From IMG/VR virus record IMGVR_UViG_3300020370_000003, positions 1 through 64,000 of that record: DNA of 64,000 nt. One strand, written 5' to 3'. The notes beneath the pieces were generated by a model. That model searched no databases, had not been told where the DNA came from, and saw nothing but the letters and a program-made list of their open reading frames with translations. Below are positions 1 to 64,000 of the stretch, one piece after another (positions within the stretch are counted from its first letter, which is position 1; each line of letters starts with the position of its first letter). This DNA is from a virus. A program made the position numbers and the translations under genes.

Positions 1-48
1 CATTGACACTAATCTACCTCCTATACCACAATATGTATAGACCTTAGT

Positions 49-77
49 ACCTTAGCACAGAATTAAAAATTTTGCAA
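49..77 (-). promoter_or_regulatory. Putative sigma70-type (early) promoter for the gene that starts at the window edge
   Basis: Minus strand TTGCAA-17 nt-TAAGGT with a TG extension (TGcTAAGGT). Downstream is AGGAGG (17-22), then 7 nt, then in-frame GTG-TCA-ATG at 9..1. Confidence 0.45.
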
Positions 78-635
78 CTACCTTTTGTCTCTGCTTCCCT
101 GATTCCTTACTTCAAATACTGTATAGTTGAAAGTTGCTGTAGCAGTCATGAATTCATTATCAGTTCCTGTAACATCGAAAGCTACAGTGGACAATGATAC
201 TGGCCAAAGACTTTGAAATACAACATCAAAGTTTGTAACATTATTATTATTTAAAACCAATAACGTTGCATCAGACCACTTAGCATCATCAGTGTTAGAT
301 CTAGTATCCATTCTATATTGGTCATTCCAATTCATTCTATCAATATAATCTTGAGGAGTTCCTAATGCTCGTATCCAATTATGAATCTCCATATAATTTC
401 TAAGGTCTTCATCAACAATGAAATCCAAAGTCAATTGACTATACTCTATATTACCACTCATAGGGATCTTAGCATATCCAGCAGTAGGAATATCAACTTG
501 CCCTAAACTCATTTCTGGTATTGATGCTCTTTGGCATAGAAAAGAAACCTTCTTTGCTTTATCCAATACGAATACAAATCCTATTGGTGATAGAAAGTTC
601 TTGTTTGTTAATTGATCTTTATACCAGTTTGCCAT
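78..635 (-). CDS. g3: Tail completion / tail-tube terminator protein gp3
   Basis: NFLSPIGFVF...FLCQRASIP...L.FIVDEDLRNYMEIHNW...SDATL...F..LWP.SLS pattern; canonical position downstream of g23. Confidence 0.88.
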   Translation of the reverse strand: MANWYKDQLTNKNFLSPIGFVFVLDKAKKVSFLCQRASIPEMSLGQVDIPTAGYAKIPMSGNIEYSQLTLDFIVDEDLRNYMEIHNWIRALGTPQDYIDRMNWNDQYRMDTRSNTDDAKWSDATLLVLNNNNVTNFDVVFQSLWPVSLSTVAFDVTGTDNEFMTATATFNYTVFEVRNQGSRDKR

Positions 636-655
636 TATAGCAGTACTATTTTAAT

Positions 656-663
656 TATTTATA
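656..663 (-). promoter_or_regulatory. T4-type late promoter TATAAATA upstream of g3
   Basis: Exact TATAAATA about 20 nt upstream of the g3 ATG. Confidence 0.75.
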
Positions 664-1042
664 CCCACCGATTAACAACTAGTTCAACAGCATTACTTGA
701 ATTAACCTTCTGACTTTCCACTTCAAATCCATTAGACTTAGCAACACTGGTAAGTAGTTGTATACAATACAACTGTGTTATCTTTTCAAGGAATCTTTCT
801 ATTGGTATTTGATGAGACCAAGTTTGTCTATCGGTTATCAACTCATAGCATTGAGACTGTTTGTTCCATACGAAACCCATATCATCACCTACAGTTACTT
901 CACACATTACTCTCTCGTGCTCATGTCCTATAGGATTTACTAACTGTCTATTAATATCAACTGGATAACCATCAAACATCAATGCTTGTATTAATGCTGG
1001 TTTGTTTGTGATCTTCGTTTTGATTTTGCTGAAGTGTGACAT
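659..1042 (-). CDS. ycf35: Ycf35 / DUF1257 family protein (host-like); start reassigned to MSHF at 1042
   Basis: MSHFSKIKTKI...ALIQAL...DMGFVWN...YELITDRQTW...IERFLEKITQLY...GF...VELVVNRW matches the cyanobacterial/plastid Ycf35 pattern; adjacent to DUF2997 as in cyanobacteria. Confidence 0.8.
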   Translation of the reverse strand: MSHFSKIKTKITNKPALIQALMFDGYPVDINRQLVNPIGHEHERVMCEVTVGDDMGFVWNKQSQCYELITDRQTWSHQIPIERFLEKITQLYCIQLLTSVAKSNGFEVESQKVNSSNAVELVVNRWV

Positions 1043-1208
1043 TGTAGTATTCTGGTTTGTATTCTCTAGAGATAACATTAACGTTATTTAGAGCTTTCTC
1101 AAATGGTAGTGTAACATCTAAACACTGATTTGACTCTACTCCTTGTACCTCTTCTATAACTGTACCATCCTGTTGGATGATGAATTTAATTTTTTGTTGT
1201 GTGGGCAT
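972..1208 (-). CDS. DUF2997 family protein
   Basis: IKFIIQQDGTVIEEVQGV...CLDVTLPFEKAL...V..REYKPEYY; usual neighbour of DUF1257; overlaps the ycf35 start by 71 nt. Confidence 0.75.
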   Translation of the reverse strand: MPTQQKIKFIIQQDGTVIEEVQGVESNQCLDVTLPFEKALNNVNVISREYKPEYYNVTLQQNQNEDHKQTSINTSIDV

Positions 1209-1513
1209 TAGTAATGATCCTCTAGTCCTTCTACTGGTTTAACTTCCCAGTCCTTACCATAGTATTTTTCTAACATATTATGATGTGGAGCACGGTCAAG
1301 TTGCTCTTGCGTGAATGTAATCTTCTTAGGTGGTGGAGGTGGAAACATCTCTAGTTGTATCTCAGGTATAGAAAAGGTGTCACCATCTTTTCTATGGTGT
1401 TGCCAATAGAATGTACCGTTTGGTTTTTTGTATAAATGGTCTGCATCGTGTGAACTAATCAAAACCATCTTAACTATCTTGTCGCCTTTCTCAATCATTA
1501 ATGTATTATGCAT
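1208..1513 (-). CDS. Hypothetical protein (101 aa, poly-Pro)
   Basis: Same strand and tightly packed, overlapping both neighbours; FPPPPPKK stretch. Confidence 0.6.
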   Translation of the reverse strand: MHNTLMIEKGDKIVKMVLISSHDADHLYKKPNGTFYWQHHRKDGDTFSIPEIQLEMFPPPPPKKITFTQEQLDRAPHHNMLEKYYGKDWEVKPVEGLEDHY

Positions 1514-1686
1514 GTGGAATCAGGATCCCAACAATCTGGACAGTCCATCTCTTGTTCATAGTTATGTAGTTTATGAACCACATCATCGTATTTCTCACCA
1601 AGTTCCTTATCCTGTGATCTTATCATACTCCCATAATATTGGCAAGCATGAATCATCCTTTGTATTTCTTTTTCGTGGAATTGCAT
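1498..1686 (-). CDS. Hypothetical protein (62 aa, C-terminal CPDC...C)
   Basis: Same-strand ORF behind an ATAAATA-type element near 1707-1714. Confidence 0.6.
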   Translation of the reverse strand: MQFHEKEIQRMIHACQYYGSMIRSQDKELGEKYDDVVHKLHNYEQEMDCPDCWDPDSTCIIH

Positions 1687-1713
1687 AATACAAATGGGTA
1701 AATATATATTTAT

Positions 1714-1980
1714 TTAAGATACCTTACCACCCCATTCAGAATTAGGATCTAATCTCTCCATATAATTAAACCCACTACCTTCGGGGTAAATATATTTTCC
1801 ATTCTCATCAAAGTTTGGACCTACCTTCTTTGCAGGGTATGTGGGATATGGTCTCAACCCTGCTCTCATCTCTCTACCCTTTCTCTTTCTCATCTCATTA
1901 CCAGTCTCATGATCTTCAGGCATAGTGGGCCATGATGATCCAAGAATACGTTTGATATCTTCTTTAGTATAACCTTTCAT
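1714..1980 (-). CDS. Hypothetical cyanophage protein (88 aa)
   Basis: ATG ORF directly after the g23 terminator, same strand. Confidence 0.65.
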   Translation of the reverse strand: MKGYTKEDIKRILGSSWPTMPEDHETGNEMRKRKGREMRAGLRPYPTYPAKKVGPNFDENGKYIYPEGSGFNYMERLDPNSEWGGKVS

Positions 1981-1994
1981 ATTTAATTTAGTAT

Positions 1995-2023
1995 AAAAAA
2001 AGAGACCCCTCTGGGGTCTCTTT
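1995..2023 (-). terminator. Rho-independent terminator after g23
   Basis: Minus strand AAAGAGACCCC-AGA-GGGGTCTCT followed by a T-run. Confidence 0.88.
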
Positions 2024-2042
2024 AAGTTGTATGTAATCCAAA

Positions 2043-3440
2043 TTACATGAGGTTTGCAACTTGTACACGTCTGTAATACTTGTTAGTATTAGCTGTAAGA
2101 GCACCAGATCCCTGAGTAAGTCCCTGTGAGAATGGGTTTGAAACCATGCCGTAACGAGTCTTGAATCCAATTTTTGGTTGGAAGGTGTCAGGATTTATTG
2201 CTCTGACCTGCTGTAGAGGTACATATGGGCAATAGAATAATCCAGCATCATAAGGAGAAGTTCCTTTGTATCCAGCAACGTAGAAGTGCTTGTCACTTAC
2301 GTTAGCAGAATAAGGGTCAACATAAACCTTTATGCGTCCGTTAAGAGTACCAACAAGTGTGCTTGCAGTATCATCAACACCAGTAAGAGCATTGTTGCCG
2401 TTAAGAGCAGGTGTGTAATCTAGAACACCAGCCATTCCAAGAGCAGAAGCCACATCAGCAGAGCAGATGAGGATGTTGCCCTTCCCACGACGAGTTTGCT
2501 GTCCGATAGCGTTAGCATCTCTTTCTATCTGGAAGAGTAGTCCTTTGAACTTCTCAACTGACCATCTACCGTTGGAGTCAACGTCAAGGTCAAAGATACC
2601 AGCATCAGCAGTATTGTTCTGAGCACCTTCTACTGCGTTAACGTAGATTGTACGAACAACTTCTCTGTTGATTTCAGCAAGGATTTCTGTTGAGAGAATG
2701 TTGGACAACTCTTGCTCGGCATCAAGACCATGAATTGCTTTCAAGTCTTGAGCAAGCTCGATGCTGTACTCAGCTTTCAACGCACGAGATTTCGCTGTAA
2801 CAGTTACTTTCTCTATGCTGAATCCCATCTCACGGAACGCTGTATTAGCAGCACCGTCATCTAAAGCTTCAGCAGTGGTTGTTGCCATTCCAGTAGCATC
2901 ACCAGTCTGCTCGTAAGTTCCAGGAGAACTATCGTTAAGAACAGCAGGGTTGTTACCTTGAGCGTCGTTAGTTGCGTCTGAAGCGTTGGGGTCGTAGTTA
3001 GAAAGACCTGTTCCAGCACCACCAGAGAAACCAGCGTTAGGCTCATTGAAGAATGCTTCACGGAAGTCAGATGAAGCAGGGCTTCTCTCACTACCATAGG
3101 CAGTTCTCATTGCGAAGATAAGTCCAGTAGGACCAGTCATTGGTTGTACACCAGCAATGTCATAAGCAATTAGCTTAGGCATTGAACGACGTATCAATGA
3201 TATAAGTACGGGGTCGAAACCAGCAACAGGACCAGTTGCAGTTGCATCTGCACCATATCCACCTGTTCCAACAGTTTGTAAAGTCTCGTTAAGGATTTGT
3301 CCTTCTTCGACTTGTGCTTTTTCTTGGTTCTCTAGAAGTTGTGCGACTACACCTTTTTTATAGGAATCTTCGATCTCTGGAAGAGCGTCGTGATTCAATA
3401 CAGGGGCCCACTTCTCCTGGAGTTGTTTAATGTTAGCCAT
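2043..3440 (-). CDS. g23: Major capsid protein gp23 (start MANIKQ at 3440; the ORF track starts at 3449)
   Basis: LQEKWAPVL, LLENQE, FDPVLISLIRR, GVQPMTGPTGLIFAMR, KSRALKAEYSIELAQDLKAIHGLDAE, FQPKIGFKTRYG. Confidence 0.98.
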   Translation of the reverse strand: MANIKQLQEKWAPVLNHDALPEIEDSYKKGVVAQLLENQEKAQVEEGQILNETLQTVGTGGYGADATATGPVAGFDPVLISLIRRSMPKLIAYDIAGVQPMTGPTGLIFAMRTAYGSERSPASSDFREAFFNEPNAGFSGGAGTGLSNYDPNASDATNDAQGNNPAVLNDSSPGTYEQTGDATGMATTTAEALDDGAANTAFREMGFSIEKVTVTAKSRALKAEYSIELAQDLKAIHGLDAEQELSNILSTEILAEINREVVRTIYVNAVEGAQNNTADAGIFDLDVDSNGRWSVEKFKGLLFQIERDANAIGQQTRRGKGNILICSADVASALGMAGVLDYTPALNGNNALTGVDDTASTLVGTLNGRIKVYVDPYSANVSDKHFYVAGYKGTSPYDAGLFYCPYVPLQQVRAINPDTFQPKIGFKTRYGMVSNPFSQGLTQGSGALTANTNKYYRRVQVANLM

Positions 3441-3470
3441 TTTCTCCAAAATTTGTAGTAGTTTAATTAA

Positions 3471-4565
3471 TTATTTCGACCATCTAGACAGTGCATCAAC
3501 GTACTTCGACATTGTGCCACTAGTGGTTTCTTCTACCAAAGGAGCAGATCCTTCTTCGGTGGGTTCAGTTGTTTCAGCAACAACTTCGGCCTTCCTAGTG
3601 AAGTATGATTCCTTGATAGTTTCGACTTTAGATTTAAAGTCTGCTTCAGTTTCAAACTCAACCCCTTCTGCTAATGAAACGAGCTTTTCCTTTTGGGTCT
3701 CAGCAAGTCCAGTTGCACATTCGTTCACAATTTCCATTTTAACAAACTCACCAATTCTCTTATTCAATGAGACATTGGTGTCGATCTGTTCGTTGAGCTT
3801 TGTTTCCATATCATTTAACTCTTCAGCCATGCCATCAAGCAGGTTGAATTTTTCTTCGGGTACAGTAAAGTTCTGTTCCACGAATAGCTTTTTAAGACCA
3901 TTAAAGAATGATTCTGCCATCTCTGTCTTAATGCCATGCTCCACAGCAAGTGCGTTTTCTTCTAACCATTGCTTTGCAGCATAAGAGATGTAGTCATCAA
4001 CCTTCTCGGCCAATTCTGTTTTAACCTTTTCGACCTCTTCTGTAAGAGTGCCTTCAAAGGCTTCTTGCAACGCTTTGACTTCCTCGTTAACCTTTTGGGT
4101 TACGACTGCCTCAAAGATTGTCTTTGCTTTAGTCTTGAACTCTTCATCTAGTTCTTGACCAGCGACAAGAGCGTCAACATCTTCACTAAAGTCGTACTTG
4201 GCTTCAGTGGTCTCTTCTTCTTTGGGCTCTTCGGAGATTGTTTCGCCATTCTTTTCCTCACTGTCAAAGATCTTTCCAGATAATCCAGCACTTACATTAC
4301 CAGTGCCTGCATCTGAAGGCTTCGTCTTGATAGACTTGTCTCCTTCTTTGGCAGTTGAACCAGCAGCAGATGCACCAAGGTTCTTAGTACCCTTAGCACC
4401 TTCTTCTGATTTACTATCGGATCCTCCAATAGCATTAAAATTTCCCCCAGAAGTATCGATTTTTTCTCCTGCGGTTGCACCTTTTTTGATTGCTGTAGAA
4501 CCAGTAGCTGCGTCTTCGCTCACTTGCTCCATATTATCTAGCTCTTTAGTAGAGGTCTCAGACAT
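3471..4565 (-). CDS. g22: Prohead core scaffold protein gp22
   Basis: Acidic coiled coil, KAKTIFEA, KVDDYISYAAKQWLEEN, ESFFNGLKKLF; lies between g21 and g23. Confidence 0.93.
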   Translation of the reverse strand: MSETSTKELDNMEQVSEDAATGSTAIKKGATAGEKIDTSGGNFNAIGGSDSKSEEGAKGTKNLGASAAGSTAKEGDKSIKTKPSDAGTGNVSAGLSGKIFDSEEKNGETISEEPKEEETTEAKYDFSEDVDALVAGQELDEEFKTKAKTIFEAVVTQKVNEEVKALQEAFEGTLTEEVEKVKTELAEKVDDYISYAAKQWLEENALAVEHGIKTEMAESFFNGLKKLFVEQNFTVPEEKFNLLDGMAEELNDMETKLNEQIDTNVSLNKRIGEFVKMEIVNECATGLAETQKEKLVSLAEGVEFETEADFKSKVETIKESYFTRKAEVVAETTEPTEEGSAPLVEETTSGTMSKYVDALSRWSK

Positions 4566-4603
4566 TTGTTTAAACTCCGATTAAATCTTGCGTTGTCTTT
4601 ATT

Positions 4604-4611
4604 TATTTATA
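4604..4611 (-). promoter_or_regulatory. T4-type late promoter upstream of g22-g23
   Basis: Exact TATAAATA. Confidence 0.8.
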
Positions 4612-4613
4612 AA

Positions 4614-5258
4614 TCACAAACTCTTTAGAAACTTACTGAATGCGGAAACCTTCCGTTCTTGTAAGTTTATTAGAGTTGCTTCATCAATTTCTTGCTTTAT
4701 TTGAGCAACAGCAGACTCTTTAAGTATACCATTATCCCAAACCCATTCTTTTCCTTCCATAATTCCATCAACAAAAGCATCAGGTGCTGATGGATCTGCT
4801 ACTATATCAGCAGCAGTTGCAAGCATAAAGTCATCTTGTACTATGTTAACGCCCTCTTGTTGTTTAAGAGAACCCATACCACGACTAGAAACTCCAAGAC
4901 TTACACCTTCATCAAGAAGAGATTTTGCAATTCTTCCGTTAGGTGTATCAAGAATCTTTGCACGTCCGATAAAATTATTACCTTCTGCTCTAAGAGATTC
5001 TATTTTATGAGAAACTTTATCCAGATTGATGGAAGGTCCATCTGGATGTCCTAACTCACCGAGAGCACGACCCTTGCGAATATGTGCCTCATCATATTTA
5101 GCAACTTCACGTTCAAGTGTTTTGAATGGATACTTGCGACCATTCTTATTTGCTATCTCAGCCTGTAGAAAGACACCTTCTATAAAGTGTGACTTCTTCC
5201 CATCCTTTTCTTCGGATAAAAAGTTAACTTCGGTTATTTCTTCAGCTATCAGTCTCAT
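4614..5258 (-). CDS. g21: Prohead protease gp21
   Basis: IEGVFLQAE, N.NGRKYP, ALGELGHP, LGVSSRGMGSL, DIVADPSAPDAFV. Confidence 0.97.
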   Translation of the reverse strand: MRLIAEEITEVNFLSEEKDGKKSHFIEGVFLQAEIANKNGRKYPFKTLEREVAKYDEAHIRKGRALGELGHPDGPSINLDKVSHKIESLRAEGNNFIGRAKILDTPNGRIAKSLLDEGVSLGVSSRGMGSLKQQEGVNIVQDDFMLATAADIVADPSAPDAFVDGIMEGKEWVWDNGILKESAVAQIKQEIDEATLINLQERKVSAFSKFLKSL

Positions 5259-5595
5259 TTTTTGGTTCCTCTATAGGTTCGATAGAATCAACCACCGCAG
5301 TATTTGGTGGTAGTGGGTCAGGCACTTGTTCCTGTTCTGCATTTGCTATTTCACCTGCAGTAGGTGCAATCTCTGGTGGTTCTTGACCATCAAAGACTTT
5401 ATCCGCAATTTCATCAGCAGTTGCTTGACCAGTTTGATCTTGGTCAAAACCCCACTCTTTTGCAAATTCAAGTTTCTTTGCTTCAATTGCATCATATGCT
5501 GCTGCACTTAAAGCATCATTAGTCGCATCAATAGCTTTAGATTTCTCATCGCTAAAGATGTGATTTACAATTGTATTTGCTATTTCACTAGGCAT
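5242..5595 (-). CDS. Acidic prohead core protein (gp67/gp68 position); start likely MPSE at 5595
   Basis: Located between portal and protease; acidic; AATAAATA at 5616-5623 upstream. Confidence 0.6.
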   Translation of the reverse strand: MPSEIANTIVNHIFSDEKSKAIDATNDALSAAAYDAIEAKKLEFAKEWGFDQDQTGQATADEIADKVFDGQEPPEIAPTAGEIANAEQEQVPDPLPPNTAVVDSIEPIEEPKNETDS

Positions 5596-5615
5596 AATAA
5601 TTCCCACGTTAGTTT

Positions 5616-5623
5616 TATTTATT
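5616..5623 (-). promoter_or_regulatory. Late promoter (AATAAATA)
   Basis: NATAAATA overlapping the g20 stop codon. Confidence 0.55.
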
Positions 5624-7259
5624 AAAATTCAGCTCTCTTCTGATCACCAGAAGAAATACTAGACTTTGGGTCCGCTGTCGAACCCCCATTTGCTGCACCA
5701 TTTGCACCAGCTAATGCGGTTGAATCCGTCATAGGATCTTCCCCGATTCCCATTTCCAATGCTTGCATTGCCATAGGATCCATGATAATTCCGTCTGCTA
5801 TCTCTTGCTTAATCTGTTTGTCGATTTCTTTAATCTCAACATCAGTATGCTTAAGAACTTGACGACGGATATAATCAGCAGAGAAGTACTTACCAACATA
5901 AGGATCCATGTTGGCAACTTCATTCATCCTTTCATTGCGGATTTCAATCTCTTTGAGTTCAGTAAAGTAGTTGTCAGCGATATAATCAAACTGAACATGC
6001 TCCTTCATACTTTCCCAATCTTCGAGAGTAAGAATACCCTTTAAGATTAACTGCGTCTTTAAAAGATCTGTGAATAATTCAGAGAATCTCTTACGCAATC
6101 TTGCGACAAACTTCTGGAACTTAACCTCATCTCTTGTGATCTCAGCAGCACGACCAATGTTAAATGTAGTCTCTGTTTCTAATCTTGAGTTAGGAACGTT
6201 CAGTGATTTGTATAGTTTCTTCTGGAAGTACTTAACATCTTCTAGTTCTCCAAGGTTCTGACCACCAGGTAATGTAGTAATCTCAGTTCCTCTTCCACCT
6301 TCTCTTCTAGGTAACCAGAAGTCTTCCAACATGGACATGAACTTCTTGTCATCCTTTATCTCACCAGTGTTTGCATCGTATACAAGTTTATTTCTGTAAC
6401 GACCCATTACCTCACGTAGATATTGTTCCGCTTTATTCTTTGGAAGGTTACCTACATCGATATAGAAAATTCTTCTTTCTGGTGCTCTTGATAATCTGTA
6501 GATAACAAGAGAGTCTTCAATCATTCTTAATTGATTGACTGCCTTAATTGCCTTATGCAAATGAGACAAGACCATATTCTTGTTAAGATCTTGAACACCA
6601 GAGTGACAATATGTAATAGAATCAGGAGCAATCTTCATACCTTGGTTGGTACTATTCTTTAATCCTTTTGGATTGTATAAGAAATAAGATGCTGCTCTTT
6701 GCGTGAGTTGAGTATTGAGATCCATGCCCCGAAGTTGTTCGGGTTTCTTTTCCTCATACTCAGTTACTTTACGAATCTTACGAGGGTCAATATATCTAAG
6801 GTCTATCAATCCACCTTTAGGGTTTTTGGGATCTATAACCTTATGATAAAAAAGTCTCCCATCAACATACCATCGACGGAAGATCTCGTATGACCTGTTT
6901 TCAAAATCAAGAAGACGGAGGATTTCATCGAACTCCTCACGGATTAACTTCTTAATTTTTTCAGATACTTTTAAATTTGATAATTCTACAGAGACTGGAA
7001 CGTCATCAAAGTTACCACATATAGTCTCGTTGACTACATCATCTACTGCACTATCACATTCTGGTTGCAAAACCATCTCCCTATATCTTGATATAAGGTC
7101 ATAATCATTTCTTACTACTCCATCAAGATCAATAGAATATCCAAAGTATCCACCACCTGCAATAGGTTGTGAACCATCTAAACTATCCTTTTGAACAAAA
7201 GAAGGCCCCTTCGGAACCTTCTTTGCTCTCTCTAGTGAAAATCCAAAGAGCTGCGACAT
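5622..7259 (-). CDS. g20: Portal vertex protein gp20
   Basis: FRRWYVDGR, LHKAIKAVNQLRMIEDSLVIYRLSRAPERRIFYIDVGNLPK, EDFWLPRREGGRGTEITTLPGGQNLG. Confidence 0.98.
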   Translation of the reverse strand: MSQLFGFSLERAKKVPKGPSFVQKDSLDGSQPIAGGGYFGYSIDLDGVVRNDYDLISRYREMVLQPECDSAVDDVVNETICGNFDDVPVSVELSNLKVSEKIKKLIREEFDEILRLLDFENRSYEIFRRWYVDGRLFYHKVIDPKNPKGGLIDLRYIDPRKIRKVTEYEEKKPEQLRGMDLNTQLTQRAASYFLYNPKGLKNSTNQGMKIAPDSITYCHSGVQDLNKNMVLSHLHKAIKAVNQLRMIEDSLVIYRLSRAPERRIFYIDVGNLPKNKAEQYLREVMGRYRNKLVYDANTGEIKDDKKFMSMLEDFWLPRREGGRGTEITTLPGGQNLGELEDVKYFQKKLYKSLNVPNSRLETETTFNIGRAAEITRDEVKFQKFVARLRKRFSELFTDLLKTQLILKGILTLEDWESMKEHVQFDYIADNYFTELKEIEIRNERMNEVANMDPYVGKYFSADYIRRQVLKHTDVEIKEIDKQIKQEIADGIIMDPMAMQALEMGIGEDPMTDSTALAGANGAANGGSTADPKSSISSGDQKRAEF

Positions 7260-7284
7260 TATTAAAAACTTATTGTTCCTACCT

Positions 7285-7291
7285 TATTTAG
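7285..7291 (-). promoter_or_regulatory. Late promoter variant CTAAATA upstream of g20
   Basis: CTAAATA about 25 nt before the ATG; the same variant precedes g19 (7942-7948) and the methyltransferase (13329-13335). Confidence 0.5.
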
Positions 7292-7303
7292 GGAGTTTCC
7301 AAA

Positions 7304-7900
7304 CTAGGCGTTTTTAACAATTGGAGTCCAGTACTGAGTCTGGAGTTCAACTGTAAACTCTTCAACCGCATCATTGTTACCGAAGTCTAAGTCTATTGCA
7401 GCAATAGAACTTGGGAATACATTGTAGAACTTATAAGACTTAAGAATATTTGGATTGTCATCAGTCTTGATATCACGTGATAACTGGTGTACTTCCATAT
7501 CAGCGAAGTATCCAACTGCGTCATCTGTATCATTTAGTGCATTACCTGACTCAGTAGTCGAAGTATAGTTCTCGTTATATGCCTGTATTGCAGCTGCCCA
7601 TGTTTCAAATGCTGTTCTTAACAAGAACTTACTATCATTCTGAATAGTAATTGTCCAAGGTTCAAAGGTTCTGTCTCCAGCAATCTTTAAAACTCGTCCT
7701 CTAAAAGGTACTTCGATAACACCAATTTGAGATGCTGGTAGGTTTGCTGCACGAATTGTGAAAGCACCTAGCTTTGATAATTCTGATGATCCTTGTATAA
7801 TCCCTGTTGGGAATGCCAAGTCAACTTGAAATAGATTAGGTCTTGCGAAATCCGATGTAACAGCCGCCTTAAAACTGTCAAGTGATCCTCTGCTTGCCAT
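7304..7900 (-). CDS. g19: Tail tube protein gp19
   Basis: ARPNLFQV, AANLPAS, VPFRGRVLKIAGDRTFEPWTITI, EEFTVEL. Confidence 0.97.
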   Translation of the reverse strand: MASRGSLDSFKAAVTSDFARPNLFQVDLAFPTGIIQGSSELSKLGAFTIRAANLPASQIGVIEVPFRGRVLKIAGDRTFEPWTITIQNDSKFLLRTAFETWAAAIQAYNENYTSTTESGNALNDTDDAVGYFADMEVHQLSRDIKTDDNPNILKSYKFYNVFPSSIAAIDLDFGNNDAVEEFTVELQTQYWTPIVKNA

Positions 7901-7970
7901 GATAGTAAAATTCCTTGGTGGTTATTAAATCCTGTCCTTTATATTTAGTATAATGAATATTTTTAGACAT

Positions 7971-8000
7971 AAAAAATAGCGGAGTTTCCTCCGCTATTTT
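7971..8000 (-). terminator. Rho-independent terminator after g18
   Basis: Minus strand AAAATAGCGGAG-GAAA-CTCCGCTATTTTTT (12-bp stem, GNRA loop); g19 has its own CTAAATA element downstream. Confidence 0.88.
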
Positions 8001-8025
8001 GAATCCATCTCGAACTCAGGATTAT

Positions 8026-10278
8026 TTATTGAGCAACTTCACTGAATGCAACACCAGTACGTGTAGCAACGAATGTTAGAGTAATGTAGTTGATTGTGCG
8101 TGTTGGCTTCACGAAGATTTCTGCGTAGAACTCACCACGATCTATAGCCTCAGCTGGGTTGTTATCACCATCACACTTGATTAGGAAGTCGGTTACACCA
8201 CGACGACCTTGAACATCACGCATGTAAGGTTCAACAATGTTGAGGAATAATGCTCTTTGTGACTCATCGTTTTGCTCGAAGAGTTGTGACTTAGCAGCAC
8301 CAGAGATAACTCTCTCGATTGTAAGGAATAAACGACGAACGTTTATTCTATCGAATGCGGAAGCATATGATAGAGCAGTCTTATCACCATATAGAACTAC
8401 ACCCTGTCCTGGGAAGGAAACTATTGGGTTAATTCTGTTGGCATAAAGTGTATCTCTCTGTGTCTTGTTAGGTGTAAATGCAAGTTTGATTGCATTTCTT
8501 AGAACACCACGTTGGAAACCAGCTGGTGAGAACCAAGGTTCTGCAGTCTCAGTTGTTTGTAAACATAAACCAGCAACGTCACCGTTACATGGAACGTAAC
8601 GATAAAGATCATTGTACTTATCATAGATGTACTTATAACCTGAATCGAATACAACGTAAGAAGAACTTGGTAATAGTTTGAAGAATCCTTCAATGTTCTC
8701 TGTTTGTTGTTGTGAAGAACTTACACCAACAACATTTGCTCTACGTGGAGAAACAAATAATAGGCAGTCACGACGCTCTTCAACAATACTTGTTAGAGCA
8801 GTTACTTTAGCCTTAGCAGTTCCATCATCAACACCAGAAGGACCAGTAAGAATGTAATCAACGGTCTGTGACTCTGGGTCAGAGATTAATTGATATGCAC
8901 TCTCAACATCTGTACTTGATACACTGTACTCACCACTAGAAATAGAGTAGTTAGCACCATCAGTAAGTCTATAGTAGAATGTTGCGTTATTCTTAGAACC
9001 GATTGTGAAAGAACCACCTGGGAAATCAGTAGTACCAGCAGATGAACGTAGTAGGTTAAATTGACGACCTACACCACTTAATCCCCAGTTACCATCTGAA
9101 GAAGTACCTGTTGCAGAGAACAGTCCAGTCTCATGGTTACCCCAGAAGATGTATTGTGAACGTTGCTTAATTACAGTCTTGTAGTAGTTAGTCTCACCAA
9201 CAGAAGTCTTAGCATCAGATGCTTTAGACATTCCAACGAAACGCTCAAGAACAGCACCAGCAGTTCCAGTTAGTCCACCATCAACATCAACTACAACAGC
9301 GTGTAGTTCGTCACGGAATCCACCTTGACCAGCAATTGATTGTGAAGTTCCAGGACGTGGAGCAACATTAATCCACTTAACACCAGGAAGATACTCACGC
9401 TCGTTATACTCAACACGAACTGAAGTAATAGTTACGTTAGTAGAGTTTGTGTCAGCAACAACATCAGAACCAGCAAAATCAATGCTGTCCTTATTGAGTG
9501 CTACGTATAGTTGACGCTCAATACCACCTGTTGTGATAACAGCAGTATTAGTACCAGCAGTAATTGTTTGACCATCAGCGATTATACCAGTAACACCACC
9601 ACTAGGAAGTCCTATTTCTAATTTTTTATTATTTGAATCCCAAGCAAGAACATCAACTCCCTCTTGTGAACCACCAATATTAATTGTAGTAGTAGCACCA
9701 GGAGTGAATGTACCAACAATAGTATCAACAGTTAAGAGTATACTGTACTTGAATACTTTACCAGCAGCACCTGAAGTTGCAGAAAGTGCAGCATCAGCAA
9801 CAAACTCATGCTCGTTACCTGAACCAGGAGCTGGTAGTACAGCAATCTGATCAGCACCAGAGTCTGTTATGAATATACCAATTGAATTACCTTTATGTCC
9901 TGGAGTTCTAGCTGCCCACTTCCAGTTATTATTTGAATCTTCATAAGATGCTTCGTAACCATCCTGATTTGCTATCAAAGGAGCAGTACCACTATCAACA
10001 CCATTTTTTAATGCAGTTGAGTTAACCCTAATTGTTTTTAAAATACCACCGTAAGATAAAAACTGTGAAGCAGTATACCAATACTCATAGTTAGAATCAT
10101 TTGGTTTACCAAACTTCTCTACAAGATCTCTTTCGGATGTTACTGTGACCACTTCCTCAACAGGTCCGAGTTCAAACGGTGCAGCTAATACACCCAAGTT
10201 TGCTGTTGATAAGCTGGTAATAGTTGTCAGGTCTCTCTCCTGTACTACTACACCTGGCGATAATTGATTGGCTGCCAT
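8026..10278 (-). CDS. g18: Tail sheath protein gp18
   Basis: SPGVVVQERDLT, FGKP, PWFSPAGFQRG, RINVRRLF, FVKPTRTINYITLTFVATRTGVAFSE. Confidence 0.98.
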   Translation of the reverse strand: MAANQLSPGVVVQERDLTTITSLSTANLGVLAAPFELGPVEEVVTVTSERDLVEKFGKPNDSNYEYWYTASQFLSYGGILKTIRVNSTALKNGVDSGTAPLIANQDGYEASYEDSNNNWKWAARTPGHKGNSIGIFITDSGADQIAVLPAPGSGNEHEFVADAALSATSGAAGKVFKYSILLTVDTIVGTFTPGATTTINIGGSQEGVDVLAWDSNNKKLEIGLPSGGVTGIIADGQTITAGTNTAVITTGGIERQLYVALNKDSIDFAGSDVVADTNSTNVTITSVRVEYNEREYLPGVKWINVAPRPGTSQSIAGQGGFRDELHAVVVDVDGGLTGTAGAVLERFVGMSKASDAKTSVGETNYYKTVIKQRSQYIFWGNHETGLFSATGTSSDGNWGLSGVGRQFNLLRSSAGTTDFPGGSFTIGSKNNATFYYRLTDGANYSISSGEYSVSSTDVESAYQLISDPESQTVDYILTGPSGVDDGTAKAKVTALTSIVEERRDCLLFVSPRRANVVGVSSSQQQTENIEGFFKLLPSSSYVVFDSGYKYIYDKYNDLYRYVPCNGDVAGLCLQTTETAEPWFSPAGFQRGVLRNAIKLAFTPNKTQRDTLYANRINPIVSFPGQGVVLYGDKTALSYASAFDRINVRRLFLTIERVISGAAKSQLFEQNDESQRALFLNIVEPYMRDVQGRRGVTDFLIKCDGDNNPAEAIDRGEFYAEIFVKPTRTINYITLTFVATRTGVAFSEVAQ

Positions 10279-10321
10279 GTTTATAAACTCCTAGAATATC
10301 CCGTGGACGGTTAACTAAGAT

Positions 10322-10329
10322 TATTTATA
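10322..10329 (-). promoter_or_regulatory. T4-type late promoter upstream of g18
   Basis: Exact TATAAATA. Confidence 0.8.
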
Positions 10330-10340
10330 TTTTTGAATAC

Positions 10341-11993
10341 TCACCTGAAGTCTAACATATGCTGCACATCACCATATTCCGCAAGTTCCCATCTCTCTCC
10401 TTGTGCATCTATTATATGATCATCTTCTAATCCATCATTAACAAATCCAAATGGAGCCATATCCTGTTCAATAGAATCTCTTTGGTCATCATATATTCTT
10501 TGTCTTACATCATTATCATGCATCTCTTTAAAGTATTCTTGCATAGCCATCCATGCAAACATTACTAAACACATGGCAAGATCATCATGACATCCATCTT
10601 CCGCTTGGAATGAATTACCCTTTTGAATAAAAGTTGTTAATTCCGCAATCGTATCATAATCTTGTATGATTAATTTATCATCTTCTATTAATGCTTTAAG
10701 ATTGGAACACCCTACTTGTTTAACAGCAGTACTCATCTTAACACCAAGTTGTGTCTTCTTACCTGAGAACCCTTGTCCTAATTGTTGACCTGCTCTTCCT
10801 CTCATAGCAGCCATCAATAAGTTCTCATACTCTAAATCAAATTGAATTATATCTGCAACCTGACCTCCTATATCATTTACTTCACATAAAATATATGCAT
10901 TATTAAAATTCTTAGCAACATCTACAATGATATTAGGAAATATAATAGGTTTAATTTCATTGTTTTTATATCTTCCTACCATTTTATATGGTAATGTAGT
11001 TGTATCCATGATACAAAATGCAGAGTAATCTCCACCAATACCACGAGATACATCAACAGTTAGAATATAATTATGATCTTCAACTACTTGTTCATAAATT
11101 GCTAAACCCCTATTTTGTAGTATAGGATCTTCATACGGCATAATCCTCAACTTACTTGCAGAAATTAAAGTATCAACTGAACCTAAGAACTCACATTCAA
11201 ACTCAACTTTGAACTGTCCTTCAGATGTATTTTTAATAGTTTGTTCCTTCCACACTTCATCCCTACCAGGAACTTGAGACCAATGAACTTCTGTAGGAAC
11301 ATATTCATTTGCTTTACGTTCAGCATCATGCCACAACTTATAGAACATATTCATTCCATGAGGAGTGGAGATAATTATTACCTTTGTTTTCTTACCAGAA
11401 GATATAGTAGGATATACGGAACTAAAGAATTGCTCTGCGATATGGTTCGGGACAAAGGCGAATTCGTCGAGAAATATAATGTTAAACGACATACCTCTAA
11501 CAGCACTTGCTGATGTAGAAGCAGCCAAAATTTTACTCCCATTTTCTAACTCCAAACTACCTTTGTTCCATCCTAGTATACCTTGTTGTAACCATTTTGG
11601 TAAGTTCTCATATGATAATTGTAACCTACCTAACATCTCACGAGCAGTTGCTGCTTTGTTAGCAAGAATTGCTACGTTAACATTATCATTAAAGAGTACA
11701 TACCATAACAGATATGCAGTAACAATAGTTGACTTACCAGACTGACGAGGAAGTTTTGCTATATTAAATCTGTGATCATGGAACTTCTGTACCATGTCTT
11801 CCTGAAAGTCATACATGGTAAATGGTATGATACCTTCATCAAGAGAAACAATCTTAATATACTCTCTTATAAAGTATACTGGATCTCGACCACACTTTAA
11901 AAATTCAGCAATCTCTTTCTTAGAAAACTCCTGTTCTACATTTGCTTTCTTAAGATTGGGATTACCTAGATAAATTTCCTGTTGTTTGCTCAT
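10341..11993 (-). CDS. g17: Terminase large subunit gp17
   Basis: YLGNPNLK, Walker A PRQSGKST, Walker B IIFLDEFAF, ISTPHG, nuclease DVSRG and HDDLAM; no intein-sized insertion. Confidence 0.98.
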   Translation of the reverse strand: MSKQQEIYLGNPNLKKANVEQEFSKKEIAEFLKCGRDPVYFIREYIKIVSLDEGIIPFTMYDFQEDMVQKFHDHRFNIAKLPRQSGKSTIVTAYLLWYVLFNDNVNVAILANKAATAREMLGRLQLSYENLPKWLQQGILGWNKGSLELENGSKILAASTSASAVRGMSFNIIFLDEFAFVPNHIAEQFFSSVYPTISSGKKTKVIIISTPHGMNMFYKLWHDAERKANEYVPTEVHWSQVPGRDEVWKEQTIKNTSEGQFKVEFECEFLGSVDTLISASKLRIMPYEDPILQNRGLAIYEQVVEDHNYILTVDVSRGIGGDYSAFCIMDTTTLPYKMVGRYKNNEIKPIIFPNIIVDVAKNFNNAYILCEVNDIGGQVADIIQFDLEYENLLMAAMRGRAGQQLGQGFSGKKTQLGVKMSTAVKQVGCSNLKALIEDDKLIIQDYDTIAELTTFIQKGNSFQAEDGCHDDLAMCLVMFAWMAMQEYFKEMHDNDVRQRIYDDQRDSIEQDMAPFGFVNDGLEDDHIIDAQGERWELAEYGDVQHMLDFR

Positions 11994-12171
11994 ATTCCTC
12001 TGTTGGTATAGACCACTCTATTAATATACGTCTGCCTGTTTTACCATGCAAATCAATATACTTTTGATCAAGACTCGACCAGTGTCCCAAACGTTCTCCT
12101 AATTTCACGTAAAGTTTCAAAATCTTTCTGTTTAGTACCGCCATCATATGCCCAAGCATAACCTTCCTCAA
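11962..12171 (-). CDS. Possible small hypothetical protein; true start uncertain and probably shorter
   Basis: Fills the gap between the nuclease and g17 but overlaps both. Confidence 0.3.
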   Translation of the reverse strand: MRKVMLGHMMAVLNRKILKLYVKLGERLGHWSSLDQKYIDLHGKTGRRILIEWSIPTEEYEQTTGNLSR

Positions 12172-12532
12172 TCATTTGTTCATTTAGTGAAATAGTAGCA
12201 TCGCCAATGTAGAGCCAACCAAGAAGCCTACCATACTTCCCAACGCCACCCTTAAGTTCTGTTCTAATAAGGAGTTCTTCATCACCTTTAATAGTCTCAG
12301 TAAGTTTTGCCTTTAACCAATTAGTAGCATCTATTCCCAATGCCTTCTCTTCAAGGTCTCTTGTTCTCTTCTCTGGTGTATCAACGCCTGCAATTCTAAC
12401 TCTTTCTTTCTTGTATAGATCAAAACCGAGGTCAATAGTAACATCGATAGTGTCACCATCAAGAACCTTGTCTATCTTCGTCACTCGGAAATTGTAACAA
12501 CTCTTCCGTGACGGTGGTATCATCGCTCCCAT
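12068..12532 (-). CDS. Thermonuclease (SNase-like) endonuclease; start likely MGAM at 12532
   Basis: KVLDGDTIDV, RVRIAGVDTPE, GKYGRLLG, LNEQMIEEGYA: staphylococcal-nuclease motifs; usual upstream of g17 in cyanomyoviruses. Confidence 0.88.
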   Translation of the reverse strand: MGAMIPPSRKSCYNFRVTKIDKVLDGDTIDVTIDLGFDLYKKERVRIAGVDTPEKRTRDLEEKALGIDATNWLKAKLTETIKGDEELLIRTELKGGVGKYGRLLGWLYIGDATISLNEQMIEEGYAWAYDGGTKQKDFETLREIRRTFGTLVES

Positions 12533-12635
12533 TTGGCCAAAATTCATCGTACTTAAATATGTAGTAGATTACGATGCATACTCCTACAAGAAGAATAGCA
12601 ATCATTATATTAACTGAATGTACTACTTCACCCAT
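12459..12635 (-). CDS. Small single-pass membrane protein (58 aa), absent from the ORF track
   Basis: Manual translation MGEVVHSVNIMIAILLVGVCIVIYYIFKYDEFWPNGSDDTTVTEELLQFPSDEDRQGS*; fills the 12547-12623 gap. Confidence 0.55.
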   Translation of the reverse strand: MGEVVHSVNIMIAILLVGVCIVIYYIFKYDEFWPNGSDDTTVTEELLQFPSDEDRQGS

Positions 12636-13306
12636 ACAAAGGTCTCATCATAGGCAGACATAAGATTATCTATATTATTTTTTTCTCTAAACTCAGCGAC
12701 TGCCTCTCTAACCATTGGAGAGAAGTAATCATGTCCAGAAAATAATCCACCCTTCTTAACCTTTGGATACCACACATCAAGATCTTGTACTGCCTGTTCC
12801 TTTGTTAGATAAGCATCTAAAAATATAAAATCTAATGATTCATCTTCAATCTTTTCAGCTGCAGAATTACTATCCATTTCTAAGAACCTAATCTTATCTT
12901 TAAGTTCTGGTGCAATATGATTCAAACGATGAAAACAATATAGTTTAACAAACTCTATATCCTTTTCATCAAATTGCATAGTAGGTAAATCTTTATTTGT
13001 AGTAGATGCATTCATATAATCATCAAATGGTTTATATGCATCAACACCATATAGCGTTTTAATATTTGGACAATTAAAAAGCATGGTCAGAAAAGAGTCT
13101 CCTCGTAAAACACCGAGTTCGAGACCTACTAAATCTGTACCATGCAAATTAATTACAGGAACCATAGACCTTATGTCGGCTCCTAATGCACCAGTATAAT
13201 TATAATAAGGTTCAGCTTTTCTCCCATCTTCTCTGAGATGTTTTGGAAAACCAATTGGATATGAATCTGCTATATCTGTAGCTGCAGCTACATCAACCCA
13301 AGCCAT
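12623..13306 (-). CDS. Class I SAM-dependent methyltransferase (Methyltransf_24-like)
   Basis: GLELGVLRGDS motif I, LYGVD, LDFIFLDA, DLDVWYPKVKKGGLFSGHDY. Confidence 0.85.
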   Translation of the reverse strand: MAWVDVAAATDIADSYPIGFPKHLREDGRKAEPYYNYTGALGADIRSMVPVINLHGTDLVGLELGVLRGDSFLTMLFNCPNIKTLYGVDAYKPFDDYMNASTTNKDLPTMQFDEKDIEFVKLYCFHRLNHIAPELKDKIRFLEMDSNSAAEKIEDESLDFIFLDAYLTKEQAVQDLDVWYPKVKKGGLFSGHDYFSPMVREAVAEFREKNNIDNLMSAYDETFVWVK

Positions 13307-13331
13307 AATTTAATAATCTAATTAATGTTAT

Positions 13332-13517
13332 TTAGAAATTTTTAGGATGTGTTACTACATCACCATGTATCTCACCGATATCATCTATGTGAGCATGATC
13401 GATTTTATCAATCTCATCTATGTGAGCATGGTCAATAGAAAGATGTAAATCATTACTTTCTAAAAGTTGTGCGATCCTATCCAAAGCATCTGCAATTCTT
13501 GCAAGATTCTTTTCCAT
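13332..13517 (-). CDS. Small His/Asp-rich protein with tandem IDHAHID repeats (61 aa)
   Basis: N-terminal heptad helix followed by IDHAHIDEI-DK-IDHAHIDDI-GEIH; has its own sigma70-type promoter. Confidence 0.7.
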   Translation of the reverse strand: MEKNLARIADALDRIAQLLESNDLHLSIDHAHIDEIDKIDHAHIDDIGEIHGDVVTHPKNF

Positions 13518-13538
13518 AATGTTTTTGTATTTGTACTT

Positions 13539-13567
13539 ATTATATCACGCCCATGCTTCGGATGCAA
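13539..13567 (-). promoter_or_regulatory. sigma70-type promoter TTGCAT-N17-TATAAT
   Basis: Near-consensus -35, exact 17-nt spacer and perfect -10, 21 nt upstream of the ATG at 13517. Confidence 0.7.
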
Positions 13568-13658
13568 GTCTAACTGACAATCCCAGGGACACTCCCATAA
13601 CTGTCAGTCTACTCATCCACCACATGATTTCGTGCTTATGCTTGTTTATTCTACTCAT
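13545..13658 (-). CDS. Small hydrophobic protein (37 aa), absent from the ORF track
   Basis: Manual translation MSRINKHKHEIMWWMSRLTVMGVSLGLSVRLASEAWA*; begins 2 nt after the upstream stop. Confidence 0.6.
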   Translation of the reverse strand: MSRINKHKHEIMWWMSRLTVMGVSLGLSVRLASEAWA

Positions 13659-13660
13659 GA

Positions 13661-13870
13661 TTAATGCCCCATAGGGATACCAGCTGCCATAAGACTAGAC
13701 ATGGCATTTACTTCTGCGTTGATGCACGAATCAACAAAATGAGGATGCTCCTTTAAAAAGGGAACATCCTCCTGTGCGTCTTTAATTGCTTCATACGAGT
13801 CTGTAGCGTACTCGCAGATCTCGTGTCTATGTAGTTCTGTGTCGTGATAACCGACAACGTAGTGGGACAT
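13661..13870 (-). CDS. Small His-rich protein resembling picocyanobacterial conserved hypotheticals (69 aa)
   Basis: MSHYVVGYHD...HRHEICEYA.DSYEA...EDVPFLKEHPH; GGAG upstream; own promoter. The host-like assignment is from recall only. Confidence 0.7.
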   Translation of the reverse strand: MSHYVVGYHDTELHRHEICEYATDSYEAIKDAQEDVPFLKEHPHFVDSCINAEVNAMSSLMAAGIPMGH

Positions 13871-13901
13871 GAACTTTCAACTCCACTGTATATGTTGATA
13901 C

Positions 13902-13915
13902 TATTTATTATAGCA
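13902..13915 (-). promoter_or_regulatory. Composite promoter: extended -10 TGCTATAAT overlapping late-type ATAAATA
   Basis: Minus strand TGCTATAATAAATA about 30 nt upstream of the ATG at 13870. Confidence 0.6.
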
Positions 13916-13945
13916 TATAAGTAGAAATACGCATTAAGTTAGGGT

Positions 13946-14617
13946 TCACTTATAATGATATGATGCTTTGTTAGTCTTTCCCAATTTACCACTTCTTACC
14001 TTAGTACCTGAAGTCTCACCATCTCCTTTAGGGTGTTTACCTGCAGCAGACTTTCCTAAGTTAATTGACTTTCCAGGTTTCTTAGATTGAGTATCGTGCA
14101 ACCTTGCTGGTTTCTTTTTGTCTTTTGTGATGACTGATTCTTGACCATGCTTTCTGCCAAGACGACGCATTGTTTTACCAAACCTACGTTTTGACATCTT
14201 ATCAGGTTTGGAAGTTTGGTAAGAGACTTCTCTACCAGTACCTTCCTTTCCGTCATCACTCTTGTACTTGTATTCACCAACACCTTTCTTATACCCTATA
14301 CCTTTCTTCTTTAGATCTTTCTCAAGACCTTTTCTCTTCTCACGATTCTTTTTCTCATCACCACCACGGTCAGCAGAGATATTACCAGTAACCTTAGTCT
14401 TAGACTTGGTTAACATTCTGGTTGTTGGATTGCCCTCAACTATGTTGATAAAATCTTTATAGTACATAACCTTTAATTGTGCTTCTTGTGCTAACTTATT
14501 TGCCGTAGCATACATGACTTCCTTGTCACGTTTCCCATATAGTTTCTTAAAGCGATGAGCACTTTTGTTCTTCATCCCTCTAACTATACGTTCTGCTTCT
14601 TGATTAACGGCTGGCAT
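13946..14617 (-). CDS. Highly basic hypothetical protein (223 aa), possible internal head protein
   Basis: Very Lys/Arg-rich; ISADRG...LEKDLKKKGIGY...GEY...EVSY...LGRKHGQESVI pattern. Confidence 0.75.
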   Translation of the reverse strand: MPAVNQEAERIVRGMKNKSAHRFKKLYGKRDKEVMYATANKLAQEAQLKVMYYKDFINIVEGNPTTRMLTKSKTKVTGNISADRGGDEKKNREKRKGLEKDLKKKGIGYKKGVGEYKYKSDDGKEGTGREVSYQTSKPDKMSKRRFGKTMRRLGRKHGQESVITKDKKKPARLHDTQSKKPGKSINLGKSAAGKHPKGDGETSGTKVRSGKLGKTNKASYHYK

Positions 14618-14618
14618 C

Positions 14619-15152
14619 TTAGCCTCCGACTACTTGTACTTCTTCTACTATAACTGCACTAGTTGCTGCAGTAATTTTAACAGCACGTTGAATTTTTGCT
14701 TTTCTACCTGATGACCAGGTGTAAGTAGAAGTAGCAGATGAATCAATATCTGTACTCAACATACCTAAACCATTATCAGCAGTTATCTTTTTACCAGCAG
14801 TACCAGCAGATAAGAAAGCAGCATTGATAGCAGTATCTGTTCCATCATCAACTACTGCAATATAATCTCCTACAGAAAATGGATGATTACTAGATGTATC
14901 TTGAACGTGTTCACCAACATAATAATCGGTAGTTGCATCAGCAGTACCCTTTACGATATTTGCTGTACCTGGCTTACCACCTTTGATAAGAACAAATTCA
15001 TTTTGTACTAGAGTTATTGCGGGTCCACCATTGAATGAAACTGTGGCAGCACCTGCTGTAGAACCAACTCTATAATATCCTGTTTGTACTGTTTGATATT
15101 CAGAAGCACCAGCAGCTACTGAATTAGTACTTAATACATTAAGAACTGTCAT
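14619..15152 (-). CDS. Putative virion structural protein (177 aa, Thr/Gly/Ala-rich beta protein)
   Basis: Preceded by TATAAATA; contains an NHPFSVGDYIAV segment like the beta repeats of the baseplate proteins. Confidence 0.7.
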   Translation of the reverse strand: MTVLNVLSTNSVAAGASEYQTVQTGYYRVGSTAGAATVSFNGGPAITLVQNEFVLIKGGKPGTANIVKGTADATTDYYVGEHVQDTSSNHPFSVGDYIAVVDDGTDTAINAAFLSAGTAGKKITADNGLGMLSTDIDSSATSTYTWSSGRKAKIQRAVKITAATSAVIVEEVQVVGG

Positions 15153-15160
15153 TGTCGTGT

Positions 15161-15574
15161 CTATGTAGATTCACCTTTATTTATATTCTTCAACATCTTT
15201 TGGAGATCTGCAGTACTCCCAACAAACATAGCATTAGTAACATTTGTCGGACCTCTCTTTTCTTCCTTATCCAATTCTTTCATCTTACCTTGGAGATCTA
15301 TTAATTTATCTGTTACATCTCCGACTGCTTTAATTGTTGTTGCAGCAACTTCATAAGCACGAGGATGATCTGAAGCTCGTGCCACATCAAGTATACCATC
15401 TACTGCCTCCTGTCCTTTCATTACTAGATTATGTAGTTGAGCACGAGAAATCTCATAGTCCTGTTGTATATCAGGAGCCTCAGATTTCTTTGTGAGTGCT
15501 TTAGTTTCCTCTACATGCTTTTCAAGATCTGATGGTTCATCACCAAATGCTTTTGAAAGTCCATCAAAACTCAT
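15161..15574 (-). CDS. g16: Terminase small subunit gp16
   Basis: DYEISRAQLHNL, GQEAVDGILDVA, HPRAYEV, NAMFVGSTADLQKML. Confidence 0.93.
   Translation of the reverse strand: MSFDGLSKAFGDEPSDLEKHVEETKALTKKSEAPDIQQDYEISRAQLHNLVMKGQEAVDGILDVARASDHPRAYEVAATTIKAVGDVTDKLIDLQGKMKELDKEEKRGPTNVTNAMFVGSTADLQKMLKNINKGEST
15178..15185 (-). promoter_or_regulatory. T4-type late promoter inside the 3' end of g16
   Basis: Exact TATAAATA about 25 nt upstream of the ATG at 15152. Confidence 0.7.
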
Positions 15575-15576
15575 AA

Positions 15577-16608
15577 TTAAATTGCCTCATCTTGACCACT
15601 AATAGGATTACGTTTCTTATTATCTGTGTATTCAGAATACAACTCACCAAATCCAAAGTCATCACTAGAATCTAGTAGTGCTGCATCATCTTCATCTATC
15701 TTCAGAATAGCTGAACCGTTTGCATGTCCAACAATCGTTGAACCATTCCATCCTCTGCTGACATGAAGTGTGCTACCAACAACTCTGTTGATATGCATTA
15801 CCTCAGTTCCAATCTGAATATCATCTCCTTGTGCAAGAGATGATACACTAGCAACGGATATAATTCCATCATTAATGTCCATTGCAGCAGTAAGAGTAGT
15901 AAGTCCTACTCCATCCTGATCTGTTAATGCTGTAGGAGTAACAGTATATCTGCGTTCTCTTGGTGCTGTAGTTGTATTGACAGAACTGTAAGTATCTGTA
16001 ATAGCCTTCTTGATAACCTTGCTGTCTGTAATAGGACCGTATAGATAAGTCTTTGCAGTAAATGTTAGAGTGTATATAATTGCTCTACGTTGTGCGAAAT
16101 CTCCTTCGTAGTCATCCTCATAATCAATGTTCTGTAAAACTATAGGAACATCTTTTGTTTCTCCTATTGTTGTTTGTAATTTAACTGAGAGATTATAATG
16201 AGGTTGAAAGTACGGAAGAATCTGTTCAATGATCTGTAATCCGTCATCTTGATTTTTTGATATAATTGCTAATTCAAACCCAATATTATAAGGAACTGGC
16301 ATGAAAGCATTCTTATTTTCATTTACGTCCTTTTTAAATTTAATCTTCTGTGTTGGTGATACCTTTCTAGTAGGATCATATCCTACACTATTAATTTCAA
16401 ATGAAAGTCTAGGTAAAGTTATTTGAACCCTTTTGTTGGTAGGGTCTGGATTTTGATCTAACCTTGCTAAAAATTTCTGCTTTGGACCATATGCCAAAGG
16501 CACTTTCATCACTTCATCTGAGCGACGAATTTCAATATTATTAAACAACGTTCCGAAAGCCACAATGGTTTTCCGAAATATTTCATTGTATGCGTAAGTT
16601 CCTAACAT
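15577..16608 (-). CDS. g15: Tail sheath stabilizer / completion protein gp15 with an extra C-terminal beta domain
   Basis: FGTLFNNI, KVPLAYGPKQKFLARL, ITLPRLSFE, PVPYNI, QIIEQILPYFQP. Confidence 0.95.
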   Translation of the reverse strand: MLGTYAYNEIFRKTIVAFGTLFNNIEIRRSDEVMKVPLAYGPKQKFLARLDQNPDPTNKRVQITLPRLSFEINSVGYDPTRKVSPTQKIKFKKDVNENKNAFMPVPYNIGFELAIISKNQDDGLQIIEQILPYFQPHYNLSVKLQTTIGETKDVPIVLQNIDYEDDYEGDFAQRRAIIYTLTFTAKTYLYGPITDSKVIKKAITDTYSSVNTTTAPRERRYTVTPTALTDQDGVGLTTLTAAMDINDGIISVASVSSLAQGDDIQIGTEVMHINRVVGSTLHVSRGWNGSTIVGHANGSAILKIDEDDAALLDSSDDFGFGELYSEYTDNKKRNPISGQDEAI

Positions 16609-17534
16609 TAGATTGATACATCAGTTGAGCTTCCGACTGTTCCGAATGGGTTTGCCTCGGAGAAGTCTATAATATCGTTATCAGCAGTCTCAAAGTCATT
16701 GTTTTGATCGTACTCGATATTTTTATTATCTATTGTATTATATGTAGCAGTTGTCCAAGATGCACTAGATGTACCCCCTGTAAGTGTTTCTGGTACAGAG
16801 AATGTACCAGAACGATTGATAACGATGAGAGTCCTAGAAGCACTATCCCAAGACTTAACCTCAGCCGTAACATTTGATGTTCCTCCAGTAACAGTTTCCC
16901 CAACAGTAAAGTCTCCACTTCCACCAGCTACAAGACCAACTGTAATAGCATTAGCAAAATTAGTCTCAATAGCATCAAGATCTGCAAGACCAGTATCAAT
17001 CTCCTCGTCACTGTACTCGAAGAGCTCACACTGACATTCCCAAACATATCCTTTACCTAACTGATAGAAAGGACGTTCGACTTCTACAAACTTAATTTCA
17101 AATAAATGTTTTGTTATAGGGAACCAAATTAAATCCCCTTCGTTGGGTCTTCCTTCGACATTGAGTACAGTCGAGTCATCAACCTTTTCTTTAAATTTTT
17201 CACGGGAGAATATAAACGTTGTCTTATCCTCGATGCGGATTCCAAACTTCGTAAGAAGTTCGCCTTGTCCTTCCCATCCTTCAACATTATTGACATAGGC
17301 TCGAATCGCTTTGGCACTTTCAAATTTGCCATCAGAGTCCTCTCCGAAGACGTTATCACGGTTGACAATAGTTCTCGGCACGTAGTAAATATCTTGCCCG
17401 TAAATTTCAATGCTTTCTACAACTAGGTTTTCCATAAACTTCTGCTCTTGAGCAGAACCATTAATGTTTAATCTAGCAGAATTAGTATAGTCAGACTGTA
17501 CATAATCCTGTGCTGGTGTATTTGAATATGCCAT
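16608..17534 (-). CDS. g14: Neck protein gp14
   Basis: ESIEIYGQDIYYVPR, LTKFG, RPNEGDLIWFP, LFEIKFVE, PFYQLGK, CELFEYS. Confidence 0.95.
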   Translation of the reverse strand: MAYSNTPAQDYVQSDYTNSARLNINGSAQEQKFMENLVVESIEIYGQDIYYVPRTIVNRDNVFGEDSDGKFESAKAIRAYVNNVEGWEGQGELLTKFGIRIEDKTTFIFSREKFKEKVDDSTVLNVEGRPNEGDLIWFPITKHLFEIKFVEVERPFYQLGKGYVWECQCELFEYSDEEIDTGLADLDAIETNFANAITVGLVAGGSGDFTVGETVTGGTSNVTAEVKSWDSASRTLIVINRSGTFSVPETLTGGTSSASWTTATYNTIDNKNIEYDQNNDFETADNDIIDFSEANPFGTVGSSTDVSI

Positions 17535-17535
17535 A

Positions 17536-18342
17536 TTAACCTATTAAATCTATAGGTGGAAGTTCATAACGATCACGGAGTTCTTTCTCCATGTCTTGTT
17601 TAAACGTAGATGCATCTTCTAAGATCTGACGACCATTAAGTGTAACTCCACCTAACATTTGTATGCCATCATACTTACTTAAGTTACGACCCCACTGTTG
17701 TTGGAAAAGTGCTTCCACATAATCTTTTAACCAGTTATCATTATAAATTCCTGTATTTGTTTCTGGGTCTTGACGCATAGTGCAATCAACCATAATATAA
17801 TCACCAGTAGTAATATCATCCCAATCAAAATCAAGACTTAACTTACCACCATGTTCATTCCATTTAATTCTACGATTTTGTTGAGAATTAGTTACCCAAT
17901 CTAAAGTCTCAAGATACTGAGAAGTCATATAATAATGTAATATCTGACCATGAGTCATAGCATAGATATCATTCAAAAAGATCTGATACTTAATATTGAA
18001 TATGTTACCAGGAACTATACTAGATGCACCAATGTTTGTGTACACATGATTGATACCTAGCATTCCAGGTGGTGTAGAAACATAGTTATTAACACCATAC
18101 CAAGCAGTAGAACCTTGTTGAGTTTCTGATTTTGCAGCAGTTTTAATTGCATCAGTAACTTCTATCTTCATCCAAGCTTGATAGCTTCCATTATAATGAT
18201 ACTCTTGATAGTAATCAATTGCTTCTTCAACTAAATCATCCAATTGCTCAGTGGCAACGTTGATATCTATCGTAGGATATCCTAACCTGCGAAGAGCATA
18301 ATCCTTCAATTCAGTTTTAGTTGCTGGTCTTGTAGCTGACAT
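17536..18342 (-). CDS. g13: Neck protein gp13
   Basis: LKDYALRRLGYPTIDINV, WLKDY, QWGRNLSKY.G.QMLGGVTLNG. Confidence 0.95.
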   Translation of the reverse strand: MSATRPATKTELKDYALRRLGYPTIDINVATEQLDDLVEEAIDYYQEYHYNGSYQAWMKIEVTDAIKTAAKSETQQGSTAWYGVNNYVSTPPGMLGINHVYTNIGASSIVPGNIFNIKYQIFLNDIYAMTHGQILHYYMTSQYLETLDWVTNSQQNRRIKWNEHGGKLSLDFDWDDITTGDYIMVDCTMRQDPETNTGIYNDNWLKDYVEALFQQQWGRNLSKYDGIQMLGGVTLNGRQILEDASTFKQDMEKELRDRYELPPIDLIG

Positions 18343-18347
18343 TTATC

Positions 18348-21300
18348 TTAAGCGAATGATTGGATAGTCAAATTAGTAACATCATTAGCACCAACGGTTT
18401 CTCCCTTCTTGAAGAATCCGTCAACATTATCAACGGTAACTGAAGTAGCACCTAGAGCAGTAATAACTCCTGTTGAACCTGAAGTACCACCTGTAACGGT
18501 TGCACCCACTTCCATCGTTGCGATGTCAGATAGTGTGAAGGTTGCATTAACAAATACTGCAGCAGTGTTCAATGAAGAACCATTACCGTGGATGGCTGAT
18601 ACTGGAATTGTGCAACTGTTGCCATGTATAGCAGCGACTGAAGTCTGTGCATCATCATTACCACCTACAATACTTATAACTTCGGAGTTTGCATAACCAG
18701 AACCATCAGTGTTAACTGTAACAGCAGTAACATTTCCACTTGCATCAGCAGTAACGTTAAGTGTCAATCCAGTTCCTGAACCAGATGATGTTGTTGCAAC
18801 ATTACTGAATGTACCCTCAGTCCATCCAGTACCAGCATTACTAATGGAACCAAGTGTATTAACACCAGTTGCATTTGCGTTAACGATAGTAACTGTTTCA
18901 GAAGCAGCATAACCAGTACCATCATCATTAATTGTTACTCCAGTTACAGCACCGTTACCATCAACTGTAATATCTACAGTTGCAGATGTATTGGAACCTG
19001 TTGTTGCAATACCACTTCCAGCAGAATAACCTGTACCAGCAGTAGCAATAGAACCAAGAGTCTTAATACCAGTTGCGTTAGCGTTAGTAATAGTCAATGT
19101 CTCACCAATAGCATATCCAGAACCAGCATTATTAACAGAAACGTTAATGATTGCTCCACCAGATGCTGTAATGTTAAGTGTAGCACCTGTTCCTGAACCA
19201 GATGATGATGTAGCAACACCAGTTGCTGTAGTGTATCCAGTACCACCAGCCAATGTACCCAAGTTAAGAGCAGAAACACCACCTAGATTTGGGTTGGTTA
19301 ATGTTAGTGTATCAGTTATTAGATAGTCACTACCAGCAGCATTAAGTGCAAGACCTGTAATAGCACCGTTTCCATCAACAGTAGTATTAACAGTTAATCC
19401 AGAACCAGTACCACCAGTTGTTGCTACACCAGATGCATTAGAGTATCCTCCAAGACCACTAGCAGTAATAGAACCAATAGTTGTAACAGAACCTGGTGTT
19501 GGGTCTCCAGATAGATTCAGTACTAATGTAGTTGAAGTTGCAAGGTTGTTAAGCATTGCACTAAGTTGTTCAAAAGCATTATCAAGTTTTGCTTGTACTC
19601 TTGCTTCTGTGTAATAAAGATTTGTACCTTCTGCAAGAGCAGCAGTATTATGATTATTAAGGTTGGTTGCCTGTGTTGCAGAACCAGCAGTACCAGATGT
19701 ATCTTGGTTACCTGCTGTATTAACACCTGGAAGACTGATTGATGCAGTACCATCAAATGCAACTCCACCAATATTAACTGAAGCAGCTAAGGCAGTAGCA
19801 GTAGCAGCATTACCAGATGTATCCTGAGTACCACTAATGTTAACACCAGCAAGATCTATATTTGCTGAACCATCGAATGCAACTCCACCAATATTTTTAG
19901 ATGCATAGAATTTTGTTGCTGTATCAGCATTACCAATGAATGCTCCACCAAAACTAGGTGCAGTTACTCTTCCGTTAGCAGCATTAAAGAGGAAAGTAGA
20001 CCTACTCTTAACTCCTAGATTACCAGTTGCATCAGTAGCAAACAGTACGTTGCAAGTTGTATCAGTCTGCTCATCAGAAACTGTAACTGTTGTTGCTATG
20101 TCTGCTGTACCTGTAAGGTCTCCAGTAATAGCAGTTATGTTTGCAGCATCTGCATATATTCCTTGCCATCTAACTGAAGTAGTACCTAAGTCATATGTGC
20201 TATCAGCAGCAGGATTTAAATCTTTAGCAGTAGAAGTTGCAGCAACTAAGTTACCCGTAACATCTCCCGTGAGTGATGCTGTAATTACATTAGCAGCAAA
20301 GTTACCAGAACCGTCACGTAGAACAAGGTTGTTTGATGCGTTAGTGGACGCTGAAGCGACGTTAATCGTTGTATCACCTGATACACCATCTGCGTTGGTA
20401 AGAGTGATTCCAGACGATGCTGTCGCCTGTAAGGTACGTTGTGCATATGTACCATTCCCTGTTCTTACAACATAACCAGTACCAGACTGTGCAGCAAGTG
20501 CAGATATATCTGTATCATTAAATGTTGTTGTTAGTGTAACAGCAGCAGAACCATCAATGGATACATTACCATCAACTACACCATCAAGTGTTAATACTCT
20601 AGCAGTTTTCCAAGCATCAGCAGAAGTTGCGTTACCTAAGAATCCAGCACCAGCACCAGCAGCACTAGCAGCAGTGATTTGATTAGCAGCAAAGTCTCCA
20701 GAAGAATCTCTGTTAACAACTGTGGATGCAGTGTTTGCACTTGCAGTTGTCATATTATCTAAACGGTCAACGTTTAGGTTATTAACTTTTGTTGTAGATG
20801 TAATAACAAATGGAGCAGTACCATCAGCAATTTGGAAAATACCTTGACCATCAACTGTTAGAGTGCCATCAATATTTGCATTGTTATCTACATCAAGTGA
20901 AGTACCAGCACCAGTAAGATTTAAAGAACCAGCTCTTAGAGCACCGTCTGTACCAGCATGTACTTCAGAAGTATTTGTTGCGTCTGTTAAAAATGCGAAC
21001 TGGTTTGATGAGTTATCAAATCCAAAGAAACCAATCTTAGCAGAACTATCATAGTAACGGAACTCAACACCACGGTCTTTAGCATCATCACTTGCAGGTG
21101 CAGTGTCTCCACCAAGAGTTATGATAGGGTCATCTAGAGTTGTTACTGTAGAATTGACAGTAGTAGTTGTACCATTAACAATTAAATTACCACCAACAGT
21201 AAGGTCATTATGTAATGTTGCATCACCAGTAGAATTGGTTATCTTAAATGCATTTCTTCCATTGCCTGTATCATAAACTGTAAAGTCTCCACCAATCCAA

Positions 21301-24300
21301 GTCTTCTTCTGAACAGTTAAACCACCTTGAGATTTAAGAGCAGATGCTGTGGCATTTAATGAAGCTGCATCTTGAGTACTACTAATATTAAGTAAACCAG
21401 CAACATCAGCATCACCATTAAAATCACAATTCTGAGTTACTATAAGATCTGCATAACATCTTACATCAGAATTAACAGCAACTTGTTTATTAACAGAAAG
21501 ACCACCGTCAATTACTACACCAGCAACAGGATTCCAGACACCTGATATATCACATTGAGTAGTATTATCTAAGTTTGCTACTGGGCTAACACTAAATGAA
21601 GTACCAACTCCAAGTCCACCTTGACAAGTTGTAAGTCCATATAGGTTTGCATTCTTGTCATTCATATTGACATGGAAGGCAAGGTTTCCACTTGTATCCT
21701 TGACTTCAAACATATCATTGGTTATCTCACCTTCAATACTAACTCTACCTAAGATGTTAGTAACAGTACTAGAACCTACAGTACCAAGAGTTAGATTTCT
21801 CTTAATGTAAGTATCACCAGTTTGTGTGTCAACAGTAAATCTATCTTCTGTACCAGCAGCATTTTGAATTTTAAAATCTTTATTATCTGCCTTGATGGTA
21901 ACATCATCTTTTAATGTAGTAGCACCATCAACATTAAGTGTAGTATCAAAATCAACAGCACCCTTATTGTTTAAGTCTCCTTCATTTACTGCATTACCAG
22001 TAGCAGAAGCAATAGTAAACTTATCAGTTGTACCAGAACGAACTGCAAAGTTACCATCAACATCTACAGTTCCATTAAATTCTGAGTTATCACCAACTGT
22101 TAGAGTTCCTACAATATCTGTATTACCTGTAGCACCTAGAACACTAAACTTAACTGTATCTCCAGAGTTCTTCTTACCTACAAATAAACCTTCTCCAGAT
22201 CCAGTACCACCAACATGTAGTGAGGTGTTAATACCAGCACCACCATAAACTCTTAAGTTAGAAGTGTTATGATTTGAATAACTTGGAGTGTATGCACCAA
22301 CAGAACCAGCACGTAGTTTATATCTGACAGATAGGTAGTTCCTTAAACCATAGTTCTCAGTTGCATCTTCTTGCTGGTTAAAGTCACCGTTAAGATACAA
22401 GTCACCATTAAACAATACATTCTTATCAAAGTATGCACCACCATCTACTCTTAATGCACCATAGTCACTATTTTGAATTGTATGTGGAGCACCAGATAGA
22501 ATATCAGGATTGTCTGTAGACTCAAAATGTACTAGGTCAGCAACATTTAATTTACCTGCACTATCTGTATCACCATTATCTGTATCAACTGTAAACTTAT
22601 CTACTGCAGCAGCAGTTTGAATTTTGAAGTACTTAGCATCTGCTTTAATAGTAGTGGCATCAGATACTGTTAAAGTACCAGCAATAGCAGTGTTACCAGA
22701 TGCTGCTACAACATTAAACTTGTTAGAATTAATATTAAGGTTATTAGTTATATCAACAACACCATAGAATGATGCATTACCAGTTGTTGATTGTAGTTCT
22801 ACTCTAGTAGTTCCACTACCATTATTTAATTGAAGTGTCTTAGATGCACCTTGAATAGTAAGGCTGTCATTAAAACGACCTGTACCATGAGTAACAAGGT
22901 TTGTATCTATATCTACTGAACCACCAATATTAACATCATCACCTATACCAGCACCACCTGCTATTACTAAGTCTCCAGTAGTATTTGAAGTTGAGTTAGT
23001 ATTAGTTGTAAGTTTTAAGTTTCCAGCGATGATCCCTGCATCTGTTCCAGAGAATACTTCGGAGGTATTTGTGGCATCGTAGAGGAATGTAAACGTTCCT
23101 GAATGTCCTCCAAGATCGTTGGCTGAATCGTCGTAACCAAAGAATCCAACCTTTGCCGAAGCGTCATAATATCTGAATTCAACTCCTCTATCTTTACTGT
23201 CATCTGACGCTGGAGCAGTATCACCACCAAGAGTAATAATAGGATCATCCAACGTAGTAACTGTTGAATTAACTGTTGTAGTCGTTCCATCTACTTGTAA
23301 ATTTCCTCGTATAGTTACTAGTCCAGTAATATCCCTATCATCATTAGGGTCAATTAATATATCACCAGTACCACCCAGATAGTTAGCTTGGAACCTTAAA
23401 TCTTCTACATGAACTTTACCATTAGCATCATTAGCAGCAATACTAACTTTATCTTCTGCACCAATGATTACATGACTTTCACCAGAACCTAAGTTAGTTG
23501 CAAAAATACTTACTGTTCTATTAGATGCAGAATCTTGTGTGGACTGTATGGTTAAATTACCATCACCAGTCTTGTCTATAGTTTGTGCAACCGTCCCATC
23601 AAGGGTAATGTCAGGGTCTGAAATGTAAGTTCTTACATTGATATCAACTTCTCCAGCACTACTGTCACCAGTATTATTAGCACCGAATAAAAGATTCCCT
23701 GAAGTATCGTTAACTTTAACATAGTTTAAATAATTAAAACCTCTATAACCAGTACTTGCTGTGAGTTCCTGATCTAATTCAAAATTCTCTACAGAATTCC
23801 CATCAGCAAAACCAATTTGTCTATTTTGTATTTGAGCATTATCAATACCATTAGCAGCAATAGTAACGTGACCTGCTGCAGATACATCAAAATCTTCTTG
23901 TGCAAAAGATGCAAGTCCTTTCTGCTTTGTACTAACAGCAGCTAAGAATCTCCACTGTCCAGCATCACTACCATCTGTGTGAGTTGGTTCTCCTTGTCCA
24001 GGTGCAATATCTGATTTTGCTTCATAGAGATTGCCACCAGCAGTAATTTTATCGAAACGGTAATACTGAGTTCCGTTATCAAATGCTGCTACTTCAGTTC
24101 CCTCTACTGCTGTAGCAATAGGTATGTCTGCAGCAGCAGTAAATCTACCATAATCATCAACAGTAAATGCTGTAGTATTAACTGTCTGTGAACCAGCTAC
24201 TGAGGTAAGTGATGCTGTATTATAATCAGCAGGAGTAACAGCAGTTGTTATTAAATCAATTGTTGGGTTTCCACTTATACCACTACCATCTGAAATAGCA

Positions 24301-24941
24301 ATTCTAGTAGCACTACCTTGTAGTGTTCTAGTTGCCATCACATTGGCAGAAGTTCTAGCAATCAATCCAGTTGTAGTAATACCAGCAATTGCAGCAAGGT
24401 CTCCGTCATATGGCATAGCAGAAGAACCTTCTACTGTACCGTCTAGACCATATGCAGCAAGAGTTGTTGGATTAGAAGCATTAGAAATTCTACCTTTAGC
24501 ATCTACAGTTACTTTTGTGTATGTACCAGTAGAAGCAGATGTACCATCATAATGCGGTAAAGTTGTAACTAATTCTAATGATGTTTGGAGATTTAAGTTA
24601 GAAGAACCATCAAATACACCAGAACCTTGAACATCATCAGAGAGTTGAATCTGACGTGTTGAAGCAAGTCGTGTAGCAGTAGAAGCATTACCAATTAGAG
24701 TTGATGTAATAGTCGCTGCAGCAAAATTACCATCAGCATCCCTTTGAACCAATGTGTTTGCAGTATTTGACGTTGACTCAACAGGACGCTCATATCTCAA
24801 AGAGTTCCACGCTGAAACGCCATCACCAATTTTAAATCGACCAGTGTCTAATTCTATCCCTAATTCACCTTGAGCAAGTGTTGGGTTGGAGTTTGCCCAT
24901 TCCTGAGCACCACCTCTTCTTAACTGTATTCTATTTGCCAT
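18348..24941 (-). CDS. Long fibre protein (2,197 aa) with Mtd_N/hyaluronidase-type N-terminal domain
   Basis: N-terminal RIQLRRG..EW..SNPTLAQGELGIELDTGRFKIGDG..WNSL; GTYTKVTVDAKGRI fibre motif; Gly/Thr/Ala beta repeats; located upstream of g13. Confidence 0.85.
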   Translation of the reverse strand: MANRIQLRRGGAQEWANSNPTLAQGELGIELDTGRFKIGDGVSAWNSLRYERPVESTSNTANTLVQRDADGNFAAATITSTLIGNASTATRLASTRQIQLSDDVQGSGVFDGSSNLNLQTSLELVTTLPHYDGTSASTGTYTKVTVDAKGRISNASNPTTLAAYGLDGTVEGSSAMPYDGDLAAIAGITTTGLIARTSANVMATRTLQGSATRIAISDGSGISGNPTIDLITTAVTPADYNTASLTSVAGSQTVNTTAFTVDDYGRFTAAADIPIATAVEGTEVAAFDNGTQYYRFDKITAGGNLYEAKSDIAPGQGEPTHTDGSDAGQWRFLAAVSTKQKGLASFAQEDFDVSAAGHVTIAANGIDNAQIQNRQIGFADGNSVENFELDQELTASTGYRGFNYLNYVKVNDTSGNLLFGANNTGDSSAGEVDINVRTYISDPDITLDGTVAQTIDKTGDGNLTIQSTQDSASNRTVSIFATNLGSGESHVIIGAEDKVSIAANDANGKVHVEDLRFQANYLGGTGDILIDPNDDRDITGLVTIRGNLQVDGTTTTVNSTVTTLDDPIITLGGDTAPASDDSKDRGVEFRYYDASAKVGFFGYDDSANDLGGHSGTFTFLYDATNTSEVFSGTDAGIIAGNLKLTTNTNSTSNTTGDLVIAGGAGIGDDVNIGGSVDIDTNLVTHGTGRFNDSLTIQGASKTLQLNNGSGTTRVELQSTTGNASFYGVVDITNNLNINSNKFNVVAASGNTAIAGTLTVSDATTIKADAKYFKIQTAAAVDKFTVDTDNGDTDSAGKLNVADLVHFESTDNPDILSGAPHTIQNSDYGALRVDGGAYFDKNVLFNGDLYLNGDFNQQEDATENYGLRNYLSVRYKLRAGSVGAYTPSYSNHNTSNLRVYGGAGINTSLHVGGTGSGEGLFVGKKNSGDTVKFSVLGATGNTDIVGTLTVGDNSEFNGTVDVDGNFAVRSGTTDKFTIASATGNAVNEGDLNNKGAVDFDTTLNVDGATTLKDDVTIKADNKDFKIQNAAGTEDRFTVDTQTGDTYIKRNLTLGTVGSSTVTNILGRVSIEGEITNDMFEVKDTSGNLAFHVNMNDKNANLYGLTTCQGGLGVGTSFSVSPVANLDNTTQCDISGVWNPVAGVVIDGGLSVNKQVAVNSDVRCYADLIVTQNCDFNGDADVAGLLNISSTQDAASLNATASALKSQGGLTVQKKTWIGGDFTVYDTGNGRNAFKITNSTGDATLHNDLTVGGNLIVNGTTTTVNSTVTTLDDPIITLGGDTAPASDDAKDRGVEFRYYDSSAKIGFFGFDNSSNQFAFLTDATNTSEVHAGTDGALRAGSLNLTGAGTSLDVDNNANIDGTLTVDGQGIFQIADGTAPFVITSTTKVNNLNVDRLDNMTTASANTASTVVNRDSSGDFAANQITAASAAGAGAGFLGNATSADAWKTARVLTLDGVVDGNVSIDGSAAVTLTTTFNDTDISALAAQSGTGYVVRTGNGTYAQRTLQATASSGITLTNADGVSGDTTINVASASTNASNNLVLRDGSGNFAANVITASLTGDVTGNLVAATSTAKDLNPAADSTYDLGTTSVRWQGIYADAANITAITGDLTGTADIATTVTVSDEQTDTTCNVLFATDATGNLGVKSRSTFLFNAANGRVTAPSFGGAFIGNADTATKFYASKNIGGVAFDGSANIDLAGVNISGTQDTSGNAATATALAASVNIGGVAFDGTASISLPGVNTAGNQDTSGTAGSATQATNLNNHNTAALAEGTNLYYTEARVQAKLDNAFEQLSAMLNNLATSTTLVLNLSGDPTPGSVTTIGSITASGLGGYSNASGVATTGGTGSGLTVNTTVDGNGAITGLALNAAGSDYLITDTLTLTNPNLGGVSALNLGTLAGGTGYTTATGVATSSSGSGTGATLNITASGGAIINVSVNNAGSGYAIGETLTITNANATGIKTLGSIATAGTGYSAGSGIATTGSNTSATVDITVDGNGAVTGVTINDDGTGYAASETVTIVNANATGVNTLGSISNAGTGWTEGTFSNVATTSSGSGTGLTLNVTADASGNVTAVTVNTDGSGYANSEVISIVGGNDDAQTSVAAIHGNSCTIPVSAIHGNGSSLNTAAVFVNATFTLSDIATMEVGATVTGGTSGSTGVITALGATSVTVDNVDGFFKKGETVGANDVTNLTIQSFA
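20914..23306 (-). repeat. Internal ~95-aa duplication in the fibre (copies at ~23007-23306 and ~20914-21191)
   Basis: Both copies contain TTTVNSTVTTLDDPIITLGGDTAPASDD[SA]KDRGVEFRYYD..AK[VI]GFFG[YF]D; many synonymous differences. Confidence 0.9.
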
Positions 24942-24977
24942 TTTATTGGAACAACTCTATAAAACATGCTTCCAAGT

Positions 24978-24985
24978 TATTTATG
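24978..24985 (-). promoter_or_regulatory. Late promoter (CATAAATA) upstream of the fibre gene
   Basis: NATAAATA directly after the terminator; the same CATAAATA precedes g8 (~34221-34228) and the gp9-like gene (~39638-39645). Confidence 0.65.
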
Positions 24986-24990
24986 TCATT

Positions 24991-25017
24991 AAAAAGGGGG
25001 AACTTAATCCCCCCTTT
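24991..25017 (-). terminator. Rho-independent terminator
   Basis: Minus strand AAAGGGGGGA-TTAAG-TTCCCCC followed by TTTTT. Confidence 0.8.
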
Positions 25018-25019
25018 AA

Positions 25020-25256
25020 TTATTCTTCAGTAGTGAGATTATCCGCTATCTCTTCCTCTGGTCTTGGAGGTACTTCTTGATAATATTGAAGTGCCTCTAT
25101 AGCACCTTGAAGCTTTAGTGCTACTATTTCATTATCTTTAATTTTCTTTGCCAGCTCTTCATTTTCTCTAACGGTATTATTAAACCGTTCTTGAAACTGT
25201 GCCAGCATCGCTTCTTGGGACACCTTTTCTACAGGTGCGGTTGCATCATCTGTCAT
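25020..25256 (-). CDS. Hypothetical coiled-coil protein (78 aa)
   Basis: Heptad pattern ...IVALKLQGAIEALQYY; overlaps the upstream ORF. Confidence 0.7.
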   Translation of the reverse strand: MTDDATAPVEKVSQEAMLAQFQERFNNTVRENEELAKKIKDNEIVALKLQGAIEALQYYQEVPPRPEEEIADNLTTEE

Positions 25257-25479
25257 TTTTGTCTTGGACTAACGTTAGTAAAAGTGATTTGATGTCACTC
25301 ATCTCTGATTTTAACTCAGAAACTTCATTTTGTAAAGCTATCTGCTCTCCTCTTGCTTTCTGTTCAGCATAATACGTTTTCATATACTTATCATAAGCAT
25401 GCTTATCAGCAGACTCAATACATCCAGAGGTGGTGTCTTTCCACCATCCATCTTTATCTTTTATAGGTAAATAACCCAT
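25246..25479 (-). CDS. Hypothetical coiled-coil protein (77 aa)
   Basis: LQNEVSELKSEMSDIKSLLLTLV; start overlaps the VrlC stop codon. Confidence 0.75.
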   Translation of the reverse strand: MGYLPIKDKDGWWKDTTSGCIESADKHAYDKYMKTYYAEQKARGEQIALQNEVSELKSEMSDIKSLLLTLVQDKNDR

Positions 25480-28400
25480 TATATAGCAAGAGCAATTGCT
25501 CGTAGATCCATTATCTTAGGTACACTAGCTTGGTTTTGAGATACAAACAATATCTTAATTTGATACTGTGTAAAGTCTAATCCGCTAATTTCATATCCAT
25601 AATCCCTATAAACTTCTTCATCAGTAGTTGCTGGAATTACAGAATCACCACCAGTAGGGAAGAATTCCCATCCTAAAGTCTCTATGTTATCAGTAGAACC
25701 TGCAGGTAGCACTCTATATAGAGGCTTGATATGTGTATCTGGTGGTCGGGTAGCACTAAACATTAATTTAATAGCACCAGATGGATTGGTAAGAGTAGCA
25801 ATCTTAGTGATGTAAACCGCTTCATGCTCATCACCAACTGGTAATAATGCAGAATTAATATTAGTTGGACTATTGATTCTATTAGATGTTAGAATAATAG
25901 ACATCCTATCTGTATCAATTATAGGTGATACATTTTCCTTTTCACTCTTAAGTGTTAGATCTAATCTAAATGACTTAGAACCTGACAACTCAGCAGATTC
26001 ATTAATCTGTGAACATATTAATTGTGGAGATAGGAACTCATTATAGTCATTTAATACTACATCAAAAAACTCACCTGTATTTGAGAATGAATTTTGTGAT
26101 AGTGCTTGTCCATCCCCAATAGATGTTCCACTAATAGTATTAACTGTACCATCTACTGAAGTCTTAGGTAATATAAGTTTTTGAATTTGTGGTGTCAAAA
26201 CTTCATACTGAATATTTTGAGATGCTTCAATATGATTACCACCAGATTTAATTCCCAATCTAGCAATTGAGTTTGTTGTTAATTCATAAGAATCTAATGA
26301 TGGTGCTAGAATTGCAGCATGAGTTTTATTCAATTCTGGTAATGGTATACCATCTAAGTTGTAGCAATGTACTCTACTATCATCAGTATGAGTAACAGCA
26401 GTAGTTCCATCTACACCTCTTTCATAAGCAGTAATAGTTTTACCATCACCACTAATAGCAGAGTATGAAATAATCTCATCATCTATTTTAATATAACCAA
26501 CATTTGCTGTTCCAACAGTACCACCATTAATGATAGTATGGAATGCAGTACCATCATTAACTTGAATACTTGTATCAGCAGCAGATATAGATGACGTTAG
26601 ATATGTTGTAGAAACTTCTGAAGCAATATCAACAAGAGTTACATTATTATCATTATCATGCATTCCATGATTTGAATGGAATACTTTAACCTTTCTCTGA
26701 GCACTTGTATATGTTGGAGATGTTGAAGGATATGCATCACTAACAGCACCTGTCTCAATTACATCACCACTATATGATATAGCATTAACTGTTGCAGTTA
26801 CAGAAGATTCACCACCTGTAATAGTTTCAGTAGATGCAGTAAAGTCAGTAGAAACATACTTAAGTGTAAGTGTATTAGTTCCTGGAGTCCAAGTAACAAC
26901 TTCTGCAGTAGGAGATGTTGCTGAGTTACCAGTAATTGTCTCACCAACACTGAAGTCACCAGATGCACCAGTTACAGTCATATCAGCAAGTGTCTTAGAT
27001 GATACCAATCTATTAGAAATAACACCACCAGTATTAGAACCAGCAGACCATGTTCCTGAGATATCATTAATTGTTAAAAGAACACCACCAGCACTAGAAG
27101 CAACTGCTTTAATAGTACCTTCAGCTAATGTTGTCTTTTGATAAACACGAGCACCAGCACTGAATGGTAATGTTGTAGAGTTCATAACCAACTGCAATTC
27201 AGGTTGGAATGTTTGAATTGCATCAGGTTGTAATATAATCTTACCTCTATTACCTCTATCTAATGGAGCATTATTTAAAGTAACTCTAGAAGCAACTGAT
27301 GTATTAAATACTGCTCTGTTAACAATGAACTTCATATCTTCATATTGGTCAGCAGTCCATGTTGTTGCGTTCTGTGACTTGAATAGAACACCAGCATAAG
27401 GCTGTTCAGATATAGTTCTGTCTCCAGTAATATCCAATTCACCCATTCTAGAAATCCAAACTTTATATGTATTGGAATCAGAGAATAGAACAAAACAATG
27501 TTCTTGAGATTGAGGAATATAAACTGGTGCTCTAAATGTAAATCTAGTTGCAACAGCACCTGTCTCAGAGATCTGTACTTGTTCTGGAGTTAATGTTGTA
27601 TCAGAGAAAGGAAGAATCGTAGTTGTAGGATATCCATTCTCCATAGTTCTAACTTGCATAGAGATAGGAATATTAACATCCTTAGTAGCAAAGTAGATAT
27701 CAACTGAAGTAATAAATGTACCACCTTCTTCATCAACCAAGAATGATTGTGCTAGTGGATCCCACCAACCAACCTGACGAGTTTCTTCTCTAATAGTTGT
27801 AGTAATACTCTGACTTTGAGTTTGAGTATCTTGAGTAACCTCTGCATTTCTAATAGAGAGGATAACTTCTTGAACTGTATTTAAAGAACCAGTTGACCTA
27901 TACTCTACCTGTGCAGCAGAATCTACAGTTCCTGGAAGTCTAGAATCATTTTCATTAGTAGTAAATCTTAATAATCTTGTACCAGTAGCCCAACGAGGAT
28001 TAGTATCAATTCCAGCATCAGGTATATAGAATGATGCTCTATACTGTCCTCTTCTGTCTGAAATACATCTACGATCTTTAACAACTGCTCTAGCACCTGA
28101 AGCACCTTGAAGTACTTCTCCAACTTGAACATTACCAAAGTATTCACCTACAGCTTGAGCAGCAAGAGACTCTGTGTTGATGTTAATAAAGTTAGTTGTT
28201 GATGCATATGATGAAGGAAGTTCCGTATCATCATAAGGATTGTATGTGAAGTAATCGTTAGGTGCAGCAACTTGTAACTTACACCCACTAGTCAAACCAG
28301 TTACAGTTTCACCTTCAACAAATGGTGTGGAGTTTGTTCTGGAATCAGTAGTAGAATCCTTAATAACCTCAATAATTTTAGGTGTTAAATAAGCATCAAC

Positions 28401-31400
28401 TCTTTGTCCATCAAAGAATACAAAGAATGATGTTCTAGGCTTCATACGAACAACATTAACATCTACGTTTCTAGAACGAATCCAAGGAATTGCTGTAGAT
28501 GAAAGAACTGAATCACCAGCACTAACTCTATCAATCCTTGGAACAACTCTTGTTCTAATACCAGATCTAGTTTGATTAGTTACAGATTCAACTCTTGTTG
28601 TTTCCATAACTGCACGACCCCAACCACCTGGAAGACGGTTAGGTTGTCCTGAATTCCAACGTCCTGTACTTGTTGTCTGCTCTCCAGTCCAAGTAGTCTG
28701 CCAACTACCCCATTGTGTTGGTGCAAAACCATTTTGATCAACATTAAAGCTAGCAGCAGTTGACTCAAAATCACCTTCTAAGTTCTGTACATTCTGTGGT
28801 ACTCTATTTGTTTCAACCCAGTCATCAGATGCTGGAGTTAAATCAATACGTCCAATATAAGCAAAAACGTTAAATGGGTTTACATTTTCAACTCTTGAAG
28901 CATATGGTTGTATAATTAATGGTTCCTCTTCATATGGTAATGTTATAATAGGACCAGTCTTCTGATAGTTCTGAGATAATGAATCATTAACAACTAGAGA
29001 AACATTTGTTGTATAGTGAGAAGGACGGCAAAGACCATATGAGAAATCTAATGCTGCAGCCCAATCTTGTGACTTAGTAAGAGACTTAGAATGATCTGTA
29101 AAGTCATCTACAATGAATCCATTCTTTAAACGATTCTTACCAGAAGCATCAGTTATCTCAACGTTGAATGTATCAGTCTCTAACATATTAAGAGAAGTAT
29201 AATACTCAACACTACCAAGGCGTTTTTCAATAGCCCCGATATCTCTCATAGTAAATCTCTTATTATCAGACTTGATAATAGTTACATCATCAGCAGGTTC
29301 AAATCCATAAGGCTTGTGTCTTAAGACTGCTAACTGCATACCATCTTGTAAACCTTCTGGTTCAAGTGGAATCTCTGCAGACTTACCTTTAATTATTTGG
29401 AATTCACCATTAGGTAGTATATAAATTTTATCAATTCTTCTTAGATACCAATCAATATCACACTTAAAGTTACTATTGATTTTAGGTACATCAAATAACG
29501 TAGCAGATGGTGTTCCTGAAGTTGGGAATACTCTTGACTTAAAGTCAAATGTAGAACAATTTACAAATGCTGGAGAAGAAACTGATCCTGTTCCTGTATA
29601 AAGATTCTTACAACCTGGACGGAAGTCTAAGTAATCTGCTAAGAACTTCTCTCCATATATTGTTACATCCTTATAATCAGTATTCAAGTAAGACTGTCCA
29701 CCGAAGTAATCTCCAGTAGCAGAATGACTATAATAATCTAATACGATTTTTAATTTTCTAATAGGAGTTGCAAAACCTTTTCTTCTTACTAACTTAGAAG
29801 GTCCATAGAAGAAATCAGTTTGACCATTCTCCAAAACATATCTGTCAGTAATTACCTTTGAACCTTCGATAATAGATCCAACAGCATCATTAATAATACC
29901 ACTAATAGCAAGGTTATTACTATCAGTACCCTCAACTGTCTCACCAGATACAAAATTACCATCAAGATATATGATAGTTAATTTTAAAGTACTTGTATTA
30001 AAGTCAACAACCATCGCTCTTGCTTTGGATGTCTTACCTGTAACTACAGTACCAGTAGCAAAGAAAGTTGGTTCAACTAATGTAATAGATGGTACTATAG
30101 GATCGTTTTCGTCTAAAGATTCGTATATTGCATGAATCTTATATCCATCCATCAATCCAAGAGAAAGTTCTCTATCCTCAATTCTTGTACCATAAAGGTT
30201 TGAATATGTTAATCCATAATTTAACTTATCTTTATTAGAGATAGTCTTATTAACTTTCATAACAAACATCTGTTGTGCTGCTTTTGTCTTTCTAGCAGTC
30301 ACGTTCTTAGAAACAGTTGCTGTTACTTTAATAGATGTAATGTTTGTTAGGTTATCAATCTGGATAGTTGTTTTATCAGCAGAAGTAAATGTTGTATATC
30401 CTAAAGCACCAGAGTTTGCAGTATCAATTGGAAGTTGATCACCAATAGGATAAGTACCATTAGTACCACCCATTACAGTTAATGTGTAGTTCTCATTAGT
30501 AATTGCTTCAAACTGTTCATTCTCTGGAAGAGTGATTGATACAGAATCTGATGCAACAGTCTGAGCATCAAATGTTCTACGACAAACCATTGATTCATCA
30601 GAGATACTTTTGATGTATGGCTTAGGCATTTGACTCAATAGAGATGAATCTAAAGTATCAACTAACTTAGACCTATAACGAATTAGAGTTGTATATGTTC
30701 CTGCACTAGGATAGTTAGAACCTGGAGGAGTTACATTAACTGTCTGTGCTGAATAATCAAAAATAGTTAAAGTATTACCACTACCTAAAGCTGCTGGTGT
30801 TATAAAATCAACAGTAACATATGTTGTTGCAGAGAAGTATATTCTATCTCCTGGTCTTAGGTCAGCAGCAAAGTTTGATTGTAAACCTGTAATCTTTTCA
30901 GAACCACCAGTAGCATCATAAGTAAATGTTGCACCCTGAACAATCTTAGCATCATCTAATCTAAGATCTGATGTAAATTCTATTGCTTGAGTACTCTCAT
31001 CTCTTGCTACAAGTTGTCTTGCATCCGAATATTGATATACATGTGTATTACTAATTACATCTAATACTTCACCATCAAGAAGTAATGATTCACCTTTTTG
31101 GAAAGTACCTTCTACTTGATATAACTGGAAATGGCTACTAGTGGTAGCAGATATAATATATCCTTTAGCACCTGATGTCATACCAGTAAGTACTGAACCC
31201 TGAGAAACGGATTTAGATGAAGCTATTTGAACTACAGTAATCATCTGTATATCAAATAGATTTAATTTATATCTATCATCCGCATCACCAAACGTACTAT
31301 TAGGATCTTGAACAAATTCACATGAAGAAACTCTAGCATATCCAATTATATTACCTTGAGCATCACCAGGAGTTGCTGTAAATTCATCATGCAATTCTAC

Positions 31401-32657
31401 AGTCTGATATGCATTACTAATAGTAGAACCAGAAACATTAGGGAATCCATAGAGATTACTAATATGTGAATAGTTACCTAACGTAAATCCTATATTAGTA
31501 TTCTGTTGTGAATTAGTATCTCTAGGCTTCTCCAAATCAATATAAGTTGGAGCCATAGTTTTGATTCTATAACCCCTAACATATGCAGTTCCTGGACCTA
31601 TCTCAATAGAATAAAGATTTTCTGCAGCAGTAAATCCACTACTGGTTGTTTCTCCAGCAGTATATACACCGTTATTAAACCCATCATTTAGGTTATCTCT
31701 CATAGAGATCTGGAAGTCTTGTACAACATAGTCTCCAGACTCTTCATATGTTCTTAATGCTAATGATTTTTCTAACTCACCAAAAGCAGTACGGTCAACA
31801 AGTTTCTCAATCTTATCACCGTTAATACGAAGTAATTCGATGAAGTCTTTATCAGCATCATCTGTAAGTAATTTCTTAATTAAGTTGGTTGTTATTCTGA
31901 ACCTATGAGCACCAGGAGCAGCATAATTAGATGTGCCTGCAGCGTTATCATTGAGTGATAAGTCATCTTCTGGGGTGACAATTGACTCAAGGATTTCGAG
32001 TCCAATTCTATATTTTGGAGAGGTTCCATATTGATCAAGAAGGATATACTGATAGGGTACGTCAACAAAGAATCCTCTGATGAAATAAACACCAGGTTGC
32101 ACATAAGCAACAGAACCCTTTAAAATTGAAGCAGTAGGTAGAAGTTGTGCGAATGGTGAACCAACCTCAATCAAAGTACTACCAAAGGTAATGTCAGATT
32201 CAGTGACTAATTGTTCGTTATTTGAGAAAGTAGTTTGGTTATTTGCTGTACCACCAGACTCAATATACTTCACATATATTGTGATATAACCTTTCTCAGA
32301 TTCTGTTGCAGATATACTATAAAGTACTTGTGCTTTAACACCAGAGGCTAGACCTGTAATTATCTTACCGTCAAGTTGACTACGATACGCTTCTACGTCA
32401 GCACCCAAGAAACTCTCTTGAAGTAATATACAGTCAACTGATTTATCATAACCAATCTGGCCAGGTATGACCATCGCACCATCTTTAAAATTGTACGACC
32501 CCATATTCTCAATCTGATTCTGCATAAGAGATTGAGAAGTCGTAAGTTCTCTTGCCTGTATAGGGAAGCCAGGACGGAACAGCACTCGATAAAAGTTTTT
32601 ACTCTTATCAAAGTCGTCGTAATACGGTGTTACGTTTAAGTTAGTATTTTGTGCCAT
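25479..32657 (-). CDS. VrlC-like / DUF4815 virion structural protein (2,392 aa)
   Basis: NLNVTPYYDDFD..KNFYRVLFRPGFPIQARELT, APGAHR, RTYEESGDY, KNGFIVDDF, DPLAQSF, GVLFKSQN.TTW. Confidence 0.88.
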   Translation of the reverse strand: MAQNTNLNVTPYYDDFDKSKNFYRVLFRPGFPIQARELTTSQSLMQNQIENMGSYNFKDGAMVIPGQIGYDKSVDCILLQESFLGADVEAYRSQLDGKIITGLASGVKAQVLYSISATESEKGYITIYVKYIESGGTANNQTTFSNNEQLVTESDITFGSTLIEVGSPFAQLLPTASILKGSVAYVQPGVYFIRGFFVDVPYQYILLDQYGTSPKYRIGLEILESIVTPEDDLSLNDNAAGTSNYAAPGAHRFRITTNLIKKLLTDDADKDFIELLRINGDKIEKLVDRTAFGELEKSLALRTYEESGDYVVQDFQISMRDNLNDGFNNGVYTAGETTSSGFTAAENLYSIEIGPGTAYVRGYRIKTMAPTYIDLEKPRDTNSQQNTNIGFTLGNYSHISNLYGFPNVSGSTISNAYQTVELHDEFTATPGDAQGNIIGYARVSSCEFVQDPNSTFGDADDRYKLNLFDIQMITVVQIASSKSVSQGSVLTGMTSGAKGYIISATTSSHFQLYQVEGTFQKGESLLLDGEVLDVISNTHVYQYSDARQLVARDESTQAIEFTSDLRLDDAKIVQGATFTYDATGGSEKITGLQSNFAADLRPGDRIYFSATTYVTVDFITPAALGSGNTLTIFDYSAQTVNVTPPGSNYPSAGTYTTLIRYRSKLVDTLDSSLLSQMPKPYIKSISDESMVCRRTFDAQTVASDSVSITLPENEQFEAITNENYTLTVMGGTNGTYPIGDQLPIDTANSGALGYTTFTSADKTTIQIDNLTNITSIKVTATVSKNVTARKTKAAQQMFVMKVNKTISNKDKLNYGLTYSNLYGTRIEDRELSLGLMDGYKIHAIYESLDENDPIVPSITLVEPTFFATGTVVTGKTSKARAMVVDFNTSTLKLTIIYLDGNFVSGETVEGTDSNNLAISGIINDAVGSIIEGSKVITDRYVLENGQTDFFYGPSKLVRRKGFATPIRKLKIVLDYYSHSATGDYFGGQSYLNTDYKDVTIYGEKFLADYLDFRPGCKNLYTGTGSVSSPAFVNCSTFDFKSRVFPTSGTPSATLFDVPKINSNFKCDIDWYLRRIDKIYILPNGEFQIIKGKSAEIPLEPEGLQDGMQLAVLRHKPYGFEPADDVTIIKSDNKRFTMRDIGAIEKRLGSVEYYTSLNMLETDTFNVEITDASGKNRLKNGFIVDDFTDHSKSLTKSQDWAAALDFSYGLCRPSHYTTNVSLVVNDSLSQNYQKTGPIITLPYEEEPLIIQPYASRVENVNPFNVFAYIGRIDLTPASDDWVETNRVPQNVQNLEGDFESTAASFNVDQNGFAPTQWGSWQTTWTGEQTTSTGRWNSGQPNRLPGGWGRAVMETTRVESVTNQTRSGIRTRVVPRIDRVSAGDSVLSSTAIPWIRSRNVDVNVVRMKPRTSFFVFFDGQRVDAYLTPKIIEVIKDSTTDSRTNSTPFVEGETVTGLTSGCKLQVAAPNDYFTYNPYDDTELPSSYASTTNFININTESLAAQAVGEYFGNVQVGEVLQGASGARAVVKDRRCISDRRGQYRASFYIPDAGIDTNPRWATGTRLLRFTTNENDSRLPGTVDSAAQVEYRSTGSLNTVQEVILSIRNAEVTQDTQTQSQSITTTIREETRQVGWWDPLAQSFLVDEEGGTFITSVDIYFATKDVNIPISMQVRTMENGYPTTTILPFSDTTLTPEQVQISETGAVATRFTFRAPVYIPQSQEHCFVLFSDSNTYKVWISRMGELDITGDRTISEQPYAGVLFKSQNATTWTADQYEDMKFIVNRAVFNTSVASRVTLNNAPLDRGNRGKIILQPDAIQTFQPELQLVMNSTTLPFSAGARVYQKTTLAEGTIKAVASSAGGVLLTINDISGTWSAGSNTGGVISNRLVSSKTLADMTVTGASGDFSVGETITGNSATSPTAEVVTWTPGTNTLTLKYVSTDFTASTETITGGESSVTATVNAISYSGDVIETGAVSDAYPSTSPTYTSAQRKVKVFHSNHGMHDNDNNVTLVDIASEVSTTYLTSSISAADTSIQVNDGTAFHTIINGGTVGTANVGYIKIDDEIISYSAISGDGKTITAYERGVDGTTAVTHTDDSRVHCYNLDGIPLPELNKTHAAILAPSLDSYELTTNSIARLGIKSGGNHIEASQNIQYEVLTPQIQKLILPKTSVDGTVNTISGTSIGDGQALSQNSFSNTGEFFDVVLNDYNEFLSPQLICSQINESAELSGSKSFRLDLTLKSEKENVSPIIDTDRMSIILTSNRINSPTNINSALLPVGDEHEAVYITKIATLTNPSGAIKLMFSATRPPDTHIKPLYRVLPAGSTDNIETLGWEFFPTGGDSVIPATTDEEVYRDYGYEISGLDFTQYQIKILFVSQNQASVPKIMDLRAIALAI

Positions 32658-32661
32658 TCGT

Positions 32662-34194
32662 TTAGAACTCGATTACGATTTTAATGTCTTCTACTTGGTC
32701 GTTTGCACGACTAATTGCTCTCCTATTATCTATGTAAACAACCTGACCGCTATTTGACTTAATCTCTGGTTTTGCATATCCAGAATTAAATCTCATACCC
32801 AAATCATATTCAGTATTATTAATAGTTCTAGAAGAAGAGTTTGGAACAGCAGGGAAGTTTACATCTGGTTGCCCAGCTGCACCTGAAGTTGCACCACTTA
32901 TAACGTTAGATCCATCAAACTCATTCTGTGTACCAGTAACTTCTGGGAAGATACCATCAATTTCATTTTGATAATACTTCAAGACTTTTGTTGTAGCATT
33001 CCAGGATATAACCCTTCCACGTGCAGTAACGTTTGTACCACCAACAACTCTAGTTTGAGTGATAATTTCGTCAGGGACATAGTTACCTTGGAATGTTGGA
33101 TTGAATATAACTGCTTTAGTAGCAGAAACTGTAAGATCTGATATCAACTCAGTTGTACCAAACTTAAGAGGATTGGATATTAATCCAATACGACGGTAGT
33201 CATTATCAACTGGGAAGTCACCAGCACCCTCATCATATGAGAGTTTAGCGTTAATCATAACTCGGAATGCACCAAGTTCGATAACAGTGTCGCTACCATG
33301 ACCACCTGGAGGTGGGATGATTACATCGACTTGACCACCTTGACCAGTACCAATACCAGTAATATTGTCAACAGAAATTTTACCAAAGGTATATCCAGTA
33401 CCACCACTAGTAACAGTAGCAGAAATAATTTTACCTCCATCGACAACAATAGAGACCCTACCGCCAGTACCATCACCGTTAATAGAAACATTATCGTAAG
33501 TACCGTTATTGTAACCTGTACCTGCAGCATTAATAACTACAGTATCAACTTCACCCTCAACAGCATTTGTCTTCACTGCATCATTAGTGAATACAGGCAT
33601 ATAATCGTTCGAGAAGAACTTAAGAACAGATGCAACAGGAATAGTGTACATATACTTCCATCTATAACCATCACCAGTAGTAACAATAGAGGTAGAAGTA
33701 CCAGTAGGTTCAACCGTAGAAGGTTTTCCGTTAGGATCGCTAGGAGAAGTACCGTTATAGATGCACTTATAAACTTGATACTGAGAATTTACAACGTAAA
33801 AGTCAGAATCATATAGTTTAGTAGCACCAGAAGCAGCAGTTTTACTTGGAGAATAGTCATGTCTATACATGTCATAGGTGAAACCTAATCCACCAGTAGT
33901 TTGTTCTGGGGAAACCCAGTCAATTCTACGAGAGACTTGAACAGTATCAGAAGCGAGGACTCTCTTCAACGATATCATGTCATCGTAAGAACCCGAAAAT
34001 TCGGAAAATGAATCAACTGCCTGTGGAGGCGAGTTTTCATTATCCCACGATTGTGGTCTACCTATAAAAAGGTATACACGATCTCGTGTAGCACCTGCAT
34101 CCGTATCGGATTGCGTTGGGTCTGGACCTTCGAGAGCCTTAATAAATTTTAATGCTGAAAAAATCCTAAATTGATCAGTTAATAGAGCTGCCAT
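32662..34194 (-). CDS. g8: Baseplate wedge subunit gp8
   Basis: YLFIGRPQSW, RRIDW, YDMYRHDY, FYVVNSQYQVYKCIYNG, DGYRWKYMYTI, YIDNR..I.R..DQ.EDIKIVIEF. Confidence 0.9.
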   Translation of the reverse strand: MAALLTDQFRIFSALKFIKALEGPDPTQSDTDAGATRDRVYLFIGRPQSWDNENSPPQAVDSFSEFSGSYDDMISLKRVLASDTVQVSRRIDWVSPEQTTGGLGFTYDMYRHDYSPSKTAASGATKLYDSDFYVVNSQYQVYKCIYNGTSPSDPNGKPSTVEPTGTSTSIVTTGDGYRWKYMYTIPVASVLKFFSNDYMPVFTNDAVKTNAVEGEVDTVVINAAGTGYNNGTYDNVSINGDGTGGRVSIVVDGGKIISATVTSGGTGYTFGKISVDNITGIGTGQGGQVDVIIPPPGGHGSDTVIELGAFRVMINAKLSYDEGAGDFPVDNDYRRIGLISNPLKFGTTELISDLTVSATKAVIFNPTFQGNYVPDEIITQTRVVGGTNVTARGRVISWNATTKVLKYYQNEIDGIFPEVTGTQNEFDGSNVISGATSGAAGQPDVNFPAVPNSSSRTINNTEYDLGMRFNSGYAKPEIKSNSGQVVYIDNRRAISRANDQVEDIKIVIEF

Positions 34195-34229
34195 TTCCTA
34201 GTGACTATTGTCCTCTTGTTTATTTATGT

Positions 34230-37200
34230 CTATTTGGAACGAACTATAGTTGAATACTCAATTCGTTGAATTCTATATCTCGCTCCACTATTACCAACTG
34301 CATCTTCACCACCTAATATTGCTTGAGCAGCCGCTCCAGTTCCAGTGGTATCACCAGCAGCAGGAGTGAATGTTACTGTAGGATGAAGAGCATAAAACCC
34401 ATCAACACTTTGTACTATTCCAAATCCACCACTAGTAAGAGTAATATCTTTTACTTGGTCACCAGCAGTTGTCATATTAATAGTACCTGTTGCTGTTATA
34501 TCTCCAATATCTTCAACAACTAATGTTGGTGGTGCAGTATAGTTAGTTCCTGGATTCTGCAATACAAAATCTACTACAGTTGTATTGTATGAAAATTCAT
34601 ATAAGTAACCATTCACACCCTTATTAACATCACCAGTATTATATGGAGTTATATCTTTAAGTTGTAAAATACTATTTACAGGATCCCAAGAAACTACTGT
34701 TCCTCTTACACCTGAAACAGAACCAGTTACAATTTCATTAACACCAAATGACAAATTATTTGAAACACTAGGATCTAAGAACAAATTGACAAGTGCCTCA
34801 TGTTCTACACCATCAGTCAATGTTCCAGCAGCACTAATGGTTGCGTATTTAAACGGAATAGCAGCATCTTTAATCTGGTCACCAACTTGGAATAGAGTTG
34901 TGTTTTGTCCACCAAGAGTTTCTTCAATACCATATAATGAGAAATACATACCACCATCAAGACTAATTTGATTTTCAAAAGTTGTGCCAGTATTAACAAG
35001 ATCTATAATTCCATCTCCAGCACCATCCAATTCATCATCATCTTCAAACTTCTTATCTATCATAAGACCAATAGGAACTGTTAATGTAACAATACCTGGT
35101 CCTCCAAGGTCATCTAACAGAACATGAGGGTTAAATCCACCAGGAGCACTATTAGCAACACCAGCATCAAACTGAACAATAGCATCTTCAGTTGATGGTC
35201 TACCACCATCAATAAATGCTAATTCATCTACTTCAAATGTAACTAGAAGTTCTCTCGTAAATTTATTAAAGTCATAAACTTTAGCAACCTTATTACTAGC
35301 ATTCTCAACTTTTCTAATAACTCTGTCACCTACATTAAATTCATATGCTGATGAACCATCAGGATTATTCTGTCCAATATCAAGAATAACTCTTTGGTCA
35401 TAGTTAAAGTTTACACCTCTGGTTAGTCCTGAGAATTTACCAGGAGCTTTATTTGTATATGCTATTGTTTCCTTATTAAGGATAACAGTACCAGAACCAG
35501 GATATGCGTCTGTAGAATCAACATATATTGTTGTATCTGATGGATCAACATCTTTAACAAGACCTGTAAGATAATTAGCACCTGAGTTGTATGCCTGTCT
35601 TGCTCTAGTCTTACGTTTAAGGTTAACAAGTTTAGTGAATATAACTGATGGTGGATTAATATATCCATTACCAGGGTCTGTAACTACTATTTCACTAATA
35701 GAACCTTGAGCAATTCTTGCTTCTGCTTTTGCTCCTATACCTCCACCACCAGTAATTAAAATATAAGGAGGTTCTTCATAGTATTCACCAGCATCAACTA
35801 TAGAAATATTTTTAATTTGTCCTAATGTGTCAACAGCTGCAGCACCTTCAGCACCTTGTCCACCACCACCTTCAAATATAAGAGTTGGTGGAGATGAATA
35901 CTCTCTACCACCATTCATTAAAGAAAGACCAGTAACTGTTTGTACTATAGGACTACCAGTACCACCACTACCTTCTCCACCTAAAATTCTTGCTGTAGCA
36001 GGACCAAAATAATTATCTCCCATTTTGGTCATCTTAATATAATCAATCTGGCCAGGATTTGCAGCACTTAAAACAATTTCACCTTCTGCCCCACCTGGAA
36101 AAATGTCTGCTGCCTGTGGAAGAGTGTCTCCTTCAAATATTGCTTTCCCATAAAATCTAGAACCAATAACATATGGGTATACAGGATTACCTGAACTATC
36201 CTCTGTCATAAAGTAAGCATATGTTCCATTTGGATACTCTGGAGTTACAGCAAACCTACCATTATACTCATCAAGAGTACCTTGATTATCCCAAATATTA
36301 TCTTCAACTAGATCACCCATCACATAACCATCTTGAACAGTTCTTACCCCTATTCCAGCAGATGTATAAGCAAAGAAATATAATGCTAATGGTGCATCTA
36401 CAGGAACTAGAAATCTTATCTCTCTAGAAGAAGCCGCATTAAATCCAGAATTATATGCAGCATACGTTACTTCAGATCCTTCTAACCAATAACTAATACC
36501 AACTCCATTATACAAATATGATGAATCTTGAGGAGTAGATGATACATGCCATCCATCTTCTGTTGTAGATAGTAACATCTGATTGTTATACAACGATGCA
36601 TCATTCTGTTGGAAGATATATGTATTACCTCTTAAAAGATTTAAGAATGAAACCTGACTGCCATCAAAATTGTAAGTACCATTAGCAAGAGTTACTGCAT
36701 AAGTTACCGTTGTTGGTGTAGTAATTTGTGGTCTTGCACCTGCTATTTCAGCACCTGTTTTTAATCTATAACCACTAGTTTCTCTTGCAGCTGAACCACT
36801 ACTATTATATCCATAAGGACCATAAATTGGATAACCATCATAAGACATACCTAAGATCTTAGAGTGTCCATCAGCATGTCTACTGTAATCTGGTGAAGCA
36901 CCACCAGAATAATAATCAGTAATATAATAATCATTAGTTGGTGTATGTGCTTCAACTGTAGGGTCTAAGATCATATAACCTTCATGACCTTCATGACCAG
37001 ACATATATCTGTGATTCTTACAATAGTAGTAAATACGATTAGTCTCATCCTCATTCATTATAAACAGAGGTTGTAACTCATTCTCATAATCTGTAGATGG
37101 TGCTGCACTTGCACCTGTACTATTATAATAAAGTGACCCACCATTCAATAAACCATCCTGTGTAGTACTGAACTGCATAGGATGACCATCTGTATGATGT

Positions 37201-38384
37201 TCTCCAGGAGAATTAGTAGGATCAGATTGATTCCATTTAATTAAATAATTTCTTTGAACTTTAATATCTTCAGGAGAAAGATAATATTGACCTGGAACAA
37301 ATGGACCAAACTCAGCAGCATCCGTTCCAAAATCAATATAAAAAATACCATTAGGGAAATATGTTACTGGTTCTGCAATTCTAAAACTAAAACCAGTAGA
37401 ACCTAAAAGTACATCATCCTCAGTAAATGTATTTTTAAGATCTCTTAGATATACATGTGTAATTACTCCTAGATTATTCTTTACAATCTTTGCAATTTCT
37501 CCTCTACCATTACCTCCAATTTCATCTACTGTTCTACCAACTTCAACAACACCTAAAGTTTGATCAACATTTTCAACTTGCAACATTACATTATCAAATT
37601 CTACCTTAATATTCCAAGTAAATTGTTGTTGCTTACCCCACTCAAAAACACCATTTTTAGAAGCGAATTCGCCAATAGTTTTACTAGACTGATAATAATA
37701 AACTGCATTATCAACTACAGTATGATGCACACTACTATTTTTAATATGAGTATGCTTTACAGCATCTATTGTAAATCCTGGAGGTGGACTTCCATCTGGA
37801 CCCCATTCTGGTGTATGAAGTAATCCACCGTTCGCTAATATACCAGTAACTTTATCTAATTGTTCTTCTCTAATACTAGGGTCTGGTACATCTTTACCAC
37901 CCCTGAATATAAATTCTTGATTAAATGGTCTATCTACTAAGTAACTTTGACCACCTGGTTCTCTTTCTTGATCTATAATAGAAGGCTTAGGACTATTATC
38001 AGAAGTAATAGTAATCCTATCCGAGTTGGCACTAAATGTTCCTACAGTTGGAGAGTTTGGATGAGTCTGCCATATCTTATTAATATCAAATGAACTAACA
38101 ACATTAGGAGTATCCTGAGATGGAATTATTTGTAATCTTAAAGGATCGTATCCTTTACCTCTTTCTAAGACTCTAACGTGTATTATCTTACCAGATTCTT
38201 CATCAATAATAGGATACAGTAATGCTGCCTGGTCAGGTGTACCACAACCAGTAATAGTTAAACGTGGAGGATCCTCTTGAGAATATGAATCCCCTCCTTC
38301 AACTACTCTTACCGCACGAACTCCAAAAACTTCATCAAATATAGGTTCAATTACAGCACCACTTCCAGGAACAGTTCTTGCCAT
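34230..38384 (-). CDS. Baseplate-associated structural protein (1,384 aa) with YHYH-like and cupredoxin-like domains
   Basis: GHSKILGMSYDGYPIYGPYG ... LDEYNGRFAVTPEYPNGTYAYF (YHYH-type); GHPMQF...YYYCKNHRYM; GxGYxxxP Gly-rich repeats. Confidence 0.8.
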   Translation of the reverse strand: MARTVPGSGAVIEPIFDEVFGVRAVRVVEGGDSYSQEDPPRLTITGCGTPDQAALLYPIIDEESGKIIHVRVLERGKGYDPLRLQIIPSQDTPNVVSSFDINKIWQTHPNSPTVGTFSANSDRITITSDNSPKPSIIDQEREPGGQSYLVDRPFNQEFIFRGGKDVPDPSIREEQLDKVTGILANGGLLHTPEWGPDGSPPPGFTIDAVKHTHIKNSSVHHTVVDNAVYYYQSSKTIGEFASKNGVFEWGKQQQFTWNIKVEFDNVMLQVENVDQTLGVVEVGRTVDEIGGNGRGEIAKIVKNNLGVITHVYLRDLKNTFTEDDVLLGSTGFSFRIAEPVTYFPNGIFYIDFGTDAAEFGPFVPGQYYLSPEDIKVQRNYLIKWNQSDPTNSPGEHHTDGHPMQFSTTQDGLLNGGSLYYNSTGASAAPSTDYENELQPLFIMNEDETNRIYYYCKNHRYMSGHEGHEGYMILDPTVEAHTPTNDYYITDYYSGGASPDYSRHADGHSKILGMSYDGYPIYGPYGYNSSGSAARETSGYRLKTGAEIAGARPQITTPTTVTYAVTLANGTYNFDGSQVSFLNLLRGNTYIFQQNDASLYNNQMLLSTTEDGWHVSSTPQDSSYLYNGVGISYWLEGSEVTYAAYNSGFNAASSREIRFLVPVDAPLALYFFAYTSAGIGVRTVQDGYVMGDLVEDNIWDNQGTLDEYNGRFAVTPEYPNGTYAYFMTEDSSGNPVYPYVIGSRFYGKAIFEGDTLPQAADIFPGGAEGEIVLSAANPGQIDYIKMTKMGDNYFGPATARILGGEGSGGTGSPIVQTVTGLSLMNGGREYSSPPTLIFEGGGGQGAEGAAAVDTLGQIKNISIVDAGEYYEEPPYILITGGGGIGAKAEARIAQGSISEIVVTDPGNGYINPPSVIFTKLVNLKRKTRARQAYNSGANYLTGLVKDVDPSDTTIYVDSTDAYPGSGTVILNKETIAYTNKAPGKFSGLTRGVNFNYDQRVILDIGQNNPDGSSAYEFNVGDRVIRKVENASNKVAKVYDFNKFTRELLVTFEVDELAFIDGGRPSTEDAIVQFDAGVANSAPGGFNPHVLLDDLGGPGIVTLTVPIGLMIDKKFEDDDELDGAGDGIIDLVNTGTTFENQISLDGGMYFSLYGIEETLGGQNTTLFQVGDQIKDAAIPFKYATISAAGTLTDGVEHEALVNLFLDPSVSNNLSFGVNEIVTGSVSGVRGTVVSWDPVNSILQLKDITPYNTGDVNKGVNGYLYEFSYNTTVVDFVLQNPGTNYTAPPTLVVEDIGDITATGTINMTTAGDQVKDITLTSGGFGIVQSVDGFYALHPTVTFTPAAGDTTGTGAAAQAILGGEDAVGNSGARYRIQRIEYSTIVRSK

Positions 38385-38390
38385 ATTTTA

Positions 38391-39617
38391 TTAACCGATT
38401 ACGTTGATTACGCCATTCATAGCAGCGTGTAATGTACACTGATAATAAAGAATAGCTGGGGCATCCATAGGAACAGTCCAATAAAGAACAGCAGTTCCAC
38501 TACCAGTTTGACCAGCAGTATATGGGTTACCACTCAAACCTTGACTACTCTGTATTCTAAATGGGTGTGCAGATGCTTGAACAGTATTATCAAAAGCATA
38601 TGTCATACCCTTCATAACAGAAAGAGTTGCATCAGCAGTTGCAGATGAAAATCCAGGTCCAGCAAATGTATAGTCAGATGAACCAGAAGCATTTACTTCC
38701 CACCAAGTAATAGGACTGCGTGTAACAACCCAATTAGTACCATTATAAAATAATGAATCTCCTTGCACTAAACCACCAACATCAGTATCTGTTAAAGCAG
38801 CAAATGTGGTAGTAAGAGTTCCAGAAAAATCTACTGTTAAAGTATCACCAACAACTGTTGTTGTTATATTAGTTCCACCAGCAACTGTTAATGTATCAAC
38901 TTGACTATTAGCAGTTGTAGACCCAGTATCACCAGCAACAGTAGCAAATAAGTTTACAGAACTAACTCCAGCAGCATCATCACCTGGTTTCCATTTAGCA
39001 GCAGTTGAATCCCATTTAAGAACTTGATTATTTGTAGGAGCAACAGTAGTTGTATCAATATCTGCTAATAAATCAACACTAGAATACTCAGTAATAAGTT
39101 TTGCTCTTACATCACCAACACCACCTGTAGTAATATTAATGTTAACATATGGATTATCATCACCATCTACAGTAAAGAAAAATCCACCATAAGCTGCAGC
39201 AGAAGGTGCATTACCCAATGCTGGAAATTCATTTTTGTAACCTATTCTCGTGGGGAAGTCAAAATCTCCAGTCGCACCATCAAAAGTAGCAGTAACACCG
39301 CCAGCAGAGATAGTAACATCTCCTGTCCCATTGGGAGCGAGAGAAATGTTTCCATTACTTGAGGATATGATAGAATTTCCATTTACATCCAGTCCTGATG
39401 TTAAAGTTGTAAGATCTGACGGTAAGAAATTACTACCATTATAGCGGAGAACTTGACCAACAGCAGGGTTTATGACACTAAGTTGTATATTAGTACCATT
39501 ACCAATTGCGGAATATATCTCATTGAAATTGTCGTTAATCTTGTCGCCTCCACCACGCAGGGTATCCCCTGTGTTATCATTAGCTACCGTACCAAGATTT
39601 AGTGATTGTTTGGCCAT
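38391..39617 (-). CDS. gp9/gp10-like baseplate-fibre connector with C-terminal cupredoxin-like domain
   Basis: N-terminal KQSLNLGTVANDNTGDTLRGGGDKINDNFNEIY is the T4 gp9/gp10 N-terminal motif; C-terminal AHPFRI...LYYQCTLHAAMNG. Confidence 0.8.
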   Translation of the reverse strand: MAKQSLNLGTVANDNTGDTLRGGGDKINDNFNEIYSAIGNGTNIQLSVINPAVGQVLRYNGSNFLPSDLTTLTSGLDVNGNSIISSSNGNISLAPNGTGDVTISAGGVTATFDGATGDFDFPTRIGYKNEFPALGNAPSAAAYGGFFFTVDGDDNPYVNINITTGGVGDVRAKLITEYSSVDLLADIDTTTVAPTNNQVLKWDSTAAKWKPGDDAAGVSSVNLFATVAGDTGSTTANSQVDTLTVAGGTNITTTVVGDTLTVDFSGTLTTTFAALTDTDVGGLVQGDSLFYNGTNWVVTRSPITWWEVNASGSSDYTFAGPGFSSATADATLSVMKGMTYAFDNTVQASAHPFRIQSSQGLSGNPYTAGQTGSGTAVLYWTVPMDAPAILYYQCTLHAAMNGVINVIG

Positions 39618-39640
39618 TACTCGCTACATTTTTTAGTTAT

Positions 39641-42600
39641 TTATGGTGTTTCAGGGTCTACTAACTCTTCACCATATTGTGAAAGGTCAGGAGCAGTCCA
39701 ATCATCAGGAACTGATGTCTCAACCTCAATATTAGGATTTTGATATCCAGTACCTTGGTTATTAATAACAACTCCACCGACACCAACTAGTGCGTTAATA
39801 TCTCCTTCAAAACCAGATATAGAGTCAACTCTAACATTTGGTCTGCTTGTGTATCCAGATCCACCTGAAGTAACCTGTACACTATTAATAAATCCTGAAG
39901 TTAAATTTGCCTGTGCTTGTGCGTTCTGTCCGAACACAGAACCAAGATAGTCAAATGTAATTAGAGAGTTTGAAGACTCAATAACAGCAACCTCTCTGTC
40001 TGATGTCTCACCTTGGATGTCAATAAAGTCACCAGGTTCGATAGGTGGAATAACTTCAGCAGCATCAACGTCTGCCTCAGAACCAACGTAGGAGAATCCA
40101 ACAAATGTAGAACCTACACGAGGAATCTCAGAGAAAATGATACGTGAACCAACCAATTCAAAACCAACGCCTGGTTCCTGAATAACACCGTTAAGTGAAA
40201 CGATGATATTATTCTCAGGTCTGATAGTTGTGGACTGAACACCATCCGTAAGCGTTAGTGAGTAGAATACATCATTACGCTTGAGGTTGAATGACTGACG
40301 TAAGGAGTCAAACTCGAATGAGATATCATCCAACTGTCTCAACTTACCTACGTAGAATCCTGTAAATGATGCTCCTAAATCTGGTGGTTCTGTGAACTGA
40401 ATAGAATCAGAGAACGCTGTATAAGCAGAAGACGCACCAGGTGGTTGAAGAATACCATTAACAAATATAAGAAGATGTCCAGCTGGATCTGGTAGGTACT
40501 GAGTACCATTACCAGTAGAGAGTTTGAATGTAGTTTGAACTCCATCAAATCCCTTAAATGCTCTCTTAACACGTGCGAGAAGTGGAACTTTATTTACCAC
40601 GATTGCCTTATAATCATCAGCACTGATAATTGCATCCTTAGTAACAAATGTTCCTTTGATATTACTTAGATAAACTCTCTTAAGAGTACCGCTATCACGT
40701 ATATCCTGAATTAAAGCTGAACCAGCACCAGGTGTGACAACCCTTGTAGTTACAGATGCGTAACCAACTGGGAAGTTATTTCCAACTCCATAATCACCTA
40801 CGAGATCTCCATTTGTAAGAGGTGTTCCTTGGAAATCAGCAACATATAAGAAGTTGTTATCTAGATCAACTTCAGAAATTATTGCATAATTATCAAAGTC
40901 CTGTATACCACCAACAACCTTATAAAGTCTACTACCAACAGTAAATTCATTCAATCCACTAATGACTGTAATACCCAAGCGTGTATATCCAGCAGATGCG
41001 ATTCTATCACCAACTGATATATCAAAACCATCAAACTTATTAACTTCAATATATTGTCTAGAAACTTCAGGATAAACAACAGAAGTTGTTTCAAATGAAC
41101 CTAATAGAGTTTCAGTATCAACTGTTAAAGTACCACCTGTATTATCAAGTACAGCAGCTTCTGTACGTATAAATTCGGTTGGAGTAGCAGTTGCACCACT
41201 AGTGTATGCCTTAAATGGAACCGATGCCTCAAATGTACCCTTAAGGTCTATAATTTGAAGACGATCTGTAATTACACTAATCTGTCCTGTTGGTGGTAAT
41301 TGTGCTCTATCAGATTCAACTATATCAAGAGCTGCAAATGTACCAGCACTCATTATCACATCTACGTATCTGTAGTTCTCATCTTCCCATAATCCATGAA
41401 CAGTTCCATTTACAGCATTATCAGATACCTTTCTAATAGTTTCACCTATCCAGAATGGTCCATCTGTTATCTCAGCATCAAATCGTAATCTCTGATAGAT
41501 GTTAACAATCTCACCTTCATTAACAGTCATAGTTTCTAATTCTGCATATGCACCACTATTAAATCCATACAAGTAATCAGAATCATTTAATCCACCACCT
41601 AAACCAATTGGTACTTCTCTAGTTCCATATGTGTAGGTAGGCATACTAATACCATTGTTAACAGTGATATTAGTGTAGAATGTATCTAAACCTAGTTGTC
41701 CTTTTAGAATATCTAAGTTACTTCTGATACATCTAGTTACTGACTTATCGTTATAGTATGCAGAAGAGTTAGCATCAAAGTACTTAATATAACTTGCAGC
41801 AGGTGAAGGTGATGTGAGTGTATCACTTATTGCCTGACTTGCATAAGTTTCTAAAGCACTTAAAGCATAGGTCTTAACATTGTACTCAGTATCTGCGTAG
41901 AATATTTCACCAAGTTGAGAAGTGTATGGGTCAATAGTACCAACAGATAATTTAGCACCCCACATAAACATACCACTTGCACCATCACCCAAGTATGATA
42001 AAGAATTAGTAGTATCATACATTAAGAATTGAGCACGTAATTCACTAAATCCAAAGGATATAGTTGTTGTAATATATGCTCTATACCATCCATTACCATA
42101 AGGTACTGAACCATATGCATCACCACTTATACCACCTTGAGGTTGGAATAATGTTCCAGCAGTTCCTGTAGCAAGATCTAAGTCAAAGAATACATCTTGC
42201 TGACCAACTGTACCAGCATCCATAACAAGACCGAATCTAACTTTATTAAATTCATCTCCTTTAAAGAATACTGAGAATGTATATTGCTGATTATCATCAT
42301 CAGTAGCTGCTCCACCTTCGTCAAAACTATTGTTAGTATCATCAAACTTAATAGTTCCATCATCCCACGTATCATAAGATGTTAAACTATAGTTTCTACT
42401 AGTATAGTGATAACCATTACTCTGATAAGCAATTAATTTTTCTGCAGTTTGTGTACCATCTGGTGCTTGTGCAAAATCATCACTAATAACAATATAACCA
42501 GGAAGCCAATTAAATCTTATTTGCTCTGGATTTGAGAATAAGTTAGGTGCAGATACCTGACCTTGGATATTAGATTGTATATTCTTAGCAAAAGCAATAG

Positions 42601-45600
42601 TTCTAACATTTGCTGGTTTGTTAAACCAAGTATATGGATAACCAACTCCACCCACTTTAACATTTGCTACAACACCAGAACGTGTTCCTTCTAGTCTATC
42701 GTTTGCTTCCCAAGGAGAACCATACCATTTTCCAACAACTAAGAAACTACCTTCACTCTTATATTCAAGAACTACAGCAGATCCACCACCAGCTCTTTGA
42801 CTGAATATCATCTCACCAACTTCAAAAGCACCAGTAACATTTTCAATTTCAATATTATGTGCTACTACTGTATCAGTAATATCAGTTGTAATTAAATCAT
42901 GTACTAAATTAGTAACAATGGTATTGAGCCAATCATCATACAACCAAACAGAAGAACCGAACTGCTGTGCTACAAGAGTTGTAATCTCTTCTTTATAGTA
43001 ACTCTGGTTATAAAGTAAGTTCTTAGCAGCACCTCTCATTGCCAACTTACCAGGAGCAAGTATATTAAGAGCAATATCAACCAATTCTTTAAACCTAGTA
43101 ACAACTGGGCTCATATCAACTGGTGTTAATCCATCTCTATATGCTTCTATAGTAGTATAGTTAAAGTTATATGCTGGAGGAACCTCATTAGAATCTTTAG
43201 TGTACAACCTATTAAGAATTGCATGCTCACCTAACCACTTCATCTGCTCAATAGCATATGTTGTTGCTAATAACTCATCTTCGATGAAGTTAATTTGCAT
43301 TGTAGTGGATAGATAATTTTCCATTGCAGCAATAGTGCTATTATTTCCACCTGTTTGTAAGTCAGAAATAATACCCAACATAATAAGAGATAGGTCACGT
43401 TGACATGTTTGAACACCACCTGGTTCTGGATATAAGAATGCATTGTAGTAAGGACCACCTTCTGCTAATTGGAATTGGAATTCATTACTTACTAATGTTG
43501 TTATTTCATCAGCAATTGATTTTCTATTAAAGTATAATCTATCAGCAGATATTGCAAAGTCATTATTTGTAGGAGCAATGATATCATTAGCAGTTTCAAC
43601 TAAACTATCAATTGCTTCCTTAACATCAGCACAATCACCAGGAGAGACTATTCCAGCAGCAACTGCACTTACAAATGTATGTGCTTGAACATTAGTTGTA
43701 GCACCAACATTAAGTGTAATTGTTGTTGCATCAGCAGCAAGGATTTCCAAATTGCTACCAGACGCAGGGTCAGTTGATCTTGGATATGCAGCCTGAGATG
43801 ATGTAACTGCACTAACGTTAACTGTAATTGTTGTACCAGTTACAGCACTAATTGCTAGAACACCATTATTCATATCTGACGTATTAGTAGACGCAGGGTC
43901 AGTAGGACGTGGATATGGATGATTAGAAGAATGATTATCAGCATCACAAGTAAATGTAATTCCAAAATCAGCAATACTAATTGTATTACTTGTAGTCAAA
44001 CTATGTGATCCAATTTCTAATTCTAAATTACCATTTGAAGGATTATATGTTGTTCCTGTTGCTGCAGTAAATGGTCCACCAGAGTCTGCAGTAATGGCAT
44101 CAGTAACACCACTTACAAAAGTATGAGTTCCTGTACCACCAGCACAACTGAATGTTAAAGAAGCATTTGCGACATTAACATATCTTCCAACTTCAAGACT
44201 ATGAGTTCCGATAGTTGCAACAAGAATACCAGTTGCAGGATCATAAGTTGCTGATGAAGCTGTAAATGTAGATGATGTTGATTGTGTAATACCCCAATCA
44301 CCAACTATAATTTTATCAGTATTATCATAAGTTAAATTACCAGTTATCGCTTGCTTCATGTAATGTGCAAGACGTAAATGTGCATATGCAGATTGGAATA
44401 ACTGTAAGCGAATATGTAAGATTACATCATTAGCACCAAGATATCTCCTAGCAACGTTAACTGTATTAAAGTTACCACCTTGTCTAAGGTCTTTAATAAA
44501 TTCGGTAAGAATTAATGCTAAGTCAGTCTTACACTGTAAAGTACCATTTCCACTACCATCAGCATTTCTAGGCATATCCAGAACAAGATCTGGATATAAA
44601 GTCAACATATCATAAGATGCTTTATCTACAATAGGACCAGCATTTGCTTCTACTAGATCTGCAGCATCTTGGAATCTATACTTACCATTACTACCAATTT
44701 GATTTGCATATATTATATCATCAGTAGAATTGTGTAATGAAACTGGGAATGTTTCTTCCAAATATGCATATACACGTCCACCAAGGAATTCATTATTTGG
44801 ATCTGAAGATAATTTTGATACAGAACCAAGATGATCTATAGGTGATGGATTATTAGCATCTTCTAAAGTATCAGTAACTATATCAATTAAGTTTTCTACA
44901 GTTGCTTGAACATCTACACAATCACCTACACTATAATCCATAACAGTAACACAATTAGTTTCTGCAGAAACAAAAGAATGCTTAGTTAAGAGCTTCTTAA
45001 CTGCACCAGGGTCAGCACTTGAGAATGTGTGAGCACTTGCTGGTTGATAAGAAACATTATTGCTACTTGCATTACCAGTAAATGTATGTGCATAATCACC
45101 ACCAGTTACAACTGCTGCTCTCTTAATACAGTTAGTTGCATATGTTTTACCAGCTACGAATGTATGTGTAGTAACGTTAGTAGAAGGTGATATATCTAAA
45201 ACTTGAACTTGGAAGGTATATGATGTCAATCCTGTAGATAGAACCTTCAACCACTTACCACTTGCAGGGTCAGTTGCTCTTGGATATCTGTGCTCAGTAG
45301 CATTACCGTCCTTAGTACATGTAAATGTTAATGAATTATCATCAAACTTAATATACTCACCTGCATCCATATTATGAACAACATTAGTTGTAACAGTCAT
45401 TATTCCTGTCCAACCACTATATGTTATTCCAGTTGGTGTGTACTTATCATATACTGTATAGAAAGCATGTTCTGTGGTATTACTAATAGCACCATTAGAT
45501 ATATTAACAGTAACAGAAGTTGAAGTTGTGGCAGTAATAGGATGAGATTTATTATAACCCCAGTCACTTGTACGAGGATAGTAGTGAATAGTATTACCAC

Positions 45601-48600
45601 CATCTTGAGCACAAATAAATCCAAATGATTGTTTAGCAATTTTAATACCATCACCAACCTCAAGTTCATGAGCACCAATATCAATGGTCAACATTCCAGT
45701 AGTAGGATCATATGCTGTTGTTGAACCAGCTGCTAATGAAGGATTGTATCCTTTGATAGGAGACTTACCAACATTAACCTTAATCATACCATTCTGTGCT
45801 CTAACACCATTAGTTGCAGCACTTAAGAAAGCATGAGTAGAAGTATCTGAAGATATTCCTACATTAACATCAAATGTATCATTAGTCTTATTTGAAATAG
45901 CTAACCATCTTCCACTTGAAGGGTCAGTTGCTCTTGGATACTTATGGTCCGATGTATATCCATCTAGGTTACATCTAAAAGTTAATGACTCATCAACAAG
46001 TTGGATGTAATCTCCATTATTAAGTCCATGAGCAGTCAATGTAATTGTCATTACACCTGTTGAAGGAACAAATGCAGCGTTACTAGCAGTACCTGAACTA
46101 TAATATACGTCAGTTACAGGAATTGATTTCTCAGCACCATAAGGATCTGTTGCACGTGGATATGTCTTAGTGGCAGTATTGCCATCCATATCACAAGTGA
46201 ACTGTAAAGTATTATTCTGTATAACAATACTAGAACCTTTACGCATTCCATGTTGACCAATCGTTAAAGTCATATCACCTGTTGATGCATCGTAAGTAGC
46301 AGCAGATGGTGTAAATGTCTGATTAGTTCCAGGTGTACCTACATTAACTGTTATTGAAGTAGCATCTGTAGCAATAACTGGCAATTCTTTACCAGAAGTA
46401 CGAACATCATGTCCAGGTCTAGGATAAGATTTAATGGACTGGTTATTGTCCATTGTACATGTAAATCTAATTGACTCATCTTCAATGATTACGAAATCAT
46501 CAGTTGTAATATCATGAGCAAGAAGGTTTATCTGTAAATTACCATTACTTGTATCGTATGTTGCAGTATCTGGATTGTATGGTTTATAATTTTTATTGAA
46601 TGAAGTAGGACCAACATTAACAGTAAATGAGTTTGTATCAAACTTAGTAATTGGTAATACTTGCTTAGATGAAGGATCTGTAGTACGTGGATACGTATGA
46701 TTTGAAGCTCTATCATCATATTCACATGTCATGGTCAATCCATGATCATCAATAGCAATTGCTCTACCTTTCTTCTTAAAGCATCCACCCTTAGCACCTG
46801 TAAGAGTATGTGTATAAGCACCACCAGTTCTAATTACAGCACGAGTTAATCCATTTGTTACAGCAGATTGGAATTGGTGAGTGGTAGTATTAGAAGAAGT
46901 ACCGACATTAACAACAAAGGTATCTTTAGTAACACTAGATACTTCCAAATATGTGTCGCTAGCTGGGTCAGAAGAACGTGGATATGTATGATCAGTCTGA
47001 TAGTTATCTTGTAAACAACGGAATGTTATTGAACCATCGTCAAATTTAACCATGTCTCCATTTTCAAATCCATGATTAGGAACTGTTACAGTCATTAAAC
47101 CAGTTCCAGGAGTAAATGCAGCAGTAGTTATAGTGAACTTCTCACCACCAGTAACAAATTCATGTGTATAATCACCACCAACAGTAAATGCTTTATCTAC
47201 TGTTAGTCCACCCTTCCAAACGTGAGTATATTGTCCACCACACTTAATAGCATCTGCACTAGCAGATTGGAATACGTGAGTTGAAGTATTTGAAGATATA
47301 CCAACATCAACTGTAATTACACCAGTTGGTCTCTGCATACTGTTTGCAACAAAGTTTACAAAGGTATGAGTTGATGTATCACTAGACTTACCAATAAAGA
47401 CATCAAATGTATTTGTCAGAACATTATCTAATGGTAACCACTCAAAGTAAGATGGGTCTGTACGTCTTGGATATGAATGGTTTGTAGCATCATCGTCTTT
47501 AGCACAAGTGAATGTTACTGCATTTTCGTCTAATCTAACCTTATCATTTGCCTTAATTAACCCATTAGCAACTGCTGATACCCATACGTGAGTTGTATTA
47601 TTAGAAATAGGTTGATCACCAAATGCACTTCCAACAGTCATACTGAAATCGTTAGCACTTGTGCGAAGAATTGGGAAGAATCTTCCACTAGCAAAATCAC
47701 TAGGTCTTGGATATGAATGGTTGGTAGAATTACCATCTTCAGCACAAGTAAAGACTAAAGAGTTATTAGCAATCTTAACCATGTCACCAGTTACAAATCC
47801 ATGATTAGCAGATGTTACAAATAGTTCACCTGTTGCTGGATTAAATGATGTACCACTTTCTGCAGTCTTTGTAGTTGGAGCAGTTAATCCATGACCATCC
47901 ATAGTTATGGTCATCATACCTGTAGTTGGATTATATGCTGCATCAGTTGGAGTATGAGTTGTAGTCTTAACATCCTGAACATAAGTTGCAGTATTGTATG
48001 CATAGTCAGCACCACCAGGAGCATTAGAACCAGATGCACGAGGATATGTCTTATCTGTTGTCTGACCATCAAGATCGCAACGGAATGTTAATGAATCTTG
48101 CTCGATGTATACAGAATCACCAGCTCTTGTAATACCATTTTGAACACAACTTACAAATGTGTGAGTATAATCACCACCAGTAATTACAGCACCTGATAAA
48201 GATGAATGATAGTTATGAGTACCAGCATGACTAATTGCCGTATCTGGTGCTTCGTTAACGTTTACCGTAATGGTTGTTGCATCCTTAGCAGTAATATTCA
48301 ATGAAGTATTGTATGCATAGTCTTGATTATCACTTGTATTAGCACCATATGATCTTGGATATGACTTCTGAGTAGAGAATCCATCTCCACCATAATCACA
48401 AACAAATGTGATTGAATTATCTTTTAATCTTATACTAGTTCCAACTGAAAGACTATGTGTACCAATGGTAAGTACTAAGTCTCCAGATACAGGATCGTAG
48501 CTAGCATTAGAAACATCAAAGTCTAATTGTGGTGAAGTTCCTACGTTAACATCAAATGTATTATCAGTAACGTTAGAAATTAGCATCCACTCCCCAGACT

Positions 48601-51600
48601 TAGGGTCAGTAGATCTTGGATAAGTATGCTCACTACCGTGTTGGTCTAATGAACATGTTAATGATATTGCATTATCAGCAACCTTAACCTTATCCCCTAT
48701 CATGAATCCATGATTAGGAATTGTAAGTGTCATTACACCAGTTGATGCAATGTAATTTACATCAGTTGCTGTATGAGTGGTAGAATCCTTAATCCAATGA
48801 TTACCAATAGTCAAGTCCATAATACCTGTCTCAGGTACATAGACAGCAGCAGAAGGTGTATATGCTGAGAACTTACTCTTACCAACATTAACAGTAAAGG
48901 CATTATTATTCTGCCTAATACCGTCAGCTAATCCAGAAACGAAGCTGTGTGTATAAGCACCAAATATAGTTCTACCAACAAATACATCAAATGTAGTGTT
49001 AGTTGAAGCTTCTACAACACTCCATCCTCTTCTAAACACTGGGTCAGTCTTACGAGGATATGCATGGTTTGTAGCATTACCATCTTTAGTACAACTAAAG
49101 GTAATAGCACCTTCTTCAAATCTAACTAACTCACCAGCAACTTTCATGCAAGGGTTAGTAGTTACACCAACACATGTATGCTCACTAAGGTCTTGAGACT
49201 TACCAATAAACAAATCAAATGTATTATCAGTTCTATTCTGTGCAGGTAACCATTCATCTCTTGCAGGGTCACCTGAGCGTGGGTAGAAGTGGTCTGTTGT
49301 CTCATCATCCAATCCACAACGGAATATAAATGCACCATCATTAAGTCTAACAAGGTTACCATTGTATACCTGATGACCAGATGATGTAATAGTTAACATT
49401 CCAGTAGCAGGGTCATAAGCAGCACCAGTACAATTTCTAGTACTTGGTGGGCTTAATAATGCACCGCAAGTAACAGTCATCATACCTGTTAATGGGTTGT
49501 ATGATGCATCAGTTGCAGTCCTATTAATTTCAGAAATATTAGTAACTTCAACAGCAGTACCACGAGCAGGGTCAGTTAATCTTGGATATGCATGATCGGT
49601 TGCTTGACCGTCCATATTACATGCAAAGAGGAATGCCCCATCTCTAAGTCTAATGCTATCACCAACCATTAAATTCATATTTCCACCTAATCCAGGAGAA
49701 CCAGGAGCAGAAGTGGTAATTACTAATGCACCAGTTACAGGAGTATAGTTTGCACTAGAAACATCGTATGCAATATTATGTGTCTTACCAACATCTAAAG
49801 TAATTGTATTATCCTTATGAATAATACCATTAGGATCTGCAGACTTAAATGTATGTAATGAAAGGTCAGTAGATATACCAACATTTACATCAAATGTATT
49901 AGTAGTTACATTAACAATCTTATGTAACCTACCGCTAGTTGGGTCTGTAGAACGTGGATATCTATGTTGAGTTATGTTGTTGTCCAACAAGCACTCAAAT
50001 GTAAGTGAATCATCAGCAATACGAACTTTATCACCATGAGCAAATCCATGACTAAACACTGTAATTGTTAGTAAACCTGTTTCTGGTGTGTATGATGCAC
50101 CATTTGCAGTATGAGTAGTTCCTTCATATAGAATAGGAACACTATCCTGATAAATGAAATCATTCGCTCTTGGATATTTCTTAACAGACTGCAATCCATC
50201 CATAGTACATCTGAATGGAAGACTACCTGTAGCAACCTTAATATTTGTACCAGCTCTCAATCTATGCTCACCAATAGTCATCTTAAGAAGACCTGTTGAA
50301 CCACTGTATGTTGCAGCAGTAGGATTGAAAATTACGTCTGGTGTTTTACCAACATCAACTTGGAAAGTTGTTGAGTCAACAACAACAACATCTAACCAAC
50401 CTTGACTTGCATGGTCAGAAGCTCTTGGATACTTATGCTCAGACCTATTCTGATCCATAGTACAAGTAAATGTTAGAGACTCATCTTCAATTTGAAGTTT
50501 AGAACCTGCTGTAAGATTATGAGCACTACCAGTTGTACATGTAAGCATACCAGTAACAGGGTTATATCCACCACCATTAATTGATAATGATGTTTCACTA
50601 AACAAACCATGTGATGCTTTTAATATTTTTAATTCGCCAGTTGCAGCATTATATTCTGCTCCTGAAGGTGTGAATTTAGATGCTGCATTACCACTAGACT
50701 CTGTAATACTAGTATCAAATTTCTGCTTGTGTCCATGATGACCTTGAACATCCCAAGCATCATTGGTTATGATATATCTTAAAATTTGATTTAATTTACC
50801 ATATGTCCAAACAGTTTCTACAATTTCATTTTCAACGTTGAGTAATTTAACATTGTTTATATCTTCTCTGTCAACATAGTATGATGCAGCAGTCCAAATC
50901 TTTTCATTACTACCATTACGTAAATCAGATGCAATAGACTTACAAATATCTTTAACATCATCTTGACAATTTACACTACCATTAATGACAGTGAAATCTG
51001 GGAATTTCTGTTCTAATAGATATACTGCCTCTTGAGCAATGAAGTCTAAGTTGGATTCAATCAATGTAGCAGCATTGTAATACCTGTTAGTATTTCCAAC
51101 AAAACCTCTAGAAACTGCTCTACCAACATTAACTGTAATTGTAGTACCAGTTACTGAATCAATTGTTAATGCTACTCCATGTGCAGGGTCAGTTGGTCTT
51201 GGATATCTATGCTCAGTTGTATGATTATCTTTATCACAAGTGAATGGTAACTTATCAGTACCAATAGTTACAGTATTAGATGTTGTAAAACTATGAGATC
51301 CAATAGTCAATACTAAAACACCAGTCTCACCATTATACGTTGCATCAGTAACATCCTTTATAGTTCCATCGTTAAATGTAAGAGCAGCGTTTGAAGTACC
51401 AGCTACAAATGTATGGTCACCAACATAACGAACAGTAGAAATTATAGCATCGTTATTGAAATATTCTCCCTTTGTGAATGACTCAGAACCAGACCAATCT
51501 TGTACCCATTGCTGACCATCTTTACCATCAAAGTGAAGTAACATCTTAGTAGCACTATCACCTTGGAATATTCCAGCTAAAGGTGTAAATGCAGCTGCAT

Positions 51601-54600
51601 ATCTGACAGTATTAGAGATTCTTACCTCATCAATATGACCGATAAATCCAGTTCCAAATGCATAACCAACACCAATAAACAGTGGTTTAGCAGTATAAGT
51701 TGTGTTATCAGTTCCAGTACCAACCTCAACACCATCAATATACATCTTACCAGATGTACCTGTTCTAGTGTAAGCAACATGAGCCCATGTATCAGCAGTT
51801 AGAGATGTTCCAACAGAAGTTACAAGATCTGCATTATTAACATTCCAACGAACTTGACCACTTTCGAGATATACTCTCAATGCAACTTCATTAGCACTTG
51901 AAACTCTTGTATCAAAAACATCGATAGTTCCACTTAATGAAGAAGAATCAGGACGTATATAGAATTCAAAAGTAAAGTCACCACTACTAAATGCAATTTC
52001 ATTAGTTGTTTGACACCAGATATAATCTGTTGTTCCAGCAGTTAATTGTAATGAAGCAGCACCATACTTTTTCTGTGCGGTATCAATCTGAGCACTACCA
52101 GCAAAAGTAAAATCAAAATAGTCTTCACCATTAGACTTAGTTCTACCAATCTTACCAAGATATACTGTATTACGTGCTTGGTTATATCCAATAACTTCAG
52201 CCTTAGTATCTCTAGATCTTATAACTTGACCAGAACTAAAGAATCCAGTTCCTTCTCTATCATAGAAGGACATCTTTCTAACTTTACCAGTTTCACCAGT
52301 TACAAATTCATTAGTATTATTACCATATTCAATCTTATAATTACGAATATTTTCATTAAGTTGTAACGTTCCTGTTAAATTATTAAATGGAACAATATAA
52401 TTATTAATCTGTTCATTAGCTGGGAAGTTACCATTATAAGGAGTTAGATTATCGGTAGCATCAACAATACTTACTGCAGATGATGCAATATCATCTAAAA
52501 CAACATTTGGATAAGTCTGAGATGTAATTCTGTTGAATAATAATCCAAAGAATGAAGAACCAGGAGAGATATCAACCTGACCAATAAATTCTTGAGTTAT
52601 AGGATCTTGATAAGCAGATGTTGAAGTAATTCGTGCTATAACACCAGACTGTGCTCCATAGATAACATCATTCAACTGAATATCAAATAATCCAGGTGTT
52701 GATGTATATGTACCTGCAGTCTTACTTAAAGTTAGTTGATCAGTAACCTCAATTTTAGTACTATAAAGTGGAGTATTATCTTGCTGATTCGCTGCAGTTG
52801 TACCAAGAACATTTCTTACAACTGTAAGTGATGTGGATTCTGCATTATCTACAGTGCCTACAAGAGTAAAGATTTCAGATCCTACTTGATAATTAACATT
52901 AGCAACAAATGTTCCTACAGGTACTGGTTGGTCAGTAGATGCAGTTGGGTCAATAACTTCAAATACAGTTGTAGAAGGACCAATAGAATACCTTAATTTA
53001 GCAATAGGCATCTCTTGTCCAGTTTCTAAGTTAACTGCTTCAACCTTTGCAGTATTACCTTCTAGGTTTGTAATATTTTCACCAAAAGTAAATAGTCCGA
53101 TACTTCCAACTGGAGTTATAGATGCTAAGTTTCCAGCAAATCCTGTTGCTACAACGTTACATAATTCACCAAGTATAAAACTACCATCAGTTATATAACC
53201 AGTAACTACATTACCAACTACTTTCAATACAGTAAATCTAGCATCAGTAGAACTACCCTTAATCTCATTACCAAGACCAGGATAAATTCCACTAGGATTA
53301 TTGAATGTCATTTCATATCCTTGAATAGCATCAATGGTAACAGAAGCATATTTAACACTTGCTGGTGGTCTTGGTGGTTCATTGAATACTATAGAATCCT
53401 GTTGGATTGTAAATGCTGTCTCTGGGTTTTGTACAACACCATTCAAGACAACCATTAACTGATTTGCGTTAGCAACAACAGTACCACCATTAACTGTTAA
53501 TGGGAATGAAGTCTTAATACCATCAAACTGGTCTGATATATCATCAACTCTCTGTACAACAGAAGTTAGAATGTTCTCAGAAGATGTCAATCTCTTCTGT
53601 CTGAATAGTACTTCTGTATTATTAAACTCAGTATAAATTGGATCTACAAGAGCAAAGTTTTGAATATTTGGAACAATTGCTTCTTGAGCAAGTTCTACAG
53701 ACTTAGTAAGTTCAAAGAAAGTATCTTTATTAGGAATCTCTCCATACTCATTCAAGTTCAACTCACCAAACACCTTAAACGATGCAGGGTGAACGTTTCT
53801 GATTAGAATTTCTTTCCACTCACTGATAGAAACAGCAGACTTAACAGCATAAGAGAAGTCCTGATAGTAGTAAGAGTCTTGAATCTTTTGAATAATTTCA
53901 GATGGTTTACCAACATCATCAATAAACTGACCAGTAGTCTTAGTTATAGAACCAATATCTAGAACACCACGAGCAAACTTAAGGTCACTAATAGTACCAG
54001 AAGACTTAGAAATAACACCAGTTATTTGTTCACCTTCTGAAAATACACCATCATAATTAACAATCTTAAGAATTCTAGGTCCAATCTGCCAACCAGAGTT
54101 GGTTGAAACATATCCTTGTGCTGTTGATGTCTCTAATGAATCACCCTGATAAACAAGTTCACCTTCAAGGAAGGTAGAAGTAATAACATTAGCAGTAGCA
54201 GCACCACCAAATGATTCAGTTAAGATACTCTGACGACCATCACCAGCGTTAACAAATGATAATGCATCACCCAATTCTGCGTTTTGAGGAGTAATAGCGA
54301 TCTTTAATTGATCATCTTCTAGAGAGTTTGCACTACCAGAAATTGCATAATAAGTAGTATTTGGATTAAGACGACCTGTTGCACCAGCAGCTAGAGGATA
54401 ATCAGCACCATCTCCAGTATCTGTTACAGCAACACTAATTTCAGCACCATTAGTAATACCATGTGGATAAGCAAACTGTAATAAACCTAAGTCAAGGTTA
54501 ACAACATAGTTAAATGAAGACCTAAGACTTACAGAAGGAGTGGAAGAATATCCAGCACCTGGGTCTTTAACTTCAACAATATCCAATCTACCATTCTTAA

Positions 54601-57600
54601 TAGTTGCTTCAGCAGTTGCTCCAGATCCACCACCACCTGTAATAACAACAGTAGGTGCTAATGAATATCCAGAACCTGGATTAGTAACAGTAATACTTTC
54701 AAGAATACTTGTAGAAGTTAACTGAGCATTAAGTGGGAATGTAATCTCAGGACGTAAAGTATAGTCATGAGGATAATCATAACCAAAGTTATTATTCTTA
54801 AGTTTCTTAATCTTACCAACCTTATCACCCTTAGTGAAGATAGATGCTTCAGTACCGAAAGGTGGAATAACAACTGATAAATCTGCACCAGATCCAGTTA
54901 AACCAGCACCAAGAATACCAGAAACACCTTCAACGTCAATTGTAGCAGAAGTGTATCCTTTACCTGGAGATGTGACAAGAACTTCTTGAATCTGACCTGG
55001 AATGGTTATACCTTCATCATCTTGTCCATCTGCAACAGTAATTTGAACAAATCCACCTTCACCATCACCAGCAATAGGTACACCATTATATGTTCCTACA
55101 GCATATTCAGTTCCTGGTTCAATAATTTGAACTCTTTCAATCTTTCTTGTAGATGCGATACCAGTAACAATAGGTAACTTAGTATAGAAACCACCTGGAT
55201 TAATGATACGGATATCTCCAATAGAACCAACTGCTTTTAATGAACTTGTAGTATATGAAGTTCTTGAAATATCACCAATACCTTCTGGCTCATTTAATAA
55301 TGGGAATTTAAATACATCAGCACCACGAGTAATTGTTTGACCAGAAGTACTGCTAATTGTAAATGTACCAGTATAAGGTGAATCTGTTACATCAAGATAA
55401 CTATCAGAAATTACAGGAGAATCAGCACCAGTTCTAGAAGGATCGAAATAGTAGGAAATATTAGTAACTATATCACTATCAACTTTCAACTTAACTGATG
55501 GATTTGGTTCTCCTTGACCAGTTAAACCAGGAGTTCCAATTCTTTCAATAGAGTTGAATGAATATTCCAACTTATAAAGATTATCCTTAGCAAAAGATAA
55601 ATTACCACCAACAAGTGTAGAATGAGCTAAATCAAAGATATACTGATGTCCATAGTACATCTTTAGAGTTGGAGACTTAACAAATATACCAACACTAGCA
55701 GCATTAGTTGCAGGAGCAGTTATAGCAGTTTGTGGTAATTTGTAAGTAAATTCAAGTGGACTTACAACAGTATCAACAGCAAATGCACCATCATACTCAT
55801 CGTAAACAAGACCACCATCTGTTTGTGATGGGTTACCATCAACATAAACAATTTCACCTTCAGACAAGTAATGACTTGTTCCTGTAATTACATAAACTTC
55901 ATCACTATTAGCAACAGCAGTTATTTGAAGTATTCTTTCTAGATTAGAAATCAATGTAATCTTAGTAACACCTATTAAATTTGTTATCTCACATGTATTG
56001 TAATTAGCATTGAAAGATATATCGCTAGATGTAAGTGAAACTACAGATCCAACAATAAACGATGAACTACCACCAATTTCATCAATTCTAACTGAATAGT
56101 CACCTACATTAAATGGTTTAAATCTAGCAAAGTCATCTAAGTTATTAGTACCACCAATATTAGCAGGAGCATCATAAGTGGACATATCAATATCAAATGT
56201 TCCAGGAGTTGTATTGTTTACCTGTGCGAAGGTATATGCCTTCATTTCATTAACATCATTTGGAATAGGACCAACTATTCCATAAGTATCTTGTTCATTA
56301 AATTGCTCACTAACTAAAATACCAGTGTTTAAATCATTAGTCCAAGGATTATTCTGAACAGCAACATAAATTTTTCTGTTAGGTATATCAGATTTAATGA
56401 TATATCCACTATTAATAAAGTTACCATTAGAAAGATTATTAAGTCTTAACTTAGAACCAGTAGTAAATATGAACGGTTGATTTATAGTTAACTCTTGAAT
56501 ATTATCAATTTTAACTGTATTAGTAACCTTAAAGAAATATCTATCCTTAACTACAGCAGATACTTGTAATTTTTGAGAACCTGGAGAAGGAACAGTCGCT
56601 GTTCTAGAACTCCAAATATCATTAGTATAAGTTAATGTCTCTGTACCTGGAGTCATTGTTATAGTAGCATCATCAAAGTCTAAAGTTTGTAGACCTGCAT
56701 CACCTAACGCAAAATCAGCTTCACCTATTGTCATTGAAGATCCAGTAACAGGAGTTACAGAAGTTCTGACAAATCCTAATTGAGTATTAGTTTGTACACC
56801 TTTATCACCCAATCTAGTAGAATCAGCATTCTTATCTACTTTTAAATTCCATCCATTATGGTCAATATAATCATACTTGGTTAAATTATTAGTAAACCAA
56901 GCAGTGTCTGTCCAAGCAAATCCTAATGCAAATGATGCAACAGGAGGTAAACTCGAAATATCAGAAGGTACAGTTACAGTAACTGCTCTATTTCTCAATC
57001 TAATATTATCAATGAAGAATTGACCTTGATAATTTTGACTGAAATCTGTAGCACCAGCACCAAAACCAACCTGGTTACCAAAGTACAAGTCCTTAGTAGC
57101 AAAAGAAGTATTTGATAATGTACCTGTTATTACTTCTATACCATTAACAAATGCTTTAAATACATTACCTTCTTTCCTTACAGCAATGGTTTGCCAACTA
57201 TTGTCAGCATACATTGTTGTTTGTGTGGATGATTGTCCAGAACCATTAATTAACTGAGTTGTTTGATTGGTAATAACCATCTGCAACTCACCAGAGGAAT
57301 TATCATATCCTAACCATAGTCCACCAGTAGCATCTCTAGCACCACCGATACCCATTATAGTTTGGACATTTTGTGATAAAGTCTGAGATTGTGACCCAGA
57401 TTTGTATATAAAGAACTCTAAAGTCCAATCATTTGCTAATGTTGTACCTAAATCAGATCCAGCAACCTTAAGATAAGAATTTTCCCATGTAGAACTAGAC
57501 CCAGCTGGTTGATAACCATAGATCTTTGCCATATTATCATCATAAGTTATAGCATTACTTGCTCCAACTGAAGTTAAAGTATAGTTGCTAGTTAGATCTG

Positions 57601-60600
57601 TTTGCTCATTAGCAGCAAAATCGAATATAAACTCATTCCTATTCCATTGAGTTTGACCAGAAAGGTAAACATCACCAGAATTATCAGTATTAACTGAATG
57701 AACGGTTATACCTTCAATACGGTTTTTATTAAATTCATTAGTTGTATGATTCTTAATAATACCATTATATCCAATCTTAACTGAATCTACAGTTTTAACA
57801 CCAGTTGTAGTATTGTCTCTACTAAATGCAACGTTTAAATCTCCAAATATATCGATAGAACTCCTATCTGCCATAGTGATATCTCTACCAGGAGCAACAT
57901 AACGATAATTCCAAATTATATCACCAGTTCTACTAACTTTACAAACCCAAAAACTATCTTTCTGTGTAGGATCAGACTTAAATCTTAATGAACAAGAAAT
58001 ATAACACTCATTAAATTCGTCAAAGACAAGACTACCATCAACTAATGAATATACAGATGTACTATACTCTTTAATAAAGTCTATATTAATTGCACTTGTA
58101 GTTAAAGTTGCTTTACCAAATGCAAGATTAACATCGGTAGTAGATTGATTTAACCCTACTTCCATTAAGAAGTATAATTCTGTAGCTCCTGAAGTAGTCG
58201 TTATGACCTTCATATCTACAATCTTTTCAGATTTACTAGTAGATACAAGCTTTCTCTTAATAGCAAAATTACCAGTACTATCAATAGATGCTAAGAATGC
58301 ATCATATGGGTTACTGGAATTTGTATTAGTATAACCACCAATAATGAAACGAGTATCACTCCATTTTTGAATTGAAGTTACATAGTCAGCACGAGTAGCA
58401 CCAGAGATACCAGCATATCCTTTTTGGAACTGTAATCCAGCACTCAATCCATTTTCTGTCTGAGTATACTTAGCAAGTATAACATCTGGATTATATGCAT
58501 TAAGTAGATTAGAATTTGGCTTATTATTACCAACCACCCAAACATCAAGACCATCTACATAAAGTTTTTGAAACTCTGTATAGTATTGTCCATCAGTACT
58601 CTCTAGAGTATTCTCCCACTCTTTAACACCTGTAGCAGATAATTTAGCAACAAAACCTACTGAATTTCCAACAGCATCTTTTGTTTTACCACAAATAAAG
58701 ATCTCTTTATTATCACTAACGTAAGTATCATTAATTTTAACATAATTCTGATTTCCAATTTTAGAAAGATAATAATCCGCTTTCTTAAAGACCTGTGGAT
58801 GAGATAATATAACACGAGGATTAGATGTATATCCAGAACCAGAATTTAAAATATTAACTTGATCAATAGCACCAACAGTTGATACAACTGCTTCTAATTT
58901 TCCAGAAGTACCATCACCATCAATTGTAATAGTTGGTGGAATATCTGTATTGTATCCAGAACCTCTTTGGTCAATAACAATCTCTTCTATACCTTTATAT
59001 TGACGAACTACAAACGTTTTGTTTGTATTCTGCATTATAGGAGTATAATCTATATAAACAACATCACCAGCAATTAGATTATGAGGATCTGCTGTCTGTA
59101 AGACACCATAATTAGCACCACTAATATTCTCAAAATCATATGCAGCAACTGCTTCACCCTTGATTTTTGAAATACGAGCAGATACACCAGCTCCATCAGT
59201 ATCGGTATTATCAAATATTAATCTATCATCTACCTGATAATTCTTACCTGTGTTCTCAACAGTAAATCCAGTAACAGAAGCATCTTCAAATTTAGTTGTT
59301 GTTTCAACTTCAATATCAACTTTAGAGTCAAATTTAACTTTAGGGAAGTAATCAAATAACTGTAAAGGTGACTCCTCAAACATTTGATCGGGGTCAGCAG
59401 TCTCTTCTGGACCTATAATTCCATCTCTATTTTCATCCTCTACTTCAAACAACAAGATCTCACCATCTTCAGTTGTTAAAGCAGCAGTAGAAGCATTAGG
59501 AACCCTTTCAACATCAATATCAACATTCTCATAAGGGTCTCTATAACGTACAACTCCAGTTGGTATATTCTGCTGAATTGCATTTGCACTAAGGTTCCAT
59601 TCATCAACAACAGAGTTGAAACTTGGTCCTATAACATATGGGAAAAGTGGACTACCTGCATCAGTAGCATCAATAGTAACGAAATAAGCATAAGCACCAT
59701 TAGGGAAGTCAGGAGTCTTACAAAAACGACCATTATACTGGTCTAAGTCACCTAATCCAAAACTATACTCATAGTCTTCTACAAAATTACCAGCAGGTTC
59801 TTCTGTTAATAATGGACCAGCAGTTCTATTTGGAGTTGGATTAATAGTATCATCATAAATTAATTCATCCTTTAATTTGTAAGAAGTTCTAAGTCTTACG
59901 GTAGCAGAACTTTGGTCAGTAGGATCAACGTATCCATAAGGACCGTAAATTGGATTACCATCAAATGCCCAACCGATAATTGGAGAGTGAGATAACTGCT
60001 CTTCTTGTTCTAGAATATTTCCTGTGCCAATTTCTTCATAAAGGTTATCACCAAGGATATACCTCATCTTTTGAGGGTTTGAAAGGTGAGCATACTCACC
60101 ACCATACTCATTATTGTAACCAGTAAATACAGAACCTTTAGCAGTATCAAACTGTGAAGTTGCTTGAAGGTTATAATTCCATTGGAATACATTTGCAGTA
60201 AAAGTAGCATTTTGACCAACGGAAGTCAAATTAATAATAGTACTACCTTGGATGTAGTTAATACCTTTGTTAACAATCTCAATATTGGTAACCCTACCAG
60301 CATTTTCACCGTCTGTGTCAATAGTTGCTCTTGCAATTGCACCAAATCCAACACCTTGAACAGATACTTCAGGTGCAGTAGTATATCCAGATCCAGCAGA
60401 AATGATAGCAATAGATATAATTCTACCATCATTAACAATTGCTTGTGCAACAGCACCTTTACCAGAACTTAGTGTTACTGTTGGACTTGAAGTGTATTGA
60501 ACACCACCATTAGTAATACCAATAGACTGAATAGGTCCACGAACAGATGCAGTACCAGCAGCACCATTTCCACCACCACCAACAATAGTAATAAGTGGTT

Positions 60601-63600
60601 GTGAAATATACCCAGAACCGCCTGAGTTGATTAGAATACGTGAAACTGACCCTTTAGTGATAATAGCAGTTGCAGCAGCACCAGAACCACCTCCTCCAAC
60701 GATTGACACCAATGGAGATGAAGTATATCCAGAACCGCCATTAGTTACAGTAATTTCACTAAGAGAACCGTTAACTACAACACTTGCAGTTGCACCTTCT
60801 CCTCCACCACCTGTCATAGTAATTGCAGGAGGAGATGCAGCATCATATCCAGATCCAGAATTAGTAATGCTAACATCGGTTACAGCACCAAAGGTTTTTG
60901 CTTCGGTTGACTTATAAGACCAAATTGATACACCATTTACCCAAGTACCAATCGGACCTGAAGAAATAGCATTCTTAGTTGAAATTGTAGTAGGTACTTT
61001 AGGGAACCTATTTAATTTACGTTGATTACCTGGAAGTAGAGCAGAACCAGGGAATGGACCTATCTCATAGTTAGGAATACCTGTAGAAGCAACATAAACG
61101 TAATTATCATTAAAGAATGAGTTTTGTATGTTAGTGGTATAAGGACTAACTGCATTATTAACAGCAGAGTTGACAGATTTACCTTTATTAAGGTCAACAG
61201 ATACTAAAATATTACCCTGTGGTATAACAGTAGCAGGTTGAGGTAGATTATACTGGAATATAAGGTCGCTATCCCTAGAAGTTACTAAAAATGTTCCGTT
61301 ATAGATGATTGGGTTAGCACCATAAATGGTAACCTGATCTCCAACCAATAAACCATGAGGATTGGTACAAGTTATAGTAGCAGACTGATTATTAACACCA
61401 CCATAAGTTACAGTGTCAACATCAATCAATTTTTTGACGTTATACAACCAAGTAGTAAGATCTGGACCAACACCAGTACCACCAAGCTTGGAAACCGTTA
61501 ATTTATCTCCAGGTAAGTAATAAGAACCTGTATCTGTTAATGTAGTTTGTTGAGCATCAACAATACCAACAATATTCATTACAACTTCTTGAGCAGTTCC
61601 CTTATTAAGATAAACTCTAAAGTTTGATGTTACTTCAGTAGCAGAATCCCAATCTTCAACTACATTATTGACTGAACGAGTACATTCAATAAACTGGTTA
61701 AGTGATTTCTCCTTATACTGTACAAGTTCTGAACCAGTTCCAGTACCGATTAAAAATTCACCGTTTCTTTCTGGCCAACCGATAGTAGAGTCAACTGTAA
61801 TAATACCATCGGTAAAATTCAAAGGCTCTGCAAGTTTAGTCTTATATGGAACTGTAAACGTACCATTAATAGTTTCTTCAGAAAGAACCAATTCATATAT
61901 TGTTAGTTCTGAAGTTTTAATAGAAATAAAGTTTTCTACAAGAGCACTTGCTGCTTGAACATTATCATCTGCTATATCTCTATCTTGTATTAATAAAGCA
62001 TCTTTTATATTATTAGAATCACCACTAACCAACGTTGCCCGAAGAATTGTATCAATAGACCAAGTAGCATCAGAAGGCTTAATTATTTGGTCTTTTGGAT
62101 ATGAAATACTTACAGTTTCACCATATAATAACTTAAAGAGATAAGCAATACTATAAGAAGTACCTTTAGAAGCATAAAAGTCCTTAATAGTCTTAATTGC
62201 TGTTCTAACGTCAATTTGAGAGTAATCTAGAGAAGGTACATCAGGTAAGAACTGTTCTGTATACTTATCAAGCAATCTCTTGATGAATAACGCATCCAAA
62301 CATTTAACAGGAGTATCTGTAACTGCTGTAGATGCTACTGTAACATCAGAGAATACTGCATTACCATCTTCAGAATATTCTTTAATACCACTTGCTGCTC
62401 TAGCACATCCTTCAAATTTTGCTTTACTATATCCAGTACCATTTTGATTTACTGTAAATCCAGTAACTTCATTAAGTCCAACTGTAGCAGATGCTTCTGA
62501 TGAAGGTGGTTCTTGAATAAAGATAGTTGGAGGTTCAGTTGCACTATATCCAGAACCAAAATTGGTTATATTAATATCAATAATCTGACCATTGAAAATA
62601 GATGCAACAGCAGTAGCTCCAGTACCACCAGCATAGTTACCAAGTTGATCTACTCTTTCATCAACAATATAAACCGATGGAACATCTTGATATCCACTAC
62701 CACCATTTAAAAGTTCAATATCTGTTACTCTTCCATCACCATCAACTTTTGTTTGGAGAATTTGTGCTCCTGTTGGATCTACAACAGCAACTCTAGGAGT
62801 TCCTACGTACCCTTGACCAGCATTTAATATCTGAACAGAAGTAATTCTTCCGTCTGTTAATACTGCTCTTAATGATGCTCTAATGCCATCTACTTCAGTA
62901 GGTTCATCAATATAAATGTCAGGTACAGTTGTATAACCAATACCACCATTAGTTACAGTTATACCACCACTAATAGAACCGTTAGATATCGTTGGAGGGT
63001 CAATTTTACCGCCTCCAGGTTGCCTAAAGCTAAGTCTAGGTGTGAATGTATATCCACTACCTGAATTAAGTACTTCTAGTCCACTAACAGCACCATTTGT
63101 AACAGTTGCTCTAATACTTGCTGTTGTAGAACCTGGTTTTGTAGGTGATTGAACATCTACTAGAGGTGGGTTTGTATCACTATACCCATATCCTCCATCA
63201 AGAAGAGAAACACTCTTAATACCATTAACTAATGCTGTTGCAGCTGCCCCAGATCCATTTTCAGATTTAATAGAAACTTTTGGTGGATATTCAAACCTAT
63301 AGTTACTACCATTAGTATTTGTAGAAATACCAGTTAAAGTACCAGCATCATCTATACGTGCATATCCAATAGCACCTGCACCAAAAGAAGGAATTGGTGC
63401 TTCAACAGAGTATAATGATAAGAATCTACCATTTAAAGGTGCGTCTTTAAATATAAACTGATTTCCATCAATAAAGAAGTCTACTTTTGGAATAAGAAGT
63501 TCATTATCATAAATCGCTAAAACATACTCATCTATAACAGGTTCGTATAAAGCACCATCTCTTGTTATAGTAAATTGACGATTACCTTCACCAAAACTAT

Positions 63601-64000
63601 TAGATAAATTATCAATTGCAACAATATTACTTTCAACAAAACCACTCAAATATGTAATGAAAGTTAAATCTGCTCCATCAGCATCGAGTTTTGTTCTAGG
63701 AGCAGTTGTGAAGATTATATCAGTACCTTCTACAGTATAATCTATATTAGGAATTAGAATCTCACCATAAGACTGTACAATCAAATGTTGTGCAGAAGGT
63801 GGAGCTACGGGATTATTTTGAGAAGTTAACGGGAATTTTTGAGTAGTTCCATCAAACAATGCCAATGGACTTGCAAGACCCAACCACTTTAATTTAACCT
63901 GTTCGTATGAAATACCTGGACTTAAAGCAATATTAGGAGCATGACTTACAGATTCATAGTAAATTACTTCATCACCAATCAGAATAGATCCATCGTTCTC
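39641..64000 (-). CDS. g7: Giant baseplate wedge protein (gp7-like), 5'-truncated by the window; >8,119 aa
   Basis: The frame stays open from 63883 to 64000 (ENDGSILIGDEVIYY...). IKDFYASKGT...LFKLLYGE and QDSYYYQDFSY...VHPASFKVFGE wedge motifs; position upstream of g8. Includes YHYH-like, propeller-like, two LamG-like, helical and Cys/His repeat domains. Confidence 0.85.
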   Translation of the reverse strand, partial: ENDGSILIGDEVIYYESVSHAPNIALSPGISYEQVKLKWLGLASPLALFDGTTQKFPLTSQNNPVAPPSAQHLIVQSYGEILIPNIDYTVEGTDIIFTTAPRTKLDADGADLTFITYLSGFVESNIVAIDNLSNSFGEGNRQFTITRDGALYEPVIDEYVLAIYDNELLIPKVDFFIDGNQFIFKDAPLNGRFLSLYSVEAPIPSFGAGAIGYARIDDAGTLTGISTNTNGSNYRFEYPPKVSIKSENGSGAAATALVNGIKSVSLLDGGYGYSDTNPPLVDVQSPTKPGSTTASIRATVTNGAVSGLEVLNSGSGYTFTPRLSFRQPGGGKIDPPTISNGSISGGITVTNGGIGYTTVPDIYIDEPTEVDGIRASLRAVLTDGRITSVQILNAGQGYVGTPRVAVVDPTGAQILQTKVDGDGRVTDIELLNGGSGYQDVPSVYIVDERVDQLGNYAGGTGATAVASIFNGQIIDINITNFGSGYSATEPPTIFIQEPPSSEASATVGLNEVTGFTVNQNGTGYSKAKFEGCARAASGIKEYSEDGNAVFSDVTVASTAVTDTPVKCLDALFIKRLLDKYTEQFLPDVPSLDYSQIDVRTAIKTIKDFYASKGTSYSIAYLFKLLYGETVSISYPKDQIIKPSDATWSIDTILRATLVSGDSNNIKDALLIQDRDIADDNVQAASALVENFISIKTSELTIYELVLSEETINGTFTVPYKTKLAEPLNFTDGIITVDSTIGWPERNGEFLIGTGTGSELVQYKEKSLNQFIECTRSVNNVVEDWDSATEVTSNFRVYLNKGTAQEVVMNIVGIVDAQQTTLTDTGSYYLPGDKLTVSKLGGTGVGPDLTTWLYNVKKLIDVDTVTYGGVNNQSATITCTNPHGLLVGDQVTIYGANPIIYNGTFLVTSRDSDLIFQYNLPQPATVIPQGNILVSVDLNKGKSVNSAVNNAVSPYTTNIQNSFFNDNYVYVASTGIPNYEIGPFPGSALLPGNQRKLNRFPKVPTTISTKNAISSGPIGTWVNGVSIWSYKSTEAKTFGAVTDVSITNSGSGYDAASPPAITMTGGGGEGATASVVVNGSLSEITVTNGGSGYTSSPLVSIVGGGGSGAAATAIITKGSVSRILINSGGSGYISQPLITIVGGGGNGAAGTASVRGPIQSIGITNGGVQYTSSPTVTLSSGKGAVAQAIVNDGRIISIAIISAGSGYTTAPEVSVQGVGFGAIARATIDTDGENAGRVTNIEIVNKGINYIQGSTIINLTSVGQNATFTANVFQWNYNLQATSQFDTAKGSVFTGYNNEYGGEYAHLSNPQKMRYILGDNLYEEIGTGNILEQEEQLSHSPIIGWAFDGNPIYGPYGYVDPTDQSSATVRLRTSYKLKDELIYDDTINPTPNRTAGPLLTEEPAGNFVEDYEYSFGLGDLDQYNGRFCKTPDFPNGAYAYFVTIDATDAGSPLFPYVIGPSFNSVVDEWNLSANAIQQNIPTGVVRYRDPYENVDIDVERVPNASTAALTTEDGEILLFEVEDENRDGIIGPEETADPDQMFEESPLQLFDYFPKVKFDSKVDIEVETTTKFEDASVTGFTVENTGKNYQVDDRLIFDNTDTDGAGVSARISKIKGEAVAAYDFENISGANYGVLQTADPHNLIAGDVVYIDYTPIMQNTNKTFVVRQYKGIEEIVIDQRGSGYNTDIPPTITIDGDGTSGKLEAVVSTVGAIDQVNILNSGSGYTSNPRVILSHPQVFKKADYYLSKIGNQNYVKINDTYVSDNKEIFICGKTKDAVGNSVGFVAKLSATGVKEWENTLESTDGQYYTEFQKLYVDGLDVWVVGNNKPNSNLLNAYNPDVILAKYTQTENGLSAGLQFQKGYAGISGATRADYVTSIQKWSDTRFIIGGYTNTNSSNPYDAFLASIDSTGNFAIKRKLVSTSKSEKIVDMKVITTTSGATELYFLMEVGLNQSTTDVNLAFGKATLTTSAINIDFIKEYSTSVYSLVDGSLVFDEFNECYISCSLRFKSDPTQKDSFWVCKVSRTGDIIWNYRYVAPGRDITMADRSSIDIFGDLNVAFSRDNTTTGVKTVDSVKIGYNGIIKNHTTNEFNKNRIEGITVHSVNTDNSGDVYLSGQTQWNRNEFIFDFAANEQTDLTSNYTLTSVGASNAITYDDNMAKIYGYQPAGSSSTWENSYLKVAGSDLGTTLANDWTLEFFIYKSGSQSQTLSQNVQTIMGIGGARDATGGLWLGYDNSSGELQMVITNQTTQLINGSGQSSTQTTMYADNSWQTIAVRKEGNVFKAFVNGIEVITGTLSNTSFATKDLYFGNQVGFGAGATDFSQNYQGQFFIDNIRLRNRAVTVTVPSDISSLPPVASFALGFAWTDTAWFTNNLTKYDYIDHNGWNLKVDKNADSTRLGDKGVQTNTQLGFVRTSVTPVTGSSMTIGEADFALGDAGLQTLDFDDATITMTPGTETLTYTNDIWSSRTATVPSPGSQKLQVSAVVKDRYFFKVTNTVKIDNIQELTINQPFIFTTGSKLRLNNLSNGNFINSGYIIKSDIPNRKIYVAVQNNPWTNDLNTGILVSEQFNEQDTYGIVGPIPNDVNEMKAYTFAQVNNTTPGTFDIDMSTYDAPANIGGTNNLDDFARFKPFNVGDYSVRIDEIGGSSSFIVGSVVSLTSSDISFNANYNTCEITNLIGVTKITLISNLERILQITAVANSDEVYVITGTSHYLSEGEIVYVDGNPSQTDGGLVYDEYDGAFAVDTVVSPLEFTYKLPQTAITAPATNAASVGIFVKSPTLKMYYGHQYIFDLAHSTLVGGNLSFAKDNLYKLEYSFNSIERIGTPGLTGQGEPNPSVKLKVDSDIVTNISYYFDPSRTGADSPVISDSYLDVTDSPYTGTFTISSTSGQTITRGADVFKFPLLNEPEGIGDISRTSYTTSSLKAVGSIGDIRIINPGGFYTKLPIVTGIASTRKIERVQIIEPGTEYAVGTYNGVPIAGDGEGGFVQITVADGQDDEGITIPGQIQEVLVTSPGKGYTSATIDVEGVSGILGAGLTGSGADLSVVIPPFGTEASIFTKGDKVGKIKKLKNNNFGYDYPHDYTLRPEITFPLNAQLTSTSILESITVTNPGSGYSLAPTVVITGGGGSGATAEATIKNGRLDIVEVKDPGAGYSSTPSVSLRSSFNYVVNLDLGLLQFAYPHGITNGAEISVAVTDTGDGADYPLAAGATGRLNPNTTYYAISGSANSLEDDQLKIAITPQNAELGDALSFVNAGDGRQSILTESFGGAATANVITSTFLEGELVYQGDSLETSTAQGYVSTNSGWQIGPRILKIVNYDGVFSEGEQITGVISKSSGTISDLKFARGVLDIGSITKTTGQFIDDVGKPSEIIQKIQDSYYYQDFSYAVKSAVSISEWKEILIRNVHPASFKVFGELNLNEYGEIPNKDTFFELTKSVELAQEAIVPNIQNFALVDPIYTEFNNTEVLFRQKRLTSSENILTSVVQRVDDISDQFDGIKTSFPLTVNGGTVVANANQLMVVLNGVVQNPETAFTIQQDSIVFNEPPRPPASVKYASVTIDAIQGYEMTFNNPSGIYPGLGNEIKGSSTDARFTVLKVVGNVVTGYITDGSFILGELCNVVATGFAGNLASITPVGSIGLFTFGENITNLEGNTAKVEAVNLETGQEMPIAKLRYSIGPSTTVFEVIDPTASTDQPVPVGTFVANVNYQVGSEIFTLVGTVDNAESTSLTVVRNVLGTTAANQQDNTPLYSTKIEVTDQLTLSKTAGTYTSTPGLFDIQLNDVIYGAQSGVIARITSTSAYQDPITQEFIGQVDISPGSSFFGLLFNRITSQTYPNVVLDDIASSAVSIVDATDNLTPYNGNFPANEQINNYIVPFNNLTGTLQLNENIRNYKIEYGNNTNEFVTGETGKVRKMSFYDREGTGFFSSGQVIRSRDTKAEVIGYNQARNTVYLGKIGRTKSNGEDYFDFTFAGSAQIDTAQKKYGAASLQLTAGTTDYIWCQTTNEIAFSSGDFTFEFYIRPDSSSLSGTIDVFDTRVSSANEVALRVYLESGQVRWNVNNADLVTSVGTSLTADTWAHVAYTRTGTSGKMYIDGVEVGTGTDNTTYTAKPLFIGVGYAFGTGFIGHIDEVRISNTVRYAAAFTPLAGIFQGDSATKMLLHFDGKDGQQWVQDWSGSESFTKGEYFNNDAIISTVRYVGDHTFVAGTSNAALTFNDGTIKDVTDATYNGETGVLVLTIGSHSFTTSNTVTIGTDKLPFTCDKDNHTTEHRYPRPTDPAHGVALTIDSVTGTTITVNVGRAVSRGFVGNTNRYYNAATLIESNLDFIAQEAVYLLEQKFPDFTVINGSVNCQDDVKDICKSIASDLRNGSNEKIWTAASYYVDREDINNVKLLNVENEIVETVWTYGKLNQILRYIITNDAWDVQGHHGHKQKFDTSITESSGNAASKFTPSGAEYNAATGELKILKASHGLFSETSLSINGGGYNPVTGMLTCTTGSAHNLTAGSKLQIEDESLTFTCTMDQNRSEHKYPRASDHASQGWLDVVVVDSTTFQVDVGKTPDVIFNPTAATYSGSTGLLKMTIGEHRLRAGTNIKVATGSLPFRCTMDGLQSVKKYPRANDFIYQDSVPILYEGTTHTANGASYTPETGLLTITVFSHGFAHGDKVRIADDSLTFECLLDNNITQHRYPRSTDPTSGRLHKIVNVTTNTFDVNVGISTDLSLHTFKSADPNGIIHKDNTITLDVGKTHNIAYDVSSANYTPVTGALVITTSAPGSPGLGGNMNLMVGDSIRLRDGAFLFACNMDGQATDHAYPRLTDPARGTAVEVTNISEINRTATDASYNPLTGMMTVTCGALLSPPSTRNCTGAAYDPATGMLTITSSGHQVYNGNLVRLNDGAFIFRCGLDDETTDHFYPRSGDPARDEWLPAQNRTDNTFDLFIGKSQDLSEHTCVGVTTNPCMKVAGELVRFEEGAITFSCTKDGNATNHAYPRKTDPVFRRGWSVVEASTNTTFDVFVGRTIFGAYTHSFVSGLADGIRQNNNAFTVNVGKSKFSAYTPSAAVYVPETGIMDLTIGNHWIKDSTTHTATDVNYIASTGVMTLTIPNHGFMIGDKVKVADNAISLTCSLDQHGSEHTYPRSTDPKSGEWMLISNVTDNTFDVNVGTSPQLDFDVSNASYDPVSGDLVLTIGTHSLSVGTSIRLKDNSITFVCDYGGDGFSTQKSYPRSYGANTSDNQDYAYNTSLNITAKDATTITVNVNEAPDTAISHAGTHNYHSSLSGAVITGGDYTHTFVSCVQNGITRAGDSVYIEQDSLTFRCDLDGQTTDKTYPRASGSNAPGGADYAYNTATYVQDVKTTTHTPTDAAYNPTTGMMTITMDGHGLTAPTTKTAESGTSFNPATGELFVTSANHGFVTGDMVKIANNSLVFTCAEDGNSTNHSYPRPSDFASGRFFPILRTSANDFSMTVGSAFGDQPISNNTTHVWVSAVANGLIKANDKVRLDENAVTFTCAKDDDATNHSYPRRTDPSYFEWLPLDNVLTNTFDVFIGKSSDTSTHTFVNFVANSMQRPTGVITVDVGISSNTSTHVFQSASADAIKCGGQYTHVWKGGLTVDKAFTVGGDYTHEFVTGGEKFTITTAAFTPGTGLMTVTVPNHGFENGDMVKFDDGSITFRCLQDNYQTDHTYPRSSDPASDTYLEVSSVTKDTFVVNVGTSSNTTTHQFQSAVTNGLTRAVIRTGGAYTHTLTGAKGGCFKKKGRAIAIDDHGLTMTCEYDDRASNHTYPRTTDPSSKQVLPITKFDTNSFTVNVGPTSFNKNYKPYNPDTATYDTSNGNLQINLLAHDITTDDFVIIEDESIRFTCTMDNNQSIKSYPRPGHDVRTSGKELPVIATDATSITVNVGTPGTNQTFTPSAATYDASTGDMTLTIGQHGMRKGSSIVIQNNTLQFTCDMDGNTATKTYPRATDPYGAEKSIPVTDVYYSSGTASNAAFVPSTGVMTITLTAHGLNNGDYIQLVDESLTFRCNLDGYTSDHKYPRATDPSSGRWLAISNKTNDTFDVNVGISSDTSTHAFLSAATNGVRAQNGMIKVNVGKSPIKGYNPSLAAGSTTAYDPTTGMLTIDIGAHELEVGDGIKIAKQSFGFICAQDGGNTIHYYPRTSDWGYNKSHPITATTSTSVTVNISNGAISNTTEHAFYTVYDKYTPTGITYSGWTGIMTVTTNVVHNMDAGEYIKFDDNSLTFTCTKDGNATEHRYPRATDPASGKWLKVLSTGLTSYTFQVQVLDISPSTNVTTHTFVAGKTYATNCIKRAAVVTGGDYAHTFTGNASSNNVSYQPASAHTFSSADPGAVKKLLTKHSFVSAETNCVTVMDYSVGDCVDVQATVENLIDIVTDTLEDANNPSPIDHLGSVSKLSSDPNNEFLGGRVYAYLEETFPVSLHNSTDDIIYANQIGSNGKYRFQDAADLVEANAGPIVDKASYDMLTLYPDLVLDMPRNADGSGNGTLQCKTDLALILTEFIKDLRQGGNFNTVNVARRYLGANDVILHIRLQLFQSAYAHLRLAHYMKQAITGNLTYDNTDKIIVGDWGITQSTSSTFTASSATYDPATGILVATIGTHSLEVGRYVNVANASLTFSCAGGTGTHTFVSGVTDAITADSGGPFTAATGTTYNPSNGNLELEIGSHSLTTSNTISIADFGITFTCDADNHSSNHPYPRPTDPASTNTSDMNNGVLAISAVTGTTITVNVSAVTSSQAAYPRSTDPASGSNLEILAADATTITLNVGATTNVQAHTFVSAVAAGIVSPGDCADVKEAIDSLVETANDIIAPTNNDFAISADRLYFNRKSIADEITTLVSNEFQFQLAEGGPYYNAFLYPEPGGVQTCQRDLSLIMLGIISDLQTGGNNSTIAAMENYLSTTMQINFIEDELLATTYAIEQMKWLGEHAILNRLYTKDSNEVPPAYNFNYTTIEAYRDGLTPVDMSPVVTRFKELVDIALNILAPGKLAMRGAAKNLLYNQSYYKEEITTLVAQQFGSSVWLYDDWLNTIVTNLVHDLITTDITDTVVAHNIEIENVTGAFEVGEMIFSQRAGGGSAVVLEYKSEGSFLVVGKWYGSPWEANDRLEGTRSGVVANVKVGGVGYPYTWFNKPANVRTIAFAKNIQSNIQGQVSAPNLFSNPEQIRFNWLPGYIVISDDFAQAPDGTQTAEKLIAYQSNGYHYTSRNYSLTSYDTWDDGTIKFDDTNNSFDEGGAATDDDNQQYTFSVFFKGDEFNKVRFGLVMDAGTVGQQDVFFDLDLATGTAGTLFQPQGGISGDAYGSVPYGNGWYRAYITTTISFGFSELRAQFLMYDTTNSLSYLGDGASGMFMWGAKLSVGTIDPYTSQLGEIFYADTEYNVKTYALSALETYASQAISDTLTSPSPAASYIKYFDANSSAYYNDKSVTRCIRSNLDILKGQLGLDTFYTNITVNNGISMPTYTYGTREVPIGLGGGLNDSDYLYGFNSGAYAELETMTVNEGEIVNIYQRLRFDAEITDGPFWIGETIRKVSDNAVNGTVHGLWEDENYRYVDVIMSAGTFAALDIVESDRAQLPPTGQISVITDRLQIIDLKGTFEASVPFKAYTSGATATPTEFIRTEAAVLDNTGGTLTVDTETLLGSFETTSVVYPEVSRQYIEVNKFDGFDISVGDRIASAGYTRLGITVISGLNEFTVGSRLYKVVGGIQDFDNYAIISEVDLDNNFLYVADFQGTPLTNGDLVGDYGVGNNFPVGYASVTTRVVTPGAGSALIQDIRDSGTLKRVYLSNIKGTFVTKDAIISADDYKAIVVNKVPLLARVKRAFKGFDGVQTTFKLSTGNGTQYLPDPAGHLLIFVNGILQPPGASSAYTAFSDSIQFTEPPDLGASFTGFYVGKLRQLDDISFEFDSLRQSFNLKRNDVFYSLTLTDGVQSTTIRPENNIIVSLNGVIQEPGVGFELVGSRIIFSEIPRVGSTFVGFSYVGSEADVDAAEVIPPIEPGDFIDIQGETSDREVAVIESSNSLITFDYLGSVFGQNAQAQANLTSGFINSVQVTSGGSGYTSRPNVRVDSISGFEGDINALVGVGGVVINNQGTGYQNPNIEVETSVPDDWTAPDLSQYGEELVDPETP
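43650..51420 (-). repeat. Array of 21 ~100-aa Cys/His beta-repeat units within gp7
   Basis: Consensus Y.P.TG.[LM].[LI]T.G.H.[LF]..G..[VI].I.D.S[LI]TF.C..D.....[HK].YPR..DP...L.[IV]...T..TF.VNVG.S....HTF; 21 YPR motifs counted by eye. Confidence 0.9.
51540..52080 (-). other. LamG/concanavalin A-like lectin domain in gp7 (second copy ~56990-57500)
   Basis: GDFTFEFYI...WAHVAYTR...MYIDG...FIGHIDEVRISNTVRY; second copy DWTLEFFIY...WQTIAVRK...FVNG...FIDNIRL. Confidence 0.75.

What the first reader, a model, noticed from the sequence alone, without database searches (positions are those of the whole stretch)
41690..51090. Phycobiliprotein-like domains with conserved bilin-attachment cysteines inside the giant baseplate protein: a candidate chromophore-bearing virion
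Seen in sequence: gp7 has three clear and one degenerate helical repeats. D1 (from ~51088) reads AATLIESNLDFIAQEAVYLLEQKFPDFT...NCQDDVKDICKSIASDLRNGSN (Cys 50966-50968) and closes with GDCVDVQATVENLID (Cys 44918-44920). D2 (from ~44680) reads RFQDAADLVEANAGPIVDKASYDMLTLYPDL...RNADG...QCKTDLALILTEFIKDLRQGGN (Cys 44531-44533) and closes with PGDCADVKEAIDSL (Cys 43631-43633). D3 reads TCQRDLSLIMLGIISDLQTGGN (Cys 43403-43405)...YAIEQMK and closes without a Cys. D4 (~43040-42880 plus ~41880-41690) lacks the motif Cys. Established knowledge, recalled: phycocyanin alpha reads roughly AA..L..NA..L..GA..AVYQKFP.TT...KCARD[12 residues]..GG, and beta reads RLDA....ANA..IV..A...L....P.L...GGNAY...ACLRD.EIIL...V.KMK...GDC. 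The C-x-R-D Cys (82/84) and the GDC Cys (beta-153/155) are the bilin attachment sites, and the Asp protonates the bilin. The C-to-GG spacing in D2 and D3 matches the alpha subunit exactly. The large repeat insertions fall just before the GDC helix. T4-like cyanophages commonly encode a CpeT-like T-type lyase (the class that serves beta-Cys153/155), some encode ho1/pebS/pcyA, and light-dependent adsorption is reported for some cyanophages. Inference: the substrate of phage bilin and lyase genes might be the phage's own baseplate, giving a pigmented, possibly light-responsive particle. No lyase or bilin gene lies in this window, and I have not checked whether this similarity has been reported.
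Basis: partly seen in the sequence, partly recalled or inferred. Interest (0 to 1): 0.93.

Follow-up and report, generated by a model that had tools for sequence, protein, structure and literature searches.

The report
Phycobiliprotein-like domains in cyanophage baseplate
The giant baseplate protein of this marine cyanobacterial virus contains three clear domains (and one degenerate one) that are true, diverged relatives of its host's light-harvesting pigment proteins and keep their pigment-attachment cysteines, so it can now be tested whether the virus particle carries pigment and senses light; pigment binding itself has not been shown.

Summary
All quoted motifs and cysteine codons lie where stated, inside one 8,209-residue gp7-like baseplate gene (39641..64270, minus strand) of a T4-like cyanomyovirus related to P-SSM7.

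The phycobiliprotein (PBP) reading of the fold holds:
- An AlphaFold model of D3 (pLDDT 84) matches only PBPs at the top of Foldseek and VIA-align (Z 15.9).
- D2, split by a 210-residue beta insertion, still gives Z 14.0.
- A family profile hits phycocyanin alpha in the PDB at E 2.6e-6, and hhalign gives 95-96% probability.
- The first Cys aligns with Cys82/84 and the 'PGDC' Cys with beta-Cys153.
- The domains lack the N-terminal X helix, and probably most of Y.

In my samples the family occurs only in marine cyanophages: 14 of 15 cyanomyovirus isolates and 0 of 9 control phages. CpeT is the only lyase family found in these phages (13 of 15). A heme oxygenase gene sits in this phage's baseplate module, just outside the window.

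Against an obligatory pigment: P-SSM3 and P-SSM4 lost every Cys84-equivalent, and only the D1 'DC' Cys is invariant.

Bilin binding is untested; I put it at about 0.45. The scan has found this before on other DNA (at least 93 genomes), with concordant follow-ups. I found no published report.

The parts
39641..64000 (-). Giant gp7-like baseplate wedge gene. The true start is at 64270, outside the window, and the product is 8,209 aa.
   Evidence: A single open frame. PHROG hits to virion structural protein and baseplate wedge subunit. Gene order is gp25, gp6, this gene, then a gp9-like gene. The P-SSM4 orthologue is annotated gp7.
50657..51109 (-). D1, N-terminal part: helices A/B, E, F and G of a phycobiliprotein-like domain. 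The Cys84-equivalent is at 50966-50968, in N-C-Q-D-D.
   Evidence: Family profile domain E 8.9e-27. Internal alignment A1.
45095..50656 (-). Insertion of about 1,850 residues into D1, made of YPR-type beta-domain repeats.
   Evidence: It lies between the profile matches for D1N and the D1 closing helix. 18 of the 20 YPR motifs fall here.
44837..45094 (-). D1 closing helix H with 'GDC' (Cys 44918-44920), the beta-Cys153 equivalent.
   Evidence: Weak profile match. The motif x-D-C-x-D-V is invariant in 9 isolates and the window.
44201..44701 (-). D2, N-terminal part. The Cys84-equivalent is at 44531-44533, in Q-C-K-T-D.
   Evidence: Profile E 1.8e-29. hhalign against CpcB aligns this Cys with beta-Cys82. 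The AF2 model shows helices at residues 4-120.
43643..44272 (-). All-beta YPR insertion in the G-H loop of D2, between 'GDWGITQ' and 'PGDC'.
   Evidence: Strands at model residues 144-353. The insertion is absent from the orthologues L019-L038. It weakly resembles the E1 FCCH domain.
43562..43642 (-). D2 closing helix H with 'PGDC' (Cys 43631-43633), the beta-Cys153 equivalent.
   Evidence: The Cys is residue 357 of the model, directly before helix 358-375. hhalign pairs 'GIT..PG.C' with 'GITPGDC' of CpcB.
43031..43585 (-). D3, a complete uninterrupted phycobiliprotein-like domain. Its Cys is at 43403-43405 in T-C-Q-R-D, and it has no second Cys.
   Evidence: Profile E 2.6e-37. AF2 model pLDDT 84.3, pTM 0.82. 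All top 50 Foldseek hits are phycobiliproteins. VIA-align Z 15.9 to phycoerythrin beta.
42902..43051 (-). D4, N-terminal part. Degenerate, with no Cys.
   Evidence: Very weak profile match to positions 11-38. The same weak match recurs in orthologous loci.
41675..41965 (-). D4, C-terminal part, after an insertion of about 310 residues.
   Evidence: Weak profile match to positions 68-147, domain E 0.054. It recurs in orthologues with scores of 6-15 bits.

Best explanation
The stretch encodes the middle of the giant gp7-like baseplate wedge protein of a marine T4-like cyanomyovirus.

Shown here:
- The protein contains three clear domains, and a fourth degenerate one, that are diverged homologues of phycobiliproteins.
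- Each domain is the globin-like core (helices A/B, E, F, G, H) without the N-terminal X helix and probably most of Y.
- The domains act as scaffolds. Arrays of small beta domains (YPR repeats) are inserted in the G-H loop directly before the Cys that corresponds to beta-Cys153.
- The positions that carry bilins in phycobiliproteins are kept: Cys82/84 with its Asp in D1, D2 and D3, and beta-Cys153 in D1 and D2.

Inferred:
- During assembly in the infected cell, at least some of these cysteines receive a bilin by thioether bond.
- The D-C site of D1/D2 would be served by a T-type lyase. Most relatives encode CpeT; here the lyase would have to come from the host or from the unsequenced half of the genome.
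- The C-x-x-D site would be served by a host S-type lyase or filled autocatalytically.
- The phage's own heme oxygenase, encoded inside the baseplate gene module, would feed the bilin pool.
- The result would be a baseplate carrying a few tens of bilins per particle.

More speculative: the bilins could serve as a light-responsive element in adsorption, or simply as a structural cofactor.
For: Fold:
- D3 model pLDDT 84. All top 50 Foldseek PDB hits are phycobiliproteins, with TM 0.58-0.65 over about 175 columns.
- VIA-align gives Z 15.9, rmsd 2.8 A over 152 residues, to phycoerythrin beta. The top 8 hits are all phycobiliproteins or ApcE.
- D2 with its insertion gives Z 14.0 over 153 residues, matching residues 26-184 of the chain.

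Sequence homology:
- The family profile against the PDB gives E 2.6e-6, and the first 49 hits are phycobiliproteins or phycobiliprotein-derived proteins. Cys aligns on Cys84, D on Asp87 and GGN on GGT.
- 14 of 33 family members hit PF00502 below threshold, and no other family recurs.
- hhalign gives 95.1% against CpcA and 95.9% (E 2.6e-9) against CpcA+CpcB. The D2-type profile against CpcB gives 80-87% over 135-138 columns and pairs both cysteines.

Constraint on the site:
- In 1,079 domain instances from 165 proteins, C is kept in 98%, R in 89% and D in 99%.
- In 64 instances from 14 isolates, Cys is kept in 54 and Asp in 58.
- In D3 orthologues, C, R and D are lost together and replaced by bulky residues.
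- The D1 'D-C' is invariant in 9 isolates plus the window.
- The two cysteines are lost independently, so they are not an obligate disulfide pair.

Distribution:
- Three tblastn queries gave 338, 356 and 143 phage records. All were cyanophages or uncultured marine viruses.
- The profile finds the domain in 14 of 15 cyanomyovirus isolates and 0 of 9 controls. The controls included T4, Pelagibacter phage HTVC008M and cyanopodoviruses.

Bilin genes:
- ho1 (E 3e-70) lies between the PAAR-like gene and gp25 of this phage.
- CpeT is in 13 of 15 isolates and CpeS in 0 of 15.
- The only isolate without the domain, P-SSM2, also lacks CpeT.

Light:
- P-HM1 and P-HM2 (5-6 domains each) do not adsorb in the dark. 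P-SSM2 and P-SSP7 (no domain) do (PMC6628666).
Against: - No bilin binding has been shown, and I know of no report of coloured cyanophage particles.
- P-SSM3 and P-SSM4 lost the Cys84-equivalent in D1, D2 and D3, and the Cys153-equivalent in D2, yet keep cpeT and a bilin reductase.
- D3 lacks its Cys in 17 of 30 aligned sequences, while SDLQTGGNNS stays invariant.
- The Arg of C-x-R-D is missing in D1 (C-Q-D-D) and D2 (C-K-T-D).
- The family has its own invariant residues that phycobiliproteins lack (second Asp 96%, GGN, Tyr 95%). These point to a constraint other than the bilin.
- The X-Y hairpin is missing.
- This phage's 81-kb record and its closest isolate P-SSM7 have no cpeT.
- The ho1-baseplate linkage is not conserved. 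In P-HM1, P-HM2 and P-SSM2 ho1 lies far away.
- The co-occurrence and dark-adsorption counts are small and not corrected for phylogeny.
Confidence: 0.45

Rival explanations
1. Apo scaffold. The domains descend from a captured phycobiliprotein gene but no longer bind bilin. They serve only as rigid helical modules that carry the beta-repeat arrays on the baseplate. The conserved Cys, Asp and D..GGN residues are kept for packing, for an inter-subunit disulfide formed after release into oxidising sea water, or for a metal site.
For: - The fold and homology evidence is the same as for the best explanation.
- The Cys is dispensable in P-SSM3 and P-SSM4 and in many D3 orthologues, while the rest of helix E stays invariant.
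- The family has invariant residues of its own that phycobiliproteins lack.
- The Arg is absent from D1 and D2.
- No lyase was found in this record or in P-SSM7.
Against: - 98% Cys, 89% Arg and 99% Asp over 1,079 instances, among domains only about 20-25% identical, is hard to explain by packing.
- There is one Cys per domain in the tandem proteins, at a position that is buried in a pocket in phycobiliproteins. That is a poor place for a disulfide.
- C, R and D are lost together in D3 orthologues, as expected of one functional site.
- The two cysteines vary independently.
Confidence: 0.4
2. The pocket binds another ligand instead of a covalently attached phycobilin. Candidates are a non-covalently held bilin or biliverdin, heme, or another tetrapyrrole, as in other globin-like proteins. 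The conserved Asp would be the ligand contact and the Cys would be accessory.
For: - The Asp is more conserved than the Cys (91% against 84% in isolates), and is invariant in D2 even where the Cys is lost.
- Below the phycobiliproteins, the next structural neighbours are photocobilins, globin-coupled sensors and RsbR (Z 8-11.6).
- Heme oxygenase alone, without a reductase, was found in this record.
Against: - By sequence only phycobiliproteins are hit.
- There is no His at a proximal-ligand position among the conserved columns.
- The record is only 46% complete, so a reductase may lie elsewhere.
Confidence: 0.1
3. Chance resemblance. The repeats are an unrelated helical bundle, and the C-x-R-D and GDC motifs are coincidental.
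For: - Pfam gives no hit at E<=10 on the window's own segments.
- A single-sequence search of the PDB finds nothing.
- Helical models often reach middling Z scores (note).
Against: - Profile-to-sequence E 2.6e-6 with 49 consecutive phycobiliprotein hits.
- hhalign gives 95-96% probability.
- Two independent models both put phycobiliproteins first, at Z 14-16 and above every other globin-like protein.
- Both motifs fall on the homologous columns.
Confidence: 0.03

Closest known systems
Phycobiliprotein beta subunits (CpcB, CpeB; Pfam PF00502)
   Same: - Best structural match (phycoerythrin beta 5aqd_M: Z 15.9 for D3 and 14.0 for D2).
- Near-global profile alignment of D2-type domains to CpcB residues 24-173.
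- Cys at the positions of beta-Cys82 and beta-Cys153, including the 'GIT-PGDC' context.
- The insertion site is in the G-H loop.
   Different: - 12-17% identity, and below Pfam's gathering score.
- No X helix, and probably not most of Y, so no evident alpha/beta pairing.
- Embedded in an 8,209-residue virion protein.
- Insertions of 210 to about 1,850 residues in the G-H loop.
- The Arg of C-x-R-D is missing in D1 and D2.
- Bilin content is unknown.
C-phycocyanin alpha subunit (CpcA)
   Same: - Best sequence match (E 2.6e-6 against the PDB; hhalign 95.1%).
- K-C-x-R-D-[IV]-G-[YF] and the Gly-Gly 18 residues after the Cys are shared without gaps.
   Different: The match covers only helices A/B to E (about 60 columns). 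CpcA has no Cys153 site.
ApcE (core-membrane linker) phycobiliprotein domain
   Same: - A phycobiliprotein-type domain built into a very large multidomain protein and interrupted by a loop insertion.
- Among the top structural hits (4xxi_A Z 13.7 and 12.4; 7eyd_19, 9wg7_N2, 7sc7_BD).
- From general knowledge, ApcE attaches its bilin without a lyase. That is a precedent for autocatalytic loading.
   Different: ApcE is a cellular phycobilisome component. Its insertion lies in a different loop and its bilin Cys is at a different position (general knowledge, not tested here).
T4 gp7 baseplate wedge protein
   Same: - Position in the gene order gp25, gp6, [this gene], then a gp9-like gene.
- PHROG 'baseplate wedge subunit' match at the C-terminus.
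- Orthologues are annotated gp7 or baseplate wedge initiator.
   Different: - T4 itself has no match to the phycobiliprotein-like profile.
- The protein here is about eight times the length I recall for T4 gp7.
- Direct similarity to T4 gp7 was not tested.
Other bilin-binding globin-like proteins (photocobilins)
   Same: Globin-like bilin-binding fold. Photocobilins appear as structural neighbours (8j2w_B, 8j2y_B; Z 8-11).
   Different: They score lower than phycobiliproteins and are not detected by sequence. They are cellular photoreceptors, not virion parts.

Membership tests
Phycobiliproteins (PF00502) | Globin-like phycobiliprotein fold (helices A, B, E, F, G, H) | tested here: met
   The D3 model matches phycobiliproteins first in Foldseek and VIA-align (Z 15.9, 152 residues). 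D2 gives Z 14.0 over 153 residues.
Phycobiliproteins (PF00502) | Sequence match to the family model above Pfam's gathering score (22.2 bits) | tested here: not met
   - The window's own segments give no hit at E<=10, and there is no match in the whole record.
- 14 of 33 family members hit PF00502 only below threshold (best E 2.5e-4).
- Homology is nevertheless supported by profile methods.
Phycobiliproteins (PF00502) | Cys82/84 in C-x-R-D on helix E (bilin attachment, with Asp and Arg as bilin contacts) | tested here: met
   Cys and Asp are present and on the homologous columns in D1, D2 and D3. The Arg is present only in D3; D1 reads C-Q-D-D and D2 reads C-K-T-D.
Phycobiliproteins (PF00502) | Beta-type second attachment Cys (beta-153/155) before helix H | tested here: met
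   'GDC' in D1 and 'PGDC' in D2. hhalign pairs it with 'GITPGDC' of CpcB. The Cys directly precedes helix H in the model. It is absent in D3 and D4.
Phycobiliproteins (PF00502) | N-terminal X-Y helix hairpin that forms the alpha/beta monomer | tested here: not met
   Alignments begin at about residue 24-38 of CpcA/CpcB and at residue 26 of phycoerythrin beta. Domains follow each other without room for a hairpin.
Phycobiliproteins (PF00502) | Covalently bound bilin chromophore | not testable with these tools
   This needs spectroscopy or mass spectrometry of the protein or the virions.
Phycobiliproteins (PF00502) | Assembly into (alpha-beta)3 discs and phycobilisome rods | not testable with these tools
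   No coordinates or complex prediction were available. The missing X-Y hairpin argues against it.
T4-type gp7 baseplate wedge protein | Place in the baseplate gene order next to gp25 and gp6 | tested here: met
   gp25 (PF04965, E 6e-15) and gp6 (PF21379, E 1e-17) lie directly upstream. The P-SSM4 orthologue is annotated gp7 and is followed by gp9.
T4-type gp7 baseplate wedge protein | Sequence or fold similarity to T4 gp7 itself | not tested
   There is only a PHROG match to 'baseplate wedge subunit' (phrog_2885, E 8e-80) at the C-terminus.

The most novel reading that the evidence does not exclude
The virion carries covalently bound bilins on phycobiliprotein-derived domains of its baseplate, and in related phages also on tail-fibre proteins with up to 33 such domains. 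It uses them as a built-in photoreceptor that gates adsorption. This would explain light-dependent adsorption of cyanomyoviruses and give the phage-encoded CpeT, heme oxygenase and bilin reductases a substrate of the phage's own.
Probability: 0.15. Interest if true: 0.97.

Novelty: new variant of a known kind. Interest (0 to 1): 0.82.

Why it matters
Phycobiliproteins are known as soluble antenna proteins of cyanobacteria, red algae and cryptophytes. I found no report of them as parts of a virus particle.

If the domains carry bilins, two long-standing puzzles become directly testable:
- Why T4-like cyanophages carry cpeT, ho1, pebS and pcyA. Several of them infect Prochlorococcus, which from general knowledge has little or no phycobilisome.
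- How some cyanomyoviruses adsorb only in the light, independently of host photosynthesis (PMC6628666).

Even without bilin, this is a clear case of a host photosynthesis protein captured and rebuilt as a virion scaffold. It has since multiplied to hundreds of sequence clusters: 827 library representatives match at E<=0.001.

Tried and rejected
Searches that gave nothing:
- Pfam on the whole 3,835-residue piece and on five isolated helical segments found no PF00502 hit at E<=10.
- A single-sequence search of PDB sequences with D2-D4 found nothing relevant.
- PF00502 against the phage's own record found no match.
- These failures reflect divergence. Only a family profile reaches phycobiliproteins.

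Hypotheses rejected:
- An intradomain disulfide between the two cysteines. L025 and L027 keep Cys1 but lose Cys2, P-SSM4 D1 keeps Cys2 but loses Cys1, and D3 never has Cys2.
- Wide occurrence outside cyanophages. The one hit labelled 'Ca. Nanopelagicaceae' is 65% identical to the S-RSM4 short tail fibre and is probably a mis-binned phage contig. Nine control phages have no match at E<=1.
- My idea that tandem domains might stack like phycobilisome discs. I dropped it once the alignments showed the X-Y hairpin is missing.

Tools and sources that failed:
- Using the phage ho1 to reach a cyanobacterial genome returned only actinomycete and other non-cyanobacterial loci. Phycocyanin genes were taken from metagenome contigs by the KCARDIGYY pattern instead.
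- No TATAAATA late-promoter motif occurs in the 19 kb around ho1.
- The paper on phage CpeT (PMC5336146) is not held.

Full report
**What is there**

The window comes from an 81,398-bp IMG/VR virus record estimated 46% complete. Its closest isolate is Prochlorococcus phage P-SSM7, at 77% nucleotide identity over part of the region. Bases 39641 to 64270 on the minus strand form one open frame of 8,209 codons, which begins 270 nt beyond the window.

Directly upstream lie gp6 (PF21379) and gp25 (PF04965). The C-terminal part matches PHROG families of virion structural and baseplate wedge proteins. The P-SSM4 orthologue is annotated gp7 and is followed by gp9. This is the giant gp7-like baseplate wedge protein of T4-like cyanomyoviruses.

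**The observation**

- The three N-terminal halves align with each other at 23-27% identity, with a shared pattern N..I..Y..P..G..C..D..I..DL..G.N..Y.
- A family profile run over all open frames of the record hits only this gene. It places D1N at 51109-50657 and the D1 closing helix at 45094-44837. D2N is at 44701-44201 and its closing helix at 43741-43562. D3 is at 43585-43031.
- D4 gives weak matches at 43051-42902 and 41965-41675. The first 4,388 residues of the protein have no such domain.

**Fold**

D3 is uninterrupted, so I folded it with an alignment of 30 orthologues from IMG/VR loci.
- The model has pLDDT 84.3 and pTM 0.82. It has five long helices, and the Cys sits near the start of the 22-residue helix.
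- All 50 listed Foldseek PDB matches are phycobiliproteins, with TM 0.48-0.65 over 167-183 columns. E-values are marginal, from 3e-3.
- VIA-align against 48,161 representative chains does not depend on Foldseek. Its best hit is phycoerythrin beta 5aqd_M at Z 15.9, rmsd 2.8 A over 152 residues. Allophycocyanin, ApcE and other phycobiliproteins follow at Z 12-14 in ranks 2-8.
- Only then come other globin-like proteins such as RsbR, globin-coupled sensors and photocobilins, at Z 8-11.6.

D2 was folded with its insertion (alignment A4).
- The model is weaker (pLDDT 66). It shows helices A/B, E, F and G, then an all-beta block at residues 144-353, then one closing helix at 358-375. The 'PGDC' Cys is residue 357.
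- Despite the split, the helices reassemble a phycobiliprotein fold: Z 14.0, rmsd 3.0 A over 153 residues to 5aqd_M, covering chain residues 26-184. The top 8 hits are again all phycobiliproteins or ApcE.

**Sequence homology**

Single sequences do not reach phycobiliproteins. A profile of the three repeats searched against 1.84 billion representative proteins found 827 at E<=0.001. Some have up to 33 matched stretches.

From these I aligned 33 full domains from different proteins (A3).
- This profile hits PDB phycocyanin alpha chains at E 2.6e-6. The first 49 rows are phycobiliproteins or fluorescent proteins engineered from them.
- The alignment is ungapped from the Cys to the Gly-Gly. It puts the family Cys on Cys84, Arg on Arg86, Asp on Asp87 and GGN on GGT.
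- Scanned one by one, 14 of the 33 members hit PF00502 below threshold. No other family recurs.

I then took phycocyanin genes from metagenome contigs by the KCARDIGYY pattern and ran hhalign.
- The family profile against CpcA gives 95.1% probability, E 3e-8.
- Against CpcA+CpcB it gives 95%, E 4e-8, over 97 columns.
- A D2-type profile against CpcB, in global or lenient local mode, gives 80-87%, E 1.5e-6 to 4e-6, over 135-138 columns.
- The D2-type profile against CpcA+CpcB in global mode gives 95.9%, E 2.6e-9.
- These alignments pair the first Cys with beta-Cys82, and 'GIT..PG.C' with 'GITPGDC' (beta-Cys153).
- They start at about residue 24-38 of the phycobiliprotein. The viral domain therefore lacks the X helix, and probably most of Y.

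**Insertions**

Orthologues L019-L038 and S-RIM50 have D2 without any insertion. In the window and its near relatives, one or two YPR beta domains sit between 'GDWGITQ' and 'PGDC'. D1 holds about 1,850 residues of such repeats at the same place.

The YPR unit weakly resembles the E1 FCCH domain (Pfam E 0.059; VIA Z 6.6).

**How conserved is the putative bilin site?**

- Over 1,079 domain instances in 165 proteins, Cys is kept in 98%, Arg in 89% and Asp in 99%. A second Asp (96%), GGN (80/70/84%) and a Tyr (95%) have no counterpart in phycobiliproteins.
- In 64 instances from 14 isolate genomes, Cys is kept in 54, Arg in 30 and Asp in 58.
- The gp7 domains are less strict. D3 has lost its Cys in 17 of the 30 aligned sequences, and there Arg and Asp are lost with it and replaced by Tyr, Arg, Val or Asn.
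- D2 has lost Cys1 in L024, L029 and L031. It has lost Cys2 in those three and also in L025 and L027.
- P-SSM3 and P-SSM4 have no Cys84-equivalent in any of the three domains.
- The D1 closing motif x-D-C-x-D-V is invariant in nine isolates and the window, P-SSM3 and P-SSM4 included.
- The two cysteines of a domain vary independently, which argues against an obligate disulfide.

**Distribution**

- tblastn of D3 found 338 phage records. A 730-residue tail-fibre piece found 356, and a fragment of a 33-domain protein found 143. All were cyanophages or uncultured marine viruses, out of 50,697 records searched.
- The profile finds the domain in 14 of 15 complete cyanomyovirus genomes. It is absent only in P-SSM2. 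S-PM2 gave 12 matches and S-RSM4 gave 16, in tail-fibre-like proteins.
- It finds the domain in none of nine controls at E<=1. The controls were T4, KVP40, phiM9, Pelagibacter phage HTVC008M, Microcystis phage Ma-LMM01 and freshwater S-CRM01. They also included cyanopodoviruses P-SSP7 and Syn5 and cyanosiphovirus P-SS2.

**Bilin genes**

- The window has none. The same record encodes a heme oxygenase (E 3e-70) at 67620-68225. It is packed between two 2OG-Fe(II) oxygenase genes, downstream of a PAAR-like gene and upstream of gp25, gp6 and gp7.
- No cpeT or bilin reductase is present in the 81 kb.
- Among the 15 isolates, CpeT is in 13 (not P-SSM2 or P-SSM7). A bilin reductase is in 8, which are all eight Prochlorococcus phages and none of the seven Synechococcus phages. 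Heme oxygenase is in 3 and CpeS in none.
- The only lyase type found in these phages is therefore the T type. By established knowledge this type serves beta-Cys153/155, the position of the one Cys that is invariant in gp7.
- The concordance of CpeT with the domain is 14 of 15. It rests on a single informative genome and is not corrected for phylogeny.
- The ho1-baseplate linkage is not conserved in P-HM1, P-HM2 or P-SSM2.

**Light**

Liu et al. 2019 (PMC6628666) report the following.
- P-HM1 and P-HM2 do not adsorb in the dark.
- P-SSM2 adsorbs in the dark, although less than in the light. P-SSP7 also adsorbs in the dark.
- The light dependence of S-PM2 adsorption does not depend on host photosynthesis.
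- The mechanism is unknown, and tail fibres are named as a candidate.

In my searches P-HM1, P-HM2 and S-PM2 carry 5-12 of these domains, while P-SSM2 and P-SSP7 carry none. This is a small, suggestive match and nothing more.

**Verdict**

Homology to phycobiliproteins, the equivalence of both cysteines and the insertion site are established as far as computation can (about 0.95). Whether bilin is bound is open.
- The strong, coordinated conservation of C-x-R-D, the restriction to cyanophages and the CpeT pattern speak for it.
- Loss of the Cys in some lineages, the missing Arg in D1 and D2, and residues invariant in this family alone speak against an obligatory chromophore.
- I put covalent bilin on at least one domain of this protein at about 0.45, an apo scaffold at about 0.4, and light sensing at about 0.15.

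I found no publication describing such domains. Earlier notes of this scan, read after my own tests, report the same family in at least 93 other genomes with concordant follow-ups.

Noticed in passing
outside the window: record G000 67620-68225 (-), = L042:5528-6250: A heme oxygenase gene (PF01126, E 3e-70) sits inside the baseplate module. It is tightly packed between two 2OG-Fe(II) oxygenase genes, downstream of a PAAR-like gene and upstream of gp25, gp6 and the giant gene. In P-HM1, P-HM2 and P-SSM2 ho1 lies far from gp7, so the linkage is particular to this phage.
   Followed up: partly
window 63883-64000 and beyond: The giant gene does not start at the TTG at 63883 listed for the window. 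It starts at an ATG at record position 64270, giving 8,209 residues. Its first 4,388 residues have no phycobiliprotein-like domain.
   Followed up: yes
window 43643-44272 and 45095-50656: The YPR repeat unit is an all-beta domain that weakly resembles the ubiquitin-E1 FCCH domain (Pfam PF16190 E 0.059; VIA Z 6.6 to 4p22_B) and a phage phi92 endosialidase domain (Z 6.5).
   Followed up: partly
proteins P0002 (6,382 aa) and P0003 (5,984 aa) from metagenomes: These giant proteins each have 33 profile-matched stretches, about 22 of them carrying the motif K-C-x-R-D-v-G-y-i-x-D-A...D-L-x-y-G-G-N. Two subtypes (GGN and [GN]SNF/Y) roughly alternate. The C-terminus of a relative matches cyanophage tail-fibre proteins.
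   Followed up: partly
protein P0101 / P0168 (NCBI MAG labelled Candidatus Nanopelagicaceae): This fragment is 65% identical to the 'putative short tail fibre' of Synechococcus phage S-RSM4. It is probably a cyanophage contig binned into an actinobacterial MAG.
   Followed up: yes
15 isolate genomes (handles W01-W15): - Bilin reductase genes (PF05996) are in all 8 Prochlorococcus phages and none of the 7 Synechococcus phages sampled.
- CpeT is in 13 of 15, much more often than the 31 of 153 quoted from annotations in a review (PMC10452541).
- P-SSM2 lacks both CpeT and the phycobiliprotein-like domain.
   Followed up: partly
L043-L122 (genome-contig loci): The 80 loci kept for the phage heme oxygenase in the species-genome collection are mostly actinomycetes, plus a few other non-cyanobacterial MAGs, at 34-42% identity. 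No cyanobacterium is among them. This may only reflect which peptide patterns the scan chose.
   Followed up: no
window 38391-39617 (-) and 34230-38384 (-): The two genes downstream of the giant gene (408 aa and 1,384 aa) correspond by position to the P-SSM4 genes annotated gp9 (baseplate wedge tail fibre connector) and baseplate wedge subunit. I did not examine them further.
   Followed up: no
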